Shown here: piece by piece, positions 1 to 64,000 of the stretch
How the letters are laid out: each line of letters begins with the position of its first letter
How positions within the stretch are numbered: the first letter of the stretch is position 1
NCBI RefSeq assembly: GCF_013315695.1
Contig: NZ_CP054353.1
From: Escherichia coli
GTDB lineage: Bacteria > Pseudomonadota > Gammaproteobacteria > Enterobacterales > Enterobacteriaceae
DNA: 64,000 bases
Reading direction: 5' to 3' (one strand)
The notes under the pieces: generated by a model
What the model was told of the DNA's origin: nothing
Database searches by the model: none
What the model saw: the letters and a program-made list of their open reading frames with translations, nothing else
Position numbers and translations under genes: made by a program

Positions 1-1
1 G

Positions 2-2362
2 GAGAAAGGCAGCGCTACGGGGATACAGCAGAGTAGCCAGGGCGCGTTGGTGGCAACCACCAGGGCGACGCGGGTCACAGGGACACGCGCTGATGGCGTC
101 GCGTTCAGCATCGAGCAGGATGCGGCGAACAATATCCTGCTGGCAAATGGCGGCGTGTTAACCGTGGAGTCAGACACCACTTCCGCCAAAACACAGGTCA
201 ATGCGGGCGGACGGGAGATCGTCAAAACAAAAGCCACTGCGACTGGCACGATGCTTACCGGCGGTGAACAAATCGTCGAGGGTGTGGCGAATGAGACAAC
301 GATTAACGACGGCGGAATACAAACAGTTTCGGCTAACGGTGAGGCAGTAAAAAAAACGATTAATGAAGGCGGTACGCTGACAGTCAACGATAATGGCAAA
401 GCGACAGATATCATCCAGAACAGCGGTGCCGCTCTCCAGACGAGCACGGCTAACGGTATTGAAATCAGCGGTACTCACCAGTACGGCACCTTTTCCATTG
501 CCGGCAATTTAGCGACCAATATGTTGCTGGAAAATGGCGGTAATTTATTGGTATTAGCAGGTACCGAAGCCCGTGACTCCAAGGTTGGCAAGGGTGGTGC
601 AATGCAAAACCTGGGTCAGGACTCCGCCACAAAGGTTAACTCTGGCGGGCAATATACCCTTGGGCGGTCAAAAGATGAGTTTCAGGCTCTGGCCCGGGCA
701 GAAGATCTCCAGGTCGCTGGCGGGACGGCAATCGTCTATGCAGGTACGCTGGCGGATGCATCGGTCAGTGGCGCGACAGGAAGCCTGTCGTTAATGACGC
801 CACGGGATAATGTTACGCCAGTTAAACTCGAAGGGGCGATCCGGATTACCGATAGCGCGACATTAACTATCGGAAATGGCGTCGATACGACGCTTACCGA
901 CCTGACGGCTGCCAGCCGGGGCAGTGTCTGGCTTAACAGCAATAATTCCTGTGCAGGTACCAGCAACTGCGAATATAGAGTAAACAGTTTGCTCCTCAAC
1001 GACGGTGATGTTTATTTATCAGCACAAACAGCAGCGCCTGCCACAACTAACGGTATCTACAATACGCTGACAACCAGTGAACTTTCCGGCAGCGGTAATT
1101 TCTACCTGCATACCAACGTTGCAGGCTCCCGGGGCGATCAACTGGTCGTCAACAACAACGCCACTGGTAATTTTAAAATCTTTGTTCAGGATACCGGCGT
1201 CAGCCCTCAGTCTGACGACGCGATGACGCTGGTGAAAACAGGGGGAGGGGATGCTTCGTTTACGCTGGGTAATACCGGCGGTTTCGTTGATCTTGGGACC
1301 TATGAGTATGTCCTGAAAAGCGACGGCAACAGCAACTGGAACCTGACCAATGATGTCAAACCCAACCCGGACCCCAACCCAAATCCGAAGCCGGATCCGA
1401 AACCAGACCCGACTCCCGATCCAACGCCGACACCCGTCCCGGAGAAACGCATCACGCCTTCTACGGCAGCCGTACTCAATATGGCAGCAACATTACCGTT
1501 GGTCTTTGATGCTGAGCTAAACAGTATTCGCGAGCGGTTGAACATAATGAAAGCGAGTCCACACAACAATAATGTCTGGGGGACGACGTATAACACCCGT
1601 AATAATGTCACCACCGATGCGGGTGCCGGGTTTGAGCAGACGCTGACCGGAATGACGGTGGGGATCGATAGCCGTAATGATATTCCTGAGGGGATTGCGA
1701 CTCTGGGCGCTTTTATGGGTTATTCCCATTCACATATCGGTTTTGATCGTGGAGGACATGGCAGTGTGGGCAGTTATTCTCTGGGGGGCTATGCCAGCTG
1801 GGAACATGAAAGTGGTTTCTATCTGGACGGTATCGTGAAGCTGAACCGCTTTGAAAGTAACGTAGCCGGTAAAATGAGCAGCGGTGGAGCCGCCAACGGC
1901 AGTTATCGCAGCAACGGGCTGGGCGGTCACATTGAAACCGGGATGCGATTTACCGATGGTAACTGGAACCTGACGCCGTATGCATCGTTAACGGGGTTCA
2001 CCGCTGATAACCCCGAATATCATTTATCCAATGGCATGGAATCGAAATCAGTCGATACCCGCAGTATATATCGTGAACTGGGCGCAACGCTGAGTTACAA
2101 CATGCGTCTGGGGAACGGCATGGAAGTTGAGCCGTGGCTGAAGGCGGCTGTGCGCAAAGAATTTGTCGATGATAACCGGGTGAAAGTGAATAATGACGGT
2201 AATTTTGTCAATGATTTGTCGGGCAGACGTGGAATATACCAGGCAGGTATTAAAGCCTCATTCAGCAGTTCGTTAAGCGGGAATCTCGGGGTGGGGTATA
2301 GCCATGGTGCCGGTGTGGAATCCCCGTGGAACGCAGTGGCTGGTGTGAACTGGTCGTTCTGA
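2..2362 (+). CDS. Autotransporter adhesin, C-terminal portion (passenger repeats, Pro/Asp/Asn-rich linker, beta-barrel translocator); 5' end lies outside the window
   Basis: Frame is open from the window edge (no stop between 2 and 47); PNPDPNPNPKPDPKPDPTPDPTPTP linker; C-terminal beta-domain ending ...VNWSF as in type Va autotransporters; position resembles ypjA next to CP4-57 in E. coli K-12. Confidence 0.8.
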   Translation, partial: EKGSATGIQQSSQGALVATTRATRVTGTRADGVAFSIEQDAANNILLANGGVLTVESDTTSAKTQVNAGGREIVKTKATATGTMLTGGEQIVEGVANETTINDGGIQTVSANGEAVKKTINEGGTLTVNDNGKATDIIQNSGAALQTSTANGIEISGTHQYGTFSIAGNLATNMLLENGGNLLVLAGTEARDSKVGKGGAMQNLGQDSATKVNSGGQYTLGRSKDEFQALARAEDLQVAGGTAIVYAGTLADASVSGATGSLSLMTPRDNVTPVKLEGAIRITDSATLTIGNGVDTTLTDLTAASRGSVWLNSNNSCAGTSNCEYRVNSLLLNDGDVYLSAQTAAPATTNGIYNTLTTSELSGSGNFYLHTNVAGSRGDQLVVNNNATGNFKIFVQDTGVSPQSDDAMTLVKTGGGDASFTLGNTGGFVDLGTYEYVLKSDGNSNWNLTNDVKPNPDPNPNPKPDPKPDPTPDPTPTPVPEKRITPSTAAVLNMAATLPLVFDAELNSIRERLNIMKASPHNNNVWGTTYNTRNNVTTDAGAGFEQTLTGMTVGIDSRNDIPEGIATLGAFMGYSHSHIGFDRGGHGSVGSYSLGGYASWEHESGFYLDGIVKLNRFESNVAGKMSSGGAANGSYRSNGLGGHIETGMRFTDGNWNLTPYASLTGFTADNPEYHLSNGMESKSVDTRSIYRELGATLSYNMRLGNGMEVEPWLKAAVRKEFVDDNRVKVNNDGNFVNDLSGRRGIYQAGIKASFSSSLSGNLGVGYSHGAGVESPWNAVAGVNWSF

Positions 2363-2375
2363 CCATCAACGAAAA

Positions 2376-2397
2376 AGCCCACATCTGTGGGCTTTCA
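2376..2397 (+). terminator. Putative hairpin terminator after the autotransporter gene
   Basis: agcccacatctgtgggct stem-loop followed by a short T-run, 14 bp after the stop codon. Confidence 0.4.
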
Positions 2398-2671
2398 TAT
2401 CACCAGGAGCCGCGGCTCCTTTGCGTATCCTTTTTTGTCTCCTCACCGTCTGGTCGGTGTCCTGCTGAGACTGCTAACTTCCTGTTTTTATTGGTGTTGT
2501 CCTTACACCGTCCAATCATGATTGGCTGGCGGAGTTTGAATAAATATTGTATTACTTTGATTTTTAATGATTTTGTTTGATTCAGTTTTTGTGCGTATAC
2601 CTAATCGTATACCAATGGCTGTAAGTTAATGTGAAATGAAAGCGCATTTTTACTTGGATTGATGCTATATC

Positions 2672-2990
2672 GTACAGGAAAAAAATTTTTTTTCGAAAGA
2701 ACTGTTCACACTGTTCACCTTTCTTTTTTCTCCTTTTATTTCATAGTGATAGGTGGTGAATAATGGGTGAAGGGTGAACATTCGATTCTTCACCTCCGGC
2801 ATTCTGCCGGTGTGACTTGTGCAGGGGATTAATTTCCCGTGCTGAAATCACACCGGAAGAAAAAAGTTTTTTTTGATTTGATTGTTCACACTGTTCACCT
2901 TTCGTTTTTCTCTTTTAATTTCAGTGTGATAACGGGTGAATATACGGTGAAGGGTGAACAGTGGATTGTTCACCTTCGGGGGATTCAGGG
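2672..2990. repeat. crr-like region: two ~120-bp direct repeats each carrying several TGTTCACC/GGTGAACA octamer iterons
   Basis: Units at about 2701-2810 and 2881-2990 are near-identical (ctgttcacactgttcaccttt...ggtgaa...gggtgaaca...ttcacc), each preceded by an A/T-run; sits just downstream of the alpha gene as P4 crr does. Confidence 0.75.
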
Positions 2991-2995
2991 ATAAA

Positions 2996-3024
2996 AAAAG
3001 ACCGGCAGATGCCGGTCAGATGAG
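2996..3024 (-). terminator. Rho-independent terminator downstream of the alpha gene
   Basis: gaccggca/tgccggtc hairpin followed by a T-run on the minus strand, immediately after the alpha stop. Confidence 0.5.
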
Positions 3025-3033
3025 TCATGATGG

Positions 3034-5367
3034 TCAGGTTGTTGCAGGGTCGTCACATTTTGGCAGCCAGTCGCCGTAGCTTTCCTCTTTCAGCGTCAGG
3101 TTGGTCTGTATCCCCTGTTTGGTATGGCGCTTCTCGTAATTCAGTCCGTATTCCTTCAGCATCACCGGCAGCCCCAGCCCGAACATTTTCAGACTGAGTA
3201 CATTCCGGTAGCCGTTTGCCTCCATGTAGGCCAGATAGGCGTGATAGAGGTATTTACGGTAATTACGCGGGATGATACTGGCGTTCCCCATATACATGCC
3301 GCTGGTCTGCAGCAGGGTTTCCAGATAGCCGATAAAATCAAACGTCGGGTCGGCATCCCGTTTGATGTTCAGTGCCTCGTCTGAGTTCTGCTGGGACTGA
3401 AGCAGTGACCGGGCGAGCATCGGGTCGCTGAACTTCTGCATCAGGTGACGCACGATGACCGCCAGCTCGCGGGTGATTTTGTCCTTAAGCTGCGGGTCGC
3501 GCTCCTGCGGGGCTATCTGTTCCGGGAAGTGAATAATCACCCGCCGGCGTGACACGCCGCCGCTGCGGTCGGTGAAGCGCATCGGGTTATTGTTCACGGC
3601 CAGAATCACCGCCGGGATGTGCGTGGAGTACGCATCCCGGTATTTCGGGTCAACGGACACTGCATCGCCGCCGGTGATGGCCTTGAGTCCGGCTCCGTCG
3701 CCGCTCCATTTTTCCTGGTCCGGCAGGCGTATCAGTGAGAAGCCAGTTAACGCGGCACGTTCACGCGGGGATTCCAGCGTCTCGATGGTGGCCGACGTGG
3801 CGTTATCCTCACCGGCCAGCAGGGTGGCGATTTCGGCCATGATACTTTTGCCGCTGCCGCCGGGACCGGTCACCTCCAGAAAGAGCTGCCAGTCGTAGCG
3901 GTTTGCCAGCACCATAAACAGTGCGGCCAGAATCACGTCGCGTTTTTCCGCACGGCCACCGGCGGCACGGTCAAGCCAGCGCCAGAACGCGGGGGCGTGG
4001 GTCTCCAGCGTTTCACCGTCCACCGGCGGGGTGAAATCCACATCGCACAGGGTGCGCATCCAGTGTGACGGACTGTGCGGATGGAACGTGCCGTTCTGCG
4101 TGTCGAGCACGCCGTTACGAAAGCCAATCAGGCGGCGGGAGGGGGCTTCCTGCTGCGGAATAATCAGTTTCAGGGTGTCCACCACGGAGGCCACCTTCCC
4201 GGAGGAGAACGGCGCGCGCAGACGCTGAAACAGCCCGGCCACATCCCGGGCAAAGTCCTGTGGCGGCAGCACCTTCCAGACACCATTTTCATAGCGGGAC
4301 AGAAGCTGGCCGTTGGCATCGACCGCGAGCGCCTCGCCGTAATGCTCATAGATACGCATGGCCTTTTCGCTGGTACTCATGGCGGAAAACTCTGCTTCGC
4401 TCATGGTGTCGAACGGGCTTTCAGCCGGTGGCCGGATGGCATCGTAAATGGCCTTACGGGTGGCCTCCCCGCCGTACTGCGTGAAGGCATCATTCCAGTC
4501 ACCGAAGACCGGCGGCAGGGCAACAACGCCCTCACACGCATCTGCGGCTGCGGCGGCTTTTTTCTGGCCGTCACCGCTGAGGTCACGGTCTGCGGCAAGG
4601 ACAATCTGACAGGCCGGATGCTTCTGCCGGGCAAGGCTGGCCAGAGAAAGGAGGTTCACGGAAGAAAGCGCCACCATCACCGTTTCACCGGTCAGGTGAT
4701 GCACGGTAAGTGCGGTCGCGTATCCCTCCGCTATCCACAGACGTTTTCCGGCCTGATTCTGTCCTTCAAGGGTGTGACAGGTGCCCCTGACCTGTCCGCC
4801 TTTCAGGGTGCGCTTACGGCCGTCAGCACTGATTAACTGAAGGTTAACCAGTTCGCCGCTGTCGTCATACAGTGGCACCACAAGGTCACCGGCGCGCCAG
4901 CTCACGCCACCGGCTCTGTGTGTGCCGGTCAGCATCCGGCATTCCCGGCCGGGAAAGCCCTTGCGGGTCAGGTAGGCGTTACCGGTTCCGGGACGGGTTT
5001 TTGCCATCAGGGTTTGTGCCAGTGCGGCGGCGTTCTTCCGGGCAGCGTCTGTTTCAGCAACGGCGGCGGCCGTCACTGCCGGGTCAGCCGGGGGCAGGCT
5101 GCCGGTCACGGCAGCCACCTTTGCGGCCGCGTCGGACGGAGAGACACCAAACACCTTTCCAACCAGTTTCAGGCCGTCACCGGCACCACACTGATTGCAG
5201 TACCAGGTGCCGCGCCCCTCCCTGTCATCAAAACGGAAGCGGTCACTCCCGCCACAGACCGGACAGGGCTGATGACGGTTTTTCAGCACCTGAATCCCCA
5301 GCGCCGGGAGAATACGCGGCCAGTGGCCGAGCGCATGGCTGACGGTGGCGGTTACGTTCATTTTCAT
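3034..5367 (-). CDS. P4 alpha-type bifunctional primase/helicase (777 aa)
   Basis: N-terminal zinc-binding motif CPVCGG...YCNQCG, central primase region, C-terminal P-loop helicase (GPGGSGKS); size and position match P4 alpha. Confidence 0.9.
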   Translation of the reverse strand: MKMNVTATVSHALGHWPRILPALGIQVLKNRHQPCPVCGGSDRFRFDDREGRGTWYCNQCGAGDGLKLVGKVFGVSPSDAAAKVAAVTGSLPPADPAVTAAAVAETDAARKNAAALAQTLMAKTRPGTGNAYLTRKGFPGRECRMLTGTHRAGGVSWRAGDLVVPLYDDSGELVNLQLISADGRKRTLKGGQVRGTCHTLEGQNQAGKRLWIAEGYATALTVHHLTGETVMVALSSVNLLSLASLARQKHPACQIVLAADRDLSGDGQKKAAAAADACEGVVALPPVFGDWNDAFTQYGGEATRKAIYDAIRPPAESPFDTMSEAEFSAMSTSEKAMRIYEHYGEALAVDANGQLLSRYENGVWKVLPPQDFARDVAGLFQRLRAPFSSGKVASVVDTLKLIIPQQEAPSRRLIGFRNGVLDTQNGTFHPHSPSHWMRTLCDVDFTPPVDGETLETHAPAFWRWLDRAAGGRAEKRDVILAALFMVLANRYDWQLFLEVTGPGGSGKSIMAEIATLLAGEDNATSATIETLESPRERAALTGFSLIRLPDQEKWSGDGAGLKAITGGDAVSVDPKYRDAYSTHIPAVILAVNNNPMRFTDRSGGVSRRRVIIHFPEQIAPQERDPQLKDKITRELAVIVRHLMQKFSDPMLARSLLQSQQNSDEALNIKRDADPTFDFIGYLETLLQTSGMYMGNASIIPRNYRKYLYHAYLAYMEANGYRNVLSLKMFGLGLPVMLKEYGLNYEKRHTKQGIQTNLTLKEESYGDWLPKCDDPATT

Positions 5368-5381
5368 GGTGTTGTTCTCCT

Positions 5382-5702
5382 TCAGTGCAGTACCGGCGCT
5401 TTTATGTGACGGGCACAGAGTTCATCCATCACAACCAGCCCGAGAAAGGACAGCGACGGCGCGGCCTTCAGGGGGCCGGATTCCATTAAATCTTCCAGCA
5501 GGGCACAGGCTATCTGACGCCCTTTTTCCTCACCGTGCTGGCGCAGATAAAAGCCTTCCAGCTCAGCGGCGATGGCCGCCTCCAGTGACTCAAGGGTGAG
5601 ATGCGGGTAGCGGTGCTGACGTTCGCACACGGTCAGCCAGGCACAGGCGACAGCGCGACGGTAAAGGGCAGCACGTAAGACGGGCGGTAAGGGTGTTTTC
5701 AT
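5382..5702 (-). CDS. Hypothetical protein, 106 aa (P4 orf106-like position)
   Basis: ORF in operon orientation directly upstream of alpha; no recognisable motif. Confidence 0.5.
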
Positions 5703-5837
5703 TTGTTTTCCTCCCTGTGACAGATGACTGCATTCCGTGCCGGTTGCATTAACTGATAAGGCATATCTGCGTCTCCTGAAGACGTGCGTATCCCTGCGCG
5801 AATACGCACATTTAATTTTTCGGGTGTCGTTTTTTAA

Positions 5838-6293
5838 TTACAGATAATTGCGGTAACTGTTATCCGGGGTGATTTCCGGGTCAGGCTCCGTGCGGGGAAT
5901 TTCCCGCCATTCCCGCGCCACCGGTGCCGCCCGGCTGACCGGAACAGGGGCCTGCGGGTAAATATCCAGATATTTCTCCCGCCATTTCTGTAATTCCGGG
6001 TCTCCGGCCATTTCTTTCAGTACCGCATGCCGGTTTACGGGGCTGCGTTTAAACAGGTCAGGACGGTCACAGGTAAATTCCCGCAGAAAACGCCCCAGCG
6101 GGATGTCTGTGGTGCGCCCGTCAGCGAGGATACGCACAAGGATACTGAATTTACGGCGGTACGGGTTCCAGACAATGTCCGGGCAGCGGTACGGCATTTC
6201 CCACGGAATACCGTCTTCCAGAATGCCGACCACGGCCACATCGGGAAAACCGGCAGAACGGTAAATCTCACCGGGCTGGGGAAAATCAAACAT
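5838..6293 (-). CDS. Hypothetical protein, 151 aa (P4 orf151-like position)
   Basis: ORF co-oriented with alpha operon; size matches a P4 early-operon ORF. Confidence 0.5.
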   Translation of the reverse strand: MFDFPQPGEIYRSAGFPDVAVVGILEDGIPWEMPYRCPDIVWNPYRRKFSILVRILADGRTTDIPLGRFLREFTCDRPDLFKRSPVNRHAVLKEMAGDPELQKWREKYLDIYPQAPVPVSRAAPVAREWREIPRTEPDPEITPDNSYRNYL

Positions 6294-6573
6294 GCGTCTT
6301 GTCTCCCCGGTCTTTCTGCTGGGCGAGAAAATCGCGGCACAGGCCTTTGGCTTTCAGCTCATTCAGCACAAAATCAATATCTTCATTCAGGTAGCTGAAA
6401 ATATGCGGAATGTAGAGCTGATGCAGGCCGGAGAGTTCACGGTGAATCAAATCACCCCCAACAAACTGGGATACGGCGCTGGCGCGGTTGAGCTTATGGT
6501 AAGCCTCAATGCTGAGGTGTTCACGGGCGTCATGACGCGCTGAGACGGTCTGAGGGGCTTTTTTATTACGCAC
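6286..6573 (-). CDS. Hypothetical small protein, 95 aa with proposed GTG start (possible epsilon-like)
   Basis: GTG at 6571-6573 (rc) preceded by GGTGGAGG; ATG-initiated versions of this ORF have N-termini that look non-coding. Confidence 0.35.
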
Positions 6574-6763
6574 GGGACACCTCCACCACCGGCAGACGGG
6601 CAGCAAGGGAGAGCACATAGTCACGGACAAGGGAACGGCGGGCACTGCGTTCATCACCGGCGACGGTGCGAAGCATGCAGATACGGGGATGACGGTCTGC
6701 GCGACGGACAGCCGCAAACACAAAGACAAATTCAGGGTGTGAAGGGGTAAGGGTTGTAGCCAT
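6566..6763 (-). CDS. Hypothetical small protein, 65 aa
   Basis: ATG at 6761-6763 (rc) with GGAGG 9 nt upstream; C-terminal part of a longer ORF-track frame. Confidence 0.3.
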
Positions 6764-7161
6764 GATGGCAGCCTCCGTTAGATAGCAGGTTACGCTATCG
6801 CCGGAGTTTCCACGCTCGATGGCGATAGCCCAGACGGGGGTGGAAATACCGGCTCTAACGGATACCGGCCAGCCCGGAGGCTGCCCCGCCTGAGCTACCA
6901 TTGACTCTGCGGCATAATGAGCGGACGCGGGCAGGATGCACGGAGTTCCATCTGCTCGACTGACCACACACCACACCATAATCTGGCGCTCTGTGGCGTT
7001 GATTGCGACACAAAAAAAGACGCATGGCGCGTCATATGTCGCCGTTAGATTGCTCGGGTTTCCACGCCCGGCTGCCGATTTTGCGACAGCGGAAAAACTA
7101 TATCCGCAAATGCCGGAAAAAGGCAAGCCAGAAAAAGGGACTTTTTGCAGAACAGGCATCA

Positions 7162-7428
7162 TCATGCGTCGTACCCCCGTTTGCGTCCGGCAATGCGGCC
7201 GGCCATCCATGCGGTGACTTCAGAGTGCAGCCAGGCCACATTTTTACCGCCAAGACTCACCTGCGGCGGAAATTCCCCCTTACGGATGAGTTCGTAGATG
7301 GTCGAGCGTGACAGGCCGCACAGGTGCATCACTTCCGGAAGACGTAAAAAACGCTCCTGTGTGATGTCCGGCAGCGGCATCAGTGGCGTCACAGGGGCGG
7401 GAGACGGGGAAGAAAAAACAGCTTGCAT
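7162..7428 (-). CDS. AlpA/Vis-family transcriptional regulator (88 aa)
   Basis: Conserved AlpA-type HTH region (LRLPEV...[17 protein letters not shown]); same length as P4 Vis. Confidence 0.8.
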
Positions 7429-7706
7429 CGGGCTACCTCGTTAATGTCCATACAGCACCGGATAAGTCCGTCCGGCTTCGGGTAGCGCTTTATTTTGTGA
7501 ATATTTTCGGCAGACGCAACAGGGGGGATTTGTTCCGGCAGCCTTACAATGGCTGTGCATTTTTTGTACATCAGCGCCAGATAGCTTTAAAACGCTCTGG
7601 AAGGAGCTGGAAAAAATTATAGTGAAATACAAATTGTTTTTTCTTATTTATTTCAGTGAATTAATAAAAATAAAAAGTAATAAACAGCACAAAAAGCCCA
7701 TCAACG

Positions 7707-7811
7707 GGTGAACAGTGGTGAACAGACGGTGAACAGTCATTACTGCGATTGTTCACCCTTTAACTTACTGTATTACTTATCTTTTTTCTTATTGTGAACA
7801 GAGGTGAACAG
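7707..7811. repeat. ori-like iteron cluster (six GGTGAACA/TGTTCACC octamers)
   Basis: gggtgaacagtggtgaacagacggtgaacag ... gattgttcaccc ... ttgtgaacagaggtgaacag between the Vis-like gene and sid; same octamer as the crr-like repeats. Confidence 0.65.
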
Positions 7812-7980
7812 TAAAATATAAAAAAAACAAACAGTAAGCCGGTTTTTCCTGCGACCTTTTCCTGGCTTGCCGGTCGGAGGATGAGTCTCCTGTGTCAGGG
7901 CTGGCACATCTGCAATGCGTCGTGTTGTTGTCCGGTGTACGTCACAATTTTCTTAACCTGAAGTGACGAGGAACCGGAAA

Positions 7981-8715
7981 ATGTCTGACAACACCATCCC
8001 TGAATATCTGCAACCCGCGCTGGCACAACTGGAAAAGGCCAGAGCCGCCCATCTTGAGAACGCCCGCCTGATGGATGAGACCGTCACGGCCATTGAACGG
8101 GCAGAGCAGGAAAAAAATGCGCTGGCGCAGGCCGACGGAAACGACGCTGACGACTGGCGCACGGCCTTTCGTGCAGCCGGTGGTGTCCTGAGCGATGAGC
8201 TGAAACAGCGCCACATTGAGCGCGTGGCACGCCGGGAGCTGGTACAGGAATATGACAATCTGGCCGTGGTGCTGAATTTTGAACGCGAACGCCTGAAAGG
8301 GGCGTGTGACAGCACGGCCACCGCCTACCGGAAGGCACATCATCACCTTCTGAGTCTGTATGCAGAGCATGAGCTGGAACACGCCCTGAATGAAACCTGT
8401 GAGGCGCTTGTCCGGGCAATGCATCTGAGCATCCTGGTACAGGAAAATCCGCTCGCCAACACCACCGGCCATCAGGGCTACATCTCACCGGAAAAGGCTG
8501 TCATGCAGCAGGTGAAATCATCGCTGGAACAGAAAATAAAACAGATGCAAATCAGCCTCAGCGGTGAGCCGGTTCTCCGGCTGGCCGGACTGTCAGCGGC
8601 AACACTCCCGCACATGGATTATGAGGTGGCAGGCACACCGGCGCAGCGCAAGGTGTGGCAGGACAAAATAGACCAGCAGGGAGCAGAGCTGAAGGCCAGA
8701 GGACTGCTGTCATGA
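7981..8715 (+). CDS. sid: Sid-like capsid size-determination (external scaffold) protein, 244 aa
   Basis: Position first in the sid-delta-psu block; length equals P4 Sid; stop overlaps the delta start (ATGA). Confidence 0.6.
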   Translation: MSDNTIPEYLQPALAQLEKARAAHLENARLMDETVTAIERAEQEKNALAQADGNDADDWRTAFRAAGGVLSDELKQRHIERVARRELVQEYDNLAVVLNFERERLKGACDSTATAYRKAHHHLLSLYAEHELEHALNETCEALVRAMHLSILVQENPLANTTGHQGYISPEKAVMQQVKSSLEQKIKQMQISLSGEPVLRLAGLSAATLPHMDYEVAGTPAQRKVWQDKIDQQGAELKARGLLS

Positions 8716-9212
8716 TTTACTGCCCGTCGTGTGGACATGTTGCTCACACCCGCCGCGCACATTTCATGGACGATGGCACCAAGATAATGATTGCACAGTG
8801 CCGGAATATTTATTGCTCTGCGACATTTGAAGCGAGTGAAAGCTTTTTCTCTGACAGTAAAGATTCAGGAATGGAATACATTTCAGGCAAACAGAGATAC
8901 CGCGATTCACTGACTTCTGCCTCCGGCAGTATGAAACGCCCGAAAAGAATGCTTGTGACCGGATATTGTTGTCGGAGATGTAAAGGCCTTGCACTGTCAA
9001 GAACATCGAGGCGTCTGTCTCAGGAAGTCACCGAGCGTTTTTATGTGTGCACGGAGCCGGGTTGTGGTCTGGTGTTTAAAACGCTTCAGACCATCAACCG
9101 CTTCATTGTTCGCCCGGTCACGCCGGACGAACTGGCAGAAAGCCTGCATGAAAAACAGGAACTGCCGCCAGTACGGTTAAAAACACAATCATATTCGCTG
9201 CGTCTGGAATGA
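8712..9212 (+). CDS. delta: Delta late-gene activator (tandem Ogr-like zinc fingers), 166 aa
   Basis: Two Ogr-type Cys motifs (CPSCGHVAHTRR...C..C and a second CxxC...C block); length equals P4 Delta. Confidence 0.8.
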   Translation: MIYCPSCGHVAHTRRAHFMDDGTKIMIAQCRNIYCSATFEASESFFSDSKDSGMEYISGKQRYRDSLTSASGSMKRPKRMLVTGYCCRRCKGLALSRTSRRLSQEVTERFYVCTEPGCGLVFKTLQTINRFIVRPVTPDELAESLHEKQELPPVRLKTQSYSLRLE

Positions 9213-9285
9213 GGGCTGCCGGTTAACCCCGGCCGTCGCCGCACACCGTATTTTTATTCTTCAGCATGATGAGAAAGAGATAACG

Positions 9286-9858
9286 ATGGAAAGCACAGCC
9301 TTACAGCAGGCCTTTGACACCTGTCAGAATAACAAAGCAGCATGGCTGCAACGCAAAAATGAGCTGGCTGCGGCCGAACAGGAATATCTGCGGCTTCTGT
9401 CAGGAGAAGGCAGAAACGTCAGTCGCCTGGACGAATTACGCAATATTATCGAAGTCAGAAAATGGCAGGTGAATCAGGCCGCCGGTCGTTATATTCGTTC
9501 GCATGAAGCCGTTCAGCACATCAGCATCCGCGACCGGCTGAATGATTTTATGCTGCAGCACGGCACAGCACTGGCGGCCGCACTGGCACCGGAGCTGATG
9601 GGCTACAGTGAGCTGACGGCCATTGCCCGAAACTGTGCCATACAGCGTGCCACAGATGCCCTGCGTGAAGCCCTCCTGTCCTGGCTTGCGAAGGGTGAAA
9701 AAATTAATTATTCCGCACAGGATAGCGACATTTTAACGACCATCGGATTCAGGCCTGACGCGGCTTCGGTGGATGACAGCCGTGAAAAATTCACCCCTGC
9801 GCAGAACATGATTTTTTCGCGTAAAAGTGCGCAACTGGCATCACGTCAGTCTGTGTAA
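9286..9858 (+). CDS. psu: Psu-like polarity-suppression / capsid decoration protein, 190 aa
   Basis: Position after delta and length equal to P4 Psu. Confidence 0.65.
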   Translation: MESTALQQAFDTCQNNKAAWLQRKNELAAAEQEYLRLLSGEGRNVSRLDELRNIIEVRKWQVNQAAGRYIRSHEAVQHISIRDRLNDFMLQHGTALAAALAPELMGYSELTAIARNCAIQRATDALREALLSWLAKGEKINYSAQDSDILTTIGFRPDAASVDDSREKFTPAQNMIFSRKSAQLASRQSV

Positions 9859-10021
9859 AACTCCCCGAAAATCCGCCCGTTTTACTGAAAAAAGCCATGC
9901 ATCGATAAGGTGCATGGCTTTGCATGCGTTTTCCTGCCTCATTTTCTGTAAACCGTGCCATTCCCGGCGCGGTCTGAGCGTGTCAGTACAACTGCATTAA
10001 AACCGCCCCGCAAAGCGGGCG

Positions 10022-10040
10022 GGCGAGGCGGGGAAAGCAC
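10022..10040. other. cos site (cohesive end) of the P4-like element
   Basis: ggcgaggcggggaaagcac matches the P2/P4-family cohesive-end sequence as I recall it; located after psu as in P4. Confidence 0.6.
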
Positions 10041-10074
10041 TGCGCGCAGTATAAGAATTAAATAGGTATGGATT

Positions 10075-12033
10075 TTAAAATCCATCAAGTAGCTGATTGA
10101 TACCATTGCTCTCATCACAATTTATTTGCTCTAACTCAAATAAAGCACTGTCGTACTTTATTTGGGGAGTGTTTTCAAATGACAATAAAGATTCGATTAG
10201 TCTTATTTCTTTATCTTTATTTATGTCTTTAAGTGAGTCTAAAGTTAAATTGAATTTAACTTCGGGTTGTTTTCCTACTTCCATCATGATATTTGACTCC
10301 AACTCTGGATCAGTATTGAAGAATCGATGTGTCTTATGGAAATAACTAGGTTTTCTTGATTTTAAAATACTTAGTATATCCGACTTGATAGTGCTTTCCC
10401 GTGCTATCACAAGCCAATGGTTGGCAACCCCTGTGATGGTGGTAATGATGTGGGAGCCATTTTCACTTAGTTCATTAAAGGCTCTTAAGTCACCCTTGAA
10501 AAAATCATTTAGCAACTCATTTTCTTTATCTTTATCAAAAAGGTAAATTATTGAATTGCCGGCTAATGATATTTCAGCCTTGGTTTTTATAGTATCGCAA
10601 TTAAATTGCGCGGTCTCATTTTTTAATTCTTCGTAAGATGATTTTAAGTCTAAAAGCAAGCATTTTATTATACTTGATCTGAAAGATGAGTAATCAATAT
10701 CAGCACAAAGTGAAAATAAATTTCTGTGACGAATGGATTCAGGGCTGTAATATAGCTTTGTTAATATTTCTTTTTGGCGTTCTTTTGTGTCACGACAGAT
10801 AAACATAGCTGCAAAATATTCCATTAATGATTTGTGTGACCAACGAATAATAGCGCCTTCTTTGACAAATAATGGAACGGTTTCAATTAAGTCCTGAATA
10901 AAAAGAGATGGTGAAGTTGATATTCCGGGAATTTTTGAAATGATATTTTGCAATGTTATTTGCAGATCGTCTTTCGTAAACTCAATTTTACCTCCGTCTT
11001 TCAAACACCAAAAACCTAATCTCCTTAAGACCTGATGGAAGTCAGTGGAGTCTAGCTTAGAAAATTTTTCTCTAACATAACCAAGTTCTTTAGTTAAATC
11101 ATGAGACTCATACAAAGCGTCAAATACTTGGCTATAAAATAACTCTCTTTTTCTTGGTATTATCGGTTTGAATTTATATGCACAAAATAATAATGAAACA
11201 TAAAGAGGTGTGGATAAAAATTCATTTAGATTATGACCATTCTCCAGTCGTAATCCTTTAATTAATTGAGATGAAATAGGGCCACGTCCATCATATCGAC
11301 GTAATAGATCATACGCTTGATTCGTTTCTAATGGGTTGATTTTAAATCTTGAGAAACCATGTAGTTCTGATAAGAAATTATCATGACGAGAAGTTATAAT
11401 TATTTTGCTTTCTGAGAAATTATTAGCAAAGGTACTTAGTAAATTTACGATCTTGGATTTGAGTTGTTGTGGGATTTCATCTATGCCATCGAAAAGATAA
11501 ATAAAAGGGATTTTTTTGAGGCAGTTGTCTGAAATGTCTTCTCCTAAACCAAGTTGATGTTTCACCTGTAGCGCAAAATCATAATCTTTAGCACGTCGTA
11601 ATTCAATGTATATTGGAATGTATTCCTTATTAGCGATGCAATCTAAAGCAATTCTTTTCATTAGGGTGGACTTACCCATTCCTGCTGAGTCAGTGATTAA
11701 TATATGATTGAAATTATCTAATAAATCTGCATTGTCTTTTATTAGGCATGTGTATGGTTTTTTTTCATTATCGTAATAAATGCTCATTGGCTCATAAATA
11801 TCTAGAAGCTCTACTGGAGTATTTTGAAAAGCTAAGGTATTCACAAGGGAGCATTGCCCTTTCACATTTGATAGGAAACGTTCAAGATTTTTATTCAAGA
11901 AGCGTGCTGCATGTACATCTATTAAATAATTACGAACACTACTTTCTATGATAGGTAATATTTTATTCTTAATAACCTCCTTTGCCCATGGAAGGGATGC
12001 AGAGACTAATACATCAAGAGATACTGGTTGCAT
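10075..12033 (-). CDS. NACHT-type STAND NTPase (652 aa), candidate anti-phage protein in the P4 cargo slot
   Basis: Walker A GMGKST and NACHT-type Walker B LFDGIDE; long C-terminal helical region; strongly AT-rich versus flanks; sits between cos/psu and int. Confidence 0.75.
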   Translation of the reverse strand: MQPVSLDVLVSASLPWAKEVIKNKILPIIESSVRNYLIDVHAARFLNKNLERFLSNVKGQCSLVNTLAFQNTPVELLDIYEPMSIYYDNEKKPYTCLIKDNADLLDNFNHILITDSAGMGKSTLMKRIALDCIANKEYIPIYIELRRAKDYDFALQVKHQLGLGEDISDNCLKKIPFIYLFDGIDEIPQQLKSKIVNLLSTFANNFSESKIIITSRHDNFLSELHGFSRFKINPLETNQAYDLLRRYDGRGPISSQLIKGLRLENGHNLNEFLSTPLYVSLLFCAYKFKPIIPRKRELFYSQVFDALYESHDLTKELGYVREKFSKLDSTDFHQVLRRLGFWCLKDGGKIEFTKDDLQITLQNIISKIPGISTSPSLFIQDLIETVPLFVKEGAIIRWSHKSLMEYFAAMFICRDTKERQKEILTKLYYSPESIRHRNLFSLCADIDYSSFRSSIIKCLLLDLKSSYEELKNETAQFNCDTIKTKAEISLAGNSIIYLFDKDKENELLNDFFKGDLRAFNELSENGSHIITTITGVANHWLVIARESTIKSDILSILKSRKPSYFHKTHRFFNTDPELESNIMMEVGKQPEVKFNLTLDSLKDINKDKEIRLIESLLSFENTPQIKYDSALFELEQINCDESNGINQLLDGF

Positions 12034-12036
12034 GAA

Positions 12037-13245
12037 TTATACCTTATTTTCTACGTTTAAATTTTTGACCTTAAGTCCCCACCAGTTCATTAAATCGATT
12101 CTGGTATGTAAATATGTTGAGCGGTTATATGCTCTTCTAACTTCGTTTTTGTCAGAGTGCGCTAAAGCAGCTTCAATGACATCTGGGTTAAAACCTCTTT
12201 CATTCATGGCTGTACTTGCTATTGAACGTAGACCATGAGCAACCAGCTTCCCGCCATAACCAATACGTTTTAAAGCAGCATTAGCAGTTTGGCTATTCAT
12301 TGGCTGTTTTGGGTCATTTCTACTGGGAAAAACATGTTCACGATGAGCACTGATTGGTTTCATTACCTCCAGAATCTCTATTGCCTGAGGTGATAAAGGA
12401 ACAATGTGTTCCCGCTTAGCTTTCATCCGTTCGGCTGGAATAGTCCAGAGCTTTGCGTCAAGATCGATCTCTGCCCAACGAGCACCGGAAGCTTCAGAAG
12501 GGCGCACAAGGGTCAGAAGCTGCCACTCAATTAGACAGCGAGTCGAAACAGAGAGGTTCGACATCACCAAAGAGCGCATGAGTTTTGGTAATTCTTCAGG
12601 TCGTAGCGTTGGCATGTGTTGCTTTTTGGGTTTCTCAAATGCCATACCAATACCAGATGCCGGGTTTGCATCAATCAGGCCAGTGTTGACGGCGTAGATC
12701 ATGATTTCGTTAATACGCTGCACCAGTCGACGTACAGTCTCTAGCGCCCCACGTGCTTTGATTGGCTCAAGGGTTTCAACTAGTGTTCGGGCTTTGATTT
12801 GCTGGACAGGGATCTCCCCGATGACAGGGAATACGTCTTTTTCCAGTGACCGCCATATATCTTTAGCGTAATCGGGTGTAACGCTTTTGCTTTTGAGCTG
12901 GAACCAGTTAGCGGCGACCGTTGAAAAAATACTGTCCAGAGCGATTTGCTGCTGTTCCTCTGCAACTTCGGCCTGAATTTGCGGGTCAATTCCGTTGGCT
13001 AACAAAGCAAGGTAATCCGCTCTTAACCGTCGAGCATCAGCAAGTGAAAGGGCGGGGAAAGCACCAAGCCCCATCATTGTCCGCTGTTTTGTTGCTGGAC
13101 GTTGATAACGGAAACGCCACAACTTCTTACCGTTCGTTTTAACGAGCAGAAAAAGACCATCGCCATCATGTAACGTTAGATCCTTTTCTAACGCTCTAGC
13201 GCGCAGAACTTCTGTGCTGGTCAGGGGGCGTGTCGTTCTTGCCAC
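12037..13245 (-). CDS. int: P4-type tyrosine integrase (402 aa)
   Basis: P4 integrase-like N-terminus (...GLFLLV...G.K.WRFRY) and C-terminal catalytic region (...HGLR...RAYNRS); adjacent to ssrA-derived att core. Confidence 0.9.
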   Translation of the reverse strand: MARTTRPLTSTEVLRARALEKDLTLHDGDGLFLLVKTNGKKLWRFRYQRPATKQRTMMGLGAFPALSLADARRLRADYLALLANGIDPQIQAEVAEEQQQIALDSIFSTVAANWFQLKSKSVTPDYAKDIWRSLEKDVFPVIGEIPVQQIKARTLVETLEPIKARGALETVRRLVQRINEIMIYAVNTGLIDANPASGIGMAFEKPKKQHMPTLRPEELPKLMRSLVMSNLSVSTRCLIEWQLLTLVRPSEASGARWAEIDLDAKLWTIPAERMKAKREHIVPLSPQAIEILEVMKPISAHREHVFPSRNDPKQPMNSQTANAALKRIGYGGKLVAHGLRSIASTAMNERGFNPDVIEAALAHSDKNEVRRAYNRSTYLHTRIDLMNWWGLKVKNLNVENKV

Positions 13246-13366
13246 TGTGGCCGCTCCTTCATTAATTGGTATACGCGTTTAGGTAAACATCCTACCGTAT
13301 ACCTAAACGTATACCAATAATCACTGGATTTAGCTGGATATCCTCGGACAACGGTAGACACAAAAA

Positions 13367-13394
13367 AGCCCGCAGAGCTTGTGCCATGCGGGCT
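13367..13394 (-). terminator. Rho-independent terminator next to the internal att core
   Basis: agcccgca/tgcgggct hairpin with T-run on the minus strand, ~35 bp beyond the tmRNA-3'-end copy. Confidence 0.5.
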
Positions 13395-13429
13395 TTCAGG
13401 ATTTCTCCGGACGTATCCGGAAGAGCAAG

Positions 13430-13474
13430 TGGTGGAGCTGGCGGGAGTTGAACCCGCGTCCGAAATTCCTACAT
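13430..13474. repeat. Internal att core: 45-bp copy of the ssrA 3' end (junction between P4-like element and P2-like prophage)
   Basis: tggtggagctggcgggagttgaacccgcgtccgaaattcctacat is identical to 48642-48686. Confidence 0.9.
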
Positions 13475-13589
13475 ACCATTTTCACTATAACAAAAACATT
13501 AACTTGCGTTTAAAATCATCAAGTTAGTATTATCTTATGTTTGTCCGTTTTACTCATTTTTAATGCTCTGTCGCCAATCTGTCGCCACA

Positions 13590-14240
13590 TTATCCGCTGC
13601 TTGAGTTGAAATCTGTGGGTTTACGGAGATTAGATCTTATGGTTTTTTCAGCGATACGAATAGTCGAAAATTTATGCAGGTTCATCAGTGCTATACAAAT
13701 CCCAAGTGCAAAAAAGTAGCTGGACATTCCTAATCTTTGCATATCAGTAAGTTTATTAATTTTCTCTAAAATATGTTGGGTTACTAATCCTTCGTATACA
13801 AAAGGTATGGAAGTTATAAAACCGCCAATAAAATAGAATGTTAAGCTTATCAGCTTTATAGATTTTCTATATATCCAAAAGCGATATCTTTTTTTTGTCC
13901 ATTTAAATATTTGTTTTTCACTACTAATAGAAATTAGTTTTTGACACTTGCTATAGTTATCAATGTCATTAACTGGATCGTTAACACCTAAAAGAATCTC
14001 TCTCTGTTCTGGAGTTAGGTTCTTATCTTTTGTTATTGCAGCAATACCATAATTATATGCAACTTTCTTGATTTTGGGATCTTCAGTATTCTTATATAGA
14101 TTGTATGCAAACTCGCTAATGTTTTTGCGCGAGTTGAAAATCTTATCTTTGGGGAAAACCCAGCCGGATCTTACCGCGAGCATCTGTATGATCGGGGTAA
14201 TTATCGCGACAGAATACTTAATTATCTCGTTTATGTTCAT
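13590..14240 (-). CDS. Hypothetical membrane protein (216 aa), cargo gene between attL and int
   Basis: AT-rich; soluble N-terminal ~125 aa followed by two hydrophobic helices; 14 bp downstream of int in the same orientation. Confidence 0.6.
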   Translation of the reverse strand: MNINEIIKYSVAIITPIIQMLAVRSGWVFPKDKIFNSRKNISEFAYNLYKNTEDPKIKKVAYNYGIAAITKDKNLTPEQREILLGVNDPVNDIDNYSKCQKLISISSEKQIFKWTKKRYRFWIYRKSIKLISLTFYFIGGFITSIPFVYEGLVTQHILEKINKLTDMQRLGMSSYFFALGICIALMNLHKFSTIRIAEKTIRSNLRKPTDFNSSSG

Positions 14241-14254
14241 GATCCATTGTTTAC

Positions 14255-15271
14255 TTAAATTAAGTTATAAAGAGGGTTTTTTGTTACTGCATCCTCCAGG
14301 TGGTCTGGAGAGAAGTGTGCATAAATCATCGTCATTTTAATATCTGAGTGCCCTAAAATATCACGTAAAACGAGTATGTTCCCACCGTTCATCATAAAAT
14401 GGCTGGCAAATGTATGGCGCAGGACGTGGGTGCATTGGCCTTCCGGTAGTTCAATACCGGCCCGTTTTACCGCCCGTTCAAAGGCTTTTCTGCATGGTGT
14501 GAATAATTTCCCTCGGTTTTTGGGTAGCTCGTTGTACAGATCCTGAGATATCGGTACGGTACGGTTTTTTTTACCCTTGGTCTTTGTATAGGTAATCCGG
14601 TATTTCGATAGTTGATGGCCCTGCAGGTTTTCAGCTTCACTCCAACGAGCACCGGTTGCTAGGCATATTTTTGCAATCATTAGCAGACTGGGGCTTTGAG
14701 AATCAGCACAGGCATCCAGCAGACGTTTAATTTCCTCCGGGGTTAGGAACGCCAGTTCACCCTCCGTAATTTTAAATGTTGGAAGCCCGGCAAGCGGGTT
14801 GGGGGCTGACCAGTGGCCCAGCTTTTTCAGTGTACCAAAAACAGATGATAGGTTGCGCTGTTCAAGGTTTACCGTGCGGGGCTTAACGGGTGACATGAAC
14901 GAGCCGTCTTCATTTTGGACCTCCCCCTTTAATCTGGCTTCCCGATATTTTGTGAAATCACCTGCTGTCAGCTCAGAGGCGATGGGATCGCCTAGACCAT
15001 TACAGATAATTCTAAGTTTCGCCATCAGGCGTTTGGGGTCTGCGAGTGTTTGACCATATAGGGAATACCACTGCTCAATCACTTCTGATAATCGCCGCCG
15101 ATCTTCCTTCTCACCAAGCCATGGCTTTTTGTTTACTTCGTTCATGGTGAAGTTTTCGAATGCTATGGCTTCGCCTTTCGTGGCAAATTGCTTACGCACG
15201 CGCTTGCCATTGCGTCCATTGGGATAGCACTCACACAACCATTTTCCGTTCGGCTGTTTTCTGATGGTCAT
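14255..15271 (-). CDS. int: P2-type tyrosine integrase (338 aa)
   Basis: Catalytic region motifs (...ARWSE...HVLRHTFASHF...LGHSDIKMTMIYAH); position next to att and repressor. Confidence 0.9.
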   Translation of the reverse strand: MTIRKQPNGKWLCECYPNGRNGKRVRKQFATKGEAIAFENFTMNEVNKKPWLGEKEDRRRLSEVIEQWYSLYGQTLADPKRLMAKLRIICNGLGDPIASELTAGDFTKYREARLKGEVQNEDGSFMSPVKPRTVNLEQRNLSSVFGTLKKLGHWSAPNPLAGLPTFKITEGELAFLTPEEIKRLLDACADSQSPSLLMIAKICLATGARWSEAENLQGHQLSKYRITYTKTKGKKNRTVPISQDLYNELPKNRGKLFTPCRKAFERAVKRAGIELPEGQCTHVLRHTFASHFMMNGGNILVLRDILGHSDIKMTMIYAHFSPDHLEDAVTKNPLYNLI

Positions 15272-15272
15272 A

Positions 15273-15905
15273 TCAAAGGCTCTTAATGATTTTCAGTGCA
15301 CGGCCTACTACCTCAATGTCATCCAGGCCACACTCAAACGATGAATCATCCTGATGCACTACTAATCTGTTTCCCGGGAGTCGAGTCAATTTAACAATGC
15401 TTTTTATCCCGTCGATATCGACTAACCACATACCATTCACTGGTGGTGTTTGGTTGCGATCTATTAAATAAGAATCACCAGAAGTAGTCACCAGCAGTAG
15501 GTTGCTTGAGTCTGAGGGGAGTATGCTGCTATCAATGATTGCTTTTCCAGCATCGACCAATAAACCACCGTTGAGAGTCGCCTTGTCAATTTCAGGAGAT
15601 ACTAGTTCAGAAAGAGGTACAACCTTGCTGGAGTTCACGGAATTGATATTTTTTTTAGGTTCAATGTTTGGACCTGGCTCCCCCTGTCCGGTGGTTAGCC
15701 ACAGTAAAGAAACTCCTGTTTCCAAGGCGCACTGAATCACCCACTCTGCAGGAAAACTATCTCTTAAGTATCTGTTTGCCATGGTGCTTTTTGATGCGCC
15801 TAAGTGATCGCAAAGTTGCTGTCTGGACTTGAAATCATAGGCTGCCATTAGTCTATGGATAGCTTCTCTTCCCCCTGTATTCTCTCCAGCCTTTACCTGT
15901 ATCAT
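15273..15905 (-). CDS. CI-type immunity repressor (210 aa, HTH N-terminus)
   Basis: Divergent from the apl/cox-like gene, adjacent to int; size closer to phage 186 CI than P2 C. Confidence 0.7.
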   Translation of the reverse strand: MIQVKAGENTGGREAIHRLMAAYDFKSRQQLCDHLGASKSTMANRYLRDSFPAEWVIQCALETGVSLLWLTTGQGEPGPNIEPKKNINSVNSSKVVPLSELVSPEIDKATLNGGLLVDAGKAIIDSSILPSDSSNLLLVTTSGDSYLIDRNQTPPVNGMWLVDIDGIKSIVKLTRLPGNRLVVHQDDSSFECGLDDIEVVGRALKIIKSL

Positions 15906-16024
15906 TTTTTAATCCTGTTGACGTATCAAATATTGGATCGTAGTATCTCGATGTATCAAATATTGAATCAATTAAAACGAGATAAAACGACGTAAACCAA
16001 ACCTTAATCGGGAGATACTGCACT

Positions 16025-16267
16025 ATGAGCACTGATATTTCAATTCGTGTACCAAAAGAGATGGCTACGCCTGCAGAGTTCGCGGAATGGGAAGGTATCT
16101 CCCGCGGCTCCGTGTATCAAAAAATTCACCATGGTCAGCTTGCTAAATACATGGTCAAGAAAGAAAAAAATAAAGGCCGCGTAAACCTTCGTTATCTGAT
16201 GTACAAAACTGATCAGGTCCGTGAATCCCTCGGTCATTCCAACTTCCGCGTCATTGTTGGTAAGTAA
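16025..16267 (+). CDS. Apl/Cox-like excisionase and early regulator (80 aa)
   Basis: First gene of the rightward early operon divergent from the repressor. Confidence 0.6.
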   Translation: MSTDISIRVPKEMATPAEFAEWEGISRGSVYQKIHHGQLAKYMVKKEKNKGRVNLRYLMYKTDQVRESLGHSNFRVIVGK

Positions 16268-16299
16268 GTTCAATTATGGGAACTTTCTAAGGGGGCACC

Positions 16300-16809
16300 A
16301 TGTTTGATTACAAGATTTCCAAACATCCGCATTTCGATGAAGCCTGTAGGGCTTTTGCACTGCGTCACAACCTGGTGCAACTGGCAGAACGTGCAGGCAT
16401 GAATGTACAGATTCTGCGGAACAAGCTGAACCCAGCTCAGCCTCATTTATTAACCGCACCAGAAATCTGGCTGCTTACCGATCTGACTGAAGATTCAACG
16501 CTGGTAGATGGTTTTCTGGCACAGATTCATTGTCTGCCATGTGTACCGATTAATGAGGTGGCAAAAGAGAAACTGCCACATTACGTCATGAGTGCAACCG
16601 CAGAGATCGGGCGTGTTGCTGCAGGTGCGGTATCTGGCGATGTAAAAACCTGTGCCGGTCGTCGTGATGCTATCAGCAGCATTAACTCTGTAACACGACT
16701 GATGGCGCTGGCGGCTGTTTCATTGCAGGCCCGTTTACAGGCTAATCCTGCGATGGCGAGTGCAGTTGATACCGTGACTGGCCTCGGTGCTTCATTCGGT
16801 TTGCTGTGA
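16300..16809 (+). CDS. CII-like lysogeny establishment regulator (169 aa)
   Basis: Second early gene; length equals phage 186 CII. Confidence 0.55.
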
Positions 16810-16983
16810 GGTGCTTATGCTGACGAAAGAACCATCATTTGCATCGCTGCTGGTAAAACAAAGCCCGGCAATGCACTACGGTCACGGCTGGATCATGGGT
16901 GAGGATGGTAAACGCTGGCATCCGTGCCGTTCACAAGATGAATTGCTGTCTGAATTGACCACGGGGAAACGGAGAAAGTCAAA

Positions 16984-17208
16984 ATGTATGCAGCGGAAAG
17001 TGAAGTGGTTTATCAGTTTCGTTACAGAGGGGAGAGTTATTCAGTACCTGAAGATGATTTGCTCTGTTGTTATCCGTCGTTGTCGGGCGATGGCAGTTAC
17101 TTTTTCACGCTAAAGGATGGGACGTTTTTACGAGGAGAGCAGGTTAAAGAAACGATACGAAAAAATGTATCTCCTCTCGAACGTTACCGTAAGAACAAAG
17201 AACAATAG
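16984..17208 (+). CDS. Hypothetical early protein (74 aa)
   Basis: ATG with ggagaaag upstream; protein-like composition; overlaps the tail of another frame (16817-17113). Confidence 0.4.
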   Translation: MYAAESEVVYQFRYRGESYSVPEDDLLCCYPSLSGDGSYFFTLKDGTFLRGEQVKETIRKNVSPLERYRKNKEQ

Positions 17209-17230
17209 TTGCGTTTTGGGGATATGAATT

Positions 17231-17572
17231 ATGGCAATTAATGGCGCTGCAGCGACTGTTCCATTAAGCCCCGGTGAACGCCTGAATGGACTTAATCATA
17301 TTGCGGAGTTAAGGGCGAAAGTATTTGGCCTTAATATTGAGTCAGAGCTTGAGCGGTTTATTAAAGATATGCGTGATCCACGGGATATCAATAATGAACA
17401 AAATAAACGGGCACTGGCTGCCATATTCTTTATGGCAAAAATTCCAGCTGAACGTCATAGCATCAGCATTAATGAGCTGACCACTGACGAAAAGCGGGAG
17501 TTGATTAAAGCAATGAATCATTTTCGTGCAGTGGTGAGCTTATTTCCCAGACGGCTAACCATGCCGAATTAA
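17231..17572 (+). CDS. Hypothetical early protein (113 aa)
   Basis: Co-oriented ORF in the early operon. Confidence 0.5.
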   Translation: MAINGAAATVPLSPGERLNGLNHIAELRAKVFGLNIESELERFIKDMRDPRDINNEQNKRALAAIFFMAKIPAERHSISINELTTDEKRELIKAMNHFRAVVSLFPRRLTMPN

Positions 17573-17633
17573 CCAACTAATGAAATTAATGGCGTAAACC
17601 CGCCGGGCATCCCTTTATCTAAATTCAGGAGAA

Positions 17634-17873
17634 TTGATTATGCGTAATATTGAAACCCTCTCGACTAAAACCGGACCGGATGACGCAGGGCTTAATATTT
17701 TACTGACAGAGGCTCGTCTGGAAGAACGCCGGGCAAGGGCTGAAGCAATGGCAGCTCGCCTTGATAGCCTGGCGTGTCATATCACATCCCGCCAGCTAAA
17801 CCACGTCGAAGCGGCAGAACTGCTGCGTGTAACTGCTGAAGCAATCCAGAACGAAGCGCAGGAGATCCACTAA
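17634..17873 (+). CDS. Hypothetical early protein (79 aa)
   Basis: Co-oriented ORF; stop overlaps the next start. Confidence 0.5.
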   Translation: MIMRNIETLSTKTGPDDAGLNILLTEARLEERRARAEAMAARLDSLACHITSRQLNHVEAAELLRVTAEAIQNEAQEIH

Positions 17874-18100
17874 TGGCTGATGCAATGGATCTCGTACAGC
17901 AGCGCGTTGAAGAAGAACGCCAGCGCCATATTCGTGCTGCCCGTGCCAAAACACCGGGCGTGTCTCGCGTGCTTTGTATTGAATGTGAAGCGCCAATTCC
18001 GCCAGCACGACGCCGCGCCATTCCGGGAGTGCAGCTTTGCATTACCTGCCAGGAAATCGTAGAGCTGAAAGGCAAACATTACAACGGAGGTGCTGTATGA
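17873..18100 (+). CDS. TraR/DksA-family C4 zinc-finger protein (75 aa)
   Basis: CIECEAPIP....CITCQ four-cysteine motif typical of phage TraR-like proteins. Confidence 0.65.
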
Positions 18101-18399
18101 CAAGGGCAGTGCGTATCCATCAATTAAAAATTGCACCTAAGTATTTCAACGCTGTGGTTGCAGGTCAAAAGACGGCTGAACTTCGTAAAGACGATCGTGG
18201 CTATAAAGTTGGTGATGTTCTTTCTCTTTGCGAATGGAAGCATGGCGTATTTACGGGTAGGGAATGGGCCGCTGTTATCTCTCATGTGCTTCCGGTTAAT
18301 GACGTCATGGCAGTTTCAGAACAATGGGTGATGCTATCAATTCGCCCATTAACTCCATTAGAAGCTTTGGGATATGTTATTGCAGGAGGTGCTGTATGA
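18097..18399 (+). CDS. Hypothetical early protein (100 aa)
   Basis: ATG overlapping the previous stop (ATGA), GGAGG upstream. Confidence 0.5.
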
Positions 18400-19253
18400 G
18401 CACCATCCTGAAATGGGCAGGTAATAAAACTGCCATTATGTCCGAACTGAAAAAACATCTTCCTGCTGGCCCGCGACTGGTTGAACCTTTCGCGGGTTCC
18501 TGTGCTGTGATGATGGAGACGGATTACCCCAGCTATCTTGTTGCGGATATTAATCCTGATTTAATCAACCTCTATAAAAAGGTTGCTGCTGATTGTGAAT
18601 CGTTTATATCTCGCGCCAGAGTTTTATTTGAGATCGCAAACAGGGAGGTGGCTTATTACAACATAAGGCAGGAGTTTAATTACTCAACTGAAATTACTGA
18701 TTTCATGAAAGCGGTATATTTCCTGTATCTAAATCGTCACGGTTACCGTGGTTTATGTCGCTATAACAAGAGCGGGCATTTCAACATTCCCTACGGTAAT
18801 TATAAAAATCCGTATTTCCCTGAAAAAGAAATTCGCGCATTTGCAGAAAAAGCCCAGCGAGCAACGTTTATCTGCGCCAGCTTTGATGAAACGCTGGCGA
18901 TGTTGAAAGCGGGGGATGTGGTGTATTGCGATCCGCCGTATGACGGTACGTTTTCCGGCTATCACACTGACGGCTTCACTGAAGATGACCAGTATCACCT
19001 GGCATCTGTTCTTGAACATCGGTCATCAGAAGGACATCCGGTCATTGTTTCTAACAGTGACACATCCCTGATCCGTTCGCTGTATCGCAATTTTACTCAC
19101 CACTACATCAAGGCAAAACGCAGCATCGGTGTGGCAGCTGGCGAGGGTAAATCAGCAACAGAAATCATTGCTGTTTCCGGGCCGCGCTGCTGGGTGGGAT
19201 TTGATTATTCGCGTGGCGTGGATAGTTCTGCCGTGTACGGAGTACGTGCATGA
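18396..19253 (+). CDS. DNA adenine methyltransferase (Dam-like, 285 aa)
   Basis: N-terminal SAM-binding region (LKWAGNK...EPFAGS) and DPPY catalytic motif. Confidence 0.85.
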
Positions 19254-21664
19254 GTCATGCCGATATGAACAACTGCTGCGGCTTTAACGAAGCTGCCGCA
19301 TCGTTCTCATGGAACAGCCCGAAAAAGGCCATTAACCCTTATCTGGACCCGGCGGAAGTTGCGCCGGTTTCTACGCTTTCAAACCTGATCACTCTGTACG
19401 CTGCCGATAACGAGCAGGAACAGCTGCGCCGTGAGGCGCTGAGTGATCAGGTCTGGGAGCGTTATTTCTTTAATGAATCCCGTGATCCTGTCCAGCGCGA
19501 AATGGAGCAGGATAAGCTCATTAGTCGGGCAAAGCTGGCGCATGAGCAGCAGCGTTTTAACCCGGACATGGTCATTCTGGCAGACGTCAGCGCCCAGCCC
19601 TCCCATATCAGCAAGCCGCTGATGCAACGTATTGAATACTTCAGCAGCCTTGGCAGGCCAAAGGCTTATTCCCGCTATTTGCGTGAGACGATTAAGCCAT
19701 GTCTGGAACGGCTGGAGCATGTACGCGACAGTCAGCTATCCACATCTTTTCGCTTTATGGCAAGCCATGAAGGGCTGGACGGCCTGCTGATTCTGCCTGA
19801 AATGAGTCAGGATCAGGTGAAACGCCTGTCCACCCTTGTTGCTGCGCATATGAGCATGTGCCTTGATGCAGCTTGTGGCGATTTGTATGCCACCGATGAC
19901 GTTAAGCCAGAAGAAATCCGCAAGACATGGGAAAAGGTGGCAGCAGAAACCCTGCGACTGGATGTCATACCGCCTGCGTTTGAGCAACTCCGCCGGAAAA
20001 GAAACCGCCGTAAACCCGTGCCATATGAACTCATTCCGGGTTCGCTGGCGCGTATGTTGTGCGCCGATTGGTGGTACCGGAAATTATGGAAGATGCGTTG
20101 CGAATGGCGGGAAGAGCAGTTGCGTGCTGTTTGCCTGGTCAGCAAAAAAGCATCTCCCTATGTCAGCTATGAAGCCGTGATGCATAAACGTGAGCAGCGC
20201 CGTAAGTCGCTGGAGTTTTTCCGTTCTCATGAACTGGTGAACGAAGACGGCGACACGCTGGACATGGAGGATGTGGTAAACGCCAGCAGCAGCAACCCTG
20301 CGCATCGCCGCAATGAGATGATGGCCTGTGTTAAAGGTCTGGAGCTTATCGCGGAAATGCGCGGTGACTGCGCCGTTTTCTACACCATCACCTGTCCGTC
20401 ACGTTTCCATTCCACGCTAAATAACGGCAGGCCCAACCCGACCTGGACAAATACGACGGTAAGACAAAGCAGTGATTATCTGGTCGGCATGTTTGCTGCA
20501 TTTCGTAAGGCGATGCACAAAGCCGGATTGCGCTGGTATGGCGTGCGGGTGGCTGAGCCGCATCATGACGGTACAGTTCACTGGCACCTGTTGTGTTTTA
20601 TGCGCAAAAAAGATCGCCGCACCATTACTGCTTTGTTGCGTAAGTTTGCCATTCGTGAAGACCGCGAGGAGCTGGGTAATAACACGGGACCACGCTTTAA
20701 GTCTGAGCTGATAAACCCGCGCAAAGGTACGCCAACAAGCTACATCGCGAAATACATCAGTAAGAACATTGACGGGCGTGGTCTGGCTGGCGAGATCAGC
20801 AAGGAAACGGGTAAATCCCTGCGTGATAACGCTGAATACGTTAATGCCTGGGCGTCTCTGCATCGTGTTCAGCAATTCCGCTTCTTTGGCATTCCGGGGC
20901 GTCAGGCTTACCGTGAACTGCGATTGCTGGCTGGTCAGGCGGCAAGGCAACAGGGGGACAAAAAAGCAGGTGCGCCGGTACTGGATAACCCGCGCCTTGA
21001 TGCAATCCTGGCTGCTGCTGATGCTGGTTGTTTTGCCACCTACATCATGAAGCAGGGCGGCGTACTGGTTCCCCGCAAATATCACCTCATCAGAACTGCT
21101 TATGAAATCAACGAAGAACCGACCGCATATGGCGATCACGGTATTCGTATTTATGGCATCTGGTCACCCATTGCAGAGGGCAAGATCTGCACTCATGCGG
21201 TGAAGTGGAAAATGGTTCGTAAGGCCGTTGACGTTCAGGAGGCGGCAGCCGACCAGGGCGCTTGCGCCCCTTGGACTCGTGGCAATAACTGTCCCCTTGC
21301 TGAAAATTTGTACCAACAAGGGAAAGACAAATCAGCTGATGGAGATACCAGAACGGATATCACCCGCATGGATGACAAGGAGTTGCACGATTACCTGCAC
21401 AGTATGAGCAAAAAAGAGCGCCGGGAACTGGCAGCAAGGTTACGCCTGGTGAAACCGAAACGGCGTAAAGACTACAAACAGCGAATTACAGATCATCAGC
21501 GACAGCAGCTCGTGTATGAACTGAAGTCCAGGGGATTTGATGGCAGCGAGAAAGAGGTCGATTTACTGCTTCGCGGCGGCAGTATTCCGTCAGGAGCAGG
21601 CCTGCGTATCTTCTATCGGAACCAGCGTTTGCAGGAAGATGATAAGTGGCGAAACCTGTATTAA
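19250..21664 (+). CDS. Replication initiation protein A (rolling-circle nicking endonuclease), 804 aa
   Basis: Size and position of P2/186 gene A at the end of the early operon. Confidence 0.85.
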
Positions 21665-21756
21665 TTACGCGGGTTAACAATTCGTGCTCTTAATAATACC
21701 AGGCATATCAGGCCGATGAACGTAAAAAAACGTTTTACATCAGTAAGATTATTATA

Positions 21757-21776
21757 TACTGTAAATATAAACAGTA
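21757..21776. promoter_or_regulatory. LexA (SOS) box upstream of the tum/dinI-like genes
   Basis: tactgtaaatataaacagta fits TACTGT-N8-ACAGTA; an additional acagta half-site follows. Confidence 0.7.
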
Positions 21777-21816
21777 GTTATTTATACAGTATTTCTTTGG
21801 TGTTATAGGAGGAAAG

Positions 21817-22005
21817 ATGCAGGACTATTTTTTGGAGTCTTTGAAGCTCCAGCGCATTGATTTTTTTCTTAAGCTTGTAGCGGCTAGTGAGTGTAGTGAT
21901 GAAGAGAAGGGGCTGGCTTTGCAGTGGGTTTCTGAACTGACAGATGAACTTATGGCAAAAATCAGAACCCACGAATACAACCGCTCAATGGATGTCATCA
22001 GTTGA
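21817..22005 (+). CDS. Small SOS-controlled protein (62 aa), possible Tum-like antirepressor
   Basis: First ORF downstream of the LexA box, aggagg RBS. Confidence 0.4.
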   Translation: MQDYFLESLKLQRIDFFLKLVAASECSDEEKGLALQWVSELTDELMAKIRTHEYNRSMDVIS

Positions 22006-22015
22006 GGTGACTTTT

Positions 22016-22249
22016 ATGCGCATTGAAATAATGATCGATAAAGAGCAGAAGATTAGCCAGTCTACCCTGGACGCCTTTGAATCCGAGCTTTACCGCAATC
22101 TGCGCCCCCTGTATCCCAAAACGGTAATTCGTATCCGTAAAGGTAGCTCTAACGGTGTGGAACTGACCGGACTGCAACTGGACGAAGAAAGGAAACAAGT
22201 AATGAAAATTATGCAGAAGGTGTGGGAAGACGACAGCTGGCTGCATTAA
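22016..22249 (+). CDS. DinI-family protein (77 aa)
   Basis: MRIEIMIDKE...ELYRNL...VWEDDSW resembles E. coli DinI (MRIEVTIAK...WESADDW). Confidence 0.75.
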   Translation: MRIEIMIDKEQKISQSTLDAFESELYRNLRPLYPKTVIRIRKGSSNGVELTGLQLDEERKQVMKIMQKVWEDDSWLH

Positions 22250-22519
22250 GAAACGTTGCTGGCGTCTGAACTTGCTTCTGGCGTCAGCAAGGTTGAACAA
22301 CGAGCTATGCGAGGCGTTAGTGTCAATTTGTTACCTTAACCACTATATATGCCAGGAAATTAACAGTTCTTAAGAAACCGCTTGCATGATCGAGCGCATT
22401 GAACTTAAGTTTAAGTAACGAAATCAACAGATGATATTGTTGTCTAAATTTTAAAGATAATCTGTTGAGGTTGTAGGCGTCGGAGTGTAGACTTCCGCGC
22501 CATGTGAAAAGGGGGAGTT

Positions 22520-22735
22520 ATGTCAAGCATCGCCGCATTTAGCCTGGGTAACCCAGTTGAACGTCTGGCAAGGGTTCTTAAAGAGAACCAGGACAAACTC
22601 AATCTTAGTAAAGATGGTTTTGTGTCCGTAGACTTGTCTAACAAAAGAGCAATGGATGCCATCAAGGCACAGATGGATAAGCTTGAAGGCATCAAAACGA
22701 GCACTGTAAAAGAGAAAACTAATAGAACCAGATAA
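22520..22735 (+). CDS. Hypothetical small protein (71 aa), first gene of a two-gene cargo module
   Basis: Strong RBS (gggggag); stop overlaps the next start (ATAATGG). Confidence 0.5.
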   Translation: MSSIAAFSLGNPVERLARVLKENQDKLNLSKDGFVSVDLSNKRAMDAIKAQMDKLEGIKTSTVKEKTNRTR

Positions 22736-23577
22736 TGGCAACATTACTTTTAGCAGTGATTTTGGTTAGTGGTTTTATTTATGTAAACCTATCACTTTCA
22801 ACAAGATACCGATATAAGCGTTCCAACGGCTGGGACGCTTATTTTTTTGTGGCTGCCTGGGGTATCGTTTTTTTTCTCCTTGGCGGTTTTTTCACCTTTA
22901 TTTTGAACGTCAGCGGAGGGTTTCGTTGGCTGGCTAATGCCTTGAATCTAACACCTGACAGTTTTAACGGCATGTTGTCTTCATCGAAAGACAAACTTCA
23001 AAGAATAAATGAAATCAAACAGATAGCATGGGTTATGATTTCAATTGTCCTCGCTGCGATTTCAGGTTTTGGAAATAAGTTACGCACATCACGTGGAGAT
23101 CGTCGCTGGGATGCCTTAGCTAAAGCTGTGGGTAATAACGCTTTCGAATCATTACTCATGGAAGCGTCCGCAAGACAGTTTCCGATCATAGCAACTCTGT
23201 CGTCTCGCAAAATCTATGTTGGTCTTGTTACTTGTCCGGCGTTAGAAAACGGGCTTTCAGAACACCTTGAACTTCTCCCGATGTTAAGCGGATATAGGGA
23301 TAAAGATGATCTAACGATTAGTATCACGACTAACTATCACCAACATTATCTTGATAGTGGTGTGATAAGTGGAATGTCTCGGCTTAATATCGAAGATTTC
23401 CGTGTGCTCATACCAAAAGATGAGGTTGAAACAATTTCGTTTTTTGATACTGAGACATATAACAAATTTAAAGAAAATGAAGCCAGGGATAGAAAGAACT
23501 GTCGAAAGATTGGTAGTAAAAGTGCATCTTCGCGCAGCAAGCGTGCAGCAGATGCTGAGTCAAATGATCGTGCATGA
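22735..23577 (+). CDS. Hypothetical membrane protein (280 aa: ~3 N-terminal TM helices plus soluble C-terminal domain)
   Basis: Translationally coupled to the 71-aa ORF; hydrophobic N-terminus, charged C-terminus. Confidence 0.6.
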   Translation: MATLLLAVILVSGFIYVNLSLSTRYRYKRSNGWDAYFFVAAWGIVFFLLGGFFTFILNVSGGFRWLANALNLTPDSFNGMLSSSKDKLQRINEIKQIAWVMISIVLAAISGFGNKLRTSRGDRRWDALAKAVGNNAFESLLMEASARQFPIIATLSSRKIYVGLVTCPALENGLSEHLELLPMLSGYRDKDDLTISITTNYHQHYLDSGVISGMSRLNIEDFRVLIPKDEVETISFFDTETYNKFKENEARDRKNCRKIGSKSASSRSKRAADAESNDRA

Positions 23578-23694
23578 CTATGCTGCATGAGATCGCATGA
23601 TCGTTTGAGGATCGTTTTTGCTAAGGCCCGCCAGAACTGGCGGGCTTTTGCGTAGATCATGCACCTGCATGAAAACTACTACATAAAGCGGGCA

Positions 23695-23713
23695 GGCGTG
23701 GCGGGGATACGAG
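23695..23713. other. Putative cos site of the P2/186-like prophage
   Basis: ggcgtggcggggatacgag shares the GGCG(A/T)GGCGGGG core with the P4-like cos at 10022. Confidence 0.5.
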
Positions 23714-23903
23714 CGCGCGTTGGGATGATAATGTCCTTTCGAATGTAAGGCAGAGTATGTTATTTTTACTCTTGGTTGCTTTGTATAGTTCGATAAAATT
23801 ATTATATATTTAGTATGTGATATATTGATGTCGATGGTGACTGGTTGTGGATGAAGCTAAAAACAAAAAGGCATGATGCGATTTATTGAAGGAATGATGA
23901 TTA

Positions 23904-24320
23904 ATGATTGATGTCATTGGTAATAAATACGTTGTTGCTTTAATTTTTCCATTGTTGATGATTCTATGTGGGGCTTTTGTAAAAAAACTTGCCAGATCCT
24001 CTGGTTGGCAAAAGAGTGATTTTTACTTTGGGAATGAGTTGATATTATCGACAATTGGTGCATCATTGTTGAATTTATATGATTTGACTAAAACTGTTCA
24101 AACAGTAACCACGGTTAACCAAGTGGTTAATCAGTACATTGGAACTACTAGCTTTCTTGCCTTCTCTCTTTTTGTATTACTGGGGATCATGTCTTTTCAT
24201 CAAGATTGGGAAGGGCGAACAGGAAATCCAAAAGGTCAAATTTGGGTTTTATGTATTGGGTGTAATTTAGTCGGCATATTATTTTTTGCTTCCTTTGTTT
24301 TGTGGATTAAGGGTGTGTAA
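23904..24320 (+). CDS. Hypothetical small integral membrane protein (138 aa, ~4 TM helices)
   Basis: AT-rich; four hydrophobic segments; immediately followed by the TIR-like gene. Confidence 0.6.
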   Translation: MIDVIGNKYVVALIFPLLMILCGAFVKKLARSSGWQKSDFYFGNELILSTIGASLLNLYDLTKTVQTVTTVNQVVNQYIGTTSFLAFSLFVLLGIMSFHQDWEGRTGNPKGQIWVLCIGCNLVGILFFASFVLWIKGV

Positions 24321-24923
24321 ATGAAAAAAAATACTCTTTATATTATTTCAATTGCATTGGCTGTTGTTGGGTTTCTTATGGCTCTTATTCCACGGCTCCC
24401 ATATTTATTTCAAGGAGTTAATGATGAGATTATCATCTCCGTTATTGGATTATCTTTTGCCTATTCTGGCCTGAGTTTGATTGTGTTAATGAAATTAAGG
24501 GAAAGAAGACTAAAGGCCGTTAAAAAAGGAAAGCAAATATTTCTAATGTATCCCGTACAAGAAAAAGATAAGGCCCGTCAAATAACTTGTAAGCTTAATG
24601 AGTTAGGTTTTGATGTATGGTTTGATGAAAATAACATATTGCCCGGGCAGATTATTGAAAAGCAAATTAATCAGGCTATAGACAATAGCGCTGCGGCTAT
24701 ATTGCTTCTGTCTAATGAAGATATGGAGTCATATATAAGAAAGGAGGTAGAGGGCTTTCTCCGTAAAGCTACGGTAAAAGATGAAAACTATGTTCCTATA
24801 ATTCCTGTGATAATTGGTGATGCTGAATTGCCTGCGATGCTCAAAAACATCAAGTCTGTAAACTATGAGGATGAAAAATTAATTGATAAGCTCAATTTGT
24901 CATTGAAGTCCATTCTTGGTTGA
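24321..24923 (+). CDS. Membrane-anchored TIR-like domain protein (200 aa: 2 TM helices plus TIR-like domain)
   Basis: C-terminal region follows the TIR pattern: KQIFLMY...LNELGFDVWFDENNILPGQII...INQAIDNSAAAILLLSNEDMESYIRKEV...YVPIIPVII. Confidence 0.6.
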   Translation: MKKNTLYIISIALAVVGFLMALIPRLPYLFQGVNDEIIISVIGLSFAYSGLSLIVLMKLRERRLKAVKKGKQIFLMYPVQEKDKARQITCKLNELGFDVWFDENNILPGQIIEKQINQAIDNSAAAILLLSNEDMESYIRKEVEGFLRKATVKDENYVPIIPVIIGDAELPAMLKNIKSVNYEDEKLIDKLNLSLKSILG

Positions 24924-24955
24924 AATAAGGAGTCAGAATATCTGACTCCGTTTTT

Positions 24956-25987
24956 TCAAGTAAGCTGATAACTATCGAATGTTACTATTTCCTCATCTAG
25001 CCATATGTTTATTTCCTGTAATCTTTTTTGCAACGGTAATAACTCATTACGAACAAATACTTTACTAGCCTTCTCCACATCCCCAAACCCCCCAACATTA
25101 TTCGGCATAATCCCCATCATCTGTGGCGGAACGCGATGTGCTGCCATCATGTCATCCCGGCTCACGTTCTTGATATTTAGAAACTCATCCTTCGCCGCAA
25201 CTTCTGACAAAGGGATGATCTGAAGGCCGTCCTTTTTGCCGTTAGGCGAGTACATAAACAGGTTGCGGAAGTTACCCGGACCTTTGGCACTTTTCATTGC
25301 ATTGCGGAGGTTGTTCACGTCCTCCTGGTTCTGCGCAGCATCGGTCATGTACATGATGAAGCCTGCATGACTACCGTTAATGTAATACTTGCGGCGGAAC
25401 AGCGTGGCGGACTCATTGAGCAGGGCGGACGGAATGGCAGAAAGATAGCCGGGCAGGCCGTAGATCTCCTGGTTAATGTCCGGTTCCATCAGATGAAAAA
25501 TGCTGCCTTTCGTGAACTGATATGGCTGCGTGGTCATACCGTATTGCACAAACCAGTAGGTATCCAGGTCTAACCCGCGTCGGGTGTATTTTGCCAGGGC
25601 AGGTTCAAGGGCGATAACTTCACCGAAGCGGTTCGTGCGTTTCTCCAGGTAGGCGTTACCAAATACCAGATAGTCCTGCACAAAACGCGAAAAAGCCTGC
25701 TGGCTGAGCAGCGGGTGAGGGATGTAGGTGCTGGTCAGAATGTTGCACTTTACTGCAATCGGGGAACTATGATGAACGGCAGCGCGGAAGGTGCGCGCCA
25801 GTCCGTCAAAGCTGACGGGCGGCTCATACCAGCGGTCCATCTGTACGCATTCCACATAATCCAGCAGTTCTCGGCGGTCCAGAACAGGAACGGGATCGCC
25901 GAAGCTGAATGCTTCGGCTGTAGTTTGACTTTTAAGCTGGATCTGTTTCGTCGCCGCAGCGCGGTTCTTCTTACTCTTTCCCATCAA
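24956..25987 (-). CDS. Portal protein (P2 Q-like), 343 aa
   Basis: Size, orientation and pairing with the terminase ATPase gene as in P2 Q-P. Confidence 0.9.
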   Translation of the reverse strand: MMGKSKKNRAAATKQIQLKSQTTAEAFSFGDPVPVLDRRELLDYVECVQMDRWYEPPVSFDGLARTFRAAVHHSSPIAVKCNILTSTYIPHPLLSQQAFSRFVQDYLVFGNAYLEKRTNRFGEVIALEPALAKYTRRGLDLDTYWFVQYGMTTQPYQFTKGSIFHLMEPDINQEIYGLPGYLSAIPSALLNESATLFRRKYYINGSHAGFIMYMTDAAQNQEDVNNLRNAMKSAKGPGNFRNLFMYSPNGKKDGLQIIPLSEVAAKDEFLNIKNVSRDDMMAAHRVPPQMMGIMPNNVGGFGDVEKASKVFVRNELLPLQKRLQEINIWLDEEIVTFDSYQLT

Positions 25988-27750
25988 AAAATCTCCACAA
26001 TATTGCTGGTATTGGCGGATTCGCCCTGCAGCGGTTCGTTAAACAGTGCGTGCATCGTTGCCCAGGCCAGATCGGCGTGGCTGGCTTCTTCGCTGCGGCT
26101 GGCTTCATAGGTCGGGCGGTTGCCACTGGCGGTGGTGGCGCGACGGATTGCCATAAAGGACTGCGCTATGTCGGTGTGTCCGGCGTCAAACTCCAGACGG
26201 CGGTGGCTGATAATGTCGTAGGCCTTGAGTACCAGGGCGTTTTTAACGTTGGGGTTGTAGACAAACTCCCGGACGGCAGGAAAAAACGCTTTCACGTTCT
26301 CATAAACCCCGTGACCAACGCCGGTTGAGTCGATACCGATATAGGTCACGTTGTACTGTTCGGTCAGTTTTTTGATGGCGTCAGCCTGGGCGCGGAAGTC
26401 CATTCCGCGCCACTGGTGACGCTCAAGAATGCGGAACTTACCGCCCGGCACGGCTGGCGGCGCCACCACCACGCATCCGGCGCTGTCGCCGTTCTGCGTA
26501 CCTTTCGCCGGGTCATATCCGATCCACACTTCGCGCCAGCCAAACGGGCGCAGGGCCAGTGCATGAAAGTCGGTCCAGACTTCCCAACTGTCCACCATGC
26601 ACGCCTGCAGCTCGCTGAGTGGGAACACAGACGCGAGATCGTCCACGAACTCACACATCAGCAGGTTTTGGTATTCGTCCGGGCTGTACTCCATGCGCAA
26701 CTGGTCGAGGTCGAACAGGTTACAGCCGCCGCGCACCGCATCTTCCACAGTGACTATCTGGCGGTACTGCCCGTCTGCGCACAGCAGGCCGGGGGCCAGA
26801 TTGCTGTGGGACAGGTCGATGTCCACCTTATCGGCTTTGTTGCGCCCTCGGTTGAACAGCGCACCGGACCAGAACGGATAAGCACTGTGTGTCAGGCTGG
26901 ATGGCGTGGAAAAATAGGTTTGTCGCCATTTTTTGTGAATAGCCATACCGGAAGCCACTTTGCGCAGCTCCTGGAATTTCGGTATCCAGAAATATTCATC
27001 CAGATACAGGTTGCCGTGGTAACTCTGGGCCGTGCGGGCATTGGTGCCGAGGAAGTACAGCGTGGCCCCGTTAGGAAGCACCATCGGATCGCCTTTCAGC
27101 TCCACCTCCACTTCTTTGGCGAAGTCGATGATGTACTGCTTAAAGACGTGGGCCTGAGCCTTGCTGGCGGAAAGGAAAATCTGGTTACGCCCGGTTAGCA
27201 GGGCGTCAATCAGGGCTTCACGGGCAAAATAGAAGGTCGCGCCGATCTGGCGTGACTTCAGCAGGTTGCGGATGCGGTTGGTTTTTCCGGCTTCCCACCA
27301 GTGGCGCTGGTAGTTGAACATGGAGGAATGGAAAATTTCTTCCAGCTTCTCAATCTGTTCATCGGTGAAAACGTTCTTTTCCGGCTGACGGCGCGGGCCT
27401 TTGTTGCGGTTGGCGACGTTAGGGTTTAAGTCGGCTTCGTTGCCGCCATTGTTAAACTTGCCGATCCGCGCATGGCGCTCCGACTGGCGCGCCAGCAGGT
27501 CAATCTCTTTGAAATCTTTCCCTTCTTTGTGCTCCTTCATAATGAGCTGGCAGTAGCGTGCGGCGGTGGTGAGCTGCATCTGATCCAGCGGCCCATAGTC
27601 ACCCCACTTGTCGCGTTTTTTCCAGCTGTGAACGGTTGCAACTTTCTCGCCCAGCATTTCAGCAATGCGGGCTACGCGGTATCCCTGAAAGTACAGCAGC
27701 ATGGCCTGCCGACGGGGATCGAGATCTGCGGGTGTCAGTGTGGTGTTCAT
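25984..27750 (-). CDS. Terminase large (ATPase) subunit (P2 P-like), 588 aa
   Basis: Size and position match P2 gene P; overlaps the portal gene start. Confidence 0.9.
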   Translation of the reverse strand: MNTTLTPADLDPRRQAMLLYFQGYRVARIAEMLGEKVATVHSWKKRDKWGDYGPLDQMQLTTAARYCQLIMKEHKEGKDFKEIDLLARQSERHARIGKFNNGGNEADLNPNVANRNKGPRRQPEKNVFTDEQIEKLEEIFHSSMFNYQRHWWEAGKTNRIRNLLKSRQIGATFYFAREALIDALLTGRNQIFLSASKAQAHVFKQYIIDFAKEVEVELKGDPMVLPNGATLYFLGTNARTAQSYHGNLYLDEYFWIPKFQELRKVASGMAIHKKWRQTYFSTPSSLTHSAYPFWSGALFNRGRNKADKVDIDLSHSNLAPGLLCADGQYRQIVTVEDAVRGGCNLFDLDQLRMEYSPDEYQNLLMCEFVDDLASVFPLSELQACMVDSWEVWTDFHALALRPFGWREVWIGYDPAKGTQNGDSAGCVVVAPPAVPGGKFRILERHQWRGMDFRAQADAIKKLTEQYNVTYIGIDSTGVGHGVYENVKAFFPAVREFVYNPNVKNALVLKAYDIISHRRLEFDAGHTDIAQSFMAIRRATTASGNRPTYEASRSEEASHADLAWATMHALFNEPLQGESANTSNIVEIF

Positions 27751-27892
27751 GGCACAAACCTACAGCCTTGAATGAAGGCTTTCCCCGCCTGCGGTTTGTG
27801 TGGTTGTCGGTACAAATACCGCGCATTGTTTCACTGCCCCCATCACCGCAACCATAAGGCTCCAGTAAGTTTTTTCTAACGGAGCACGGCTC

Positions 27893-28726
27893 ATGACAGT
27901 GAAAGCAAAGCGTTTTCGCATCGGGGTGGAAGGTGCCACCACCGACGGACGCGAAATCCAGCGTGAATGGCTGGAACAGATGGCAGCCAGCTACAACCCG
28001 GCGGTGTATACCGCGCTGATTAACCTTGAGCACATCAAGTCTTATCTGCCGGACAGCACCTTTAACCGCTACGGCAAGGTGACGGCGCTGTTTGCTGAAG
28101 AAATCCCGGAAGGTCCGCTGGCAGGCAAGATGGCGCTGTATGCCGACGTTGAGCCAACGGAGTCCCTGGTGGAACTGGTGAAAAAAGGCCAGAAATTATT
28201 CACCTCTATGGAAGTCAGCCCGAAGTTCGCTGATACGGGCAAAGCCTATCTGGTCGGCCTGGCTGCCACTGATGACCCTGCCAGTCTGGGTACGGAAATG
28301 CTGACATTCAGCGCCAGTGCAGCCCATAACCCGCTGGCAAACCGCAAGCAGAATCCTGCCAATCTCTTTACCGCTGCAGAGGAAACGGTGATCGAACTGG
28401 AAGAAATCCAGGACGACAAACCGTCCCTGTTTGCCCGCGTCACGGCGCTGTTTACCAAAAAAGAGCAGTCCGATGACGCCCGGTTCTCTGATGTGCATAA
28501 GGCCGTGGAGCTGGTCGCCACTGAGCAGCAGAACCTGAGCGCGCGCACCGAAAAATCCCTGTCTGAGCAGGAAGAACGCCTGTCTGAGCTGGAGACTGCC
28601 CTGCAGGCACAGCAAACCGCCTTTAACGAACTGGTGGACAAGCTGAGTCATGAAGACAGTCGCCAGGACTACCGCCAGCGTGCAACAGGCGGTAACGCCC
28701 CCGCTGACACTCTGACCAATTGCTGA
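27893..28726 (+). CDS. Capsid scaffolding protein (P2 O-like), 277 aa
   Basis: First gene of the rightward late operon; charged coiled-coil-like C-terminus. Confidence 0.85.
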   Translation: MTVKAKRFRIGVEGATTDGREIQREWLEQMAASYNPAVYTALINLEHIKSYLPDSTFNRYGKVTALFAEEIPEGPLAGKMALYADVEPTESLVELVKKGQKLFTSMEVSPKFADTGKAYLVGLAATDDPASLGTEMLTFSASAAHNPLANRKQNPANLFTAAEETVIELEEIQDDKPSLFARVTALFTKKEQSDDARFSDVHKAVELVATEQQNLSARTEKSLSEQEERLSELETALQAQQTAFNELVDKLSHEDSRQDYRQRATGGNAPADTLTNC

Positions 28727-28742
28727 TGGAGCACAAAACCCG

Positions 28743-29801
28743 ATGAAGAAGAATACCCGCTTTGCTTTTAACGCTTACCTGCAGCAGCTGGCGCGTCTGA
28801 ACGGTGTGGCAGTTGAAGAACTGTCCAGCAAGTTCACTGTGGAGCCCTCTGTGCAGCAGACGCTGGAAGACCAGATCCAGCAGTCCGCCGCTTTCCTGAC
28901 GCTGATTAACGTCACGCCAGTGACTGAGCAGTCCGGTCAGCTGCTGGGGCTGGGAGTTGGCAGCACCATTGCCGGAACCACTGACACCACCGCGAAAGAG
29001 CGTGAACCTGTCGATCCGACGCTGATGGTCGATGTGGAATATAAATGCGAGCAGACCAACTTTGACACGGTGCTGACCTACGCGAAGCTGGACCTGTGGG
29101 CGAAGTTTCAGGATTTCCAGGTGCGCATCCGTGACGCCATCGTGAAACGTCAGGCTCTGGACCGCATCATGATCGGCTTTAACGGCGTGAAGCGTGCGAA
29201 AACCTCCAACCGTAGCGAAAACCCGCTGCTGCAGGATGTGAACAAAGGCTGGCTGCAGAAAATCCGTGAAGATGCACCGGATCACGTCATGGGCAGCACC
29301 ACCACGGGCGGTGAAACCACACCGGGTGCGGTGAAAGTCGGGAAAGGTGGCGAATATGCCAACCTGGACGCCGTGGTGATGGATGCCGTCAATGAGCTTA
29401 TCGATGTGGTCTACCAGGACGATGACGATCTGGTGGTGATTTGCGGTCGTGAACTGCTGTCTGACAAGTATTTCCCGCTGGTCAACAAAGAGCAGGAAAA
29501 CAGTGAAAAACTGGCTGCCGATATGATCATCAGTCAGAAACGCATGGGTGGCCTGCAGGCCGTGCGTGCGCCGTTCTTCCCGCCGAATGCACTGCTGATC
29601 ACCCGTCTGGATAACCTGTCCATCTACTGGCAGGAAGACACCCGCCGCCGCTCAGTTATCGACAACCCGAAACGTGACCGGATTGAAAACTTTGAATCCG
29701 TTAACGAAGCCTATGTGGTTGAGGACTACCGCTGCGCCGCACTGGTGGAAAACATCCAGATTGGCGACTTCAGCGCCGCAGCAGCAGAAACCGGAGCGTA
29801 A
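28743..29801 (+). CDS. Major capsid protein (P2 N-like), 352 aa
   Basis: Size and position after the scaffold gene. Confidence 0.9.
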   Translation: MKKNTRFAFNAYLQQLARLNGVAVEELSSKFTVEPSVQQTLEDQIQQSAAFLTLINVTPVTEQSGQLLGLGVGSTIAGTTDTTAKEREPVDPTLMVDVEYKCEQTNFDTVLTYAKLDLWAKFQDFQVRIRDAIVKRQALDRIMIGFNGVKRAKTSNRSENPLLQDVNKGWLQKIREDAPDHVMGSTTTGGETTPGAVKVGKGGEYANLDAVVMDAVNELIDVVYQDDDDLVVICGRELLSDKYFPLVNKEQENSEKLAADMIISQKRMGGLQAVRAPFFPPNALLITRLDNLSIYWQEDTRRRSVIDNPKRDRIENFESVNEAYVVEDYRCAALVENIQIGDFSAAAAETGA

Positions 29802-29804
29802 TTC

Positions 29805-30455
29805 ATGAGCCTGAGTCCCGCACGGCAGCATCGCCTGCGCGTTCAGGCTGAACAGGCCGCCCGCGAGGGCGGTAGCGTTCGCCACGCGTCGGGCTATGAC
29901 CTGATGCTGCTGCAACTGGCGGAAGACCGCCGCCGTCTCAAGGGCGTTCAGTCCACGGTCAAAAAAGCGGAAATCAAGGTGGAGCTGCTGCCGAAGTACG
30001 CCGCCTGGGCGGAGGGTGTCCTGGCTGCCGGAGGCGCTCAACAGGATGACGTGCTGATGTACGTGATGCTGTGGCGCATTGATGCCGGAGATTATGCCGG
30101 GGCGCTGGATATCGGGCGTCACGCCCTGCGTCATGGCTGGGTGATGCCGTTAGGTAACCGCAACGTGCAGACCGTGCTGGCAGAGGAAATGGCAGATGCA
30201 GCCCAGAGCGCAATGCTTGCCGCCACCGGCTTTGATGCCGATCTGTTGCTGCAGACCCTGGAGCTGACAGACGGTATGGATATGCCGGACCAGTCACGGG
30301 CGCGTCTGCATAAAGCGATTGGCGCTGTCCTGAGTGAAAGAAATCCGGCGTCTGCCCTTAATCATCTCAACCATGCGTTACAGCTCGATCCCCGCTGTGG
30401 CGTGAAAAAAGACAAACAGCAGCTGGAGCGCAGACTGCGCAATGACAGCCGCTGA
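29805..30455 (+). CDS. Terminase small (endonuclease) subunit (P2 M-like), 216 aa
   Basis: Position after the capsid gene. Confidence 0.8.
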   Translation: MSLSPARQHRLRVQAEQAAREGGSVRHASGYDLMLLQLAEDRRRLKGVQSTVKKAEIKVELLPKYAAWAEGVLAAGGAQQDDVLMYVMLWRIDAGDYAGALDIGRHALRHGWVMPLGNRNVQTVLAEEMADAAQSAMLAATGFDADLLLQTLELTDGMDMPDQSRARLHKAIGAVLSERNPASALNHLNHALQLDPRCGVKKDKQQLERRLRNDSR

Positions 30456-30550
30456 CAGAACGTGCCCCCGCGCACGGGCGGCACGGGGTGGCGAAAGGCA
30501 CTGCCACATCAAAACCCCGTCCACCGCCCTCTATTTCAGGAGAAAGCAGC

Positions 30551-31015
30551 ATGAAGTTTGTTGCGCCAGAACAGGCACCGGAACAGGCGGAAATCATCAG
30601 GAATACGCCGTTCTGGCCTGATGTGGACCTGTTGGAGTTTCGCAGTGTGATGCGCACTGACGGCACGGTGACGCAGCCGCGTTTAAAACAGGTTGCCCTG
30701 TCGGCAATTTCGGAGGTCAACGCAGAGCTGTATGAGTTTCGCAGACGCCAGCAGATGCTGGGGTATGCCTCGCTGGCAGAAGTCCCGGCGGAACAACTGG
30801 GCGGCAAAAGCGAGCGCATTCAGCACTATTTCAACGCGGTTTACTGCTGGGCACGCGCCATGCTCAACGAACGTTACCAGGACTATGACGCCACGGCATC
30901 CGGTGCGAAGCGAGGCGAGGAACTGGCGGAAGCAAGCGGTGATTTATGGCGTGACGCCCGCTGGGCCATCAGCCGGGTGCAGGATGCGCCGCACTGCACA
31001 GTGGAGCTTATCTGA
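30551..31015 (+). CDS. Head completion/stabilisation protein (P2 L-like), 154 aa
   Basis: ATG at 30551 with aggagaaag RBS; stop overlaps the X start. Confidence 0.8.
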   Translation: MKFVAPEQAPEQAEIIRNTPFWPDVDLLEFRSVMRTDGTVTQPRLKQVALSAISEVNAELYEFRRRQQMLGYASLAEVPAEQLGGKSERIQHYFNAVYCWARAMLNERYQDYDATASGAKRGEELAEASGDLWRDARWAISRVQDAPHCTVELI

Positions 31016-31218
31016 TGAAAGTGCGTGCGCATCAGTATGACACGGTGGACGCACTTTGCTGGCGTCATTACGGGCGCACGCAGGGTGTCACGGAGCAGGT
31101 ACTGAAGGCAAATCCGGGGCTTGCCGAATACGGCCCCTTTTTACCTCACGGGCTGCAGGTGGAGCTGCCGGACATTCCGACAACCACCACCGTGCAGACC
31201 GTCCAGCTATGGGACTGA
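31015..31218 (+). CDS. Tail protein X (67 aa)
   Basis: Length equals P2 X; position. Confidence 0.75.
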   Translation: MKVRAHQYDTVDALCWRHYGRTQGVTEQVLKANPGLAEYGPFLPHGLQVELPDIPTTTTVQTVQLWD

Positions 31219-31221
31219 ATT

Positions 31222-31437
31222 ATGACGCTTGAGCGAATCAGCGCCTTTATCACGTATTGCATCGCCGTCGTGCTGGCCTGGCTGGGCGATTTGTCCATCA
31301 AGGATGCCTCAACGCTGGGCGGCCTGATGATCGGTGTGCTGATGCTGGCTATCAACTGGTACTACAAACACAAAGCCTACCAGCTTCTGCGCGACGGGCA
31401 GATCTCGCGGGAGGACTATGAATCCATCAATCGTTAA
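31222..31437 (+). CDS. Holin (71 aa, two hydrophobic helices)
   Basis: Small membrane protein immediately upstream of the endolysin. Confidence 0.6.
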   Translation: MTLERISAFITYCIAVVLAWLGDLSIKDASTLGGLMIGVLMLAINWYYKHKAYQLLRDGQISREDYESINR

Positions 31438-31930
31438 ACGCTGCCTTGTCGGGGCCGTGCTGGCTATTGCTGCCACGCTGCCGGGGTTTCAGCAGCTTCA
31501 CACCTCCGAGGAGGGACTGAAACTGATCGCCGATTATGAAGGCTGTCGTCTGCAGCCGTATCAGTGCAGCGCGGGTGTCTGGACCGACGGCATTGGTAAT
31601 ACGTCGGGCGTCATTCCCGGCAAAATTATTACGGAACGACAGGCAGCTGAAGGGCTGATCTCCAACGTGCTACGAGTGGAGCGGGCGCTGGAAAGGTGTG
31701 TGAAGCAACAGCCGCCGCAGAAGGTGTATGACGCTACGGTGTCGTTTGCCTTCAACGTGGGGACGGGCAATGCCTGTAGTTCCACGCTGGTGAAATTGCT
31801 CAATCAGCGGCGCTGGGCGGATGCATGCCGACAGTTGCCGCGCTGGGTTTATGTGAAAGGTGTTTTTAATCAGGGGCTGGATAACCGCCGTGGGCGGGAG
31901 ATGGCCTGGTGTTTACAGGGAGCAAACTGA
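31418..31930 (+). CDS. Endolysin (lysozyme-like, with N-terminal signal-anchor), 170 aa
   Basis: Hydrophobic N-terminus then lysozyme-type region (...EGLKLIADYEGCRLQPYQC...WTDGIGNT...). Confidence 0.85.
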   Translation: MNPSIVKRCLVGAVLAIAATLPGFQQLHTSEEGLKLIADYEGCRLQPYQCSAGVWTDGIGNTSGVIPGKIITERQAAEGLISNVLRVERALERCVKQQPPQKVYDATVSFAFNVGTGNACSSTLVKLLNQRRWADACRQLPRWVYVKGVFNQGLDNRRGREMAWCLQGAN

Positions 31931-31931
31931 A

Positions 31932-32309
31932 ATGAAAAAGAAATTAATCAGCGGACTGTTTCTGATGTTATGGATGGCGCTGTTAATCGCAGCAATGGTG
32001 TATCCGCAGGGGATTTTTCCGGTACTGGCAGCGTCCGGCGTTTGGGTAGCCTGTTTGCTGACATGGGCGGTAATTCCGGTAGCACTGGCTGCGTTAATTA
32101 AGAATGGCCCGCTCTGGCAGGAGTTAAGGGCATCTTTGCTGAAGACAATTACCCGAAAAGAAAACGTATTTACCAGTTGGGTGATGCGATTGCTGATTGT
32201 TGTAAGTCTCGCCTGGACGGGGTGGGCTATTACCCTGGTCTTTTATCTACTGACCGTTATTGCCTTCTGGATCACCCGTAATCAGATGGCGCAACAGGTA
32301 GCAGCATGA
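31932..32309 (+). CDS. LysA-like lysis timing membrane protein (125 aa)
   Basis: Multi-TM small protein after the endolysin. Confidence 0.6.
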   Translation: MKKKLISGLFLMLWMALLIAAMVYPQGIFPVLAASGVWVACLLTWAVIPVALAALIKNGPLWQELRASLLKTITRKENVFTSWVMRLLIVVSLAWTGWAITLVFYLLTVIAFWITRNQMAQQVAA

Positions 32310-32734
32310 ACCGGTTGCTGCTGGTTGTGCTGACGTTATTACTGGCGGCGCTGGGCTGGCAGACGTGGCGGCTGGCTGATGCCAGCCAGACCATCAGCAC
32401 GCAGGCAGACGAGCTGCAGAGCAAAAGCCAGGCACTGGCAAAGAGCAATAGCCAGCTTATCAGCCTGTCCATTCTGACTGAAACCAATAACCGGGAGCAG
32501 GCGCGGCTCTATGCCGAAGCAGAACAGACCAGCACGCTGCTGAGACAACGACAACACCGGATCGAGGAACTGAAACGTGAGAACGAGGATTTACGCCGCT
32601 GGGCTGATACTCCTTTGCCTGCTGACATTATCCGGCTGCGGAAACGTCCGGCACTCACCGGAGGTATGGCTTACCGTCAGTGGTTGTCCGCGAGTGACGC
32701 CGTGTCGGCTGGATCAGGCAACGCCGCGCACTAA
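32306..32734 (+). CDS. LysB-like i-spanin (142 aa)
   Basis: N-terminal TM anchor plus coiled-coil-like periplasmic part. Confidence 0.7.
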   Translation: MNRLLLVVLTLLLAALGWQTWRLADASQTISTQADELQSKSQALAKSNSQLISLSILTETNNREQARLYAEAEQTSTLLRQRQHRIEELKRENEDLRRWADTPLPADIIRLRKRPALTGGMAYRQWLSASDAVSAGSGNAAH

Positions 32735-32867
32735 CGGTGATCTGAACGCGTTGCTGGATGAAACGGAGGCCGCCTGGGCGGTCTGTGCAGACAAAGTGGA
32801 CATGATTATTGCGTGTCAGGAGCGAAACAGTGAACAAACCACAATCCCTGCGCCACGCCCTCAATAA
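32577..32867 (+). CDS. LysC-like o-spanin lipoprotein (96 aa, GTG start), overlapping lysB in another frame
   Basis: Signal peptide with lipobox LTLSGC; embedded/overlapping arrangement typical of Rz/Rz1. Confidence 0.5.
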   Translation: MRTRIYAAGLILLCLLTLSGCGNVRHSPEVWLTVSGCPRVTPCRLDQATPRTNGDLNALLDETEAAWAVCADKVDMIIACQERNSEQTTIPAPRPQ

Positions 32868-33261
32868 AGCGGTGCCTTATGTCCGCAATAACCCGGACAA
32901 ACTGCATCTGTTTGTGGATAACGGTTCGCTGGTTGCCACGGGGGCCAGCTCCATGTCGTGGGAGTACCGTTACACACTGAACGCGGTGATTGAGGATTTC
33001 AGCGGCGACCAGAATCTGCTGATGGCCCCGGTTTTGCTGTGGCTGAGGGATAACCAGCCCGATGCCATCAATAACCCGGCGTTACGGGAAAAGCTATTCA
33101 CCTTTGAGGTGGATATTCTGCGCAACGATGTCTGTGATATCAGCCTGAACCTGCAACTGACGGAACGTGTGCTGGTCAGCACTGACGGCAGTGTGTCGAG
33201 CGTTGAAGCTATAGCGGAACCTGATGCACCTGAAGAAATGTGGACGGTGAAACGTGGCTGA
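32809..33261 (+). CDS. Tail completion protein R (150 aa)
   Basis: Position and size as P2 R (alternative GTG start at 32830). Confidence 0.8.
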   Translation: MRVRSETVNKPQSLRHALNKAVPYVRNNPDKLHLFVDNGSLVATGASSMSWEYRYTLNAVIEDFSGDQNLLMAPVLLWLRDNQPDAINNPALREKLFTFEVDILRNDVCDISLNLQLTERVLVSTDGSVSSVEAIAEPDAPEEMWTVKRG

Positions 33262-33700
33262 ACTGCAGAAGGTGGACGACTGGCTGAGTGCCTTGCTGGC
33301 GAATCTGGAACCAGCCTCGAGAAGCCGCATGATGCGCCAGCTGGCGCAGGAACTTCGCCGGACACAGCAGCAGAATATCAGGATGCAGCGCAACCCTGAC
33401 GGCAGCAGCTATGAACCGCGACGGGTAACAGCACGCAGTAAAAAAGGCCGTATCAAACGTCAGATGTTTGCAAAGCTGCGCACCACAAAATACCTGAAAA
33501 CTGCCGCCAGCACCGACTCTGCCAGCGTGCAGTTTGAAGGCAAGGTGCAGCGCATTGCCCGCGTTCACCATTACGGCCTGCGAGATCGCGTCAGTCGTAA
33601 GGGACCGGAGGTGCGTTACGCAGAGCGTCGCCTTCTGGGTGTAAATGATGATGTTGAGGCAATGACCCGCGACATGATTCTGCAATGGCTGGCGGGGTGA
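33254..33700 (+). CDS. Tail completion protein S (148 aa)
   Basis: Position and size as P2 S. Confidence 0.8.
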   Translation: MAELQKVDDWLSALLANLEPASRSRMMRQLAQELRRTQQQNIRMQRNPDGSSYEPRRVTARSKKGRIKRQMFAKLRTTKYLKTAASTDSASVQFEGKVQRIARVHHYGLRDRVSRKGPEVRYAERRLLGVNDDVEAMTRDMILQWLAG

Positions 33701-33768
33701 TCTTTGTATCAGCACTGATACAAGTTGCAGCACTGCCGCCTTTCTTCCCCTGATGGCAACCTTTCCCT

Positions 33769-34347
33769 ATGAACGCACAATTAACCGAAATCATGCGCCT
33801 TATCACCAACCTAATCCGCACAGGGGTAGTCACCGAAGTGGACAGGGAAAACTGGCTTTGCCGGGTGAAAACGGGCGAGCTTGAAACCAACTGGATCAGC
33901 TGGCTGACGCTGCGTGCCGGGAATGCCCGTACATGGTGGCGACCATCGGAAGGTGAGCAGGTGGTGCTGCTGAGTCTGGGCGGCAATCTGGACACCGCCT
34001 TTGCGCTGCCCGCTGTCTATTCGAATCAGTTCGCACCACCGTCGACGTCGGCGGACGCCTGCGTGACAGAACATCCTGACGGTGGCTGGTTTGAATACGA
34101 ACCCGCCACCGGGCGCTGGTATGTCAGGGGCATCAAATCAATGGTCATTGAGGCTGCTGACAACATCACCATGAAAACCAGTGAGTTTGTACTGGAGGCT
34201 GACCGCACACGCATTAACAGCGAAGTGGTGATCAATGGTGGCGTTACCCAGGGCGGCGGAGCGATGAGTTCTAACGGGATCGTGGTTGATGCGCATCAGC
34301 ATACTGGCGTCCTGAAAGGCGGCGATACAACCGGAGGCCCGGTATGA
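33769..34347 (+). CDS. Baseplate spike protein V (192 aa)
   Basis: Position and size as P2 V. Confidence 0.85.
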   Translation: MNAQLTEIMRLITNLIRTGVVTEVDRENWLCRVKTGELETNWISWLTLRAGNARTWWRPSEGEQVVLLSLGGNLDTAFALPAVYSNQFAPPSTSADACVTEHPDGGWFEYEPATGRWYVRGIKSMVIEAADNITMKTSEFVLEADRTRINSEVVINGGVTQGGGAMSSNGIVVDAHQHTGVLKGGDTTGGPV

Positions 34348-34703
34348 CGCTTTATAGCGGGATGAACAATACCAGCGGCAAAGTCATTACTGATATTGAT
34401 CATCTGCGCCAGTCGGTGCGGGACATTCTGCTGACACCGCAGGGTAGCCGTATTGCCCGCCGGGAATATGGTTCCCTGCTGTCGGCACTGATAGATCAGC
34501 CACAAAATCCGGCATTACGCCTGCAGGTCATGTCGGCAGTGTATGTGGCGCTGAGTCGCTGGGAGCCACGGTTGACGCTGGATTCCATCACCATCAACAG
34601 CAATTTTGACGGTTCAATGGTGGTGGAGCTGACCGGGCGGCGGAATAACGGTGTGCCTGTGTCCCTTTCCGTATCAACAGGAGCAGAGAATGGCAGTGAT
34701 TGA
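34344..34703 (+). CDS. Baseplate protein W (119 aa)
   Basis: Position and size as P2 W. Confidence 0.85.
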   Translation: MTLYSGMNNTSGKVITDIDHLRQSVRDILLTPQGSRIARREYGSLLSALIDQPQNPALRLQVMSAVYVALSRWEPRLTLDSITINSNFDGSMVVELTGRRNNGVPVSLSVSTGAENGSD

Positions 34704-35598
34704 CCTTTCGCAGTTGCCTGCACCGCAGATTGTGGATGTGCCGGACTTTGAGACGCTGCTTGCCGAACGCAAGGCAGAATTTGTGGCGCTTCATCCGAAA
34801 GATGAACAGGAAGCAGTGATCCGCACGCTGGAACTGGAATCTGAACCCGCCACTAAATTGTTGCAGGAGAACGCTTACCGTGAGTTGCTTCTGCGCCAGC
34901 GCATTAACGAAGCCGCGCAGGCGGTGATGGTGGCTTACGCGATGGGCGGCGATCTTGACCAGCTCGCTGCCAACTACAACGTGACACGCCTGACGGTGAC
35001 GCCTGCTGATAATGATGCTGTGCCGCCCGTTGCAGCTGTGATGGAAAGCGATGAAGCGTTGCGCCTGCGTGTGCCTGCAGCCTTTGAAGGGCTTTCTGTT
35101 GCGGGGCCAACTGCAGCTTATGAATTTCATGCCCGAAGCGCCGACGGTCGGGTGGCGGATGCCAGTGCAACCAGCACGGCACCTGCAGAGGTGGTGCTGA
35201 CTGTCCTTAGCCGCGAAGGCGATGGAACTGCAGAAAAAGACCTGCTGGACGTGGTGGAAAAAGCTCTGAACAGTGAGAACGTCCGCCCGGTGGCTGACCG
35301 TCTTACGGTTCGCAGCGCAGAAATCATCCCGTATCGCGTGGAAGCCACCATTTTTCTCTATCCGGGACCGGAAGCAGAGCCGGTAATGGCAGCGGCAAAA
35401 GCCAGTCTGCAGAAGTACATTGCCAGCCAGACGCGTCTTGGTCGGGATATTCGCCGTAGCGCCATCTTTGCTGCTCTGCATGTTGAGGGTGTTCAACGTG
35501 TGGAACTGGCTTCTCCGCTGGCGGATGTGGTCCTGAACAAAACACAGGCGGCATCATGTACGCAGTGGAGCGTAACCAACGGAGGAACGGATGAATAG
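34690..35598 (+). CDS. Baseplate protein J (302 aa)
   Basis: ATG at 34690 overlapping the W stop; size as P2 J. Confidence 0.85.
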   Translation: MAVIDLSQLPAPQIVDVPDFETLLAERKAEFVALHPKDEQEAVIRTLELESEPATKLLQENAYRELLLRQRINEAAQAVMVAYAMGGDLDQLAANYNVTRLTVTPADNDAVPPVAAVMESDEALRLRVPAAFEGLSVAGPTAAYEFHARSADGRVADASATSTAPAEVVLTVLSREGDGTAEKDLLDVVEKALNSENVRPVADRLTVRSAEIIPYRVEATIFLYPGPEAEPVMAAAKASLQKYIASQTRLGRDIRRSAIFAALHVEGVQRVELASPLADVVLNKTQAASCTQWSVTNGGTDE

Positions 35599-36196
35599 TC
35601 TGCTGCCACCGGGTTCAACTTCACTGGAGCGCCGACTGGCGCAAACCTGTAGCGGGATTTCTGATTTGCAGGTGCCGCTGCGTGACTTGTGGAATCCGGC
35701 TACCTGTCCGGTCAGCTTCCTGCCTTATCTCGCCTGGGCGTTCTCTGTGGATCGCTGGGACGAGGGCTGGACAGAAAGCGTCAAACGCCAGGTAGTGAAG
35801 GATGCTTTTTATATTCATCAGCATAAAGGAACCACCAGTGCCGTACGGCGAGTGGTGGAACCGTTCGGATTCCTGATCCGCATTATTGAGTGGTGGCAGA
35901 CCGGAGAAACACCGGGCACGTTTCGCCTGGATATCGGCGTGCAGGACCAGGGCATCACTGAAGATACCTATCTGGAACTTGAGCGACTGATAAGCGATGC
36001 CAAACCATGTAGCCGCCACATGATCGGCATGTCCATCAATCTGCAGACCAGCGGCCCGCATTGGGTGGGAGCCGCCAGCTATCTTGGCGAAGAAATCACG
36101 ATCTATCCGTATATCAACGAAACGATTATTTCCGGTGGCACCGCGCATGAAGGCGGGGCGGTCCATGTTATTGACACAATGAGAGTGAATCCATGA
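35591..36196 (+). CDS. Baseplate protein I (201 aa)
   Basis: Position after J. Confidence 0.8.
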   Translation: MNSLLPPGSTSLERRLAQTCSGISDLQVPLRDLWNPATCPVSFLPYLAWAFSVDRWDEGWTESVKRQVVKDAFYIHQHKGTTSAVRRVVEPFGFLIRIIEWWQTGETPGTFRLDIGVQDQGITEDTYLELERLISDAKPCSRHMIGMSINLQTSGPHWVGAASYLGEEITIYPYINETIISGGTAHEGGAVHVIDTMRVNP

Positions 36197-37314
36197 GCAC
36201 AAAATTTTATACCCTGCTGACGGATATTGGCGCGGCGAAACTTGCCAGCGCCGCCGCGCTCGGTGTGCCGCTAAAAATTACCCATATGGCGGTGGGCGAT
36301 GGCGGTGGAGTATTGCCAACGCCGGACGCAAAGCAGACGGCACTGGTAAATGAGAAACGCCGGGCTGCGCTGAATATGCTTTATATCGACCCGCAGAACA
36401 GCAGCCAGATTATTGCCGAACAGGTGATCCCTGAAAACGAGGGCGGTTGGTGGATACGTGAAGTGGGCTTGTTTGATGAGTCCGGGGCATTGATTGCCGT
36501 GGGCAACTGCCCGGAAAGCTATAAGCCGCAACTGGCTGAAGGTAGCGGGCGCACTCAGACCGTGCGCATGGTGCTGATTACCAGCAGCACGGACAATATC
36601 ACCCTGAAAATCGACCCTGCTGTAGTGCTGGCAACCCGCAAGTATGTGGATGACAAGGCACTGGAGCTGAAGGTGTACGCAGATGATCAGATGGCAAAAC
36701 ATCTTGCCGCACCGGACCCGCATTCACAGTACGCGCCAAAAGCCAGCCCGACATTTACCGGAACCCCCAAAGCGCCAACGCCAGCGGCGGGGAATAATAC
36801 CACGCAGGTTGCGACCACTGCGTTTGTACAGGCGGCACTGACGGCCCTTATTAATGGTGCGCCAGCCACGCTGGACACGCTGAAAGAAATAGCCGCAGCC
36901 ATTAACAATGATCCGAATTTCAGTACCACCATTAACAATGCGCTGGCACTAAAAGCGCCACTGTCGAGTCCGGCACTCACCGGAACGCCAACAGCACCTA
37001 CTGCGGCACAGTCGGTCAACAATACACAGATTGCCACTACAGCTTTTGTGAAATCAGCGATTGCAGCAATGGTGGGTTCTGCACCCGCGGCACTGGATAC
37101 ACTGAACGAACTGGCGGCGGCACTGGGGAATGATCCGAACTTTGCCACGACAATGCTTAATGCGCTGGCAGGTAAACAACCGCTGGACAATACGCTGACT
37201 AATTTGAGTGGAAAGGATGTAGCTGGTCTTCTCGCATACCTTGGTTTGGGAGAAGGCGGCAAAACTGGGTGTGCCTGTTCCAGGGGCCTTCAGATACCGG
37301 ACAACAGGCTTTGA
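36193..37314 (+). CDS. Tail fibre protein H, constant N-terminal part; ORF terminates 20 codons past the inversion crossover site
   Basis: Conserved tail-fibre N-terminus (MSTKFYT...LKITHMAVGDGGG); only 373 aa versus ~670 aa for P2 H. Confidence 0.75.
   Translation: MSTKFYTLLTDIGAAKLASAAALGVPLKITHMAVGDGGGVLPTPDAKQTALVNEKRRAALNMLYIDPQNSSQIIAEQVIPENEGGWWIREVGLFDESGALIAVGNCPESYKPQLAEGSGRTQTVRMVLITSSTDNITLKIDPAVVLATRKYVDDKALELKVYADDQMAKHLAAPDPHSQYAPKASPTFTGTPKAPTPAAGNNTTQVATTAFVQAALTALINGAPATLDTLKEIAAAINNDPNFSTTINNALALKAPLSSPALTGTPTAPTAAQSVNNTQIATTAFVKSAIAAMVGSAPAALDTLNELAAALGNDPNFATTMLNALAGKQPLDNTLTNLSGKDVAGLLAYLGLGEGGKTGCACSRGLQIPDNRL
37229..37254. other. Left inversion crossover site (gix/hix-like)
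   Basis: ttctcgcataccttggtttgggagaa; its reverse complement matches 39115-39140 and the hix/gix core AAACCAAGGT. Confidence 0.6.
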
Positions 37315-39114
37315 AATGCAAGTGGTGATGGATGGATGAAATTACCCGGAACTGGAAAATCCTGCAAAATGGTCGTGGTGATTTACGCCGAGTTTATCGA
37401 CGCTGGGATGAGAATTACATTGATTAGGCATCGTGTTTTATTGAGTAAGGCCGGACTGCGGAAAAGCACCGTCATCCTGGTGATGGCGGTGCGACTTCAA
37501 AAGCGCTGGGGGAACTGGCGATGATCTTCAGAAGGCCCAACGTTAACAGGGGGCTTTATGCCGCTGCTTACAGAACGTCATCCAACCAGCGACACGGTAT
37601 CGATGAACGACAGTTGGTGGGCTGTTGGCGGGAGTAATTTTATCCAGGGTGATTTATATTGAACGAATATGTTTATAGCTGCAATGGATAACGCCGTATT
37701 TTCCCGAGGATACCACGATTGCGGGGAATATATAAATCATAGGGATGGGATTGGTGAGACGCGGGAATATATTTCTGCATCAACTCAAAATATTTGCAGT
37801 GGGAGTTTCGGTATTGAACCGCCACAAGGACGCTCCGGTACATCTAAGGCTGGAGATGATTTGCTGTTCTGCGTGGAGAAAATCATGGGAATATGTGTCA
37901 GAAGAACTTATTGAAATTACTGAATCAGAAAACACCGGAAACCAAGATGCCAACGAAATACAGAACAGGCGACTATCCCGAAAATACAGCCGCTATCGGT
38001 CGCCATGAACGATAAATGAACTGGCGCAATATAATTGACAGATACTGGATTATCTGGACGGTGGAACTGGTTGATTCCTCCAGCACAGCGCCAGTCATTG
38101 ATTGATGGCAATGGCCTCCGGCAGTCTGGCCAGATGAAACATCCGGCGCGGGACTGTAAACTGTTGCCGTCACCGAAACAATGTAATCCAGCGCAGCGTT
38201 AAGTTGGTTGACGCTGGTGACGGCAACAGATACCGTCCGGCCGGATGTCATCAGTTGAACTGCCTGAGGCGCAGGCCATTTGCATCAATCTGGTGACTGG
38301 GAGGAATCAACCAGTTCAGTGCGTCCAGATAATCCAGCCACAAATTACCCATTTTCGCCAGTTCCCATTTATCAGACGACGTTAGCGGCTTTACCGGGTG
38401 GTTGTATTTTCATGATATTCGCCTGGCTTGATTTAATTAGTAGCTCTGTCTTTCTGATTCAGTTATAGACGATTTCACTTCGATGGTGGGTGGATGATTT
38501 TTAAATCCACAGAACGGCAAATTCATAACCAGCCTTACGGATTTTGAGCGTTGTGGCAGGTTCTGGAATAAACTCACTGCAAGATATTTTTGATGCAGAA
38601 ATATATTCCCGCGTCTCACCATCATAGTTATAGACGGTCAATATATCCACGCCTTCGTGGTAATGCCTTGCGCTATTTAAACACGGCGTCGTTCATTAAT
38701 GCAGCCCTGACGATAAGTTAAACCAACAGCCCACGGGTTGTAATTCGCCGATACCGATGTCGCTGGTGAATGACGTTCGGTGATGGGATCAGAATTAAAG
38801 CCGGTTAACCCCCTGGGCCTTCGTGCAGTCATCACGAATTGTCGCCCAGCGCCCATTCCTCTTTGAGCCATCACCCAGAATGAGTACAGGATGACGGTGC
38901 TTTTCCAGCATTTTGGGGAAAGGGATGCTAAAAACACGTCCTCATTGTTACCGCGATAATGTCGGCGTAACCGCGAATAACGACCGCATAAATCAGGTAA
39001 TTTATTTGTTGGATAATTGCCAGTTCCATCCATCAAAATGCCGCACCGTTGCAAAAGCCAGCCTGTCCGGTATCTGAAGGCCATGGAACAGTCACACCAT
39101 CCCGTTTTGCAGAG

Positions 39115-39140
39115 CTTCTCCCAAACCAACGTTTATGAAA
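39115..39140. other. Right inversion crossover site (gix/hix-like)
   Basis: ttctcccaaaccaacgtttatgaaaa, inverted relative to 37229-37254. Confidence 0.6.
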
Positions 39141-39196
39141 ATGCAGAGATAATGGCTAACTGGCATCATCCCCGGTTTTTATTCAGGGGGATGATC

Positions 39197-39763
39197 ATGC
39201 TTATTGGCTATGTACGCGTGTCAACAAATGACCAGAACACCGATTTGCAACGTAATGCACTGAACTGCGCGGGATGTGAGCGGATTTTTGAGGATAAAAT
39301 CAGTGGCACTAAGTCCGACAGACCAGGGTTGAAAAAACTGCTCAGGACACTATCGGCAGGAGACACGCTGGTTGTCTGGAAGCTGGACAGGTTGGGGCGC
39401 AGTATGCGGCATCTTGTTACGCTGATAGAAGAGTTGCGTCAGCGAGGCGTGAATTTCCGAAGCCTGACTGACAGTATTGATACCAGCACCCCAATGGGCC
39501 GTTTCTTTTTTCATGTCATGGGTGCCCTGGCTGAAATGGAACGCGAACTGATAGTTGAACGTACCAGGGCAGGGCTGGCTGCAGCTCGTGCCAAAGGCAG
39601 AGTAGGTGGACGCCGTCCTAAGTTGACCACCGAACAGTGGGCACAGATTGGGCGTTTACTCGAGGCCGGAGAATCAAGACAGCGTATTGCACTGATTTTT
39701 GATGTAGGCGTTTCTACCATTTATAGAAAATTTCCGGCAAATAAGAGCAATGAATCTCCCTGA
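39197..39763 (+). CDS. pin: Serine DNA invertase (Pin/Gin/Hin family), 188 aa
   Basis: MLIGYVRVSTNDQNTDLQRNAL...DTLVVWKLDRLGRSM... matches E. coli Pin; aggggg RBS before ATG 39197. Confidence 0.9.
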   Translation: MLIGYVRVSTNDQNTDLQRNALNCAGCERIFEDKISGTKSDRPGLKKLLRTLSAGDTLVVWKLDRLGRSMRHLVTLIEELRQRGVNFRSLTDSIDTSTPMGRFFFHVMGALAEMERELIVERTRAGLAAARAKGRVGGRRPKLTTEQWAQIGRLLEAGESRQRIALIFDVGVSTIYRKFPANKSNESP

Positions 39764-39904
39764 ATCAGCATTATTTTGATTATCCCTGCAGCAGACAAAT
39801 ACCGTCATTTTGTGTGAATAACGGTACAACTGCGCTTAGCTGTTTGTCAGGCACAATCACTTCAACATAGGGCGAAGCCTAATCCAATCAGGAGGTTCGC
39901 CACT

Positions 39905-41077
39905 ATGGCTCAGGATTACCACCATGGGGTGCGCGTTGTTGAAGTCAACGAAGGCACCCGATCCATTACCACGGTGAGCACCGCCATCGTGGGTATGGTC
40001 TGCACGGGCGACGATGCCGATGCAAAAATGTTTCCTCTTAATAAACCCGTGCTGATCACTGATGTGCTGACTGCCAGCGGTAAAGCGGGTGAGTCCGGCA
40101 CGCTGGCCCGTTCGCTGGACGCCATCGCTGACCAGGCAAAACCCGTGACCGTTGTTGTGCGTGTGCCGCAGGGTGAAACGGAAGAAGAAACCACAACCAA
40201 TATCATCGGCGCAGTGACCGCCGAGGGTAAAAAAACAGGCATGAAAGCCCTGCTATCTGCCCAGTCACAGCTCGGCGTTAAACCGCGCATTCTCGGCGTG
40301 CCAGGTCACGATAACAAAGCCGTTGCTACTGAGTTGCTGAGTGTGGCGCAAAGCCTGCGTGGGTTTGCCTACCTGTCAGCATATGGCTGCAAGACGGTAC
40401 AGGAGGCGATCACTTACCGTGAAAACTTCAGCCAGCGCGAAGGGATGCTGATCTGGCCTGACTTTACTGGCTGGGACACGGTGCTGAACGCCGAAGCAAT
40501 GGCATATGCCACCGCCCGTGCGCTTGGTCTGCGTGCCAAAATTGATGAGCAGACCGGGTGGCACAAAAGCCTGTCCAACGTGGGCGTGAACGGTGTCACC
40601 GGAATTTCTGCAGATGTGTTCTGGGATCTGCAGGACCCGGCAACCGATGCAGGTCTGCTGAACCAGAACGACGTCACCACGCTTGTGCGTAAAGACGGTT
40701 TCCGCTTCTGGGGTTCCCGCTGCCTGAGTGATAACCCGCTCTTTGCCTTCGAAAACTACACCCGCACGGCGCAGGTGCTGATGGACACGATGGCAGAAGC
40801 ACACATGTGGGCGGTGGATAAACCGCTTAACCCGTCGCTGGCCCGCGACATTATCGAAGGTATCCGCGCCAAAATGCGCAACCTGGTCAGTCAGGGCTAT
40901 CTCATTGGTGGTGATTGCTGGCTGGACGAGTCGGTGAACGACAAAGACACGCTTAAAGCCGGAAAACTCACCATCGACTACGACTACACGCCAGTGCCGC
41001 CACTTGAAAATCTGATGCTGCGCCAGCGCATCACCGATCAGTACCTGGTGAATTTCGCCAGCCAGGTCAGCGCGTAA
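39905..41077 (+). CDS. Tail sheath protein FI (390 aa)
   Basis: Size and position as P2 FI. Confidence 0.9.
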
Positions 41078-41086
41078 GGGGACAAC

Positions 41087-41602
41087 ATGGCTTTACCACG
41101 TAAATTAAAACATCTGAACTTGTTTAACGACGGGAACAACTGGCAGGGGATCGTTGAGTCGCTGACGCTGCCGAAATTCACCCGCAAATATGAGAAGTAT
41201 CGCGGCGGCGGTATGCCGGGGGCGGTGGATGTGGATCTGGGACTGGATGACAGTGCACTGGATACAGAATTTTCCATTGGTGGTACTGAACTGCTGCTGT
41301 TTAAGCAGATGGGCAAATCCACGGTGGATGGCATCCAGCTGCGCTTTACCGGCTCTATCCAGCGTGACGATACCGGGGAAGTGCAGGCCGTGGAGCTTGT
41401 CGTGCGTGGACGTCACAAAGAAGTGGATTCCGGCGAGTGGAAGACGGGCGAAAGCAACACCACCAAAGTGACCAGTACCAACAGCTACGCGAAGCTGACC
41501 ATCAATGGTGAGGTGCTCTATGAAGTGGACCTTATCAACATGGTGGAAATTGTGGACGGTGTGGACCTGATGGAAGCGCACCGCAACGCCCTCGGCCTCT
41601 GA
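41087..41602 (+). CDS. Tail tube protein FII (171 aa)
   Basis: Size and position as P2 FII. Confidence 0.9.
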   Translation: MALPRKLKHLNLFNDGNNWQGIVESLTLPKFTRKYEKYRGGGMPGAVDVDLGLDDSALDTEFSIGGTELLLFKQMGKSTVDGIQLRFTGSIQRDDTGEVQAVELVVRGRHKEVDSGEWKTGESNTTKVTSTNSYAKLTINGEVLYEVDLINMVEIVDGVDLMEAHRNALGL

Positions 41603-41656
41603 TGTATCTGAACGGCGCGGAATGCCGCGCCAGAACCTAATTTACAGGACAACAAA

Positions 41657-41959
41657 ATGAGCGATAAACAGACTGAAAAGACCATTCAACTGGATACCCC
41701 CATCATGCGCGGTAAAACAGAAATTACCGAAATTGTGTTGCGTAAACCGCAGTCTGGTGCGCTGCGCGGCACACGCCTGCAGGCCATTATGGATATGGAT
41801 GTGAACGCGATGATGACCGTGATCCCCCGCATCTCCAGTCCGGCACTGACTGCACAGGAAATCGCAGAGATGGACCCGGCAGATCTCACAGCCATGTCGG
41901 TTGAGGTTGTCACTTTTTTGTTGAAGAAGTCGGTGCTTGCCGGTTTACCGACAGCCTGA
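41657..41959 (+). CDS. Tail assembly chaperone E (100 aa)
   Basis: Position between tube and tape-measure genes. Confidence 0.8.
   Translation: MSDKQTEKTIQLDTPIMRGKTEITEIVLRKPQSGALRGTRLQAIMDMDVNAMMTVIPRISSPALTAQEIAEMDPADLTAMSVEVVTFLLKKSVLAGLPTA
41914..41920 (+). other. Programmed -1 ribosomal frameshift site producing E+E' (extension to 42093)
   Basis: Slippery heptamer TTTTTTG inside E; the -1 frame stays open to 42093, overlapping the tape-measure start. Confidence 0.6.
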
Positions 41960-42085
41960 CGGTTGACGATCTGGTGGCAGATATCGCCACCATTTTTCAC
42001 TGGCCGCCATCCGTTACTGACGTTATGCCGCTGACCGAAGTGCTGGAATGGCGGTATAAAGCGATTCAGAGAAGCAGGGCCAACG

Positions 42086-45000
42086 ATGAGTGATAACAAC
42101 CTGCGCCTGCAGGTCATTCTTAATGCGGTTGACAAACTCACCCGCCCATTCCGTGCTGCACAGGCCAGTTCGAAAGAGCTGGCTGGCGCAATCAGAAACT
42201 CCCGTGACGCATTAAAGCAACTCAATCAGGCGGGTAACAGCCTGGAAAAATTTCGCAAGCTGCAGGCTGATAACAAGAAGTTAGGTGACAGGCTGAACTA
42301 TGCCAGACAGAAGGCTAATTTGCTTAGCTCTGAGCTGGAGGCGATGGAACAACCATCACAACGGCACCTTGTGGCTTTAGGTCGGCAAACGCTGGCAGTC
42401 CAACGCCTGGAAGAACAACAAAAATATTTGCAGAAGCAAACGGCGCTTGTGCGTGCAGAACTGTACCGGGCGGGAATTTCTGCGAAAGATGATGCGGGAG
42501 CAACTGCCCGTTTAGCCCGTGAAACATCACGTTATAACCAGGAATTGTCGAAACAGGAGGCGCGGCTGAAGCGACTGGGTGAAGCTCAGCGCAGGATGAA
42601 TGCGGCGCGTGCCAGTTATGCCCGTTCGCTGGAGGTGCGTGATCGTATTGCAGGAGCCGGAGCCACCACCACGGCTGCAGGGCTGGCAATGGGAACACCA
42701 GTGATGGCGGCAGTAAAAAGCTATACCAGCATGGAAGATGCCATGAAAGGTGTGGCAAAGCAGGTCAATGGTCTGCGTGACGATAATGGCAACCGCACTG
42801 CACGTTTTTATGAAATGCAGGATGCCATCAAGGCTGCCAGCGAACAGTTGCCGATGGAAAACGGTGCGGTGGACTTCGCTGCACTGGTTGAAGGTGGTGC
42901 GCGCATGAACGTCGCAAACCCTGACGACAGCTGGGAAGACCAGAAACGTGACCTGCTGGCCTTCGCCAGTACGGCAGCAAAGGCGGCAACAGCCTTTGAG
43001 CTGCCAGCGGATGAACTGTCAGAAAGTCTGGGGAAAATCGCCCAGCTCTACAAAATACCTACCCGCAATATTGAACAGCTCGGCGATGCGCTGAACTATC
43101 TGGATGATAACGCCATGTCGAAAGGGGCGGACATCATTGATGTCATGCAACGTCTGGGCGGTGTGGCTGATCGTCTGGATTATCGTAAAGCGGCGGCGCT
43201 GGGTTCCACCTTTCTGACACTGGGCGCTGCGCCAGAGGTTGCAGCCAGTGCAGCAAACGCGATGGTGCGTGAATTGTCCATTGCCACCATGCAAAGCAAG
43301 AGTTTCTTTGAAGGGATGAATCTGCTGAAACTCAATCCTGAAGTGATTGAAAAGCAGATGACGAAGGATGCGATGGGAACTATCCAGCGTGTGCTGGAGA
43401 AGGTGAACGCACTGCCGCAGGACAAGCGTCTGTCTGCCATGACCATGTTGTTTGGTAAAGAGTTTGGTGATGACGCGGCGAAACTGGCAAACAACCTTCC
43501 GGAACTGCAGCGCCAGCTAAAACTGACTGCGGGCAATGATGCGCTCGGTTCCATGCAGAAAGAATCCGACATCAACAAAGACTCACTTTCTGCGCAGTGG
43601 TTGCTGGTCAAAACCGGAGCGCAGAACACCTTCAGCAGCCTGGGCGAAACGCTGCGCCAGCCGCTGATGGATATTCTGTACACGGTAAAAAGCATCACGG
43701 GGGCGTTGCGCCGCTGGGTGGAAGCTAACCCGGAACTGACAGGCACACTGATGAAAGTAGCGGCTGTTGTGGCTGCGGTTACCGTAGGCCTCGGCACCTT
43801 AGCGGTGGCGCTGGCTGCAGTGCTGGGGCCGCTGGCAGTCATCCGTTTGGGATTCTCTGTGCTGGGTATCAAAACGTTACCTTCCGTTACGGCAGCAGTA
43901 ACACGAACCAGCAGCGCGTTGTCCTGGCTGGCTGGCGCTCCACTGGCACTGCTGCGACGCGGGCTTGCTTCATCGGGCAACGCAGCGGGTTTACTTACTG
44001 CGCCGTTGTCGTCTTTGCGCCGCATGGCATCACTGACGGGGAATGTCCTGAAAACTGTAGCAGGTGTGCCGGTTGCACTGTTGCGGTCTGGATTATCCGG
44101 TTTACGTGCTGTTGCTGTGATGTTTATGAATCCACTGGCAGCACTACGCGGTGGACTGGCTGCCGCAGGCGCGGTGCTGCGAGTACTGGCATCCGGTCCG
44201 CTGGCGATGCTGCGCGTTGCCCTGTATGCCGTATCTGGTCTGTTAGGTGCTCTGCTCAGTCCGATAGGTCTTGTGGTTACTGCACTGGCGGGCGTGGCGC
44301 TGGTTGTCTGGAAATACTGGCAACCCATCACCGCATTTCTCGCTGGTGTGGTGGAAGGATTCAACGCGGCGGCAGGTCCCATCAGTGCAGCATTCGAACC
44401 GCTTAAGCCTGTGTTTCAGTGGATTGGCGATAAAGTGCAGGCGTTGTGGGGCTGGTTTACTGATCTGCTGACGCCCGTTAAGTCGACCTCTGCCGAACTG
44501 CAGAGTGCAGCGGCAATGGGGCGGCGATTCGGAGAGGCACTGGCGGAAGGGCTGAATATGGTCATGCATCCGCTGGACTCCCTGAAATCCGGCGTTTCCT
44601 GGTTGCTGGAGAAACTTGGCATTGTCAGTAAAGAGGCCGCAAAGGCAAAACTGCCGGAAAGCATGACGCGTCAGCAACCTGCGACGGTGAATGCAGACGG
44701 TAAAGTGATGATGCCATCGGGTGGTTTTCCGTCATGGGGATATGGCTTTGCGGGGATGTATGACAGCGGCGGGTATATCCCGCGCGGGCAGTTTGGCATC
44801 GTCGGTGAAAACGGGCCGGAAATTGTTAACGGCCCGGCAAATGTGACCAGCCGGAGAAATACAGCTGCACTGGCTGCCGTTGTTGCCGGAATGATGGGCG
44901 TTGCTGCCGCGCCAGCAGAGCTTCCACCGTTGCACCCTTTGGCACTTCCCGCGAAAGGTGGAGAAGCAATTGTGAGTCGCGCAGCCACTGTGCCGCTCGT

Positions 45001-45163
45001 TCAACGGATTGAGGCACCGACGCAGATCATCATTCAGACGCAGCCAGGACAAAGTGCGCAGGATATTGCGCGGGAGGTGGCACGCCAGCTTGATGAACGT
45101 GAACGCAGGCTGAAGGCAAAAGCCAGGAGTAACTACAGCGATCAGGGGGGATACGACGCATGA
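42086..45163 (+). CDS. Tail tape measure protein T (1025 aa)
   Basis: Long Ala/Leu-rich protein at the T position. Confidence 0.9.
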   Translation: MSDNNLRLQVILNAVDKLTRPFRAAQASSKELAGAIRNSRDALKQLNQAGNSLEKFRKLQADNKKLGDRLNYARQKANLLSSELEAMEQPSQRHLVALGRQTLAVQRLEEQQKYLQKQTALVRAELYRAGISAKDDAGATARLARETSRYNQELSKQEARLKRLGEAQRRMNAARASYARSLEVRDRIAGAGATTTAAGLAMGTPVMAAVKSYTSMEDAMKGVAKQVNGLRDDNGNRTARFYEMQDAIKAASEQLPMENGAVDFAALVEGGARMNVANPDDSWEDQKRDLLAFASTAAKAATAFELPADELSESLGKIAQLYKIPTRNIEQLGDALNYLDDNAMSKGADIIDVMQRLGGVADRLDYRKAAALGSTFLTLGAAPEVAASAANAMVRELSIATMQSKSFFEGMNLLKLNPEVIEKQMTKDAMGTIQRVLEKVNALPQDKRLSAMTMLFGKEFGDDAAKLANNLPELQRQLKLTAGNDALGSMQKESDINKDSLSAQWLLVKTGAQNTFSSLGETLRQPLMDILYTVKSITGALRRWVEANPELTGTLMKVAAVVAAVTVGLGTLAVALAAVLGPLAVIRLGFSVLGIKTLPSVTAAVTRTSSALSWLAGAPLALLRRGLASSGNAAGLLTAPLSSLRRMASLTGNVLKTVAGVPVALLRSGLSGLRAVAVMFMNPLAALRGGLAAAGAVLRVLASGPLAMLRVALYAVSGLLGALLSPIGLVVTALAGVALVVWKYWQPITAFLAGVVEGFNAAAGPISAAFEPLKPVFQWIGDKVQALWGWFTDLLTPVKSTSAELQSAAAMGRRFGEALAEGLNMVMHPLDSLKSGVSWLLEKLGIVSKEAAKAKLPESMTRQQPATVNADGKVMMPSGGFPSWGYGFAGMYDSGGYIPRGQFGIVGENGPEIVNGPANVTSRRNTAALAAVVAGMMGVAAAPAELPPLHPLALPAKGGEAIVSRAATVPLVQRIEAPTQIIIQTQPGQSAQDIAREVARQLDERERRLKAKARSNYSDQGGYDA

Positions 45164-45645
45164 TGATGGTGCTGGGATTGTACGTGTTTATGCTGCGCAC
45201 CGTTCCGTATCAGGAACTGCAGTATCAACGCAGCTGGCGACATGCGGCAAACAGTCGGGTAAACCGACGTCCGTCCACGCAGTTTCTGGGACCGGAAAAC
45301 GACATGCTGACGCTTTCCGGTGTTCTTATGCCGGAGATAACAGGCGGCAGGCTGTCGTTGCTGGCACTGGAGCAGATGGCAGAACAGGGGAAAGCATGGC
45401 CCCTGATTGAAGGCAGCGGCACGATTTACGGCATGTATGTGATTGAGGGACTGAATCAGACTAAAACGGAGTTTTTCCGCGACGGTATGCCGCGCCGGAT
45501 TGAGTTCACCCTGTCGCTCAAACGAGTGGATGAATCCCTGTCCGATATGTTCGGTGATCTCAGTGCGCAACTGAATAATCTGCAGGACACGGCAACGTCT
45601 GCCTTAAGCGATATCAGTAAAACGGTGGGAGGGCTGCTGTCGTGA
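45160..45645 (+). CDS. Tail protein U (161 aa)
   Basis: Size and position as P2 U. Confidence 0.85.
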   Translation: MMMVLGLYVFMLRTVPYQELQYQRSWRHAANSRVNRRPSTQFLGPENDMLTLSGVLMPEITGGRLSLLALEQMAEQGKAWPLIEGSGTIYGMYVIEGLNQTKTEFFRDGMPRRIEFTLSLKRVDESLSDMFGDLSAQLNNLQDTATSALSDISKTVGGLLS

Positions 45646-46742
45646 ATTTCAGCGCTGAACTGCTTAACACAGGCAACAAAACTCCCGCATTCAGCATCAG
45701 TATTGAGGGCAGGGATATCACCACTGTGCTGGATAACCGCCTGATGAGTTTGACGCTGACGGATAACCGGGGCTTTGAAGCGGACCAGCTTGATCTGGAG
45801 CTGGATGACGCTGACGGAAAAATCGTGCTGCCGCGCCGTGGTGCGGTCATTACGCTGGCGCTGGGCTGGAAGGGGCAGCCGCTTTTCCCTAAAGGGGCAT
45901 TCACAGTGGACGAGATTGAACACACTGGCGCACCGGACCGCCTGACTATCCGGGCGCGAAGTGCTGATTTTCGGGAAACGCTGAATACCCGCCGTGAAAA
46001 ATCGTGGCATAAGACCACCGTCGGGGAAGTGGTGAAGGAAATAGCCGCGCGGCACAAGCTGAAGATGGCACTGGGTAAAGACCTGTCGGATAAGCCCGTG
46101 GAGCATATAGACCAGACTAATGAGAGTGACGGCAGTTTTCTGATGCGGCTGGCGCGACAGTACGGTGCCATCGCGTCGGTGAAAAATGGCAATCTGTTAT
46201 TCATCCGGCAGGGGCAGTGCAAAAGCGCCACTGGTAAACCTCTGCCAGTGATCACTATCACACGCAAGGACGGTGACAGTCACCGATTTATCCTGGCAGA
46301 TCGCGGAGCCTACACGGGCGTAATTGCCAGCTGGTTGCATACCCGCGAACCTGCGAAGAAAGAAAGCACCACGGTGAAGCGTAAGCGCAGAACTAAGAAG
46401 CAGAAGAAAGAGCCAGAAGCGAAGCAGGGCGATTACCTGGTGGGTACGGATGAAAACGTGCTGGTACTTAATCGCACTTATGCCAACCGGAGCAACGCCG
46501 AACGAGCGGCGAAAATGCAGTGGGAACGCCTGCAACGCGGCGTTGCGTCATTTTCTCTACAACTGGCAGAAGGGCGGGCAGATCTCTACACGGAAATGCC
46601 TGTGAAGGTCAGTGGTTTTAAACAGCCGATAGATGATGCGGAATGGACCATTACGACTCTGACACATACCGTCAGCCCGGATAACGGTTTTACAACCAGT
46701 ATTGAACTTGAAGTGAAAATTAATGATCTTGAAATGGAATAA
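45642..46742 (+). CDS. Tail protein D (366 aa)
   Basis: Size and position as P2 D. Confidence 0.85.
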   Translation: MNFSAELLNTGNKTPAFSISIEGRDITTVLDNRLMSLTLTDNRGFEADQLDLELDDADGKIVLPRRGAVITLALGWKGQPLFPKGAFTVDEIEHTGAPDRLTIRARSADFRETLNTRREKSWHKTTVGEVVKEIAARHKLKMALGKDLSDKPVEHIDQTNESDGSFLMRLARQYGAIASVKNGNLLFIRQGQCKSATGKPLPVITITRKDGDSHRFILADRGAYTGVIASWLHTREPAKKESTTVKRKRRTKKQKKEPEAKQGDYLVGTDENVLVLNRTYANRSNAERAAKMQWERLQRGVASFSLQLAEGRADLYTEMPVKVSGFKQPIDDAEWTITTLTHTVSPDNGFTTSIELEVKINDLEME

Positions 46743-46810
46743 ATGGTTCTCAATATTGATATTTTGTGTATCATTGCATTGATTATGATAGCAAAGGTAG
46801 GGATCTGGAT

Positions 46811-47029
46811 ATGATGAATTGTCCAAAGTGTGGTCATGCGGCGCACACAAGGAGCAGTTTTCAAGTAACGGAAAGCACCAAAGAACGTTACTGCCAGTGC
46901 CAAAATATTAACTGCGGGAGCACTTTTGTTACCCATGAAACAGTGGTCCGGTTTATTGTGACACCTGCAGTGATTGCCACAGCCCCTCCACATCCATTGC
47001 CAGATGGTCAGGGCCATATGAATTTTTAA
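46811..47029 (+). CDS. ogr: Ogr late-gene transcriptional activator (zinc finger, 72 aa)
   Basis: MMNCPKCGHAAHTRSS...CQCQNINC... matches P2 Ogr. Confidence 0.85.
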   Translation: MMNCPKCGHAAHTRSSFQVTESTKERYCQCQNINCGSTFVTHETVVRFIVTPAVIATAPPHPLPDGQGHMNF

Positions 47030-47269
47030 GAAAGAGAACCTGCTACGGCAGGTTTTATTTTTCTGTAAGCCTATCCATTTAAAGTATAAATGAATATTTA
47101 CATTGATGATTATCATTAGAGTTGCGTTAAAGACTACACCTGCCATTTGTACAATGTTTTAAAGTAATGGCTGCAATTAAATGCAGCCATTATTTATAAT
47201 GATTAATATATATAAAATATCAGACACTGAATAATAACGTACTTTATGTTCAAGGGTCGATATAATCAC

Positions 47270-48346
47270 TTAATAGAATGTTTCTACTAAAGCGTTTACA
47301 TGTTCTCTAGCCTCGCGATAACGCTCTCTTACAACGTTGATAATTTCACCGTTTGGCATTTCATAATGAGTTTGAGCAGGAAGTTTGAAAAGAGGAATTC
47401 CCAAACTTGCAGAAACTTTCCCTGAAGTATGAAAATCTTTAACTTCAGAAAGATAGGCCGCCTCCCATTCATTTAAGTTATTGATTTCACGATATCGCTC
47501 CGTGAATAGTTCTGGGAAGTTCTGATATTGTGTAAAAGCAAAAGCACAAAGGGATTCTTTGATTGAATCATAAGCTCTGGCAACACCAAGATTAGACGTA
47601 AAGTTATTGAAAACAAAGCGATCTAACTTAGGTAATGTAAGATTATTATTCACAACTTGGCTATGAAAAGTGACAAACTTTTCTGCATAGGTTTGTGCAG
47701 CAGAAGAGGGATAATGGCCATAAAGAAGCATCATTATTCCTTTCATCCCTTCTAATGAACTGTAATCAGCCATCATAGGGACGACCAGTCTATCTGAAGA
47801 TAGTAGAGCCATTTGGGTGTAGATAGAAAAACTTGGATTACAGTCAATAAAGACAACCATATCATCGTAATCATCAATATCATGTTCTAGAGTACATAGT
47901 CGACGAAATGCTGTCATATACTCTTTCCATGCGAACCTGTTAGCTGGACTGATAACTGCATAGTTCAGTGCAAGAGTAAGGGACTCGAGGAATGAATCAC
48001 CGGCGATGAGAAACAAATTATCGCTGATTTCATCATTATATTGGTTTACTGCTACTTTGAAAGAACGTCGAATACTGGTGAAATTTGAATGGCCATCTAA
48101 AAGCCAGTCCAGAAACCCTACGACATTTTTGCGTGTTCGTGAAGATTGTAGCTCTTGATTAGTATTGTACCCACGATCACCTCCTCCAAGCAGGTATTGA
48201 GAAATGTTTGCTTGCGGACACAAATCTATTACTAGTACCTGTGTGCTGGGATTTTCTTCTGCATACTGTGCAGCAATGTTGAAACCAAGTGTTGTTTTTC
48301 CAACACCGCCTTTGTTGTTATACATTGCATAAATCTTAACTGCCAT
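47270..48346 (-). CDS. ParA/MinD-like P-loop ATPase with ~150-aa C-terminal extension (358 aa), cargo gene between ogr and attR
   Basis: Deviant Walker A NKGGVGKTT, A' motif VLVIDLCPQANIS, Walker B VVFIDCNPS; AT-rich. Confidence 0.7.
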   Translation of the reverse strand: MAVKIYAMYNNKGGVGKTTLGFNIAAQYAEENPSTQVLVIDLCPQANISQYLLGGGDRGYNTNQELQSSRTRKNVVGFLDWLLDGHSNFTSIRRSFKVAVNQYNDEISDNLFLIAGDSFLESLTLALNYAVISPANRFAWKEYMTAFRRLCTLEHDIDDYDDMVVFIDCNPSFSIYTQMALLSSDRLVVPMMADYSSLEGMKGIMMLLYGHYPSSAAQTYAEKFVTFHSQVVNNNLTLPKLDRFVFNNFTSNLGVARAYDSIKESLCAFAFTQYQNFPELFTERYREINNLNEWEAAYLSEVKDFHTSGKVSASLGIPLFKLPAQTHYEMPNGEIINVVRERYREAREHVNALVETFY

Positions 48347-48641
48347 GTGTATTTCACCCGAGGTTGAATAAAAGCCTACTACATCGCTATTTTACCATTC
48401 AATTTTATCATTAGCAGATTCCAATGAAGAAGATACTTCTGGTTTATCTAATGAAAATTGTGAAGTAAAAGTAGGATACTTCATTCTTCTGCAGTGAGGG
48501 GGGCGTGGATAACATTATAATTTCTTGTTGTATAGCCTTTTCGGGAAAGAGCAGACAAGATTTACATAAAACTCTGTCGCCATTTTGCCGCCACTTCCAA
48601 AGAAAAAGGGGCTACGCTTTCACGTAACCCCTTGATTTATT

Positions 48642-48686
48642 TGGTGGAGCTGGCGGGAGTTGAACCCGCGTCCGAAATTCCTACAT
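48642..48686. repeat. attR core: 3' end of ssrA, identical to 13430-13474
   Basis: 45-bp exact direct repeat. Confidence 0.9.
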
Positions 48687-49004
48687 CCTCGGTACTACAT
48701 GCTTAGTCAGTCTTTACATTCGCTTGCCAGCTGCGGACGGACACGCCACTAACAAACTAGCCTGATTAAGTTTTAACGCTTCAACCCCAGGCAGGGCTTC
48801 CACGCGATCTCTTTTGGGTTTGACCTCTCTTGATCCCCGTCCTAAGAGCGGAGGCTAGGGAGAGAGGGCTCTAAGCAGGTTATTAAGCTGCTAAAGCGTA
48901 GTTTTCGTCGTTTGCGACTATTTTTTGCGGCTTTTTACGAGGCCAACCGCCCCTCGGCATGCACCTTGGGTTTCGCAAATCCCGTCGAATCCAGAATCAG
49001 CCCC
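48642..49004 (-). ncRNA. ssrA: tmRNA (SsrA RNA), 363 nt
   Basis: Reverse complement begins GGGGCTGATTCTGGATTCGACGGG and ends GGGTTCAACTCCCGCCAGCTCCACCA; tag ORF region (GCAAACGACGAAAACTACGCTTTAGCAGCTTAA) present. Confidence 0.97.
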
Positions 49005-49218
49005 AATGTGTAACGGTAAGTATACCAGATTCATGAGTGCCATGACCAGCCTCAATGGCGTTATCGTTAAAGATTTAGCACCCATGTAGCCTGATTTTTA
49101 TTCGATTAAGCAATGGGATGGCAACATTTGTGTCGGATGTGATAGCCAATAAGATGTGCATTCGCGCCGCCGGAGAGGGAGGCGCGGTGAGGAACTGGTC
49201 AATAATTGCAGTGCAGGT

Positions 49219-49701
49219 TTAACGGTGGGCGTTTTTCATGATACGCGCTTTATCCACCTGCCATTCGCGTTCTTTGATATCTGAACGTTTATCATGCTGT
49301 TTCTTACCTTTGGCGACGCCGATTTTCACTTTGCACCAGGCATTTTTCCAGTACAGGGAGAGCGCCACTACGGTATAGCCTTCTCGATTGACGCGACCGT
49401 ACAATGAGTCCAGTTCGCGCTGGTTGAGAAGTAACTTGCGGGTACGGGTAGGATCGCACACCACATGCGTGGAGGCCACGGCCATTGGCGTGATGTTAGC
49501 GCCAAACAGAAATGCCTCTCCGTCACGCAGAAGGACGTAGCTGTCGCTGATATTGGCTTTTCCTGCGCGCAGGGATTTAACTTCCCAGCCTTGCAGGGCA
49601 AGTCCCGCTTCGAACTCTTCTTCGATAAAGTATTCGTGACGGGCGCGCTTGTTAAGCGCGATGGTCGCTGAACCAGGTTTATGTGCTTTTTTCTTCGTCA
49701 T
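49219..49701 (-). CDS. smpB: SsrA-binding protein SmpB (160 aa)
   Basis: Sequence-level match to E. coli SmpB; adjacent to ssrA. Confidence 0.97.
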
Positions 49702-49832
49702 AAGCGTCGTGAATCATCGGTAATCTGAAATCGAAAACACCCCATATCAATCCTGCGGGGGACAAGGCTCTATCTTAGCATGAACCCGATGTTACCCAGC
49801 GCCGGGATAGCGTTTTTTTTACAGCAGGATAA

Positions 49833-50309
49833 ATGATATTATTTGTTGGATTTTTGTTGATGGAAATTGTTATGCCTCAGATTAGCCGGACCGCACTGGT
49901 ACCCTACAGCGCGGAGCAAATGTATCAGTTAGTGAATGACGTTCAGTCTTATCCTCAGTTTTTGCCGGGTTGTACCGGAAGTCGGATTCTGGAGTCCACT
50001 CCTGGGCAGATGACTGCGGCGGTAGATGTCTCTAAGGCTGGGATCAGCAAAACGTTTACTACCCGCAACCAGTTGACCAGTAACCAAAGTATTCTTATGA
50101 ATCTGGTGGATGGGCCGTTCAAGAAATTGATCGGTGGATGGAAGTTTACGCCGCTGAGCCAGGAGGCGTGTCGTATCGAGTTTCATCTCGACTTTGAGTT
50201 TACCAATAAGTTGATTGAACTCGCCTTTGGTCGCGTGTTTAAAGAGCTGGCGGCTAATATGGTCCAGGCTTTTACGGTTCGTGCGAAAGAGGTTTACAGT
50301 GCCAGGTAA
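49833..50309 (+). CDS. ratA: Ribosome association toxin RatA (SRPBCC family)
   Basis: Matches E. coli RatA/YfjG; alternative start at 49872. Confidence 0.9.
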
Positions 50310-50589
50310 AATTGCCGTTGAGGTGGCTTATGCGCTACCTGAGAAGCAGTACCTGCAGCGCGTGACGCTGCAGGAGGGTGCGACGGTTGAAGAAGCTATT
50401 CGTGCCAGTGGCTTGCTGGAATTGCGTACCGATATCGATTTAACTAAAAACAAAGTCGGCATTTACAGCCGTCCGGCCAAACTGAGCGATACCGTGCATG
50501 ATGGCGATCGGGTGGAGATTTATCGTCCTCTCATTGCCGATCCGAAAGAGCTGCGCAGGCAACGAGCAGAAAAATCAGCGAATAAATAA
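50299..50589 (+). CDS. ratB: RatB/YfjF (UPF0125), GTG start
   Basis: [21 protein letters not shown]... matches E. coli YfjF; overlaps the ratA stop. Confidence 0.85.
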
Positions 50590-50602
50590 CAGACAGAAAA
50601 AA

Positions 50603-50625
50603 GGTGCTCATTGAGCACCTTTTTT
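50603..50625. terminator. Bidirectional rho-independent terminator between ratB and bamE
   Basis: ggtgctcattgagcacc hairpin flanked by an A-run and a T-run. Confidence 0.55.
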
Positions 50626-50650
50626 AACCTCTTTGAGAGCAACTTTATTA

Positions 50651-50992
50651 TTAGTTACCACTCAGCGCAGGTTTGTTATCAATGTTGGTCAACACACCGC
50701 TACTGTTAAAGGTCAGCGTCAGCGTTTGCTGCGTTACACCTTCATGACCAGGTTGCTGGCGGAAGACATAGAACCAGGTATTTGTACCAAATGGATCGGA
50801 CATCAGCGGTGTACCCAATGCGTACGCAACTTGTTGTTGCGTCATGCCAACACGTATTTTGGATACGTCGTTAGCGGTCAGATAATTCCCCTGGTTGATG
50901 TCAGGACGGTAAACCACTCGCTCCAGAGTGGAACAGCCTGCGGTCAACATCAATAGTACTGCTGCTGCAGCAGTCAGCGTTTTACAGCGCAT
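50651..50992 (-). CDS. bamE: Outer membrane protein assembly factor BamE (113 aa)
   Basis: Lipoprotein signal (LMLTAGCS) and match to E. coli BamE/SmpA. Confidence 0.9.
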
Positions 50993-51140
50993 AGTGATTT
51001 GATTCCTTTTCGGGCCCGAGCAGTACGTGGCTCATCTGTAATATGCCGATGATAATAGACCTTTCATCACTTTAAAACCTTTTGCTTTCCGGTCCTACGG
51101 CGTTTTGCTGTTTACTCTGACCGTGAAGCAGGAAAAAAGT

Positions 51141-52802
51141 TTACGCCGCAAGCAGTTCTTTCGCATTCGCCAGTGTGTTACGTGTGACTTCACTGCCACC
51201 AAGCAGGCGTGCCAGCTCTTGTAACCGCGCTTTTTTATCCAGGGATTGCATGTGCGTTTCTGTCATCGCACCATCGGTTTCTTTGCTGACAAAATAGTGT
51301 TGATGACCACATCCCGCGACTTGTGGCAGGTGGGTAACACACATCACCTGAGTTGATTCGCCAAGTTGACGCAGCAGTTTGCCGACAACTGCCGCTGTTG
51401 GGCCGCTAATCCCTACATCCACTTCATCAAAAATCAGTGCCGGGGTTTCCATTTTACGCGCCGTGATGACCTGAATTGCCAATGCGATGCGGGACAACTC
51501 ACCACCGGATGCGACTTTGGCAATAGGCTGCATTGGCTGACCTGGGTTGGTGGTTACCCGAAACTCAATACGATCAGCGCCGTCAGCGCCCAGGTGATGC
51601 TCGTCAAATTTAACATCGATCGTAAACTGCCCATGCGGCATAGAGAGTGCATGCATACTGTCGGTGATCAGCTGTGCAAGTTCTTCTGCATAGTGCTGGC
51701 GTTGCTGGTGTAACGCGCGCGCCGTTTCCAGTGCCTGCTGATGATGTTTCGTTACCGCCAGCGCGAGCGTTTCTTGTGAGTCGGCCTGATCGTCCAGTTG
51801 CTGCTGTTCTTCCAGTAGCGACTGGTAATACTGTGGCAATGCCTCAGGGCTGACGTGATGTTTACGTGCCAGCGAAATCTGTCTTGAGATGCGCTGTTCA
51901 AGTTCAAACAGTCGGTTGGGATCGAGATCCAGACGATCGCAGTAGTGGCGCAGTTCATCGCTGGCTTCAGCAATCTGGATGGTAGCTTCTTCCAGCATAT
52001 CAAGTACGCCGGACAGTTTGCTGTCCATGCCAATCAATTCGCTCACCAGTTGTTTAGCCGTGTAAAGCTGACTTTGCAGGTTTGCGTCTTCACCGTCGGC
52101 CATTACTGCCAATGCATTCTGGCTGGTAGTCAGCAATTGACCGCTGTTCGCCAGACGTTTGTACTCTTCGTCGATTTGCTCAAACTCTCCGGGCTGCGGA
52201 TTAAATTCGTTAAGTTCTTTTAATTGGTATTGCAGCAGTTCTGCACGGGCGGCGCGTTCCTGACTTAACTGTTGATGATGCGCGAGGTCACGGCAGCTTT
52301 GATGCCACAACTGATAACGTGCGGTCATTTCCTGGAGTAGAGAGGTTTCATTGGCATAGCCATCAAGCAGGAATTTTTGGTGCTCGGGTTTGGTGAGTAA
52401 CTGATGAGCGTGCTGACCATGGATCTGAATCAGCAACTGACCCAGTTCGCGCAGTTGTGAAAGAGGAACCGCTGTACCGTTGATAAAACCACGGGAGCGA
52501 CCATCGCTGCTGATTACGCGACGAAGCAAACATTCATGCCCGTCTTCAAGCTGGTTTTCTTCCAGCCAGCGCAGGGCCGCTGGCGTATCTTTCAGAGAAA
52601 AACGGGCGCACAGGTCAGCGCGAGCAGCGCCGGTACGCACCATGTCGGCTTCAGCGCGACCACCGAGACAAAGACCGAGGGCATCTATTGCAATAGATTT
52701 ACCCGCGCCGGTCTCGCCAGTTATTACGGTCATGCCGCTATGAAAATCAATCTCAAGCTCACGAACGATAGCAAAGTTGCTGATGGTCAGTTGTGCCAAC
52801 AT
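51141..52802 (-). CDS. recN: DNA repair protein RecN (553 aa)
   Basis: SMC-like ATPase with Walker A GETGAGKS; matches E. coli RecN. Confidence 0.95.
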
Positions 52803-52810
52803 AGTTGTTT

Positions 52811-52870
52811 TCCTGTATGAAAAACCATTACTGTTATTGTGTACAGTATAAACTGGTTTTATATACAGTA
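52811..52870 (-). promoter_or_regulatory. recN promoter region with LexA boxes
   Basis: rc reads tactgtatataaaaccagtt, tactgtacacaataacagta, taatggtttttcatacagga, all CTGT-N8-ACAG-like. Confidence 0.7.
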
Positions 52871-52887
52871 AAGAGGCTGGCGTAAAA

Positions 52888-54480
<1,593 letters not shown>

Positions 54481-54514
54481 ATATCTGATGGCCGACGCGA
54501 AGTCGGCCATTTTT

Positions 54515-55156
54515 TTAGCTTAAAAAATCCTGTACTTCCAGCCACGGCGTGTTGAAATCATCTATTTTTTTATATTCGTTCATTGGCAGAACGGCCACGT
54601 TATAACTATCTGTTCCTTCATTCAGATTGAAAATTTGGTAGCCCCGTTCATTAAGCTGGTCCTGAATGCGTCCAAAGATCTCGTCAAGGTAACGATCACC
54701 ATCTTCGCAGGCATCTGCAATTTCATCTTCCTGAGTTATGTCGATAAGCAGACTTCGTAGTGTCTCTGAGGCTGTCAGGTCTTTACACAGATCGTAGAAG
54801 CGGTCAGCAGCAAAATTTGCCAGCTCACCATCTTCTTCTTCGCCTTTCCAGTCAACAATATGGATTAATCCTTCGTTGCGTAGGATTTGTAAAAATGCCT
54901 GCCCCAATGCGTCATTTCCTAAATCGCCACCGCTGCAATTGAGAACGTCTTGCAATCCATATTCGTCTTCATCTTCGTCTTCAAAGATTTCAGGAGTGGT
55001 GGCAAGTTGAGAGACGATACCAGACCATAGCGTTGGCTCGTGGGGGAAAAACACGCTGGCGACAACGTTGAGATCGTCTTCAAAATCCTTATCCCACTCA
55101 ATTACATAATCTTCTGACATAACATCGATATCCTTTCCGAATAATTGAAATGTCAT
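54515..55156 (-). CDS. Hypothetical highly acidic protein (213 aa)
   Basis: Long ORF with normal GC between grpE and yfjD; Asp/Glu-rich ([12 protein letters not shown]); 3' end abuts the grpE terminator hairpin. Confidence 0.5.
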
Positions 55157-55240
55157 TATTGCATTGTGAAGTAAAAGGAAGGAATTGATGGAATCCTAAA
55201 AGGCGGCGATAAGAAAGGCGAACCGGAGCTCGCCACTGTA

Positions 55241-56503
55241 TTACTCCGCCACGCTCTCGCGTAGCGGTTTCACAGGAAAAACTTTTACCTGCTTAATCAT
55301 ATTGTCCTGAACGTCGAGAATATCAATATCGTACTCGCCAATACGCACGCGGGTGCCTGCTACCGGGATCTCCTCCAGCGCTTCCAGAATGACGCCGTTA
55401 ACAGTACGAGCATCATCTTCCGGTAGATGCCAGTTAAAGGCTTTGTTAATTTCTCGCACGTTGGCAGTGCCATCAATAATCACCGAACCGTCGTTTTGTG
55501 GCGTAACTTCTTCGGCAAGTGTTGGCGACATCGACGTGGTGAAATCGCCGACAATCTCTTCCAGAATATCTTCAACCGTCACCAGCCCCTGAATGTCTCC
55601 ATACTCGTTGACGACCAGGCCGACTTTCTTTTTGTTGCGCTGAAACTTCACCAACTGCGTGCTGAGCGGCGTACCTTCCGGGACAAAATAGATCTCGTCC
55701 GCGGCGCGTAGCATGGTTTCTTTGGTGAACTCTTTTTTCTCCGACATGAGTCGCCAGGCTTCACGCACACGCAGCATACTGATGGCGTCGTCCAACGAGT
55801 CACGGTAGAGCACGATACGTCCGTGAGGTGAGTGGGAGAGTTGGCGCAGAATCGATTTCCAGTCATCGTTGATATCAATACCGATAATTTCACTGCGCGG
55901 CACCATGATGTCATCGACGGTCATCTTTTCCAGATCGAGAACCGAAAGCAGCATATCCTGATTGCGACGGGAAATTTGTGAGCGCGATTCGTGCACGATG
56001 GTGCGCAACTCTTCTTTGCTCAAAGAGCCGCTAACCACGATATCGGTTTTGATGCCCATCATGCGCATTAACATGCGGGTAATAGCATTCAGCAACCAGA
56101 CCAGCGGCATCATCAAAATTTGCAGCGGAGCCAGCAGAAAACTACTCGGATAAGCGACTTTTTCCGGGTACAGCGCGGCAATGGTTTTCGGCAATACCTC
56201 AGCAAAAACCAGTACGACAAAAGTCAGCACACCAGTCGCAATTGCCACGCCCGCATCGCCGTACAAACGCATCCCAACAATAGTGCCGAGCGCGGAGGCA
56301 AGAATATTGACCAGGTTATTGCCGATTAACACCAGGCTAATCAGGCGGTCTGGCTTACGCAGCAATTTTTCGACGCGTTTGGCCGAGCGATTACCCTGTT
56401 TCGCCATATGTCGCAGACGATAGCGGTTGAGGGTCATCATTCCGGTTTCGGACCCGGAAAAATAGGCTGAAATGACCACCATGATGATCAGAATAATGAT
56501 CAA
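55241..56503 (-). CDS. yfjD: CNNM/CorC-family membrane protein YfjD (DUF21-CBS-CorC)
   Basis: Matches E. coli YfjD; true start may be a non-ATG codon a few codons upstream. Confidence 0.9.
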   Translation of the reverse strand: MIIILIIMVVISAYFSGSETGMMTLNRYRLRHMAKQGNRSAKRVEKLLRKPDRLISLVLIGNNLVNILASALGTIVGMRLYGDAGVAIATGVLTFVVLVFAEVLPKTIAALYPEKVAYPSSFLLAPLQILMMPLVWLLNAITRMLMRMMGIKTDIVVSGSLSKEELRTIVHESRSQISRRNQDMLLSVLDLEKMTVDDIMVPRSEIIGIDINDDWKSILRQLSHSPHGRIVLYRDSLDDAISMLRVREAWRLMSEKKEFTKETMLRAADEIYFVPEGTPLSTQLVKFQRNKKKVGLVVNEYGDIQGLVTVEDILEEIVGDFTTSMSPTLAEEVTPQNDGSVIIDGTANVREINKAFNWHLPEDDARTVNGVILEALEEIPVAGTRVRIGEYDIDILDVQDNMIKQVKVFPVKPLRESVAE

Positions 56504-56547
56504 CGTAGTAGTAGAAATGTGTTCCAGGGGAAACTCCTTTTCTGGGT

Positions 56548-57339
56548 TTAGCTGATTAACTGCTGGACAATTCGGCTGCCGAAGTAGGCCAGTGTCAGAA
56601 TGACTGCACCCGCAACGTTAAACCAGACGACGCGGCGTCCACGCCATCCTTCATGATAATGTCCCCACAGCAGCACAATATAGACAAACCACGCCACGAT
56701 AGAGAGCACTGCCTTGTCGATATTTTCCATGCTAAATAAGTTGTGCATGTAGAACAGGCCAGTGCAAAGAGTGAGCGTTAGCAGCACCACGCCAATCTGC
56801 GTGATGTGGAACATTTTACGCTCGATACTCATCAATGGCGGCATTTCCTGGTTAAACGCCAGTTTCTTGTTCTTCAGTTGGTAATCAATCCACGCCAGTT
56901 GCAGCGCGTACAGGGCGGCGATAATTAGCGTGGCATAGGAAAAGAGCGATAAGCCAATGTGCACCAGCATCCCAGGCGTTGCTTCCAGATGGGTGATGTA
57001 TTCATTGGGCATGAAGGTCGCCAGCGCCAGGTTGATAAGCGCAAAGGCATAGACAATGGGTAGCAGCAACCAGCCACGATTGCGAGAAGCCACAATGGTC
57101 ATTACCGTACAGATCATCAAACTGACCAATGAACCAACGTTCAGCAGGCTGAGGTTTTGTCCGCTATCACCGTCGGGCAGGATGCGGGCTTCCAGAGCGA
57201 TTGCGTGGCAGACCAGCGCAATGACCGCAGAAATAATAGCCATGCGCCGCCAGCCGCCGTTTTTTTGCAGCAGACCGGGAACAATCAGCGCAAGACTGAC
57301 GGAGTAGGCGACAAGCGCGAGCAGAGCAAAAACGGGCAT
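56548..57339 (-). CDS. ypjD: Inner membrane protein YpjD (263 aa)
   Basis: Multi-TM protein matching E. coli YpjD; start at internal ATG 57339. Confidence 0.85.
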   Translation of the reverse strand: MPVFALLALVAYSVSLALIVPGLLQKNGGWRRMAIISAVIALVCHAIALEARILPDGDSGQNLSLLNVGSLVSLMICTVMTIVASRNRGWLLLPIVYAFALINLALATFMPNEYITHLEATPGMLVHIGLSLFSYATLIIAALYALQLAWIDYQLKNKKLAFNQEMPPLMSIERKMFHITQIGVVLLTLTLCTGLFYMHNLFSMENIDKAVLSIVAWFVYIVLLWGHYHEGWRGRRVVWFNVAGAVILTLAYFGSRIVQQLIS

Positions 57340-57505
57340 AGTAATGTCGACAGTTTGAGCAATAAGAAAGAGAAGCAGTATAGCGTCAGGTGAACGCTGC
57401 TCCAACCGTTGCATAACAACAAAGACGCCTTCATGTTATACTGCGGCAAAATACTGATGATGTGTCGCGATTGCGGCCAACCGTTTCCACCCCAGGCGAG
57501 AGACA

Positions 57506-58867
57506 ATGTTTGATAATTTAACCGATCGTTTGTCGCGCACGCTGCGCAATATCAGTGGCCGTGGACGCCTCACTGAAGACAACGTAAAAGATACGCTGCG
57601 CGAAGTGCGCATGGCGCTGCTGGAGGCGGACGTCGCCCTGCCGGTAGTGCGTGAGTTTATCAATCGCGTAAAAGAGAAAGCGGTTGGTCATGAAGTTAAT
57701 AAGAGCCTGACGCCGGGGCAGGAGTTCGTCAAAATCGTCCGTAACGAACTGGTTGCGGCGATGGGCGAAGAGAACCAGACCCTGAATCTGGCTGCGCAAC
57801 CGCCAGCGGTGGTACTGATGGCGGGCCTGCAAGGTGCCGGTAAAACAACCAGCGTGGGCAAGCTCGGTAAGTTCCTGCGTGAGAAGCACAAGAAAAAAGT
57901 GTTGGTGGTTTCTGCCGACGTTTATCGTCCGGCGGCAATCAAACAGCTGGAGACGCTGGCAGAGCAGGTGGGCGTTGATTTCTTCCCTTCTGATGTTGGT
58001 CAGAAGCCGGTAGATATCGTTAACGCGGCGCTGAAAGAAGCCAAACTGAAATTCTACGACGTGCTGCTGGTGGATACCGCCGGTCGTCTGCACGTTGACG
58101 AAGCGATGATGGACGAGATCAAACAAGTCCATGCGTCGATTAATCCGGTTGAAACCCTGTTTGTGGTTGATGCCATGACTGGTCAGGATGCGGCCAATAC
58201 GGCAAAAGCATTCAATGAAGCGTTACCGCTTACTGGTGTAGTGTTGACCAAAGTGGACGGCGATGCCCGCGGTGGTGCGGCGCTCTCTATTCGTCACATC
58301 ACTGGCAAACCGATCAAGTTCCTCGGTGTTGGCGAGAAAACTGAGGCGCTGGAGCCGTTCCATCCGGACCGCATCGCGTCGCGTATTCTCGGCATGGGCG
58401 ACGTACTGTCACTGATCGAAGATATTGAAAGCAAAGTTGACCGCGCGCAGGCAGAGAAATTAGCCAGCAAGCTGAAAAAAGGCGACGGCTTCGATCTCAA
58501 CGACTTTCTTGAGCAGCTGCGCCAGATGAAAAATATGGGCGGCATGGCTAGCCTGATGGGCAAGCTGCCGGGCATGGGGCAGATCCCGGATAACGTCAAG
58601 TCGCAGATGGACGATAAAGTGCTGGTGCGTATGGAAGCCATCATCAACTCGATGACGATGAAAGAGCGCGCTAAGCCAGAAATCATCAAAGGTTCGCGTA
58701 AGCGTCGTATCGCCGCCGGTTGCGGGATGCAGGTACAGGACGTTAACCGCCTTCTGAAACAGTTCGACGACATGCAGCGCATGATGAAGAAAATGAAGAA
58801 GGGCGGGATGGCGAAGATGATGAGAAGCATGAAAGGGATGATGCCGCCGGGATTTCCTGGTCGCTAA
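57506..58867 (+). CDS. ffh: Signal recognition particle protein Ffh (453 aa)
   Basis: SRP54-type GTPase (GLQGAGKTT, DTAGR) and Met-rich C-terminal M domain. Confidence 0.97.
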   Translation: MFDNLTDRLSRTLRNISGRGRLTEDNVKDTLREVRMALLEADVALPVVREFINRVKEKAVGHEVNKSLTPGQEFVKIVRNELVAAMGEENQTLNLAAQPPAVVLMAGLQGAGKTTSVGKLGKFLREKHKKKVLVVSADVYRPAAIKQLETLAEQVGVDFFPSDVGQKPVDIVNAALKEAKLKFYDVLLVDTAGRLHVDEAMMDEIKQVHASINPVETLFVVDAMTGQDAANTAKAFNEALPLTGVVLTKVDGDARGGAALSIRHITGKPIKFLGVGEKTEALEPFHPDRIASRILGMGDVLSLIEDIESKVDRAQAEKLASKLKKGDGFDLNDFLEQLRQMKNMGGMASLMGKLPGMGQIPDNVKSQMDDKVLVRMEAIINSMTMKERAKPEIIKGSRKRRIAAGCGMQVQDVNRLLKQFDDMQRMMKKMKKGGMAKMMRSMKGMMPPGFPGR

Positions 58868-58925
58868 ATGACCTTATGCGACAGAGTTATTAACTGCTGA
58901 TTGCATTTTCTCCAGAAATCAGTAA

Positions 58926-59252
<327 letters not shown>

Positions 59253-59270
59253 TCTGTCACGGTGGTCATG

Positions 59271-59819
59271 ATGAGCAAACAACTCACCGCGCAAGCACCT
59301 GTTGATCCCATCGTTTTGGGAAAAATGGGTTCGTCTTACGGTATTCGTGGGTGGCTCAGAGTGTTTTCTTCCACCGAAGACGCCGAAAGCATTTTTGACT
59401 ATCAGCCCTGGTTTATCCAGAAGGCGGGTCAGTGGCAGCAAGTCCAGCTGGAAAGCTGGAAGCACCACAATCAGGACATGATCATCAAGCTGAAAGGCGT
59501 TGACGATCGTGATGCGGCGAACCTGCTGACGAATTGTGAAATTGTCGTGGATTCATCGCAGTTGCCTCAGCTTGAAGAGGGTGACTACTACTGGAAAGAC
59601 TTGATGGGCTGCCAGGTAGTAACCACTGAAGGCTACGATCTCGGTAAAGTCGTCGATATGATGGAAACCGGATCTAATGACGTTCTCGTCATTAAGGCAA
59701 ACCTGAAAGATGCGTTTGGTATCAAGGAACGTCTCGTACCGTTCCTCGATGGGCAGGTTATCAAGAAAGTCGATCTCACTACTCGTTCAATCGAAGTAGA
59801 TTGGGATCCTGGTTTTTAA
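59271..59819 (+). CDS. rimM: Ribosome maturation factor RimM (182 aa)
   Basis: Matches E. coli RimM; rpsP-rimM-trmD-rplS operon order. Confidence 0.95.
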
Positions 59820-59849
59820 ACCACCGGATAAACGGTAAAAGACGGCGCT

Positions 59850-60617
59850 ATGTGGATTGGCATAATTAGCCTGTTTCCTGAAATGTTCCGCGCAATTACC
59901 GATTACGGGGTAACTGGCCGGGCAGTTAAAAATGGCCTGCTGAGCATCCAGAGCTGGAGTCCTCGCGACTTCACGCATGACCGGCACCGTACCGTGGACG
60001 ATCGTCCTTACGGCGGCGGACCGGGGATGTTAATGATGGTGCAACCCTTGCGGGACGCCATTCATGCAGCAAAAGCCGCGGCGGGTGAAGGCGCAAAGGT
60101 GATTTATCTGTCACCACAGGGACGCAAGCTTGATCAAGCGGGCGTCAGCGAACTGGCAACGAATCAAAAATTGATTCTGGTGTGCGGTCGCTACGAAGGT
60201 ATAGATGAGCGCGTGATCCAAACCGAAATTGACGAAGAATGGTCAATCGGCGATTACGTTCTCAGTGGTGGTGAGTTACCAGCAATGACGCTGATTGACT
60301 CCGTTTCCCGGTTTATTCCGGGAGTACTGGGACATGAAGCCTCGGCAACGGAAGATTCCTTTGCTGAAGGATTGCTGGATTGCCCGCACTATACGCGGCC
60401 TGAGGTGTTAGAAGGGATGGAAGTTCCGCCAGTGTTACTGTCGGGCAACCATGCCGAGATACGTCGCTGGCGTTTGAAACACTCGCTGGGCCGTACCTGG
60501 CTTAGAAGACCTGAACTTCTGGAAAACCTGGCTCTGACTGAAGAGCAAGCAAGGTTGCTGGCGGAGTTCAAAACGGAACACGCACAACAGCAACATAAAC
60601 ATGATGGGATGGCGTAA
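59850..60617 (+). CDS. trmD: tRNA (guanine37-N1)-methyltransferase TrmD (255 aa)
   Basis: Matches E. coli TrmD. Confidence 0.95.
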
Positions 60618-60655
60618 GCCCCCGAGATATCAGTTTACCCAGGATAAGAGATTAA

Positions 60656-61006
<351 letters not shown>

Positions 61007-61037
61007 GATTTCGCTAAAGCGACATCCTGTTAAGAAG

Positions 61038-61067
61038 GGCTGGCCAATTGGCTGGCCCTTTTTTTAT
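61038..61067 (+). terminator. Rho-independent terminator after rplS
   Basis: gggctggccaattggctggccc hairpin followed by tttttttat. Confidence 0.6.
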
Positions 61068-61082
61068 CTGTTTGCTCGTGTT

Positions 61083-61565
61083 TTAAGGGGTTGTAATCAC
61101 CACTGCGACGCGGCGGTTCTCGGCGCGGCCCTGGGCGGTCTTGTTACTGGCTATGGGATATTTTTTTCCTAAACCCTGTGTGGTGAGATTGCTGCGCGGA
61201 ATTTGTCCACCCATAGCCCATGCATCGGCCACGACATTCGCCCGTTTTAATGATAAGACTTCGTTGTAACTGTCTTCACCATAGTTGTCGGTGTGTCCAT
61301 CCATACGGGCATGTGTTAGCCCTGTCGAGGCCAATTTGGCTGCCATGGTTTGGATTTGTTGCTGGCTTTCCGGGAGCAATTTGTAGTCATTTTTTGCGAA
61401 CAGAATGGCATCTGATAAGCCCAGCGACCAGTCGCCGGCGGATTCAGTAAATCCATAAGATTGCATAGCGGCGACTTGCTCAGGAGTAAACTTTCCCTGA
61501 GGGGACTGGCAGCCAGTAAGTATTAGCGAGGTGAAAATCAGGGGTGCTACCAGGTGCTTTATCAT
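61083..61565 (-). CDS. yfiB: OmpA-family lipoprotein YfiB (160 aa)
   Basis: Lipobox LILTGCQ and OmpA-like C-terminus; yfiRNB operon context. Confidence 0.85.
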   Translation of the reverse strand: MIKHLVAPLIFTSLILTGCQSPQGKFTPEQVAAMQSYGFTESAGDWSLGLSDAILFAKNDYKLLPESQQQIQTMAAKLASTGLTHARMDGHTDNYGEDSYNEVLSLKRANVVADAWAMGGQIPRSNLTTQGLGKKYPIASNKTAQGRAENRRVAVVITTP

Positions 61566-61580
61566 ATCGATATATCCTTG

Positions 61581-62807
61581 TTATCTCACCAGCTTTTCGG
61601 CACGCTGGTGTTTGGCCTGATACATATTGTGATCGGCAAGCTCTTGTAAATTTTCCGCAGAGGCGTGCTCAATGGTCATCGCGTAACCAATGCTTAATGT
61701 CATGGTAGTCTGATGGCCATTATGAAGATCAAACGGGAGATTAAAAATTTGTGTCAGTGCTGAGCATATCTGCTGCACTTCAGATTCCGATTGTACATCA
61801 TAGAGCACCATAGCGAATTCATCGCCGCCCAGGCGGTATGCTTTATGTCGCAGCCCGCCAAATTCAGTTAACCGTTTTGCTATTTCAATCAAGACTCTAT
61901 CGCCCGTCGCATGACCCCAGGTATCATTGATATATTTGAAATTATCGCCATCAAGAAATAGTAACGCCGACGTTTTTCGGGCATCGGAATTGTTCATCAA
62001 CGTGTTGATGCCGCTACGAAACGCTGCGCGGTTAGCCAGCCCGGTTAATGGGTCATGTAGCGCGGTACGTAGAAGCTGCGCATTTTTGGCCTGTAAACGA
62101 AGCTGCCACTCTTCCATTTCATCCAGCAGACTGTTGAAGTCGAGAGCGAAGCGGTGAAACTCAGCGATACGTTCTTCCGAAACTCGTCGGGAAAAATTGC
62201 GGTTAGAACGCACATCATGTACGACATCGGTGATATTTTTCAGCGCTTCCACCAGGCCATTGTGCAAATGGCGGGTGAGGGTAATTGCGATGCCTGATGC
62301 CAGCAGAATACAACCGGTCAGGACAGCGAGCGAAAACCAGATAAAATGGCTGATTGAACTGTCGCGAGCAGTTAAGCGTACTTCGCCAATGGTTTCACCA
62401 TTGTGACGAATCGGCTGAGTGATGGGGGCAGGGAAGAGCCAGTGGCTTATGAAATTGCTGAAAGTATCGCCTGGATCCTTACGGGTGTAATGCCAGGATG
62501 CCAGAATATTTTGCTGCTTATCACGCACTTCTGCAGTTGAAAATTGCCCTTGCTTCCCCAGCGCTGCCAGTGTTTGAGTTGCTGCAGGGCCATCGGCAAA
62601 AACGACCGCTGCTTCCAGACTGTAAGTCATTGTTGCTGCTGTCAGTGCCAGGTTTTTTTGCGCGTACTGTTTCAGGGTCAGCACCGAGGTCACGGAAAGC
62701 AGCAACCAGATCAGCATCATAGTGATAAATATGCTGGTCATACTGATGTTGCGTAATGCTCTTTTAAACGTGGGGCGCTTATTAAGAGAATTATCGTTAT
62801 CCATCAT
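61581..62807 (-). CDS. yfiN: Diguanylate cyclase YfiN/DgcN (408 aa)
   Basis: Two TM helices with periplasmic domain, HAMP-like region, GGDEF domain (RLGGDEF). Confidence 0.9.
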
Positions 62808-63315
62808 TTTTCTTCCGTGCGAGCATTAAGACATCCGGGTTGACCTTTACACCGCTACGCGATAAGGCATCCAGGTTTACGGCAAATCTGACGTCATTAT
62901 TGTGGATGATTAGACAAAAGGCGCTACCAATAATGCATTCGGTATTTTGTTCGGCAATTAATAATAACGCCTTTGACGGATATTGTTCGGTTAATTCCAT
63001 CTGGAATATCGGTGACTCGTTGCCAAAATAAAAACCATTGCAGCCTGAAATCATCGCCTCTTGTTGAGTGTGAATGATGACAGGTAGATAAGGCAAAGAT
63101 GTCGTGCCATTCTCTTGTAGGGCGTTACTAAAATGTGAAGATGAAAAGATACATAACTTTGGTGGCCCTGATAGCGCAGGCCAGCGGGTGTAACTGACAA
63201 TACCGGAAACCATCATACGCACGTTTTTCGCAACGTCAGAAGGTTCCTGAGCGAGTATTGGTGCTCCCGTCAGCAGGAGAATCAGCAGTAAGAACAGTCG
63301 GTGAGAAAAACGCAT
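62797..63315 (-). CDS. yfiR: Periplasmic repressor of YfiN, YfiR (172 aa)
   Basis: Signal peptide and operon position upstream of yfiN. Confidence 0.85.
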
Positions 63316-63464
63316 TCAGGGATCCTCACCATCTTCGCTCGAAATGCATCGATATTTTTTAAGAATGCTCATTAAAATATCATTCTTTCATGCGGTCGTC
63401 ATCAATGTGAGAAATAAAACACAATGAGTAGAATCTCATGTTTAATTTATTTGTGGGGGTTTAA

Positions 63465-63830
63465 TTAATTTAATCGTATTGTGCTGGCATTTTCATCAGC
63501 CCCTTTTTGCCATACTTCATGCAGTTGGCTGGCATTTTCAACATTGTTGCAGCTGGCAGGAAAGCTTTTACCGGAAAGTCCTCGGGCATAAGTAAAATCG
63601 GTCTGGCAAGTTTTCTTTTGTCCTTCGGCATATCCTTTAAGGTATAGACCGCGATCCGCCTGTGAATCGCTAAATGCATCGTCATCTTTTATGGCGTTGC
63701 CCGATATCGCATCTTCCATACCAACATCATACCAGTCGGTGCTGGTCAAGGTTGGCGCGTGAGTATAAGGATCAATCTGACATCCGCTAACCAGTAAAGC
63801 CAACAAGGGGGCGATAAACTTTTTCATCAT
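63465..63830 (-). CDS. yfiL: Lipoprotein YfiL (121 aa)
   Basis: Lipobox LLVSGCQ; start at internal ATG 63830. Confidence 0.7.
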   Translation of the reverse strand: MMKKFIAPLLALLVSGCQIDPYTHAPTLTSTDWYDVGMEDAISGNAIKDDDAFSDSQADRGLYLKGYAEGQKKTCQTDFTYARGLSGKSFPASCNNVENASQLHEVWQKGADENASTIRLN

Positions 63831-64000
63831 TTCTTTCTCCTTTTTCAAAGCATAGCGGATTGTTTTCAAAAGGTGGTGTAAATTTATTTATACATAAACA
63901 AGGGTTAAAAGCGCGAATAAATTGTTTGTGTAAAGAAAAATGTACGAAATATGGATTGAAAACTTTACTTTATGTGTTATCGTTACGTCATCCTCGCTGA

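What the first reader, a model, noticed from the sequence alone, without database searches (positions are those of the whole stretch)
13590..14240. Cargo membrane protein between attL and the P2-type integrase
A 216-aa AT-rich ORF is inserted between the att core and int, 14 bp downstream of int in the same orientation and probably co-transcribed. It has a soluble N-terminal region and two C-terminal hydrophobic helices. Together with the ParA-like gene it flanks the phage attachment site on both sides, the typical position of lysogenic-conversion or superinfection-exclusion morons.
Basis: inference. Interest (0 to 1): 0.5.

Follow-up and report, generated by a model that had tools for sequence, protein, structure and literature searches.

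The report
Uncharacterised membrane cargo gene beside prophage integrase
A 186-type prophage inserted in the tmRNA gene carries, in the swappable one-gene slot right after its integrase, a protein with three predicted membrane helices from an unstudied family that elsewhere sits in phage and bacterial defence hotspots, making it a reasonable but untested candidate anti-phage gene.

Summary
The ORF is real: 13590..14240 (-), 216 aa, 33% GC. It starts 14 bp after the int stop and ends 2 bp before paired Int arm-type repeats, 115 bp from the 45-bp ssrA att core. One detail is wrong: the protein has three hydrophobic helices, not two. The predicted topology is N-out TM1, a ~100-aa cytoplasmic domain, a TM2-TM3 hairpin and a cytoplasmic tail.

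The ORF is the whole variable cassette. Related E. coli prophages hold other AT-rich single genes there, and phage 186 holds Orf69, annotated inside the cI-int lysogenic operon.

The family is small and uncharacterised. It matches phrog_21256 but nothing in Pfam, NCBIfam, PADLOC or PDB. The AF2 model is confident (pLDDT 92.6) and has no fold match in PDB or BFVD.

Homologs lie after cI-int in 186-like prophages, in the main P2 GpA-portal hotspot, in an ICE, beside RM/PDC genes, and beside Rosmer and BrxR.

Best reading: a lysogen-expressed, self-contained inner-membrane anti-phage or exclusion protein. The mechanism is inferred, not shown. It is a new family in a known kind of locus, of moderate interest.

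The parts
13590..14240 (-). The 216-aa cargo ORF, stop codon included. It has three predicted TM helices (about 8-27, 127-149 and 173-192), a conserved cytoplasmic domain (28-126) and a basic C-terminal helix.
   Evidence: It matches phrog_21256 at E=2.7e-69.
14241..14254 (-). The 14-bp spacer between the int stop and the ORF ATG (GTAAACAATGGATC). It contains only a weak GGA Shine-Dalgarno-like element.
   Evidence: Sequence read directly. Phage 186 has the same 14-bp spacing between int and Orf69.
14255..15271 (-). The 186/P2-type tyrosine integrase, 338 aa.
   Evidence: Pfam Int_N 1.4e-28 and Phage_integrase 5e-25.
15273..15905 (-). The 186-type CI repressor, first gene of the presumed cI-int-ORF lysogenic operon.
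   Evidence: Pfam Phage_CI_repr 5.5e-31 and Phage_CI_C 9.2e-28. Operon structure is taken by analogy with U32222.
13569..13587 (+). Two TGTCGCCA repeats 11 bp apart. They are probably Int arm-type binding sites. They abut the ORF stop codon and mark the att-side edge of the cassette.
   Evidence: They resemble the 186 arm-type consensus YAYCGCCAYTY given in U32222.
13430..13474 (.). The attL core: a 45-bp duplicate of the ssrA 3' end.
   Evidence: Exact direct repeat with 48642-48686. Rfam gives a partial tmRNA match.
48642..48686 (.). The attR core, inside the intact ssrA gene (48642..49004, -).
48575..48593 (+). A second pair of arm-type-like repeats (TGTCGCCA and TGCCGCCA, 11 bp apart) on the attR side.
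13366..13380 (-). A terminator-like hairpin downstream of the ssrA fragment. It is the first terminator-like site a cI-int-ORF transcript would meet in the prophage state.
   Evidence: That it terminates this transcript is inference.
47270..48346 (-). The ParA-like ATPase gene (358 aa) between ogr (46766..47029) and attR. It occupies the accessory slot at the other end of the prophage.
   Evidence: Pfam AAA_31 3.3e-22 and CbiA 5.1e-9. Ogr_Delta match. No PADLOC hit.

Best explanation
The ORF is a horizontally exchanged one-gene cassette. It occupies the accessory slot of a 186-type (P2-family) prophage, between the int stop codon and the Int arm-type sites of attP. It is most likely transcribed with cI and int from the lysogenic promoters, so the protein would be present in lysogens.

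The protein is an inner-membrane protein with three TM helices. The N-terminus faces the periplasm. The ~100-aa helical domain, the strongly basic stretch before TM2 and the C-terminal helix face the cytoplasm.

The mechanism I commit to is a self-contained anti-phage defence protein of the abortive-infection type. The conserved cytoplasmic domain senses a phage component or an infection-induced change. The TM helices then compromise the inner membrane, which stops the competing phage.

Shown here: gene anatomy, cassette boundaries, family membership, the three hydrophobic segments, charge bias, conservation pattern, and the genomic neighbourhoods of homologs.

Inferred: expression in lysogens, membrane topology, anti-phage role, and the sensing and membrane-damage steps.

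My probability that it is some kind of anti-phage or anti-MGE protection (abortive or exclusion) is about 0.55-0.6. For the abortive sensor-effector version specifically it is about 0.3-0.35.
For: Cassette and slot:
- Homology to prophages with other cargo stops at 13587 and resumes at 14251-14273.
- GC is 33%. The alternative cargos in the slot are also AT-rich single genes on the int strand, at 34-36% GC.
- In 186 the slot holds Orf69 inside the annotated lysogenic operon.
- The integrase-att interval is described as a minor P2 defence hotspot (10.64898/2026.02.27.708500).

Expression:
- Spacing to int is 14 bp here, 10 bp in E. coli C21 and 1 bp in Klebsiella.
- No promoter-like site lies on the ORF's strand inside int.
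- The repressor and integrase of a 186-like Salmonella prophage are transcribed in lysogens (PMC7067206).

Membrane protein with a cytoplasmic functional end:
- Three hydrophobic segments.
- K+R excess on the proposed cytoplasmic side in 48 of 48 homologs.
- Conservation is highest at residues 61-90 and lowest in the 10-23-aa periplasmic loop, which also varies in length.
- The AF2 model is confident, pLDDT 92.6 and pTM 0.79.

Defence association of homologs:
- Kosakonia: between GpA and Ogr/portal, the main P2 hotspot (PMC9122126).
- Burkholderia: after a methylase/DUF2357-PDDEXK/Vsr cluster and flanked by PADLOC candidates PDC-M26A and PDC-M11A.
- A metagenomic contig: divergent from a BrxR regulator, next to Rosmer RmrT/RmrA, with a TniQ-like and an AAA_22 gene upstream.
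- Lonsdalea: ICE cargo.

Self-contained:
- No partner gene is conserved across 12 context look-ups.
- Two alleles only 53% identical occupy the same slot in E. coli, next to int genes that are far more alike (int protein 93-100% identical).
Against: - There is no experimental evidence of any kind.
- No similarity to any PADLOC v2 model at E<=1, any Pfam or NCBIfam family, any solved structure or any BFVD model.
- Guilt by association is weak for a single small gene.
- Two homologs are solitary chromosomal genes among housekeeping genes. One lies next to a DUF6708 gene, a family reported as a T6SS immunity protein.
- Nothing distinguishes an abortive effector from an injection blocker.
- Topology rests on the positive-inside rule and hydropathy only. 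No dedicated predictor was available.
- The family is rare in E. coli: 30 of 5,426 complete genomes.
Confidence: 0.35

Rival explanations
1. It is a superinfection or entry-exclusion protein. It sits in the inner membrane and blocks translocation of incoming DNA, from phages and possibly from conjugative elements. It would do this by interfering with the inner-membrane step of genome entry, without killing the cell.
For: - It is an inner-membrane protein, probably expressed with cI and int in lysogens.
- A homolog lies inside the T4SS gene cluster of an ICE. From general knowledge, entry-exclusion genes of conjugative elements are small inner-membrane proteins.
- The most variable part is the short periplasmic loop, which could determine specificity.
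- Two alleles 53% identical sit in the same slot.
- From my own knowledge, unchecked here: the P2-related vibriophage K139 carries the exclusion gene glo near its immunity region.
Against: - No PHROG family annotated as exclusion matched. Only phrog_21256 (unknown function) and a non-significant phrog_20550 did.
- Only about 7 + 20 residues are predicted to be exposed to the periplasm, and the conserved part is cytoplasmic.
- Homologs beside RM, Rosmer and BrxR genes, and as solitary chromosomal genes, are unusual places for phage-specific exclusion genes.
Confidence: 0.25
2. It is a lysogenic-conversion or immunity function unrelated to phages. An example would be a membrane immunity protein against membrane-targeting bacteriocins or T6SS effectors, or another envelope modifier that benefits the lysogen.
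For: - One homolog lies next to a DUF6708 gene. A DUF6708 protein is listed as T6SS immunity protein Tsi3a in Stenotrophomonas rhizophila (PMC13340143).
- The protein is small and polytopic in the membrane, like the immunity proteins of pore-forming colicins (general knowledge).
- Some homologs are solitary chromosomal genes.
Against: - Only 1 of 48 members gave a marginal hit to Colicin-K immunity, E=0.024.
- No toxin or effector gene is adjacent in any of the contexts examined.
- The DUF6708 context is a single 2.6-kb metagenomic contig.
- Most informative contexts are phage hotspots or defence islands.
Confidence: 0.12
3. It serves the phage's own life cycle. As a product of the lysogenic operon it could modulate integration or excision, lysogeny maintenance, induction or host physiology, rather than acting against competitors.
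For: - It is tightly linked to cI-int in 21 of 22 IMG/VR loci and in all E. coli and Klebsiella loci examined.
- It is nearly translationally coupled to int in Klebsiella, with a 1-bp gap.
Against: - The slot is filled by unrelated genes, or by the unrelated Orf69, in close relatives with 84-88% identical int DNA. The function is therefore dispensable and replaceable.
- Homologs occur outside phages, in an ICE, an RM island and chromosomal sites.
- The gene is retained in a ~3.8-kb prophage remnant in E. coli LR-33 that cannot make phage.
Confidence: 0.08
4. It is an ExbB/TolQ-like stator subunit or decoy. It would engage or poison the Ton or Tol proton-motive-force machines, which many phages and colicins use for entry.
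For: - Size and predicted topology match ExbB and TolQ, which from general knowledge are N-out with a large cytoplasmic domain between TM1 and TM2, a TM2-TM3 hairpin and a cytoplasmic tail (compare).
- ExbB, TolQ and ZorA chains recur among the weak structural matches.
- There is a conserved Pro in TM2, P146.
Against: - hhalign of the family profile gives probability 0.3% against E. coli TolQ and 2.2% against ExbB.
- No member hits Pfam MotA_ExbB at E<=0.1.
- No ExbD/TolR-like partner gene is present in the slot.
Confidence: 0.05

Closest known systems
Phage 186 Orf69 (CP69) slot, last gene of the pL/pE lysogenic operon (GenBank U32222)
   Same: The position is identical. Both genes start 14 bp downstream of int on the same strand and are followed directly by the Int arm-type sites and attP.
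   Different: The proteins are unrelated: BLASTP E=42. Orf69 is an 83-aa, 51% GC, LAPDGTYVGG-repeat protein with no TM segment. 186 integrates in a tRNA-Ile gene, this phage in ssrA.
Defence hotspots of P2-like phages (Rousset et al. 2022, PMC9122126; 2026 preprint 10.64898/2026.02.27.708500)
   Same: It is a variable single-locus cargo flanked by conserved phage genes. The integrase-att interval is explicitly listed as a minor hotspot holding 3% of P2 defence systems. A homolog sits in the main GpA-portal hotspot.
   Different: This protein family is not among the recognised systems: PADLOC gave 0 hits. No phenotype is known.
Single-protein or TM-effector abortive-infection systems (for example lambda RexB, and the 2TM effectors of CBASS, Pycsar and retrons)
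   Same: It is a small membrane protein encoded by a prophage or defence island with a cytoplasmic domain, and it stands alone in most contexts.
   Different: There is no sequence or fold similarity. The helix arrangement differs, with TM1 separated from TM2-TM3 by the soluble domain. No membrane damage has been demonstrated.
Superinfection-exclusion membrane proteins (P22 SieA, T4 Imm, HK97 gp15, K139 Glo) and conjugative entry-exclusion proteins (F TraS, SXT Eex)
   Same: It is predicted to be an inner-membrane product, probably expressed in lysogens, of a temperate phage. A homolog lies in an ICE transfer region.
   Different: No homology was detected in PHROGs. It has very little periplasmic exposure. 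It is also found in non-phage defence islands.
ExbB/TolQ (MotA/ExbB/TolQ family, Pfam PF01618)
   Same: Length is similar at about 216-244 aa. The three-TM topology is shared, with a large cytoplasmic domain between TM1 and TM2.
   Different: Profile comparison is negative. There is no Pfam hit, no significant structural match and no ExbD/TolR-like partner.

Membership tests
phrog_21256 (PHROGs family of unknown function) | Significant full-length match to the family HMM. | tested here: met
   E=2.7e-69, residues 5-207 aligned to profile positions 7-209 of 222.
int-att accessory slot of 186/P2-type prophages | Lies between the int stop codon and the Int arm-type sites or att core, on the int strand. 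| tested here: met
   ORF at 13590-14240, int stop at 14255-14257, repeats at 13569-13587, core at 13430-13474. The layout matches 186.
int-att accessory slot of 186/P2-type prophages | Content varies among prophages that share the flanking sequences. | tested here: met
   Homology breaks at 13587 and 14251-14273. Alternative cargos are a 331-aa HNH protein, a 419-aa unknown, a 309-aa unknown, a 222-aa paralogous allele and Orf69.
int-att accessory slot of 186/P2-type prophages | Transcribed as part of the cI-int lysogenic operon. | not testable with these tools
   Only indirect evidence: the 186 annotation, intergenic gaps of 1-14 bp, no internal promoter-like site, and cI/int transcribed in a 186-like Salmonella lysogen.
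Known anti-phage defence systems (PADLOC-DB v2.0.0) | Match to any defence-protein HMM. | tested here: not met
   0 families at E<=1.
Known anti-phage defence systems (defence-island association criterion) | Homologs enriched next to known defence genes. | tested here: inconclusive
   Of 10 informative contexts, 4 are in defence hotspots or islands and several are in prophage or ICE cargo positions. Two are solitary among housekeeping genes. No statistical test was done.
Characterised superinfection-exclusion proteins (as represented in PHROGs) | Sequence similarity to a family annotated as exclusion. | tested here: not met
   Only phrog_21256 (unknown function) and a non-significant phrog_20550 hit at E<=1. 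tblastn against 50,697 phage records found nothing.
MotA/ExbB/TolQ family | Three-TM N-out topology with a large cytoplasmic domain between TM1 and TM2. | tested here: met
   Hydropathy and positive-inside bias in 48 of 48 sequences. This is inferred, not experimental.
MotA/ExbB/TolQ family | Sequence or profile similarity to PF01618, TolQ or ExbB. | tested here: not met
   No Pfam hit in 48 members. hhalign probability 0.3% against TolQ and 2.2% against ExbB.
MotA/ExbB/TolQ family | Adjacent ExbD/TolR/MotB-like partner gene. | tested here: not met
   The cassette contains only this ORF. No such neighbour appears in any context.
MotA/ExbB/TolQ family | Significant fold match. | tested here: not met
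Pore-forming colicin immunity proteins | Match to the immunity-protein Pfam families. | tested here: not met
   1 of 48 members hits PF17500 at E=0.024, and the query does not hit it.

The most novel reading that the evidence does not exclude
The family is a new, self-sufficient inner-membrane immunity module with a previously undescribed fold and an ExbB/TolQ-like three-helix topology. It would guard the cytoplasmic face of the membrane against incoming foreign DNA in general. That would explain its presence in prophage hotspots, an ICE transfer region and defence islands, with the variable periplasmic loop or allelic divergence setting specificity.
Probability: 0.12. Interest if true: 0.7.

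Novelty: new member of a known kind. Interest (0 to 1): 0.4.

Why it matters
If the protein protects lysogens, it would add a new one-gene, membrane-based family to the anti-phage repertoire. It would also give experimental support to the integrase-att interval of 186/P2-type phages as a defence slot.

The cassette is sharply bounded by the int stop codon on one side and the arm-type Int sites on the other. This makes it a clean natural example of how single accessory genes are swapped by recombination in conserved flanks. The slot could be mined across ssrA-integrating prophages for further candidates.

The gene is short, stands alone and has a confident structural model, so it is cheap to test.

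Tried and rejected
Searches that found nothing for the query or family:
- Pfam, NCBIfam and PADLOC scans of the query and of 48 family members gave nothing above noise.
- PDB sequence searches with the family profile and with the isolated cytoplasmic domain returned only designed helical proteins at E>=0.01.
- Foldseek against PDB and BFVD gave no hit at E<=0.001.
- AFDB50 was not available on the machine.
- tblastn against 50,697 phage records and 72,556 plasmids found no match.
- Literature searches for accessions and for phrog_21256 returned nothing.
- Rfam on 13000-16500 found only the tmRNA fragment and a far sub-threshold IsrM hit.

Ideas considered and rejected:
- ExbB/TolQ homology was suggested by the topology and by recurring weak structural hits. 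It was rejected after hhalign gave 0.3% and 2.2%.
- Similarity to 186 Orf69 was rejected.
- The secondary-structure order in the cytoplasmic domain (three helices, then a beta-hairpin) looked like a winged helix. No fold search supports this, so I make no such claim.
- A cleaved signal peptide, which would put the domain in the periplasm, was considered. I disfavour it because the basic residues flank the proposed cytoplasmic sides in 48 of 48 sequences.
- The shorter 197-aa RefSeq start was rejected because Met20 is not conserved.

Technical failures:
- The search for related loci with the deep alignment A2 failed because it has no conserved block. It worked with A1.

Full report
**1. What is in the sequence**

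The ORF at 13590..14240 (minus strand) is real. It is 216 aa with an ATG start.

The locus layout is as follows:
- The ORF lies immediately downstream of a 338-aa tyrosine integrase at 14255..15271. That integrase has Int_N (1.4e-28) and Phage_integrase (5e-25) domains.
- The integrase follows a 186-type CI repressor at 15273..15905, with Phage_CI_repr and Phage_CI_C domains. All three genes are on the minus strand.
- The int stop codon and the ORF ATG are separated by 14 bp.
- ARAGORN finds an intact tmRNA gene at 48642..49004. Its last 45 bp are repeated exactly at 13430-13474.
- The prophage therefore spans about 13475-48641 and is integrated in ssrA.
- The ORF is 33.0% GC, against 47.2% for int and 50.3% for the window.

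The protein has three hydrophobic segments, not two. They lie at about residues 5-29, 127-153 and 170-195. The N-terminal segment is conserved in character across the family.

RefSeq annotates a 197-aa product in E. coli LR-33 that starts at Met20. That Met is present in only 3 of 48 homologs, so the 216-aa form is the supported one.

**2. The ORF is exactly a replaceable cassette**

I compared window 13201-15400 with E. coli prophages that share the flanks but carry other genes. Homology on the att side ends at 13587. On the int side it resumes at 14251-14273.

Position 13587 is the last base of the second of two TGTCGCCA repeats, at 13569 and 13580, spaced 11 bp apart. A matching pair lies near attR, at 48575 and 48586. 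They resemble the Int arm-type consensus YAYCGCCAYTY annotated in phage 186.

The variable unit is therefore the ORF plus a few bases, bounded by the arm-type sites and the int stop codon.

The same slot holds other contents in related phages:
- A 331-aa HNH protein, a 419-aa unknown and a 309-aa unknown in other E. coli. All are 34-36% GC and on the int strand.
- A 222-aa paralogous allele, 53% identical to this protein, in 29 complete E. coli genomes.
- The unrelated 83-aa repeat protein Orf69 in phage 186 itself.

Some IMG/VR prophages stack two cargos in the slot. One of them keeps a fragment of an int 3' end in front of the homolog. This is consistent with exchange by recombination in the conserved flanks.

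**3. Expression (inferred)**

The GenBank record of 186 places Orf69, also 14 bp after int, inside the lysogenic operon driven by pL and pE. The predicted terminator of that operon lies beyond attP.

Further indirect evidence:
- The homolog starts 1 bp after int in Klebsiella and 10 bp after int in E. coli C21.
- No promoter-like site was found on the ORF's strand inside int.
- In a 186-like Salmonella prophage, the repressor and integrase are transcribed under all conditions tested (PMC7067206).

The protein is therefore probably made in lysogens. I could not test this.

**4. The protein and its family**

Database results for the query:
- It matches phrog_21256, a family of unknown function, at E=2.7e-69.
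- It matches nothing in Pfam, PADLOC or NCBIfam.
- The word-indexed search found 28 relatives in E. coli, Salmonella, Cronobacter and Klebsiella. All are annotated as hypothetical.
- The exhaustive search found 55 representatives at 50% clustering, most 200-250 aa long.

AlphaFold2 gave pLDDT 68.5 with the shallow alignment. With the 48-sequence alignment it gave pLDDT 92.6 and pTM 0.79. The model's elements in order are:
- helix 3-26 (TM1);
- helices 30-52, 55-70, 77-84 and 89-98, followed by a beta-hairpin at 103-114;
- a long helix 122-152 (a basic stretch followed by TM2);
- a short helix 155-162;
- helix 166-203 (TM3 and tail).

The evidence for topology is indirect. Lys and Arg cluster after TM1, before TM2 and after TM3 in 48 of 48 sequences. 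This supports an N-out, C-in topology with the ~100-aa domain in the cytoplasm.

Conservation is highest at residues 61-90, in the motif YGIAALTKD..LT..QR..LL. It is lowest in the 10-23-residue periplasmic loop.

No solved or viral predicted structure resembles the model:
- Foldseek against PDB and BFVD gave no hit at E<=0.001.
- AFDB could not be searched.

ExbB, TolQ and ZorA chains recur among the weak hits, and ExbB and TolQ share the three-TM topology. However, hhalign gives probability 0.3% against TolQ and 2.2% against ExbB. No family member hits MotA_ExbB in Pfam, and no ExbD-like partner gene is present. I treat this as a resemblance in topology only.

**5. Where homologs live**

In 186-like prophages:
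- The identical protein always follows cI-int in E. coli (8 places shown).
- The Klebsiella homolog, 52% identical, does the same.
- In IMG/VR, 21 of 22 loci have the gene downstream of cI-int. One has it after a different 390-aa integrase.
- Rahnella and Acerihabitans homologs end the cI-side operon of 186-like prophages.

Elsewhere:
- A Kosakonia homolog lies between GpA and Ogr/portal. This is the main P2 defence hotspot (PMC9122126).
- A Lonsdalea homolog is opposite-strand cargo inside an ICE T4SS cluster.
- A Burkholderia homolog follows a methylase / DUF2357-PDDEXK / Vsr cluster. It is flanked by PADLOC candidates PDC-M26A and PDC-M11A.
- A metagenomic homolog is divergent from a BrxR regulator and next to a Rosmer RmrT/RmrA pair, with a TniQ-like and an AAA_22 gene upstream.
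- Two homologs are solitary chromosomal genes.
- One lies beside a DUF6708 gene, a family reported as a T6SS immunity protein.

No partner gene is conserved across these contexts.

A 2026 preprint states that the integrase-att interval of P2-like phages is a minor defence hotspot, holding 3% of P2 systems.

The family is rare in E. coli, present in 30 of 5,426 complete genomes. It is absent from the phage-isolate and plasmid collections searched.

**6. Interpretation**

The cargo or moron reading is well supported. The function is not established.

The combination of features points to protection of the lysogen against competing phages or other mobile elements:
- probable expression in lysogens;
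- a stand-alone gene;
- a polytopic inner-membrane protein with a conserved cytoplasmic domain;
- deep allelic divergence within a conserved slot;
- recurrence in phage hotspots, an ICE and defence islands.

I put this at about 0.55-0.6 overall. I favour an abortive, sensor-plus-membrane-effector mechanism at about 0.3-0.35. The reasons are the cytoplasmic conservation and the defence-island contexts.

Entry or superinfection exclusion is close behind at about 0.25.

Lesser rivals are:
- immunity against membrane-targeting toxins (0.12);
- a role in the phage's own life cycle (0.08);
- an ExbB/TolQ-like decoy (0.05).

**7. Novelty and interest**

The locus type is known, and the slot is already occupied by Orf69 in the 186 record. 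The protein family is uncharacterised and has no detectable relatives by sequence or fold. I class it as a new member of a known kind: hotspot cargo and a candidate single-gene defence.

Interest is moderate. The candidate is cheap to test, but such unannotated hotspot genes are numerous and nothing here is mechanistically surprising yet.

Noticed in passing
window 10075-13245 (-): A second integrative island sits in tandem just outside attL. It has a P4-type integrase (12037..13245, 402 aa) followed by a 652-aa STAND NTPase with NACHT and SNaCT5 domains. The NTPase gives only weak Avs2 and mad8 hits in PADLOC. It is likely a bacterial NACHT defence gene on a satellite-like island that uses the same ssrA site.
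   Followed up: partly
window 21944-24923 (+): The main P2 hotspot, between GpA (19250..21664) and the portal (24956..25987), carries several genes: a DinI-like gene, unknown 280-aa and 138-aa ORFs, and a 200-aa TIR-domain protein. The TIR protein scores TIR_2 3.6e-17 and gives ThsB-like and SAVED-TIR PADLOC hits. The 138-aa ORF and the TIR ORF abut (23904..24320 and 24321..24923) and may form a two-gene system.
   Followed up: partly
window 47270-48346 (-): A lone 358-aa ParA/MinD-like ATPase lies between ogr and attR. It has no PADLOC match. It is a second accessory slot at the other prophage end, and its function was not examined.
   Followed up: partly
L001 (E. coli LR-33, NZ_AP027523.1 1225151-1229412): The only complete E. 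coli genome with the identical gene carries it in a ~3.8-kb prophage remnant. The remnant has the ORF, int, cI, an apl-like gene and a truncated cII, next to ssrA. The cargo has therefore outlived the phage. RefSeq calls the gene from Met20 (197 aa), which is probably a mis-called start.
   Followed up: partly
L031 6001-12609: On a metagenomic contig the homolog is the first of four co-oriented genes. It is followed by genes of 519 aa, 275 aa and over 1,190 aa with no Pfam or PADLOC match. The group is divergent from a BrxR-type regulator, next to a Rosmer pair, and has a TniQ-like gene and an AAA_22 ATPase gene upstream. It could be an undescribed multi-gene system in which this family is one component.
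   Followed up: no
L027 1711-2640 and L058 4336-5322: An alternative slot cargo of 309-328 aa has an N-terminal hydrophobic region and a weak PADLOC '2TM effector' hit (8.1e-5). In L058 it is stacked upstream of the focal family, separated by a fragment of an integrase 3' end.
   Followed up: partly
L026 1706-2965: Another slot cargo is a 419-aa AT-rich protein with no Pfam or PADLOC match. By eye it contains a RES-like stretch, but this was not tested.
   Followed up: no
L033 1158-1409 (phage 186 Orf69): Orf69 of phage 186 is made almost entirely of about eight LAPDGTYVGG-type repeats. Its function is not annotated in the record.
   Followed up: no
window 13362-13467 (-): A far sub-threshold Rfam hit to IsrM sRNA (31 bits against a gathering score of 376) overlaps the ssrA fragment and its terminator. 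It is probably a shared ssrA-flank sequence and not an sRNA gene.
   Followed up: no

Follow-up and report, generated by a model that had tools for sequence, protein, structure and literature searches.

Would a P2-like prophage lodged in the ssrA gene of Escherichia coli respond to DNA damage and, if so, through which of the two small genes that follow its replication gene A? The window, that is, the whole 64,000-nucleotide stretch of DNA analysed here, holds such a prophage of ~35 kb, flanked by a 45-bp direct repeat whose two copies match exactly. The host is E. coli, since E. coli chromosomes match its recN-smpB flank at 100% identity, and the tmRNA gene (ssrA) occupies 48642-49004 on the minus strand. 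The integration site and the genes of the lysogeny switch are laid out as follows.

13430-13474, no strand: attL, a copy of the 45-bp repeat, identical to the ssrA 3' end
14255-15271, minus strand: integrase, 338 aa, whose position beside CI matches Fels-2, 186 and PSP3
15273-15905, minus strand: immunity repressor CI of the 186 type, 210 aa, on which the antirepressor presumably acts
16025-16267, plus strand: Apl/Cox-like excisionase-repressor, 80 aa, 30% identical to 186 Apl (E = 3e-13)
16300-16809, plus strand: CII-like lysogeny activator, 169 aa (Pfam Phage_CP76, 4e-42)
19250-21664, plus strand: replication gene A homologue, 804 aa (Pfam Phage_GPA, 6.8e-127), immediately upstream of the module
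48642-48686, no strand: attR, the other copy of the 45-bp repeat, in which the intact ssrA has its 3' end

Two further genes of this region fall outside the switch. A 216-aa ORF between attL and int (13590-14240, minus strand) gave no PADLOC hit, and a Dam-type DNA adenine methylase gene lies at 18324-19253, upstream of gene A; the positional counterpart of the latter in the Fels-2 record, just upstream of gene A, is called retron Ec67-like.

The first-pass annotation had proposed a 210-aa CI-like repressor and a 169-aa CII-like protein, and both assignments stood. The repressor carries the two Pfam domains of 186 CI, Phage_CI_repr (5.5e-31) and Phage_CI_C (9.2e-28), as its sole Pfam domains; it is 32% identical to 186 CI and matches 186 CI structures (2FJR at 3.7e-27). 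Its C-terminal domain is of the 186 CI type, and the S24 peptidase domain, the mark of lambda-type induction by repressor autocleavage, was absent from CI in the Pfam search. The CII-like protein is 68% identical to 186 CII. The segment directly past gene A has the following features.

21734-21739, plus strand: putative -35 hexamer TTTACA of a p95-like promoter, picked by eye, 17 nt upstream of TACTGT
21757-21762, plus strand: putative -10 hexamer TACTGT, inside the LexA box, by analogy with the annotated -10 of 186 p95
21757-21776, plus strand: LexA (SOS) box TACTGTAAATATAAACAGTA, with 2 mismatches to the consensus TACTGTATATATATACAGTA
21778-21791, plus strand: conserved TTATTTATACAGTA element of the 5' UTR, common to the window, Fels-2, SEN8 and MLG42
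21817-22005, plus strand: antirepressor gene of the tumA type, 62 aa, whose product has its homologue in the N-terminal part of 186 Tum
22016-22249, plus strand: tumB/DinI-like gene, 77 aa, preceded by GAGGTG
22252-22294, plus strand: stable hairpin without a U tract, after the dinI-like stop (MFE -27.3 kcal/mol, z = -1.97)

A near-consensus LexA box ahead of the module, as claimed at first pass, was borne out. It begins 93 nt past the stop of the gene A homologue (gpA ends at 21664, the box starts at 21757) and is the sole match to the LexA consensus at ≤3 mismatches in the 64-kb window, with a match in 0 of 100 dinucleotide-preserving shuffles. The window has only one other CTGT-N8-ACAG, at 52831; this belongs to the host recN promoter, as one of its three known LexA boxes, and is an internal positive control for the box search. 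The recN promoter itself (52812-52870, minus strand) carries the boxes TACTGTATATAAAACCAGTT, TACTGTACACAATAACAGTA and TAATGGTTTTTCATACAGGA. By hand count, the first of these has 4 mismatches to the consensus, compared with 2 for the prophage box, and no recN box matched at ≤3.

We infer the two promoter hexamers by eye and by analogy with phage 186, whose p95 promoter reads TTCACA-18-TACTGT where the window has TTTACA-17-TACTGT. The LexA box starts at the -10 in both, overlapping TACTGT as annotated in the 186 record. TTTACA and the LexA box are conserved in Fels-2, SEN8 and MLG42; the 3' end of the box reads CAGTA in the window and CAGTG in most relatives. A sigma-70 consensus scan of this region found no promoter at the module; we do not take this to mean that none exists, since the established p95 of 186 escapes the same scan.

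Just 3' of the LexA box, the TTATTTATACAGTA element resembles a LexA half-site and is present in all Fels-2-type promoters compared. We weighed its conserved TATACAG sequence as a second LexA box and discarded the idea on spacing, which is 12 where 10 is required, with no CTG-N10-CAG fit. The hairpin that follows the dinI-like gene is possibly a partial terminator or a transcript-end structure, and in 186 the corresponding spot is taken by the partial terminator t95a. An Rfam search of 21600-22600 returned no known RNA.

As first annotated, a 62-aa ORF and a DinI-family gene come directly after gene A. They lie in different frames, 10 nt apart, and do not form one 146-aa polypeptide. The 62-aa ORF, with AGGAGG ahead of it at 21807-21812, gave no alignment with 186 Tum or with PSP3 TumA in pairwise BLASTP. 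A profile built from 31 diverse members of its family, searched among 1168 six-frame ORFs, matched 186 Tum at residues 5-48 (E = 3.3e-10, 36 bits). PSP3 TumA was not reached by the same profile (E = 2.1) and thus has no similarity to the window protein that either BLASTP or the family profile detects. The 62-aa protein also matches PHROG 698 (3.6e-38), and searches of Pfam and the Protein Data Bank returned no match to it.

Members of this family are small proteins of ~60-70 aa; they form 482 clusters when grouped at 90% identity, and 66 representatives remain at the 50% level. When 1.8 billion representative proteins were searched exhaustively with phmmer, all relatives recovered were of ~60-70 aa, and fused, Tum-length ones were absent. 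The window protein is identical to Fels-2 STM2728 at 61 of its 62 residues (98% identical to Fels-2 TumA, 89% to SEN8 TumA). AlphaFold2 predicts TumA to be a two-helix hairpin, with helices at residues 2-23 and 28-59 and pLDDT of 66-79; run on a TumA-linker-CI fusion with a paired alignment, it gave a pTM of 0.40, in an output without coordinates or PAE. The NCBI PGAP label for the 62-aa gene is 'hypothetical protein', and the switch is therefore invisible in routine annotation, since this is its key gene.

The second ORF was recognized by domain searches. It covers the Pfam DinI profile (PF06183) over positions 1-63 of 63 (1.9e-22; 79.8 bits, the cut-off being 24.2), is 43% identical to 186 Tum across Tum residues 71-145 (E = 4e-25), and matches the E. 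coli DinI structure 1GHH (8.8e-6) in an alignment that spans residues 1-75. It is 77% identical to PSP3 TumB and identical at 76 of 77 residues to the Fels-2 DinI-family protein (STM2726.1), and its acidic C-terminal WEDDSW motif is conserved. A longer, 101-aa reading of this gene, from 21944, is unsupported by the alignment with E. coli DinI or by the Fels-2 and PSP3 annotations, and we set it aside.

Because the two ORFs match the N-terminal and C-terminal parts of Tum, the module reads as a split tum, in the tumA/tumB arrangement known from PSP3 and Fels-2. We consider it highly probable that a P2-like prophage of the Fels-2/186 type, sitting in E. coli ssrA, has its SOS operon at positions 21734-22294, where a LexA-repressed antirepressor and a DinI-like protein are encoded; induction itself is a prediction here. 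The first-pass annotation had spoken of a tum-like module and had placed the prophage in the 186 branch. Both parts of Tum are indeed matched, in a split form and not as the fused 146-aa Tum. The switch is of the 186 type, in a prophage that is Fels-2-like by its TumA rather than 186 itself (its gpA is 35% identical to the 186 A protein). The likeness of the 62-aa ORF to 186 Tum, which was to be sought by alignment, emerged from the family profile and not from BLASTP.

On this model, host LexA bound to the near-consensus box, over the p95-like -10, would keep the operon off in the lysogen. DNA damage would activate RecA and, through it, LexA self-cleavage, and the operon would be transcribed. 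TumA, as a 62-aa two-helix protein, would bind CI non-covalently and block its binding to the operators; the early lytic promoter would then fire, and induction would follow. The DinI-family product would most likely tune RecA filaments and the SOS response, and would be dispensable for antirepression. The sequence features, the homologies and the extent of their conservation come directly from the present analysis, and LexA dependence and the requirement for the 62-aa gene are carried over, by analogy, from published close relatives. For the window prophage, we infer direct binding of TumA to CI, the N-terminal domain of CI as its target, and the role of the DinI-like protein.

The relative that bears most directly on the 62-aa gene is DuoHS, a P2-like prophage of E. 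coli HS described in the 'Phollow' study. An in-frame delta-tum deletion abolished its mitomycin C induction, and lexA(Ind-), separately, did the same (PMC12055606, PMC11195241). Because the published deletion primer, ATAGGAGGAAAGATG-TGA-GGTGACTTTTATGCGCATTG, has exact matches in the window at 21805 and 22003, at both boundaries of the ORF, the gene called 'tum' in DuoHS is the 62-aa ORF. The deletion removes this ORF only and leaves the dinI-like gene in place. The link between DuoHS and the window is drawn from the published primers together with the cross-reference of the Fels-2 record to EcHS_A0919, the DuoHS tum.

We found the module in 1124 of 5426 complete E. coli genomes. Across 14 divergent lineages, in which TumA identity falls to 17-50%, a near-consensus LexA box stands upstream of the TumA gene in all 14, at 33-65 nt from the start codon, and it is kept while the flanking DNA diverges. 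The box is likewise present at 79 of 80 IMG/VR loci. At the exception, L065 (IMG/VR UViG 2634166506_000002), a same-strand group II intron (7884-8109, Rfam RF02005, 186.6 bits) separates the LexA box from the tumA start and shifts the box ~1.97 kb upstream.

Five of the 14 loci, from four lineages (L090/L091, L094, L096 and L098/L099), have a TumA homologue past gene A and a LexA box, with no dinI gene. These lineages fit the small protein being an autonomous antirepressor. The loci with a lone TumA homologue (L090, L091, L094, L096, L098 and L099) are P2/HP1-like prophages. At several of the dinI-less loci the 3' end of the TumA gene overlaps a convergent ogr/delta gene, and several of the lone homologues end in a glycine-rich ...GGxxG..LQ tail, which the window protein does not have.

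Across the 80 IMG/VR loci TumA is at least 97% identical, and the partner CIs range from 35% to 99% identity overall, with 48 distinct CI sequences among 77 loci. The partner CIs are 59-100% identical in the N-terminal domain and mostly ~30% identical in the C-terminal domain, and some have a duplicated HTH; at L006, L014, L018, L033, L039 and other loci, the same TumA allele accompanies a CI of 313-321 aa with a duplicated N-terminal HTH, as in PSP3 CI. This pairing of one TumA allele with many CI types, in 80 viral contigs, argues for broad compatibility.

Among 11 non-redundant lineages, pairwise identity of TumA was correlated with that of the CI N-terminal domain (Mantel r = 0.53, p = 0.005) and uncorrelated with that of the CI C-terminal domain (r = 0.04), CII (0.08) and gpA (0.02). 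Without the close relatives of Fels-2, the correlation with the N-terminal domain falls to r = 0.34 (p = 0.057), and L096 is a counter-example, with a CI N-terminal domain that is 75% identical beside a TumA that is only 35% identical. With moderate confidence only, these patterns suggest the DNA-binding domain of CI as the site of TumA action. A bolder proposal, which we regard as tentative and rather doubtful, is that TumA is a portable, broad-specificity antirepressor that recognizes the conserved N-terminal domain of 186-type CIs, the DinI half being an optional add-on fused only in the 186 lineage. If true, heteroimmune Fels-2-like prophages that share one cell could cross-induce.

The model faces its most serious challenge at the level of the whole prophage. 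The module may be intact in a prophage that is not productively inducible, either because it is defective elsewhere or because a SEN8-type CI is insensitive to a Fels-2-type TumA, in which case the operon would be an SOS-regulated accessory locus. The presence of a tum module does not guarantee productive induction: the Salmonella prophage BTP5 carries tum, and no infectious phage was recovered from it with or without mitomycin C (PMC7067206). The window prophage is also a mosaic, pairing a SEN8-like CI (N-terminal domain 100%, C-terminal domain 88% identical to SEN8 CI) with a Fels-2-like TumA, and its late genes were judged by ORF lengths and DNA identity only. Against such a failure, all regulatory and replication ORFs are full length, 87% of the late region aligns with sequenced P2-like phages at ~97% identity, and the att repeats are intact; a mismatch between TumA and CI sits poorly with the one TumA allele found beside many CI types in the 80 viral contigs. 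We therefore hold a non-inducible prophage to be unlikely, though with a real chance of being right.

Much less probable is the idea that the DinI-like protein drives induction, for example through RecA, with the 62-aa ORF as an accessory or a non-functional leader peptide. Of the two halves, the DinI-like one is better conserved and alone is recognized by databases, and the separate, DinI-like truncated Tum made by 186 is said to modulate induction. The DuoHS deletion speaks directly against this idea, in that induction was abolished with the dinI-like gene intact. The four lineages that retain the LexA box and TumA without a dinI gene point the same way, as do the Gifsy phages, in which non-polar dinI deletions were without effect (PMC3121763). 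According to Lemire et al. 2011 (PMC3121763), the antirepressor activity of PSP3 sits in the upstream gene.

That the LexA box is a fortuitous or non-functional match, the operon being controlled otherwise, such as by read-through from gene A in lytic growth, is the least probable reading of all: the operon does follow gene A directly and in the same orientation, and the consensus scan did find no promoter, but that scan misses the established p95 too, no shuffle reproduced the box, all 14 divergent lineages keep it amid diverging flanks, and lexA(Ind-) blocked induction of DuoHS.

We thus retain the LexA-repressed antirepressor operon as the preferred account. The module predicts that the window prophage, and prophages in about one-fifth of complete E. 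coli genomes, would respond to DNA-damaging antibiotics by LexA-dependent antirepression and not by repressor cleavage. The arrangement is already known, having been described and tested in close relatives; the locus is ordinary in this respect and adds little beyond a correct annotation. Mildly new are the conservation of the box, the dinI-less loci, the one TumA allele with many CI types and the covariation with the CI N-terminal domain. The TumA/CI pairing, this covariation and the dinI-less lineages lead to a testable idea, cross-induction among heteroimmune P2-like prophages.

Downstream of the module, between the dinI-like gene and the portal gene Q, lie four cargo ORFs (22520-24923). 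In P2-like phages this slot varies in content and is known to house anti-phage systems. The ORFs encode proteins of 71 aa (phrog_9843) and 280 aa (phrog_3630), a 138-aa membrane protein (phrog_25392) and a 200-aa protein that has a TIR domain (Pfam TIR_2, 3.6e-17) and, at its N terminus, a membrane segment. In the cargo region PADLOC gave no more than weak TIR hits and assigned no system. The cargo genes differ from those of Fels-2 and DuoHS.

The switch compares with known systems as follows. P2 resembles the window prophage in genome architecture and late genes, whereas the window prophage carries a 186-type switch. P2 has a small C repressor and, to our knowledge, neither CII nor tum. It is not SOS-inducible (PMC5322425). 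[quoted passage not shown] The Gifsy phages are lambdoid, their repressor belongs to another family, and the gene order is reversed, with dinI first.

PSP3 comes nearer. In its record the two genes are named tumA, with the note 'similar to 5' end 186 tum; UV induction of prophage', and tumB. Like the window, it has the split form: an upstream antirepressor gene of ~60 aa is followed by a DinI homologue of 77 aa, and a LexA box precedes the pair. The PSP3 genes are in the same frame and 3 nt apart, unlike the pair in the window, and PSP3 CI has 286 aa and a duplicated HTH domain. Lemire et al. 2011 (PMC3121763) describe tum as split in two in Fels-2 and PSP3, the upstream gene of PSP3 being the antirepressor, and Tum as looking like an antirepressor fused to DinI; an antirepressor that inactivates CI and is needed for SOS induction is reported there for PSP3 and 186.

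The gene order, gene A followed by the module on the same strand, is common to the window, 186, PSP3 and Fels-2. Phage 186, invoked at first pass for its LexA-repressed Tum at this position, does have, by its record, the p95-tum operon at the same place past gene A, with a CI of the same family as in the window. Its Tum is a single chain of 146 aa that includes a linker of 22 residues, where the window form is split, yet a GTG start inside the gene, annotated in the record, gives 186 the DinI-like part as a separate product too. Downstream, 186 has orf97, which the window lacks.

Closest of all is Fels-2 of Salmonella LT2, which integrates at ssrA as the window prophage does. Fels-2 (STM2728/STM2726.1) and DuoHS share with the window the full succession of gene A, LexA box, 62-aa gene and DinI-family gene. 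The repressor is where the window prophage departs from Fels-2: its CI is 82% identical to Fels-2 CI in the N-terminal domain and 51% in the C-terminal domain, and is SEN8-like instead, so that a Fels-2-type antirepressor module here accompanies a SEN8-type repressor.

Follow-up and report, generated by a model that had tools for sequence, protein, structure and literature searches.

An overlapping gene pair in the gpA-gpQ hotspot of a P2-like prophage encodes a membrane protein with an Sm-like domain and a co-inherited small partner, a candidate phage-defence module

Results

A two-gene cassette between the LexA-boxed genes and cos

The window, by which we mean the whole 64,000-nucleotide stretch of Escherichia coli DNA that was analysed, carries a P2-like prophage, in which a pair of genes for proteins of 71 and 280 aa lies between LexA-boxed orf62/dinI-like genes and a terminator followed by a cos-like site (Table 1). 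The gene order runs from an A-type replication gene through a LexA box, a 62-aa gene and a DinI-like gene to the pair, and all genes from the LexA box to the terminator lie on one strand. An earlier note on this DNA had placed the pair downstream of LexA-controlled genes and upstream of cos, with the stop codon of the first reading frame overlapping the start of the second; the perfect LexA box, the cos-like sequence, the coordinates of both frames and the shared base all bear this out. Scanning for LexA boxes gave 2 matches in the 64 kb, against 0.8 expected by chance.

Table 1. Features of the gene pair and its surroundings, by position in the window
Feature	Position	Strand	Remarks
A-like (A-type) replication gene	19250-21664		
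LexA-box match, CTGTAAATATAAACAG	21759..21774	+	perfect; 5' of the orf62/dinI-like operon; context, outside the cassette
Hairpin directly 3' of the dinI-like stop codon	22252..22294	+	without U-tract
Promoter-like element of the cassette, TTGAGG, 17 nt, TAGACT	22465..22493	+	predicted from sequence
Shine-Dalgarno of the small gene, GGGGGAG	22511..22517	+	read from sequence; strong
Small gene, 71-aa cytoplasmic partner protein	22520..22735	+	WP_000094764, phrog_9843
Large gene, 280-aa inner-membrane protein	22735..23577	+	WP_000212611, phrog_3630
Three transmembrane helices (aa 1-23, 34-63, 94-112) of the large protein	22735..23070	+	Kyte-Doolittle hydropathy
Sm/LSm-like beta-barrel domain (aa 136-236) of the large protein	23140..23442	+	invariant SRKxYVG (157-163) and SGYRDKD (185-191)
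Terminator-like hairpin, GCCCGCCAG/CTGGCGGGC then TTTTGCG	23620..23655	+	end of the cassette
cos-like sequence, GGCGTGGCGGGGATACGAG	23695..23713	.	between the pair's cassette and the TM+TIR cargo
Second cassette beyond cos, 138-aa membrane protein and 200-aa TM-TIR protein	23904-24923		more AT-rich
Q and P (portal and terminase genes)	24956-27750	opposite strand	Q = 24956-25987

The two genes meet at cagATAATGgca, where the TAA of the 71-aa frame (22733-22735) and the ATG of the 280-aa frame (22735-22737) have one A in common, so that the overlap reads TAATG. AGGAGG-like motifs are found 5' of the small gene in most homologous loci. The sequence holds no Shine-Dalgarno for the 280-aa frame, which fits coupling of its translation to that of the small gene by termination and reinitiation. 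Both proteins match PHROG families of unknown function and have RefSeq entries, from which we take both frames to be real genes rather than chance occurrences, and the same two-gene layout was found again in 81 distinct loci from many genera.

The hairpin behind the dinI-like gene, the stem of which is preserved by a different sequence in a Klebsiella phage copy, may separate the cassette from the SOS operon; since it has no U-tract, transcripts from the SOS promoter could still read through it. The promoter-like element falls below the threshold of a consensus promoter scan; the copies from the Klebsiella phage, Buttiauxella and Pantoea preserve it in the same register, and a Serratia copy with another upstream context has TTGTAG-17-TATAAT at the same position. 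At the other end, the terminator-like hairpin is contained in a segment of ~130 bp (query positions 1171-1301, window 23570-23700) that is common to many P2-like phages at 91-96% identity. The sequence at 23695-23713 is one that we take to be cos-like from its resemblance to the cohesive ends of 186 and P2. The same motif also adjoins the P4 cos in the supplement of Rousset 2022. G+C content amounts to ~40-43% in the pair, ~34% in the TIR cassette and 52-57% in the phage core. Taken together, a putative promoter, a Shine-Dalgarno and a terminator of its own, along with a G+C content below that of the phage core, would argue for reading the pair as a separate cassette. An Rfam search of the intergenic regions returned no credible non-coding RNA. 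The palindrome AACTTAAGTT, considered as a conserved operator, is confined to the P2-like/Serratia subclade and was set aside.

The large protein joins three transmembrane helices to an Sm-like domain

The 280-aa protein had been credited with about three N-terminal transmembrane helices and its 71-aa partner with being soluble. In agreement with this, Kyte-Doolittle hydropathy gives three hydrophobic segments for the former, matched by three long helices in its AF2 model, and zero for the latter. The charges of the loops fit a topology in which the N-terminus of the large protein is outside and its C-terminus inside. The model (pLDDT 78) has helices at residues 2-29, 33-60 and 87-119 and two short juxtamembrane helices; its C-terminal part is built from a helix and a bent beta-sheet (mixed alpha/beta), a C-terminal helix and a basic disordered tail. 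What the earlier note described as a charged C-terminal domain can thus be specified as an Sm-like beta-barrel domain that carries invariant polar motifs: the features that define the Sm/LSm/Hfq fold, an N-terminal helix and a strongly bent five-stranded beta-sheet, are both present, so that the large protein consists of three transmembrane helices and a cytoplasmic Sm-like domain. It departs from Sm, LSm and Hfq proteins in having no Sm1/Sm2 sequence motifs and no match to Pfam LSM, an insertion of ~25 residues after beta4, a membrane anchor and invariant motifs of its own, SRKxYVG and SGYRDKD. Sm-like domains usually form rings of six or seven subunits, so the large protein is probably a ring-shaped oligomer under the membrane.

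The best-conserved residues of the family fall into a few clusters, namely R29, G32, W33, Y36 and G43 of the cytoplasmic loop between TM1 and TM2, the invariant or near-invariant run S157-R-K-x-Y-V-G163, and S185-G-Y-R-D-K-D191 with Y201 and Y205. Their clustering on the cytoplasmic side points to a putative conserved binding site there. The periplasmic loop (aa 61-92) varies in both length and sequence, and TM3 is poorly conserved, which does not favour a specific pore lining.

That neither protein carries an assignable motif holds true for Pfam, NCBIfam and PADLOC: none of Pfam, NCBIfam and PADLOC-DB v2.0.0 contains a significant model for either of them, and in PADLOC-DB v2.0.0 the small protein has no match and the large one only a chance-level hit (E 0.14). 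A profile of the large protein found 0 matches at E <= 10 among PDB sequences. The arrangement of three transmembrane helices, N-terminus out, followed by a cytoplasmic Sm-like beta domain is shared with MscS channels. As a homology, this likeness was rejected: hhalign gave a probability of 0.05 against E. coli MscS (in an approximate sequence), Pfam MS_channel was not matched, and TM3 plus the beta domain did not correspond to the solved MscS structures. By analogy, three transmembrane helices with a small beta-barrel cytoplasmic domain resemble the layout of abortive-infection membrane effectors. CBASS Cap15 and S-2TMbeta proteins also combine N-terminal transmembrane helices with a compact beta-rich cytoplasmic domain; they differ from the large protein in having two helices instead of three, its barrel is Sm-like, and no cyclase/CD-NTase stands next to the pair, whose neighbours are the dinI-like gene and cos. 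Neither Pfam S_2TMBeta nor PADLOC matches the large protein. Lambda RexAB likewise is a prophage two-gene abortive-infection operon with a membrane component.

The small protein and its possible docking site

For the 71-aa protein, a fused model (pLDDT ~80) predicts the order helix-helix-beta-hairpin-helix, with a nearly invariant glycine (G33) in the hairpin turn. An alignment of small proteins matched neither Pfam nor PDB sequences, and hence no known antitoxin fold. An AbrB/MazE-like antitoxin fold, which the 'GRGTxRIDP' variant had brought to mind, was dropped for want of any support from Pfam or PDB sequences. As a probe of docking, AF2 was run on a fused large-linker-small construct with a paired alignment, pLDDT and pTM serving as read-outs. 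Relative to the single model, pLDDT in residues 121-140 of the large protein rose from 64/72 to 83/82 and pTM from 0.58 to 0.63; these changes are compatible with, and only suggestive of, docking of the small protein on the juxtamembrane helices.

A large family of strictly paired genes

Scanning one genome per species yielded 134 relatives of the large protein, and IMG/VR yielded 237. A search of 1.84 billion representatives with a C-terminal-domain profile recovered 2,895 cluster representatives (clustering at 50% identity). The family is thus large, and Pfam, NCBIfam and PADLOC have no model for it. Among the best 150 of these 2,895, almost all are 200-340 aa long and carry the domain at the C-terminus. 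Fusions to enzymatic or other domains were sought as functional clues, and the representatives found with this profile showed a uniform architecture without any.

Every locus that has an intact large gene along with its 5' flank carries a small ORF (53-115 aa) directly upstream of that gene. In the 81 distinct loci, the two genes overlap in 34 cases (mostly by 1 or 4 nt), are separated by 0-20 nt in 45, and lie further apart in 2. Distances between small proteins follow those between the large ones (mirror-tree r = 0.91; the highest value among 2,000 permutations was 0.30). Thus, the two genes strictly co-occur and co-diverge. Of the small proteins at 86 loci with a candidate upstream ORF, 65 form one HMM family, while the 21 most distant carry an 'RVVGRGTxxID' variant in the same alignment register around the near-invariant glycine of the hairpin turn.

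Phage morons and stable chromosomal loci

Within phages, the pair occupies moron sites. Of the best 80 among the 237 IMG/VR loci, the P2-like A/Q slot accounts for 58, siphovirus tail clusters for 15 and a lambdoid nin/Q region for 1, and the same P2-like flanks surround 16 of 79 species-level loci; even members with only 33% identity to the query sit in this slot. Other positions include the nin region in E. coli, where a copy adjoins hok, the interval between tail genes K and I/J in Enterobacter, that between tape-measure and minor-tail genes in Haemophilus, and the edge of a P2-like prophage in Shewanella.

The family also has chromosomal members. In seven Rahnella species the pair is syntenic, in the order bglG-ansP-small-large-FAH-SDR (FAH, a fumarylacetoacetate-hydrolase-family gene), and is as conserved as its neighbours (92-98% identity). 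Copies in the Pseudomonas oryzihabitans group stand beside an alanine transaminase, and one in an alphaproteobacterium has housekeeping neighbours. Given that syntenic chromosomal copies evolve at the rate of their neighbours, a defence function should not be assumed for the whole family. An association with defence islands outside P2-like phages was also considered and given up: among ten neighbours sampled in non-P2 loci, PADLOC found no convincing defence protein, the sole match being a marginal CARF3 (E 7.7e-6) in which no stretch passes alone.

Variable cargo of the gpA-gpQ hotspot

The earlier note had assigned the pair to the slot in which P2 carries old and tin, and this slot is indeed the cos-proximal gpA-gpQ region, a hotspot rich in anti-phage systems that also harbours partition systems and toxins, as well as toxin-antitoxin modules (Rousset 2022, PMC9122126). 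The conserved P2-like flank segment occurs in 719 of 5,426 complete E. coli genomes, the pair in only 51. As had been proposed, the pair is thus variable cargo that most P2-like prophages lack, and together with its PHROG label ('unknown function') this speaks against a conserved structural or lysis gene of such phages. Within carriers, the cos-Q slot contains TM+TIR genes (only 2 genomes), an AAA ATPase with an HNH gene, a SEFIR protein or a GTP pyrophosphokinase, or else is empty, and this variation implies that the pair is independent of the neighbouring cargo. The copy in a Klebsiella phage is 80% identical at the nucleotide level and has a SEFIR gene behind it.

In its slot, its variable presence and its small size, the pair resembles the known gpA-gpQ cargo of P2-like phages (P2 old and tin, and the systems of Rousset 2022), and it is co-resident with recognisable defence genes (TIR, SEFIR, AAA+HNH); it differs from that cargo in having no homology to old, tin or the validated systems of that study. 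Table S5A of the same work enters the pair as 'hypothetical + hypothetical' beside SieB, PIN_12 or DUF262/DUF1524 genes, and a search by N-terminal sequence found no match for it in the tables of tested and cloned systems (PMC9122126). The AC1 system ('2TM + 1TM + TIR'; Rousset 2022) was considered both for the pair and for the downstream TM+TIR genes and rejected, as the AC1 proteins are different sequences and the supplement holds no N-terminal matches.

A published defence prediction

In DefensePredictor, an independent machine-learning study (Science 2026, PMC13092281), WP_000212611.1 is entered in Table S5 as a 'Predicted novel defense gene'; its mean log-odds is 5.10, above the cut-off of 4, and neither its sequence nor its fold shows homology to known defence proteins. 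Overall, 45% of predictions were validated among 118 tested units, in the tables of which WP_000212611.1 does not occur (PMC13092281). The literature covered, which did not extend to the prophage defence screen of Brenes & Laub 2025, contained no experimental work on the pair, whether on defence, exclusion or toxicity. The Tai tail-assembly-inhibition systems were looked at as a possible relative and dropped, the paper on them being silent on transmembrane proteins and P2-like phages.

Discussion

Seen from the E. coli hotspot, the reading of the pair as occupying a defence or exclusion slot has gained ground through its location, its variability and the DefensePredictor listing. Extended to the family as a whole it has lost ground, given the chromosomal copies of Rahnella and the P. 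oryzihabitans group, whose stable vertical inheritance is atypical for defence genes. The DefensePredictor score, moreover, may depend partly on genomic context, which for the large protein is the hotspot. To call the pair a defence system is, in short, a reasonable hypothesis and not a result.

Within these bounds, the reading we put forward, tentatively and at somewhat less than even chances, is that the small partner controls a membrane effector acting in abortive infection or exclusion. The two genes would form an autonomous, horizontally mobile cassette, or moron, that is expressed by the prophage. The 280-aa protein would sit with its three helices in the inner membrane and its Sm-like domain in the cytoplasm, and the 71-aa protein, made in fixed proportion by translational coupling, would probably bind the membrane protein from the cytoplasmic side, on its juxtamembrane helices or its Sm-like domain, and keep it inactive or tune it. 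An infecting phage might then disturb the complex by displacing the small partner or causing its loss or, alternatively, through a phage molecule that binds the conserved SGYRDKD/SRKxYVG pocket. Once disturbed, the membrane protein would compromise the membrane, so that the infection is aborted or entry blocked; overall, the pair would amount to a toxin-antitoxin-like, membrane-acting exclusion or abortive-infection module. It is tempting to speculate further, in a version that we consider decidedly unlikely, that the protein is a membrane-anchored Sm-like ring whose SGYRDKD/SRKxYVG pocket senses, on the inner side of the membrane, a nucleic acid or nucleotide (e.g., DNA or RNA of an incoming phage) and gates the 18-21 helices of the oligomer, with the 71-aa partner as the lock. 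This would make it an undescribed class of ligand-gated effector, present in phage morons and chromosomal loci across Proteobacteria.

Other functions have to be weighed against this module. The pair could exclude superinfecting phages at entry, as an inner-membrane device that blocks the ejection or translocation of their DNA while the host cell survives, much as HK97 gp15, P22 SieA and T4 Imm block these steps without killing the cell; we regard this as rather unlikely. It would agree with an inner-membrane protein encoded by a prophage moron and with the loci inside siphovirus tail gene clusters (15 of the best 80 viral loci, with examples in bacterial genomes too), the setting in which HK97 gp15 is found. 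The pair also stands beside SieB in some prophages (Rousset table). Its variable periplasmic loop is what one would expect of a surface pressed by diverse phages; however, the best-conserved parts, the TM1-TM2 loop and the Sm-like motifs, are cytoplasmic, and no homology links the pair to annotated Sie families. Nor, to our knowledge, do single-protein Sie systems come with a cytoplasmic partner that is strictly inherited alongside them. The pair could also be a toxin-antitoxin addiction module, which would secure the prophage or genomic island without acting on other phages. The arrangement is the classic one of type II operons, in which a small gene comes first and overlaps the larger second gene by 1 or 4 nt; co-inheritance and co-divergence of the two genes (r = 0.91) and their presence on both mobile elements and chromosomes agree with it, a palindrome lies upstream in the P2-like subclade, and other toxin-antitoxin modules reside in the same hotspot. 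Likewise, the large gene is split in 7 of 79 species-level loci and the upstream small ORF retained in 6 of these 7, although this asymmetry is not significant and 2 of the 7 cases come from the degrading symbiont genomes of Candidatus Symbiopectobacterium. Yet the proteins of the pair match no known toxin or antitoxin family, the small one having neither a known antitoxin fold nor a Pfam family, the palindrome is restricted to one subclade, and a 280-aa polytopic membrane protein is unusual for a type II toxin. Addiction as the sole function therefore appears very unlikely to us.

A further candidate is a cellular membrane function, for instance as a channel for ions or solutes or in dealing with envelope stress, served by a gene pair that stays chromosomal in some lineages and that phages would carry for lysogenic conversion, to the benefit of a stressed host rather than against other phages. 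The vertical inheritance of syntenic copies in seven Rahnella species, where they are under purifying selection, the housekeeping neighbours in the P. oryzihabitans group and an alphaproteobacterium, and the sheer size of a family (2,895 clusters at 50% identity) whose architecture is uniform all argue for it, and three transmembrane helices with an Sm-like domain recall MscS-type channels, but the MscS analogy fails every homology test run; we consider such a function unlikely. Finally, the pair could assist the phage itself in its lytic or induction cycle, being expressed after DNA damage by read-through from the LexA-controlled orf62/dinI-like operon and serving, for instance, membrane modulation in induction, lysis timing or DNA exit. 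The perfect LexA box, the common strand from there to the terminator and the dinI hairpin without a U-tract, through which transcription could pass, would permit this. It is nonetheless highly improbable, as most P2-like prophages do without the pair, the same cassette stands at unrelated positions in other phages and in chromosomes, and it has a promoter-like element of its own.

New here are the membrane architecture with its Sm-like domain, the obligate partner, and a large and uniform family that occurs both as phage cargo and at a stable chromosomal locus. Should the pair protect against phages, a widespread two-gene system (~2,900 clusters at 50% identity) would join the defence repertoire, with an effector architecture of three transmembrane helices and an Sm-like domain that matches none of the defence-system models tested here; we know of no defence effector so built. 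Protection would also explain a recurrent occupant of the P2-like hotspot that is annotated as hypothetical or with a wrong function. The stable Rahnella and Pseudomonas copies, set against those in phages, allow one to ask how phages come to recruit a cellular membrane module as cargo, and experiments could start from the invariant motifs, the partner protein and the boundaries of the cassette. As to the wrong annotation, some copies of the 71-aa protein are named 'multidrug ABC transporter ATPase' by NCBI, which must be a mis-annotation because an ATPase is impossible at 71 aa.

TIR cassette between cos and Q

Between the cos-like site and the portal gene Q lies a second coupled cassette of two genes, which abut with zero gap. 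The first encodes a multi-TM product of 138 aa (phrog_25392), and the second a 200-aa product that combines a TM region at its N-terminus with a TIR domain (phrog_24215) and matches the PADLOC TIR models with E values from 5e-11 to 1e-4. The cassette has a G+C content of ~34% and is carried by only 2 of 5,426 E. coli genomes; it probably represents a rare candidate defence system based on TIR. We also considered identity with AC1 “2TM+1TM+TIR”, a validated system from a study of P2-like hotspots (Rousset 2022; PMC9122126), and rejected it because AC1 has another TIR protein.

Features of the prophage region in the window
Feature	Position	Strand	Location
Dam-like methylase ORF	18324-19253	+	
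LexA-box match	21759-21774	+	
Hairpin	22252-22294	+	immediately 3' of dinI-like stop codon
Palindrome	22399-22414	+	~110 bp upstream of small gene
Small (71-aa) gene	22520-22735		
TIR cassette	23904-24923	+	between cos and Q
Portal gene Q	24956-25987		

Regulatory elements upstream of the pair

Upstream of the pair formed by the 71-aa gene and the 280-aa membrane-protein gene, a perfect LexA-box match, CTGTAAATATAAACAG, is followed ~40 bp downstream by two genes, one for a 62-aa product (phrog_698) and one DinI-like, an arrangement that fits an SOS-controlled, Tum-like induction module comparable to that of phage 186. A box close to the consensus, CTGTATAAATATTCAG, likewise lies 5' of the pair's neighbours in three homologous loci (L030, L031 and L046; Erwinia, Pantoea and Enterobacter).

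Between the dinI-like gene and the small gene, the palindrome TTGAACTTAAGTTTAA (core AACTTAAGTT) is kept in the P2-like subclade, takes the form GACTTAAgTTAAGTC in Serratia and is missing elsewhere in the family; a regulator may use it as its operator. The hairpin, which has no U-tract, has a counterpart in the Klebsiella phage whose stem is preserved with a different base composition (TTGCTG/CAGCAA versus TTGCGGACG/CGTCCGCAA), and may act as an RNA-stability or partial-termination element.

Copies in other genomes and annotation errors

In E. coli O157:H16 strain 98-3133 (L002; NZ_CP051001.1), the region is otherwise identical to that of the window, where the portal gene is intact; here it is truncated and followed by tail-fibre genes, and the prophage of this strain is therefore a rearranged remnant. 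In the single genome of Photorhabdus akhurstii DSM 15138 the pair occurs three times, in divergent versions that each lie on a separate scaffold (L015, L033 and L054, with 54%, 31% and 27% identity to the window's copy), of which only L015 occupies a recognisable P2-like slot.

In the databases, the 71-aa protein (P0059-P0076) often carries the name “multidrug ABC transporter ATPase”, evidently an annotation error propagated among genera. The Dam-like methylase ORF as listed starts 36 codons 5' of the RefSeq start (309 aa, versus 858 bp or 285 aa in the annotation), and the extension probably arose because the first start codon was chosen.

Follow-up and report, generated by a model that had tools for sequence, protein, structure and literature searches.

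The locus

The window (the whole 64-kb stretch of Escherichia coli DNA that was analysed) carries a P4-like satellite and, adjacent to it, a prophage of the P2 family (Table 1). The prophage spans 13430-48686, is integrated at ssrA, and is bounded by 45-bp exact direct repeats, one a copy of the ssrA 3' end and the other lying within it. Its excised genome is predicted to measure 35,212 bp, against 35,203 bp for Salmonella phage SEN8. Starting from the gpA replication endonuclease, the prophage runs through a LexA-box-like site (CTGTAAATATAAACAG), a 62-aa gene, DinI, and genes for a 71-aa and a 280-aa protein to the 19-mer that concerns us here. Beyond it follow genes for a 138-aa membrane protein and a TM-TIR protein, and then, on the opposite strand, the portal and large terminase genes.

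We aligned the window with 34 genes annotated in the closest complete genome, and all are full length and free of stops. Among them are the integrase, repressor, gpA, portal, both terminase subunits, scaffold, capsid, head-completion, lysis, and tail-shaft genes; the tested head, terminase, lysis, tail-shaft, and replication genes are 82-100% identical to those of the annotated relative. The element thus carries its own gpM/gpP-type terminase with both genes intact, and PGAP names the gpM homologue “terminase endonuclease subunit.” The tail-fibre cassette, on the other hand, looks damaged. A stop at 37314 ends gene H after 373 aa, where relatives have 502-513 aa, and the tail-fibre-assembly homologues inside an invertible segment (37229-39141) are broken by stops. 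Were this segment flipped, H would be joined to an intact reading frame of 150 aa and would reach roughly 500 aa.

The satellite follows the P4 gene order, with primase, Psu, and integrase confirmed by Pfam. Its psu gene lies 164 nt upstream of the satellite cos, a spacing as in P4, and the 151 bp corresponding to the island described below are identical to P4 at 147 of 151 positions, the P4 homology ending about 7 bp past the 19-mer. The satellite cos is of the P2/P4 type, unlike that of the adjacent prophage, with which it agrees at 14/19 positions in the 19-mer and 40/55 in the core.

Table 1. Features of the satellite and the prophage (window coordinates; offsets such as -123 are counted from the 19-mer)
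Feature	Coordinates	Strand	Basis or remark
Alpha primase (satellite)	3034-5367	-	Pfam
psu (satellite)	9286-9858	+	PF07455
Satellite cos 19-mer GGCGAGGCGGGGAAAGCAC	10022..10040	+	Comparison site; P2/P4 type
NACHT/STAND cargo gene (satellite)	10075-12033	-	
Integrase (satellite)	12037-13245	-	Pfam
Left attachment repeat, copy of ssrA 3' end	13430..13474	+	45-bp exact direct repeat
Backbone upstream of right slot (gpA, LexA-box-like site, 62-aa gene, DinI)	19250..22249	+	
gpA replication endonuclease	19250-21664	+	Pfam Phage_GPA
LexA-box-like site	21759-21774		Sequence match
62-aa gene	21817-22005	+	PGAP annotation of near-identical relative
DinI	22016-22249	+	Pfam DinI
Right-end cargo slot content	22520..23577	+	71-aa + 280-aa genes
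71-aa gene	22520-22735	+	phrog_9843 or phrog_3630 pair match
280-aa gene, predicted membrane segments	22735-23577	+	phrog_9843 or phrog_3630 pair match
Conserved cos island (151 bp)	23570..23720	+	Column conservation, BLAST span, 13-sequence stack
Three GCAT motifs at -123, -110, -100	23572-75, 23585-88, 23595-98 (23572..23598)	+	Candidate terminase recognition repeats (cosB-like)
GC-rich hairpin then TTTT	23623..23649	+	RNA fold -23.7 kcal/mol, z = -4.9
Fourth GCAT motif at -28	23667..23670	+	Near left edge (-29) of 55-bp core
cosN-equivalent 19-mer (putative) GGCGTGGCGGGGATACGAG	23695..23713	+	SEN8 identity; nicks by analogy to P2 and 186
Left-end cargo slot content	23904..24923	+	138-aa + TM-TIR genes
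138-aa membrane protein gene	23904-24320	+	PHROG match
200-aa TM-TIR gene	24321-24923	+	TIR_2 PF13676, E = 3.6e-17
Bidirectional terminator-like hairpin, TIR gene/convergent portal gene	24929..24949	.	Terminator scan, both strands
Portal gene (gpQ homologue)	24956-25987	-	Pfam Phage_portal
Large terminase gene (gpP homologue)	25984-27750	-	Terminase_5, Terminase_6N, Terminase_6C
Terminase small/endonuclease subunit (gpM homologue)	29805..30455	+	phrog_74, 5e-88; intact
Right attachment repeat, within ssrA 3' end	48642..48686	+	45-bp exact direct repeat
ssrA (tmRNA gene)	48642-49004	-	Contains right repeat

The 19-mer and its conserved island

An earlier sequence-only reading of this DNA took 23695-23713 for the prophage cos and noted that it shares a GGCG(A/T)GGCGGGG core with the satellite cos at 10022-10040. 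The sharing is confirmed at both positions: the prophage site reads GGCGTGGCGGGGATACGAG (also given as ggcgtggcggggatacgag), the satellite site reads GGCGAGGCGGGGAAAGCAC, and these are the only two places in the window matched by GGCGWGGCGGGG. The 19-mer has the GC-rich 19-nt core form (GGCG(A/T)GGCGGGG...) of P2-family cos sites. With up to one mismatch allowed, the 12-mer gives 2 hits in the window where 0.71 would be expected, and two or more turn up in 16 of 100 shuffles; this count alone is not significant, so the case for cos rests on homology.

That homology is close. The 19-mer is identical at 19/19 positions to the “putative cos site” of SEN8 (KT630647.2, bases 1..19), whose genome announcement gives the same cos sequence (PMC5427200), and it is contained in the 59-bp “putative cos site, homologous to the cos of P2 phage” of Escherichia phage Cartapus. 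Both are isolated phages, and both cos annotations are homology-based. Identity is 18/19 with Smp131 (PMC3931495), 15/19 with phage 186 (NC_001317), whose cos starts GGCGTGGCGGGG, and 14/19 with P2 and P4; the part most divergent from P2 is the right half (ATACGAG vs AAAGCAC). In P2, the 19-nt 5' cohesive ends are GGCGAGGCGGGGAAAGCAC (Padmanabhan 1974 and Ziermann & Calendar 1990, as cited in PMC3931495); the same sequence is annotated as cosL/cosR in NC_001895 and also stands at the start of the P4 record.

Gene context points the same way. The site lies between the A (replication-gene) end of the genome and the divergently read Q and P genes, and in SEN8 (Felsduovirus), RE-2010, and Cartapus, which share the 19-mer, the cos lies between gpA/DinI and portal just as in the window. 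Their 55-bp core agrees with ours at 52/55 positions and their island is 89-92% identical. When IMG/VR was scanned for the exact 19-mer, at least 120 loci were found. Among the matches listed, its orientation is uniform (120/120), and the flanks, where they fall within the fetched DNA, hold gpA/DinI upstream and/or portal/terminase (Q/P) downstream on the opposite strand.

The 19-mer is part of a larger conserved block with sharp limits. In 110 distinct IMG/VR sequences, among the matches listed, column conservation exceeds 0.9 over most of -125 to +25 and drops to about 0.35, the random level, at -125 and +26. The drop at both edges defines an island at window 23570-23720, made up of 125 bp on the gpA side, the 19-mer, and 7 bp on the portal side (CGCGCG plus one base); the flanking DNA on either side is non-homologous among relatives. 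The island occurs in 1276 of 5426 complete E. coli genomes (BLAST match at query 1671-1820, i.e., window 23570-23719), and prophages of other E. coli share it at 100% identity. Among phage records, 98 were matched by a 200-bp query spanning the site.

We also considered conservation of the island as coding sequence and rejected it. In the closest genomes PGAP places no gene there, the boundaries are abrupt, and conservation tracks motifs and a hairpin stem-loop pattern. The “hypothetical protein” calls over the island in some records, and the start of a P-loop NTPase inside it in one locus (L138), look like over-annotation.

Within the island, the layout is that of functional cos sites, as seen when it is stacked on the circularised cos junctions of P2, P4, and 186. 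GCAT motifs stand at -123, -110, -100, and -28, as they do in P4, 186, and all Fels-2-type islands, and within 1 bp of their places in P2 (-122, -110, -100, and -28), although the islands are only 61-69% identical overall to P2, P4, and 186. Among the IMG/VR matches listed, the three distal motifs are kept in 105-108 of 112 distinct sequences and the one at -28 in 112/112. We infer that these motifs are terminase contacts.

A core of about 55 bp has been described as common to P2-family cos regions (Ziermann & Calendar 1990, as cited in PMC3931495 and PMC5694545); we set it at -29..+25 by our own alignment rather than by the coordinates of those papers. So defined, the prophage core agrees with P2 at 40/55, P4 at 41/55, and 186 at 42/55 positions, and diverges more than P2 does from P4 (52/55) or from 186 (48/55). 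The flank blocks TGCAT.AAAAC, AAAG.GGGC, and GCGCG are nonetheless all kept. From the GCAT motifs through the AAAGCGGGC flank and the GGCG(A/T)GGCGGGG core to the (T/C)GCGCG beyond it, the registers are base-exact across P2, P4, 186, and this island.

The claim that 23695-23713 is the prophage cos is thus borne out by identity with SEN8, by a position between gpA/DinI and portal, and by the geometry of the P2, P4, and 186 sites; all the sequence tests we applied support the site as the cos of a P2-family prophage.

One further element of the island deserves mention. A GC-rich hairpin followed by TTTT has conserved stems and a variable loop (110 sequences, among the matches listed). It was not reported by the consensus terminator scan, and is probably an intrinsic terminator that stops rightward transcripts leaving the 280-aa gene, as judged from its fold and conservation pattern.

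Variable genes on both sides of cos

The island separates two slots of variable genes. The right pair (71-aa and 280-aa genes) occurs in 51/5426 E. coli genomes and the left pair (138-aa and TM-TIR genes) in 2/5426, and both are truly variable cargo. The full hotspot is common to two complete genomes, 1002W03 and 98-3133, of which 1002W03 differs from the window in its satellite and tail fibres. Across E. coli, the identical right pair is found with five left-slot states: the 138-aa and TM-TIR pair of the window, an AAA ATPase with an HNH endonuclease, a single protein with either a PIN domain or DUF262, or nothing at all. In all five, homology ends 6-7 bp past the 19-mer.

The 71-aa and 280-aa proteins match phrog_9843 and phrog_3630, and the 138-aa and TM-TIR proteins have full-length matches to phrog_25392 and phrog_24215; all of these families are of unknown function. 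The 71-aa, 280-aa, and 138-aa proteins gave no Pfam or PADLOC match. The TM-TIR protein has weak matches to PADLOC TIR effectors, no named PADLOC system was matched by the TIR pair at this locus, and a tblastn search with the TIR protein against 50,697 phage records returned no match. Given the TIR domain and the hotspot location, an anti-phage role for the pair is plausible. The terminator-like hairpin between the TIR gene and the portal gene may be set beside terminator tQ, which follows gene Q in P2 (NC_001895).

Inserts on both sides of cos are the common state of this lineage and no special property of our locus. We surveyed 74 IMG/VR loci, among the matches listed, in which both slots were measurable, counting a slot as filled when its insert exceeded 400 bp. 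Both slots were filled in 41/74, the portal-side slot only in 27/74, the gpA-side slot only in 2/74, and neither in 4/74. Clustering of the slot contents, in the same listed matches, gave 31 right types and 64 left types in 69 distinct combinations; with so many combinations among 74 loci, the slots assort almost independently across the island. The portal-side slot sets the lineage apart from P2-type loci: among the matches listed, it was filled in 85/91 (93%) Fels-2-type loci vs 9/95 (9%) P2-type loci (Fisher p ~1e-34), and in the other 86/95 P2-type loci it was empty (~181 bp).

Comparison with isolated phages shows the same pattern with other genes. SEN8 and Cartapus carry variable genes on both sides of cos, and RE-2010 has an annotated gene (AIPR) on the portal side only. 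The cargo itself differs from ours: in SEN8 the right slot holds a 246-aa hypothetical protein and the left slot a 332-aa protein with an HNH protein, and the left cargo is an AIPR protein in RE-2010 and a DUF4145 protein in Cartapus.

P2 resembles the window in its 19-nt GC-rich core, the flanking AAGCGGGC and GCGCG, GCAT motifs at about -123, -110, -100, and -28, a cos between A-side genes and Q/P, and homologous terminase genes. It differs in the core (14/19), the region (40/55), and the island (61% identity), its portal gene lies 187 bp past cos, and its cargo (tin, old) is at the right end only. In 186, the right-end SOS operon consists of a LexA-controlled promoter, the DinI-like tum, the accessory orf97, and cos, and orf97 blocks 186 infection when expressed from a plasmid. 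The window layout (LexA-box-like site, DinI, 71-aa and 280-aa genes, cos) parallels this, but in 186 the portal follows directly after cos, there is no left cargo, and island identity is only 69%.

A cos-proximal gpA-gpQ hotspot of anti-phage systems in P2-like phages was described by Rousset et al. 2022 (PMC9122126), who also reported a cos-adjacent hotspot in P4-like satellites and a validated TIR-plus-TM system at the gpA-gpQ hotspot of P2-like phage AC1. A 2026 preprint confirms the gpA-portal hotspot, and a cosL-Q insertion hotspot in P2-like phages goes back to Dodd & Egan 1996 and Nakayama 1999 (as cited in PMC5694545). Our locus is like that of Rousset et al. in its highly variable genes round cos, TIR and transmembrane proteins included, and prophages that are otherwise syntenic differ in the genes they carry between gpA and gpQ. 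They treat gpA-gpQ as one hotspot, whereas here a fixed 151-bp island splits it into two slots.

P2-family cos, cos-adjacent accessory genes, and the hotspot are already known biology, so our finding adds an instance and not a principle; the only increment is to show the hotspot as two slots that assort independently round a fixed island. For annotation, the site fixes the genome ends of this prophage. It is also of help in delimiting defence-gene cassettes: the left slot begins 7 bp past the 19-mer, and the right one ends at -125.

With variable modules on both sides and the break in homology just past the 19-mer, a cut at cos would leave each end with one module. At the right end, the 71-aa and 280-aa genes would then lie within ~1.2 kb of the terminus; at the left end, the 138-aa and TM-TIR genes would lie 210-1229 bp from it, with the portal gene next in line. 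The sequence-only reading had placed one cargo pair at each end of the linear genome, with the 4-TM and TM-TIR genes beside portal, and this arrangement is supported by the cos placement and gene context. Its wider claim of accessory genes at both termini also holds, each pair being variable while the island is found in 1276/5426 genomes.

Packaging and the alternatives

How might such a site work? After excision and replication, if the prophage is inducible, the terminase (gpM and gpP homologues) would recognise the 151-bp island; its most likely points of contact are the phased GCAT motifs (-123, -110, -100, and -28) together with the conserved AAAGCGGGCA and CGCGCG flanks. Staggered nicks, predicted by analogy with P2 and 186 to fall 5' of 23695 on the top strand and after 23713 on the bottom strand, would leave 19-nt 5' cohesive ends. 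In this scheme all but ~7 bp of the recognition sequence is on the gpA side, so foreign DNA could abut the cut on the portal side, and on the other side it would be tolerated just beyond -125. Two separate cargo slots would result from this layout, and the packaged linear genome would carry the 138-aa and TM-TIR genes at its left end beside portal and the 71-aa and 280-aa genes at its right. The cos of lambda (cosN/cosB) is alike in outline, with a nicking site, a one-sided terminase-recognition region, and 5' cohesive ends, but its sequence is unrelated, its ends are 12 nt, and its terminase belongs to another family. We sought a statement on packaging direction or minimal cos size in open papers and found none. 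Overall, we hold it highly probable that 23695-23713 is the cosN equivalent of the ~35.2-kb Fels-2/SEN8-type P2-family prophage at ssrA, and that it is used in the manner proposed.

The alternative that survives best is that the site is a true cos by descent in a prophage that is defective, so that no packaged genome with cargo at both ends exists. The premature stop in gene H and the fragmented tail-fibre-assembly homologues favour it, and with them infectious particles may not form. In E. coli O157:H16 98-3133, a sister prophage retains cos and both modules with a truncated portal gene and no head genes, and the presence of the site is no proof of activity. Yet in our prophage the head, terminase, lysis, tail-shaft, and replication genes tested are all full length with no stops, and the island is unchanged from that of prophages of other E. 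coli. Cos cleavage and DNA packaging would survive tail-fibre defects, so that packaging may be intact even if infectivity is lost, and the flipped segment would in any case restore a near-normal length of H. We think a mere relic unlikely.

Alternatively, the cos may be true and its cut offset, or its overhang length, different from the P2 model, which would leave cargo at both ends unchanged. The 19-mer differs from P2 at 5/19 positions and diverges most in its right half, which leaves room for this. In the literature on the ...ATACGAG cos variant, Fels-2 cohesive ends, and PhageTerm, we found homology-based statements only and no experimental end-mapping. The base-exact registers described above are the best available evidence that the nicks would fall as in P2 and 186, and they make a shifted cut very unlikely.

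Finally, the notion that the GC-rich 12-mer is a chance likeness to the satellite cos and the real packaging signal lies elsewhere is in keeping with the shuffled counts, but is effectively refuted by homology (19/19 identity to a published cos), by the limits of an island shared by 98 phage records and 1276 E. coli genomes and set between gpA and Q in the IMG/VR matches listed, and by four GCAT motifs at offsets common to the P2, P4, and 186 cos regions.

Returning to cos as the packaging site of this prophage, its mismatch with the type carried by the adjacent satellite could bear on helper range, a relation that is here a correlation. Known cross-packaging pairs have closer cores (P2-P4 52/55, P2-186 48/55, and P4-186 47/55). 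Among the IMG/VR matches listed for each exact 19-mer, satellites with Psu encoded upstream of the site make up 15/120 P2-type vs 0/120 Fels-2-type loci (Fisher p = 4e-5), and no satellite with a Fels-2-type cos was seen among the 120 Fels-2-type loci. Two low-identity E. coli matches, checked as candidate satellites with this cos, proved to be P2-like prophages instead. One might suggest that the Fels-2/SEN8-type cos is a specificity that P4-like satellites do not share, with which the prophage resists the piracy of its neighbour at packaging, but we regard this as doubtful. In a linked reading, the portal side of this cos type may need only ~7 bp; if true, this would explain why the left slot is filled so much more often than in P2-type loci (93% vs 9%).

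Cos types, the portal-side slot and the right-end cargo

The slot between cos and the portal gene Q is filled in 85 of the 91 phages that have a Fels-2-type cos among the IMG/VR matches listed (loci L017-L136, which carry the exact 19-mer). For phages with a P2-type cos, it is filled in only 9/95, again among the matches listed (L141-L260), and in the P2 type the cos is followed by approximately 181 bp and then Q. On the gpA side of the prophage cos in the window, a LexA-box-like site precedes a 62-aa gene and a DinI gene, after which comes the right-end cargo (the 71-aa and 280-aa genes); this layout resembles that of phage 186, where the SOS-controlled p95-tum-orf97 operon lies before cos.

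A P4-like satellite (~2400-13245) directly adjoins the P2-family prophage at ssrA. The two neighbours differ in cos type: P2/P4 in the satellite, Fels-2/SEN8 in the prophage. The 19-mers agree at 14 of 19 positions and the core around the cut at 40 of 55, which is a lower identity than that between P2 and P4, P2 and 186, or P4 and 186. Among the IMG/VR matches listed, satellites make up 15 of the 120 loci with the P2-type 19-mer, compared with none of the 120 Fels-2-type loci. The satellite carries its own cos-adjacent gene, which begins about 35 bp past its 19-mer and whose product has a SNaCT5 domain at the C-terminus. Strain 1002W03 has another gene at this position, encoded on the opposite strand.

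Features of the prophage, the satellite and their surroundings (window coordinates)
Feature	Position	Strand	Remark
Autotransporter adhesin ORF	47-2362	+	AIDA/pertactin type, 771 aa; left edge of window, beyond satellite
Satellite alpha	3034-5367		
Satellite psu	9286-9858		
Satellite cos	10022-10040		
Satellite cargo gene, cos-adjacent	10075-12033	minus	652-aa NACHT/STAND NTPase
Satellite int	12037-13245		
Dam methylase gene	18396-19250		phage's own
LexA-box-like site	21759-21774		CTGTAAATATAAACAG, inside TACTGTAAATATAAACAGTA; upstream of 21817-22249
GATC pair in prophage cos island	23599-23602, 23610-23613		-96 and -85 from the 19-mer; conserved in lineage
Tail-fibre cassette	36193-39141		
Gene H	36193-37314		
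Invertible segment	37229-39141		
Invertase	39197-39760		
Locus between D/ogr genes and attR	46586-48346	minus	ParA-like ATPase and 186-aa protein
ParA-like ATPase	47270-48346	minus	358 aa; AAA_31/CbiA

The cos island: GATC sites, annotation and relatives

The conserved 151-bp island around the prophage 19-mer contains four GATC sites, against approximately 0.5 expected. The two that are conserved in this lineage are kept in 103 and 105 of 112 sequences and are absent from P2, P4 and 186. A link between methylation and packaging at this island can be entertained purely as speculation.

Several public records (locus L138, 3517-5361, and phage records H58-H63) place protein-coding genes over the island, examples being a P-loop NTPase that starts within it and genes labelled “hypothetical protein”; these ORFs have probably either been extended too far or been called spuriously. 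Besides 1002W03, the only complete genome with both cargo modules is E. coli O157:H16 str. 98-3133 (NZ_CP051001.1). Its prophage, clearly defective through a deletion from the portal gene as far as the tail fibres, still has cos and the cargo.

Tail fibres and a possible further variable locus

The tail-fibre cassette of the prophage looks damaged. The gene H product is 373 aa long, as opposed to 502-513 aa in relatives, with its stop immediately past the inversion crossover site, and both tail-fibre-assembly homologues are interrupted by stops. With the invertible segment flipped, H would continue into an uninterrupted minus-strand frame of 150 aa (38677-39129).

What seems to be a further variable locus of the prophage, lying between attR and the D/ogr genes, holds the ParA-like ATPase and the 186-aa protein, which has no Pfam match. 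In the O157:H16 relative a BRCT-domain gene takes their place.

What the first reader, a model, noticed from the sequence alone, without database searches (positions are those of the whole stretch)
23904..24923. Two-gene membrane/TIR-like module in the prophage cos-proximal cargo slot: candidate undescribed anti-phage system
Between the prophage cos site (about 23695) and the portal gene lie two adjacent, co-oriented AT-rich genes (stop 24320, start 24321): a 138-aa protein with ~4 TM helices and a 200-aa protein with two N-terminal TM helices and a C-terminal region following the TIR domain pattern (KQIFLMY, FDVWFDENNILPGQII, AIDNSAAAILLLSNEDMESY, YVPIIPVII). TIR domains are NAD+-depleting or signalling modules in Thoeris, some CBASS/Pycsar effectors and other abortive-infection systems, but I do not recognise this pairing of a membrane-anchored TIR with a small polytopic membrane partner and no cyclase, SIR2/SLOG or Macro partner as any named system. 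The cos-to-Q and A-to-cos positions are known variable cargo slots of P2-like phages.
Basis: partly seen in the sequence, partly recalled or inferred. Interest (0 to 1): 0.8.

Follow-up and report, generated by a model that had tools for sequence, protein, structure and literature searches.

The report
Membrane-anchored TIR plus small membrane partner
A P2-like prophage of E. coli carries a conserved two-gene operon, a small four-helix membrane protein of an unannotated family followed by a membrane-anchored TIR (NAD-cleaving) protein. It recurs next to known anti-phage genes in many bacteria and is most likely an undescribed phage-defence module, though no experiment has tested this.

Summary
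Two co-oriented AT-rich genes abut at 24320/24321. The first encodes a 138-aa protein with four TM helices. The second encodes a 200-aa protein with a two-helix hairpin and a cytoplasmic TIR domain (Pfam TIR_2, E 4.8e-17). The AF2 TIR domain best matches the NADase TIRs of SPARTA, AbTir and SARM1, and E142 aligns with their catalytic Glu.

The pair is a real, selected unit (dN/dS 0.04-0.2). It was kept together in every independent context examined, down to 27% TIR identity. These contexts include P2-like phage cos-portal slots and Pseudomonas and Deltaproteobacteria islands. Its neighbours there are Septu, AbiU, bSEFIR, mad3 and HepT/MNT.

The partner family (at least 168 clusters) has no Pfam, NCBIfam or PADLOC model and is more conserved than the TIR protein.

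The closest validated precedent is the phage AC1 "2TM+1TM+TIR" system at the same P2 hotspot. It shares only TIR-superfamily similarity.

I read the pair as an unvalidated new variant of TIR-based membrane-associated defence. About 9% of relatives carry Gln at the catalytic position, so the NADase route may not be universal.

The parts
23904..24320 (+). Partner gene: 138-aa inner-membrane protein with four TM helices, of an unannotated family. Conserved predicted-cytoplasmic loops carry W35-x-K-x-D39-F-x-x-G43-x-E45 and H99-Q-D-W-E103-x-R. The C-terminus ends K136-G-V. Loop 61-78 (predicted periplasmic) is hypervariable.
   Evidence: ORF. Hydropathy. AF2 helices 8-31, 43-65, 71-103 and 109-135 at pLDDT 85-93. 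At least 168 homologous clusters, none with a Pfam domain or a name. 43 of 138 positions are >=90% conserved across 116 sequences. dN/dS 0.04-0.18. No Pfam, PADLOC or NCBIfam hit.
24321..24923 (+). Gene for the 200-aa membrane-anchored TIR protein. Its start codon directly follows the partner's stop codon.
   Evidence: ORF. Pfam TIR_2 E 4.8e-17. RefSeq WP_000742490 is annotated as a 'toll/interleukin-1 receptor domain-containing protein'. About 200-aa full-length relatives were found in the 1.84-billion-protein representative library.
24333..24485 (+). N-terminal two-helix TM hairpin of the TIR protein (residues 5-55). The basic segment K58-K71 that follows places the TIR domain in the cytoplasm.
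   Evidence: Hydropathy and charge positions. AF2 helices at fused-model residues 173-198 and 203-237, pLDDT 56-80.
24534..24920 (+). Cytoplasmic TIR domain (residues 72-200).
   Evidence: Pfam. pLDDT 94-98. Foldseek PDB top hits are SPARTA TIR-APAZ (rmsd 2.0 A over 137 columns), BtTir, AbTir, SARM1 and TIR-STING.
24744..24746 (+). Codon GAG for E142, the candidate catalytic glutamate of the TIR NADase site.
   Evidence: It aligns with the Glu of the W-x-x-x-E motif of PdTIR (3h16) and BtTir (7uxr). It is invariant in the 5 close orthologues. In 65 family members the column reads E 55, Q 6, A 2, D 1, L 1.
24929..24949 (.). Hairpin with 9 pairs and T-runs on both strands. It looks like a bidirectional intrinsic terminator that closes the two-gene operon and the convergent portal gene.
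   Evidence: Terminator scan.
23735..23903 (+). AT-rich non-coding leader between cos and the partner gene. This is the presumed promoter region, but no promoter was demonstrated.
   Evidence: Sequence and composition. The consensus scan found no strong sigma-70 site here.
23600..23732 (.). Conserved cos-region block of P2/186-like phages (contains GGCGTGGCGGGG at about 23696). It is context and marks the cargo slot.
   Evidence: This block alone matches 1270 of 5426 E. coli genomes and P2-like phages.

Best explanation
The two genes form one operon encoding an inner-membrane complex that protects the lysogen, or any host carrying the module, against other phages by abortive infection.

The 200-aa protein is tethered by a two-helix hairpin, with its TIR domain in the cytoplasm. 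The 138-aa four-helix partner sits beside it. Its strongly conserved cytoplasmic loops (W-K-DF-G-E and HQDWE-R) would hold or regulate the TIR protein. Its hypervariable periplasmic loop and the membrane helices would act as the infection sensor.

On infection, the TIR domains would be brought together, as happens for SPARTA, SARM1, AbTir and TIR-STING. The composite active site around E142 would then switch on, and NAD+ would be cleaved. The cell's NAD+ would collapse, probably together with loss of membrane integrity, before the phage completes its cycle.

**Shown**
- The gene pair and its topology.
- The TIR fold and the aligned catalytic Glu.
- Purifying selection on both genes.
- Strict co-occurrence of the two genes.
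- Defence-type neighbourhoods.

**Inferred**
- Physical complex formation.
- The trigger.
- NADase activity.
- The abortive outcome.
For: - **TIR domain.** Pfam E 4.8e-17. The AF2 TIR domain has pLDDT 94-98, and its nearest solved structures are oligomerisation-activated NADase TIRs (SPARTA, BtTir, AbTir, SARM1, TIR-STING).
- **Catalytic residue.** E142 aligns with the catalytic Glu and is kept in 55 of 65 relatives.
- **Topology.** The basic juxtamembrane segment puts the TIR domain in the cytoplasm, where NAD+ is.
- **Co-occurrence.** The pair was kept together in every context examined, with the partner immediately upstream. These contexts are E. coli, Enterobacter, Klebsiella, metagenomic P2-like contigs, IMG/VR contigs, Pseudomonas and Deltaproteobacteria.
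- **Co-divergence.** Identities of the two proteins are correlated across 66 pairs (r = 0.89).
- **Selection.** dN/dS 0.04-0.2.
- **Neighbours.** Adjacent genes are known defence genes: Septu PtuB 4.7e-91, AbiU 1.4e-65, bSEFIR 1e-103, mad3 7e-85, plus HepT/MNT and integrases.
- **Location.** The slot is the validated P2 gpA-gpQ defence hotspot (PMC9122126).
- **Retention.** Decayed copies of the prophage keep the pair intact.
Against: - No experiment has been done. Phage protection, toxicity and NAD+ cleavage are all untested.
- About 9% of family members, including the Pseudomonas module, have Gln at the catalytic column. In those members NAD+ cleavage cannot be the output.
- The partner is more conserved than the TIR protein in 66 of 66 comparisons. 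In Thoeris-like systems that pattern marks the effector, not the sensor.
- The first fused AF2 run was poor (pLDDT 47). The second gave good domains, but no interface information was returned, so complex formation is not supported structurally.
- No promoter was identified.
Confidence: 0.45

Rival explanations
1. Signal-and-pore model, similar to type II Thoeris or phage AC1. The fast-evolving TIR protein is the infection sensor. It converts NAD+ into an ADPR-derived messenger. The highly conserved partner is the effector: its conserved cytoplasmic loops bind the messenger and the four-helix bundle oligomerises into a pore that depolarises the membrane.
For: - The partner is more conserved than the TIR protein in 66 of 66 pairs (50% against 38% mean identity). 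This fits the usual pattern of a conserved effector and a variable sensor.
- 43 of 138 partner positions are >=90% conserved, including many charged loop residues.
- Rousset et al. proposed exactly this logic for the AC1 TIR plus TM proteins (PMC9122126).
- Aravind's group describes TIR plus 2TM-SLATT pairs in Firmicute phages (PMC9503650).
- BtTir and AbTir, both cADPR-isomer producers, are among the best structural matches.
Against: - The partner has no recognisable nucleotide-binding domain (no Macro, SLOG, SAVED or STING), and its soluble loops are only about 15 residues long.
- Anchoring the signal generator in the same membrane makes a diffusible messenger unnecessary.
- Members with Gln at the catalytic position could not make a signal.
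Confidence: 0.25
2. Assembly-only model. The TIR domain works as a clustering or scaffold module, as in animal TLR/MyD88 signalling. Infection-triggered TIR-TIR assembly pulls the six TM helices (2 + 4) of many complexes together and directly disrupts the membrane. NAD+ cleavage would be accessory or absent.
For: - Gln, Ala or Leu replaces the catalytic Glu in 9 of 65 relatives, yet the partner and the operon are kept. One example is Pseudomonas L033, seen on 11 contigs.
- TIR defence proteins acting through depolarisation or growth arrest without clear NAD+ loss have been reported: SDIC1 (bioRxiv 10.1101/2024.01.28.577318) and a type II Thoeris (bioRxiv 10.64898/2026.01.22.701046, abstract).
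- MyD88 TIR filaments are among the structural matches.
Against: - The window protein and 85% of relatives keep the catalytic Glu and the surrounding motif.
- The closest structures are enzymes.
- Nothing in the data shows pore formation.
Confidence: 0.12
3. Not an abortive-infection system. The pair would be a prophage accessory function of another kind: superinfection exclusion at DNA entry, control of lysis timing, or a Tcp-like virulence factor that interferes with host TLR signalling.
For: - Prophage morons that encode small membrane proteins often act in exclusion.
- Bacterial TIR proteins such as BtpA/TcpB are virulence factors and appear among the structural matches.
- The pair lies next to the packaging genes.
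Against: - The same operon occurs outside phages, in Pseudomonas and Deltaproteobacteria islands next to Septu, mad3 and HepT/MNT, and in environmental metagenomes. That does not fit phage lysis control or animal virulence.
- The TIR domain is predicted cytoplasmic and membrane-tethered, with no secretion signal.
Confidence: 0.08

Closest known systems
'2TM + 1TM + TIR' system of P2-like phage AC1 (Rousset et al. 2022, PMC9122126). From memory, DefenseFinder lists it as Rst_2TM_1TM_TIR.
   Same: - Same genomic slot, the gpA-gpQ cos-proximal hotspot of P2-like phages.
- Same ingredients in outline: a TIR protein plus small membrane proteins, with no cyclase, SIR2 or Macro.
- The AC1 system is experimentally anti-phage (lambda, LF82_P8, P2).
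   Different: - AC1 has three genes, not two.
- The AC1 TIR protein is soluble (315 aa: N-terminal TIR plus a helical C-terminal part), whereas here the TIR is fused behind a TM hairpin.
- BLASTP finds no similarity for any component.
- hhalign links only the TIR domains (95.6% probability, 20% identity) and finds nothing between the partner and either AC1 TM protein (probability <=1%).
Thoeris, especially type II (ThsB TIR + ThsA 2TM-Macro)
   Same: A TIR protein paired with a membrane protein in a small operon, with an abortive-type logic. There are weak ThsB-model hits on the TIR domain (E 1.6e-4 and weaker).
   Different: There is no ThsA. No Macro, SIR2 or SLOG domain occurs anywhere in the pair. 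Here the TM helices are on the TIR protein itself. The NCBIfam Thoeris and retron TIR models score far below their cut-offs (25-32 bits against 220-600).
Oligomerisation-activated TIR NADase effectors (SPARTA TIR-APAZ, TIR-STING/TIR-SAVED of CBASS, PycTIR, SARM1, AbTir)
   Same: Best structural matches. The aligned catalytic Glu is present. The TIR is the only enzymatic domain in the system.
   Different: Those TIRs are driven by a fused or bound soluble sensor (Ago/APAZ, STING, SAVED, ARM/SAM) and, for CBASS and Pycsar, by a cyclase gene. Here the only appended parts are a TM hairpin and a 4-TM partner, and no cyclase or Argonaute is in the locus.
RexAB of phage lambda (RexB, a small polytopic membrane protein) and TIR + 2TM-SLATT pairs of Firmicute phages
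   Same: A prophage-encoded exclusion module in which a small polytopic membrane protein is paired with a cytoplasmic sensing or enzymatic component. The TIR-SLATT association is described in PMC9503650. RexB's size and its four TM helices are from memory.
   Different: No Pfam RexB or SLATT match appears in either protein or in any of 10 partner homologues. This is an analogy only.
PADLOC candidate PDC-S66 (single-gene candidate, 282-aa profile)
   Same: One of the two best PADLOC hits, and a protein whose TIR domain follows an N-terminal region of about 140 aa (E 5e-10; 4e-12 to 2e-6 for relatives).
   Different: Only profile positions 145-240 (the TIR domain) match. The N-terminal 144 positions do not match, and no partner model exists. 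PDC-S66 is itself an unvalidated candidate.

Membership tests
TIR domain superfamily (Pfam TIR_2 PF13676 / TIR PF01582) | Significant profile match and a flavodoxin-like alpha/beta TIR fold | tested here: met
   TIR_2 E 4.8e-17, TIR E 1.5e-6. The AF2 TIR domain has pLDDT 94-98. Foldseek PDB hits are all TIR domains, the best at rmsd 2.0 A.
TIR NADases (catalytically competent TIRs) | Catalytic glutamate in the helix after strand beta-C (W/Y-x-x-x-E motif) | tested here: met
   E142 (S-Y-I-R-K-E) aligns with the Glu of PdTIR and BtTir. It is invariant in close orthologues and is E in 55 of 65 relatives, but Q in 6. Enzyme activity itself cannot be tested with these tools.
AC1 '2TM+1TM+TIR' system (Rst_2TM_1TM_TIR) | Three-gene operon: 2TM protein, 1TM protein, soluble TIR protein | tested here: not met
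   Only two genes lie between cos and the portal gene. The TIR protein is itself membrane-anchored.
AC1 '2TM+1TM+TIR' system (Rst_2TM_1TM_TIR) | Sequence homology of the membrane components | tested here: not met
   BLASTP: no alignment, or E >= 0.15 over 9 residues. hhalign probability 1.0% and 0.2%.
AC1 '2TM+1TM+TIR' system (Rst_2TM_1TM_TIR) | Homology of the TIR protein beyond the superfamily level | tested here: not met
   BLASTP E 1.3. hhalign matches the TIR domain only, at 20% identity. The AC1 C-terminal 190 residues have no counterpart. The DefenseFinder HMMs themselves were not available.
AC1 '2TM+1TM+TIR' system (Rst_2TM_1TM_TIR) | Location in the gpA-gpQ hotspot of P2-like phages | tested here: met
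   gpA is at 19250-21664 and the portal gene at 24956-25987. The hotspot is defined in PMC9122126.
Thoeris (types I-IV) | ThsB-type TIR together with a cognate ThsA effector (SIR2-SLOG, 2TM-Macro, or other typed effector) | tested here: not met
   Only weak partial ThsB hits (E >= 1.6e-4). ThcB4 scores 25.5 bits against a cut-off of 220. No SIR2, SLOG, Macro or caspase-like domain occurs in the pair or the adjacent genes.
CBASS / Pycsar TIR effectors | A CD-NTase or pyrimidine cyclase gene in the operon, and a nucleotide-sensing domain on the effector | tested here: not met
   No cyclase is present in the locus or in any of the related loci examined. SAVED_TIR and CAP12 hits cover the TIR part only.
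PADLOC PDC-S66 candidate | Full-length match to the 282-position profile | tested here: not met
   Only profile positions 145-240 match. The same is true for three distant relatives.
SLATT / RexB-type membrane effectors | Pfam SLATT_1-6 or RexB profile match | tested here: not met
   No such hit at E <= 10 for either protein or for any of 10 partner homologues.
Anti-phage defence system (functional class) | Protects cells from phage when expressed | not testable with these tools
   Only contextual support is available: the defence hotspot, defence-gene neighbours, and retention of the pair in decayed prophages.

The most novel reading that the evidence does not exclude
The pair would be a bacterial transmembrane TIR receptor complex, a prokaryotic counterpart of the Toll-like receptor layout.

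In this reading, the hypervariable periplasmic loop of the 4-TM partner (residues 61-78) and the hairpin loop of the TIR protein detect phage attack from the periplasmic or membrane side. Candidate triggers are the tail tip or DNA-ejection machinery, holins, or envelope stress. The signal would cross the membrane by helix rearrangement and cluster the cytoplasmic TIR domains.

That would make it a previously unrecognised family of outside-in phage sensors. The partner family would be a new class of membrane sensor or effector spread across Proteobacteria.
Probability: 0.15. Interest if true: 0.85.

Novelty: new variant of a known kind. Interest (0 to 1): 0.6.

Why it matters
TIR domains are the common currency of innate immunity from bacteria to humans. 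In the known bacterial TIR systems considered here, the TIR is soluble and is driven by a soluble sensor or a cyclase.

This module tethers the TIR to the inner membrane. It couples it to a small, very strongly conserved membrane protein that has no family assignment in Pfam, NCBIfam or PADLOC. The module rides in a validated defence hotspot of temperate phages and in defence islands.

If validated, it would:
- add a compact (1 kb) defence system;
- define a new membrane protein family;
- give a tractable model for how membrane events are coupled to TIR activation.

The natural Glu-to-Gln variants offer a built-in test of whether NAD+ cleavage is needed at all.

Tried and rejected
- **Same system as phage AC1 '2TM+1TM+TIR'.** Rejected. 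I took the protein sequences from Table S2A. BLASTP and hhalign show only TIR-superfamily similarity.
- **Thoeris, CBASS, Pycsar, retron-TIR, SPARTA.** Rejected as memberships. Only TIR-domain-level hits were found and the cognate partner genes are absent.
- **The upstream 71-aa + 280-aa pair belongs to the system.** Rejected. It is absent from the Klebsiella, Enterobacter and other module loci. It also occurs with unrelated cargo in Rousset Table S5A.
- **First fused-chain AF2 run (5-row alignment).** Poor (pLDDT 47) and discarded.
- **First block alignment (A8).** MAFFT placed the TM helices of TIR-only rows onto the partner. I rebuilt it with linker anchors as A9.
- **Genome-contig scan with the TIR alignment.** It found only two cyanobacterial TIR-only loci. 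This is uninformative, because the pattern-based search is insensitive for this family.
- **tblastn of both proteins against INPHARED phages.** No match, although PHROGs holds near-identical families.
- **Fold searches for the partner.** All listed PDB and BFVD matches, and all but one of the 50 listed AFDB50 matches, are to the TIR protein or other TIR-type folds. The exception is the partner's own family member (A0A1F9IWT4, AFDB50 rank 10).
- **Literature searches.** Searches for the accessions, for TM-TIR terms and for P2-hotspot TIR systems found no description. The proteins' N-terminal sequences are absent from the held part of Rousset Table S5B, but that file was cut when stored.
- **Variovorax megaplasmid ORF.** It has 27% identity to the partner (E 4e-4) and no TIR neighbour. 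I left it unverified.
Full report
**1. The observation**

The window carries a P2/186-like prophage. Its genes include:
- integrase, 14255-15271;
- CI repressor, 15273-15905;
- replication gene A, 19250-21664;
- portal, 24956-25987 on the minus strand;
- terminase, 25984-27750 on the minus strand.

They run 23904-24320 (138 aa) and 24321-24923 (200 aa), are co-oriented, and the stop of the first directly precedes the ATG of the second. GC is about 0.34 against about 0.55 in the phage core. A 9-pair hairpin with T-runs on both strands follows at 24929-24949.

The same DNA is 100% identical in only 2 of 5426 complete E. coli genomes. The cos block alone matches 1270 genomes. RefSeq annotates the genes as a hypothetical protein (WP_000567607) and a TIR domain-containing protein (WP_000742490).

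**2. The TIR protein**

- Pfam gives TIR_2 (E 4.8e-17, residues 73-185), TIR (1.5e-6) and CAP12-PCTIR_TIR (2.8e-4).
- Hydropathy shows two helices (residues 5-23 and 37-55). They are followed by eight Lys/Arg between residues 58 and 71, so by the positive-inside rule the TIR domain is cytoplasmic.
- A family profile finds PDB TIR proteins, and E142 falls on the Glu of their W-x-x-x-E motif (PdTIR 3h16, BtTir 7uxr).
- An AlphaFold2 model was built on a block-diagonal alignment of 137 rows. It gives the TIR domain pLDDT 94-98 and the hairpin 56-80.
- Foldseek against the PDB returns only TIR domains. The top hits are SPARTA TIR-APAZ (rmsd 2.0 A), BtTir, AbTir, SARM1 and TIR-STING, which are NAD+-cleaving TIRs activated by oligomerisation.

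**3. The partner**

The 138-aa protein has no hit in Pfam, NCBIfam or PADLOC, and none of 10 homologues has a Pfam hit. AF2 models four long helices (8-31, 43-65, 71-103, 109-135) with pLDDT 85-93.

A profile search finds at least 168 clusters of 130-150 aa proteins. None has a domain assignment and almost all are labelled 'hypothetical'. They come from Citrobacter, Serratia, Klebsiella, Pantoea, Pseudomonas, Competibacteraceae, Deltaproteobacteria and many metagenomes.

Across 116 sequences, 43 of 138 positions are at least 90% conserved. These include K27, K28, R31, W35, D39, E45, D60, H99-Q-D-W-E103, R105, Q112, N121 and K136-G. The two conserved loops are on the predicted cytoplasmic side. 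Loop 61-78, predicted periplasmic, is the variable part. Apart from one member of the partner's own family (AFDB50 rank 10), every listed fold-search match was to the TIR protein or another TIR-type fold.

**4. The pair is a unit**

Close TIR homologues are few: 5 clusters among 5.8 billion proteins. The exhaustive representative search, however, shows a broad family of about 200-aa 2TM-TIR proteins.

Every context I could read has the partner immediately upstream of the TIR gene:

| Context | TIR identity to window |
|---|---|
| Enterobacter | 79% |
| Klebsiella | 64-65% |
| Metagenomic contigs | 53-55% |
| Contigs carrying P0008, P0009, P0010, P0012 | 34-40% |
| Contigs carrying P0026 | 27% |
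| Two IMG/VR P2-like contigs | not given |
| Pseudomonas and Deltaproteobacteria, reached by searching from the partner side | not given |

Further evidence that the pair is one unit:
- Both genes are under purifying selection (dN/dS 0.04-0.2, with synonymous sites saturated).
- Their divergences are correlated (r = 0.89).
- The partner is the more conserved of the two in 66 of 66 comparisons: 50% mean identity, against 38% for the TIR domain and 29% for the hairpin.
- The upstream 71-aa + 280-aa pair in the window is not part of the unit. It is missing from other module loci and occurs with other cargo.

**5. Context points to defence**

The slot is the gpA-gpQ hotspot that Rousset et al. showed to hold anti-phage systems (PMC9122126). 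Outside the window, the module sits next to:
- AbiU (E 1.4e-65);
- bSEFIR (1e-103);
- an HNH gene;
- Septu, identified by PtuB (4.7e-91), an AAA_15/AAA_21 ATPase and a large helicase, in a Pseudomonas integrase island;
- mad3 (7e-85) and HepT/MNT in a Deltaproteobacterium.

Several E. coli genomes carry decayed copies of this prophage, with truncated portal or terminase genes or an IS insertion. The pair is still intact in them.

**6. Comparison with known systems**

The closest precedent is the three-gene '2TM + 1TM + TIR' system of P2-like phage AC1. It was cloned from the same hotspot and is active against lambda, LF82_P8 and P2. Using the sequences from Table S2A, BLASTP finds no similarity for any component. 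hhalign links only the TIR domains (95.6% probability, 20% identity) and nothing for the membrane proteins.

Thoeris, CBASS, Pycsar, retron-TIR and SPARTA models give only partial, TIR-domain-level hits, and their cognate partner genes are absent. PADLOC candidate PDC-S66 matches only over its TIR part.

Literature searches for the accessions, for TM-TIR terms and for P2-hotspot TIR systems found no description. SDIC1 of Serratia is a different TIR system. TIR plus 2TM-SLATT pairs in Firmicute phages are an analogy, not a match. DefenseFinder itself could not be run.

**7. Mechanism**

My preferred reading (confidence 0.45) is a membrane complex in which infection-triggered clustering of the tethered TIR domains switches on NAD+ cleavage at E142, giving abortive infection. 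The partner would act as membrane sensor or regulator.

The main rival (0.25) reverses the roles. The variable TIR protein would sense infection and make a signal, and the conserved partner would be the pore. The conservation pattern favours this rival. The lack of any ligand-binding domain in the partner argues against it.

A third model (0.12) has TIR clustering disrupt the membrane directly. It is prompted by the 9 of 65 relatives that lack the catalytic Glu (Q in 6). One of them is the Pseudomonas module, which still keeps its partner.

Non-defence roles (0.08) fit poorly with the non-phage, environmental distribution.

**8. Verdict**

This is best classed as a new variant of a known kind: TIR-based, membrane-associated defence carried in phage hotspots. 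Its partner protein family is new and unannotated. It is a good candidate for experimental validation.

Noticed in passing
window 22520-22735 and 22735-23577 (+): An overlapping gene pair on the gpA side of cos: 71 aa, then 280 aa with three N-terminal TM helices. It matches PHROG families phrog_9843 and phrog_3630 (both of unknown function) and has no Pfam or PADLOC hit. The same two proteins (WP_000094764 + WP_000212611) occur with quite different cargo (PIN_12, DUF262/DUF1524, SieB) in Rousset Table S5A. It therefore looks like an independent accessory unit of unknown function.
   Followed up: partly
L001 (NZ_CP051001, E. coli O157:H16 98-3133), L008, L015, L016, L017: Several host genomes carry decayed versions of this prophage, with a truncated portal or terminase gene, an IS insertion or rearranged tail genes. 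They keep the 138-aa + 200-aa pair intact and identical, as expected for a host-beneficial moron.
   Followed up: partly
L033:6394-6993 (Pseudomonas), and P0023, P0046, P0083: About 9% of the 2TM-TIR family have Gln instead of the catalytic Glu (for example W-V-T-Q-Q-L), yet they keep the partner gene. These natural variants bear directly on whether NAD+ cleavage is required.
   Followed up: partly
window 24084-24137 (partner residues 61-78): The predicted periplasmic loop between helices 2 and 3 is the hypervariable region of an otherwise very conserved protein. It may be a sensing surface under diversifying pressure.
   Followed up: no
L040:3992-4423 (Variovorax sp. SRS16 plasmid 2): A 143-aa hypothetical membrane protein with 27% identity to the partner (tblastn E 4e-4). 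It lies downstream of SecB-like and release-factor-like genes, and no TIR gene is annotated nearby. It could be a chance TM match or a distant relative with a different companion.
   Followed up: no
P0162, P0185, P0232 (partner homologues): JGI labels a few partner homologues 'phosphatidylglycerophosphate synthase', and labels another (P0262) as a NADH:ubiquinone oxidoreductase subunit. No Pfam match supports either label, so they are probably annotation artefacts.
   Followed up: partly
L018:1323-2759; L024:224-1891: In metagenomic contigs the module is directly flanked by a bSEFIR protein (L018) or an AbiU/AIPR protein (L024). The hotspot therefore stacks several defence genes.
   Followed up: yes
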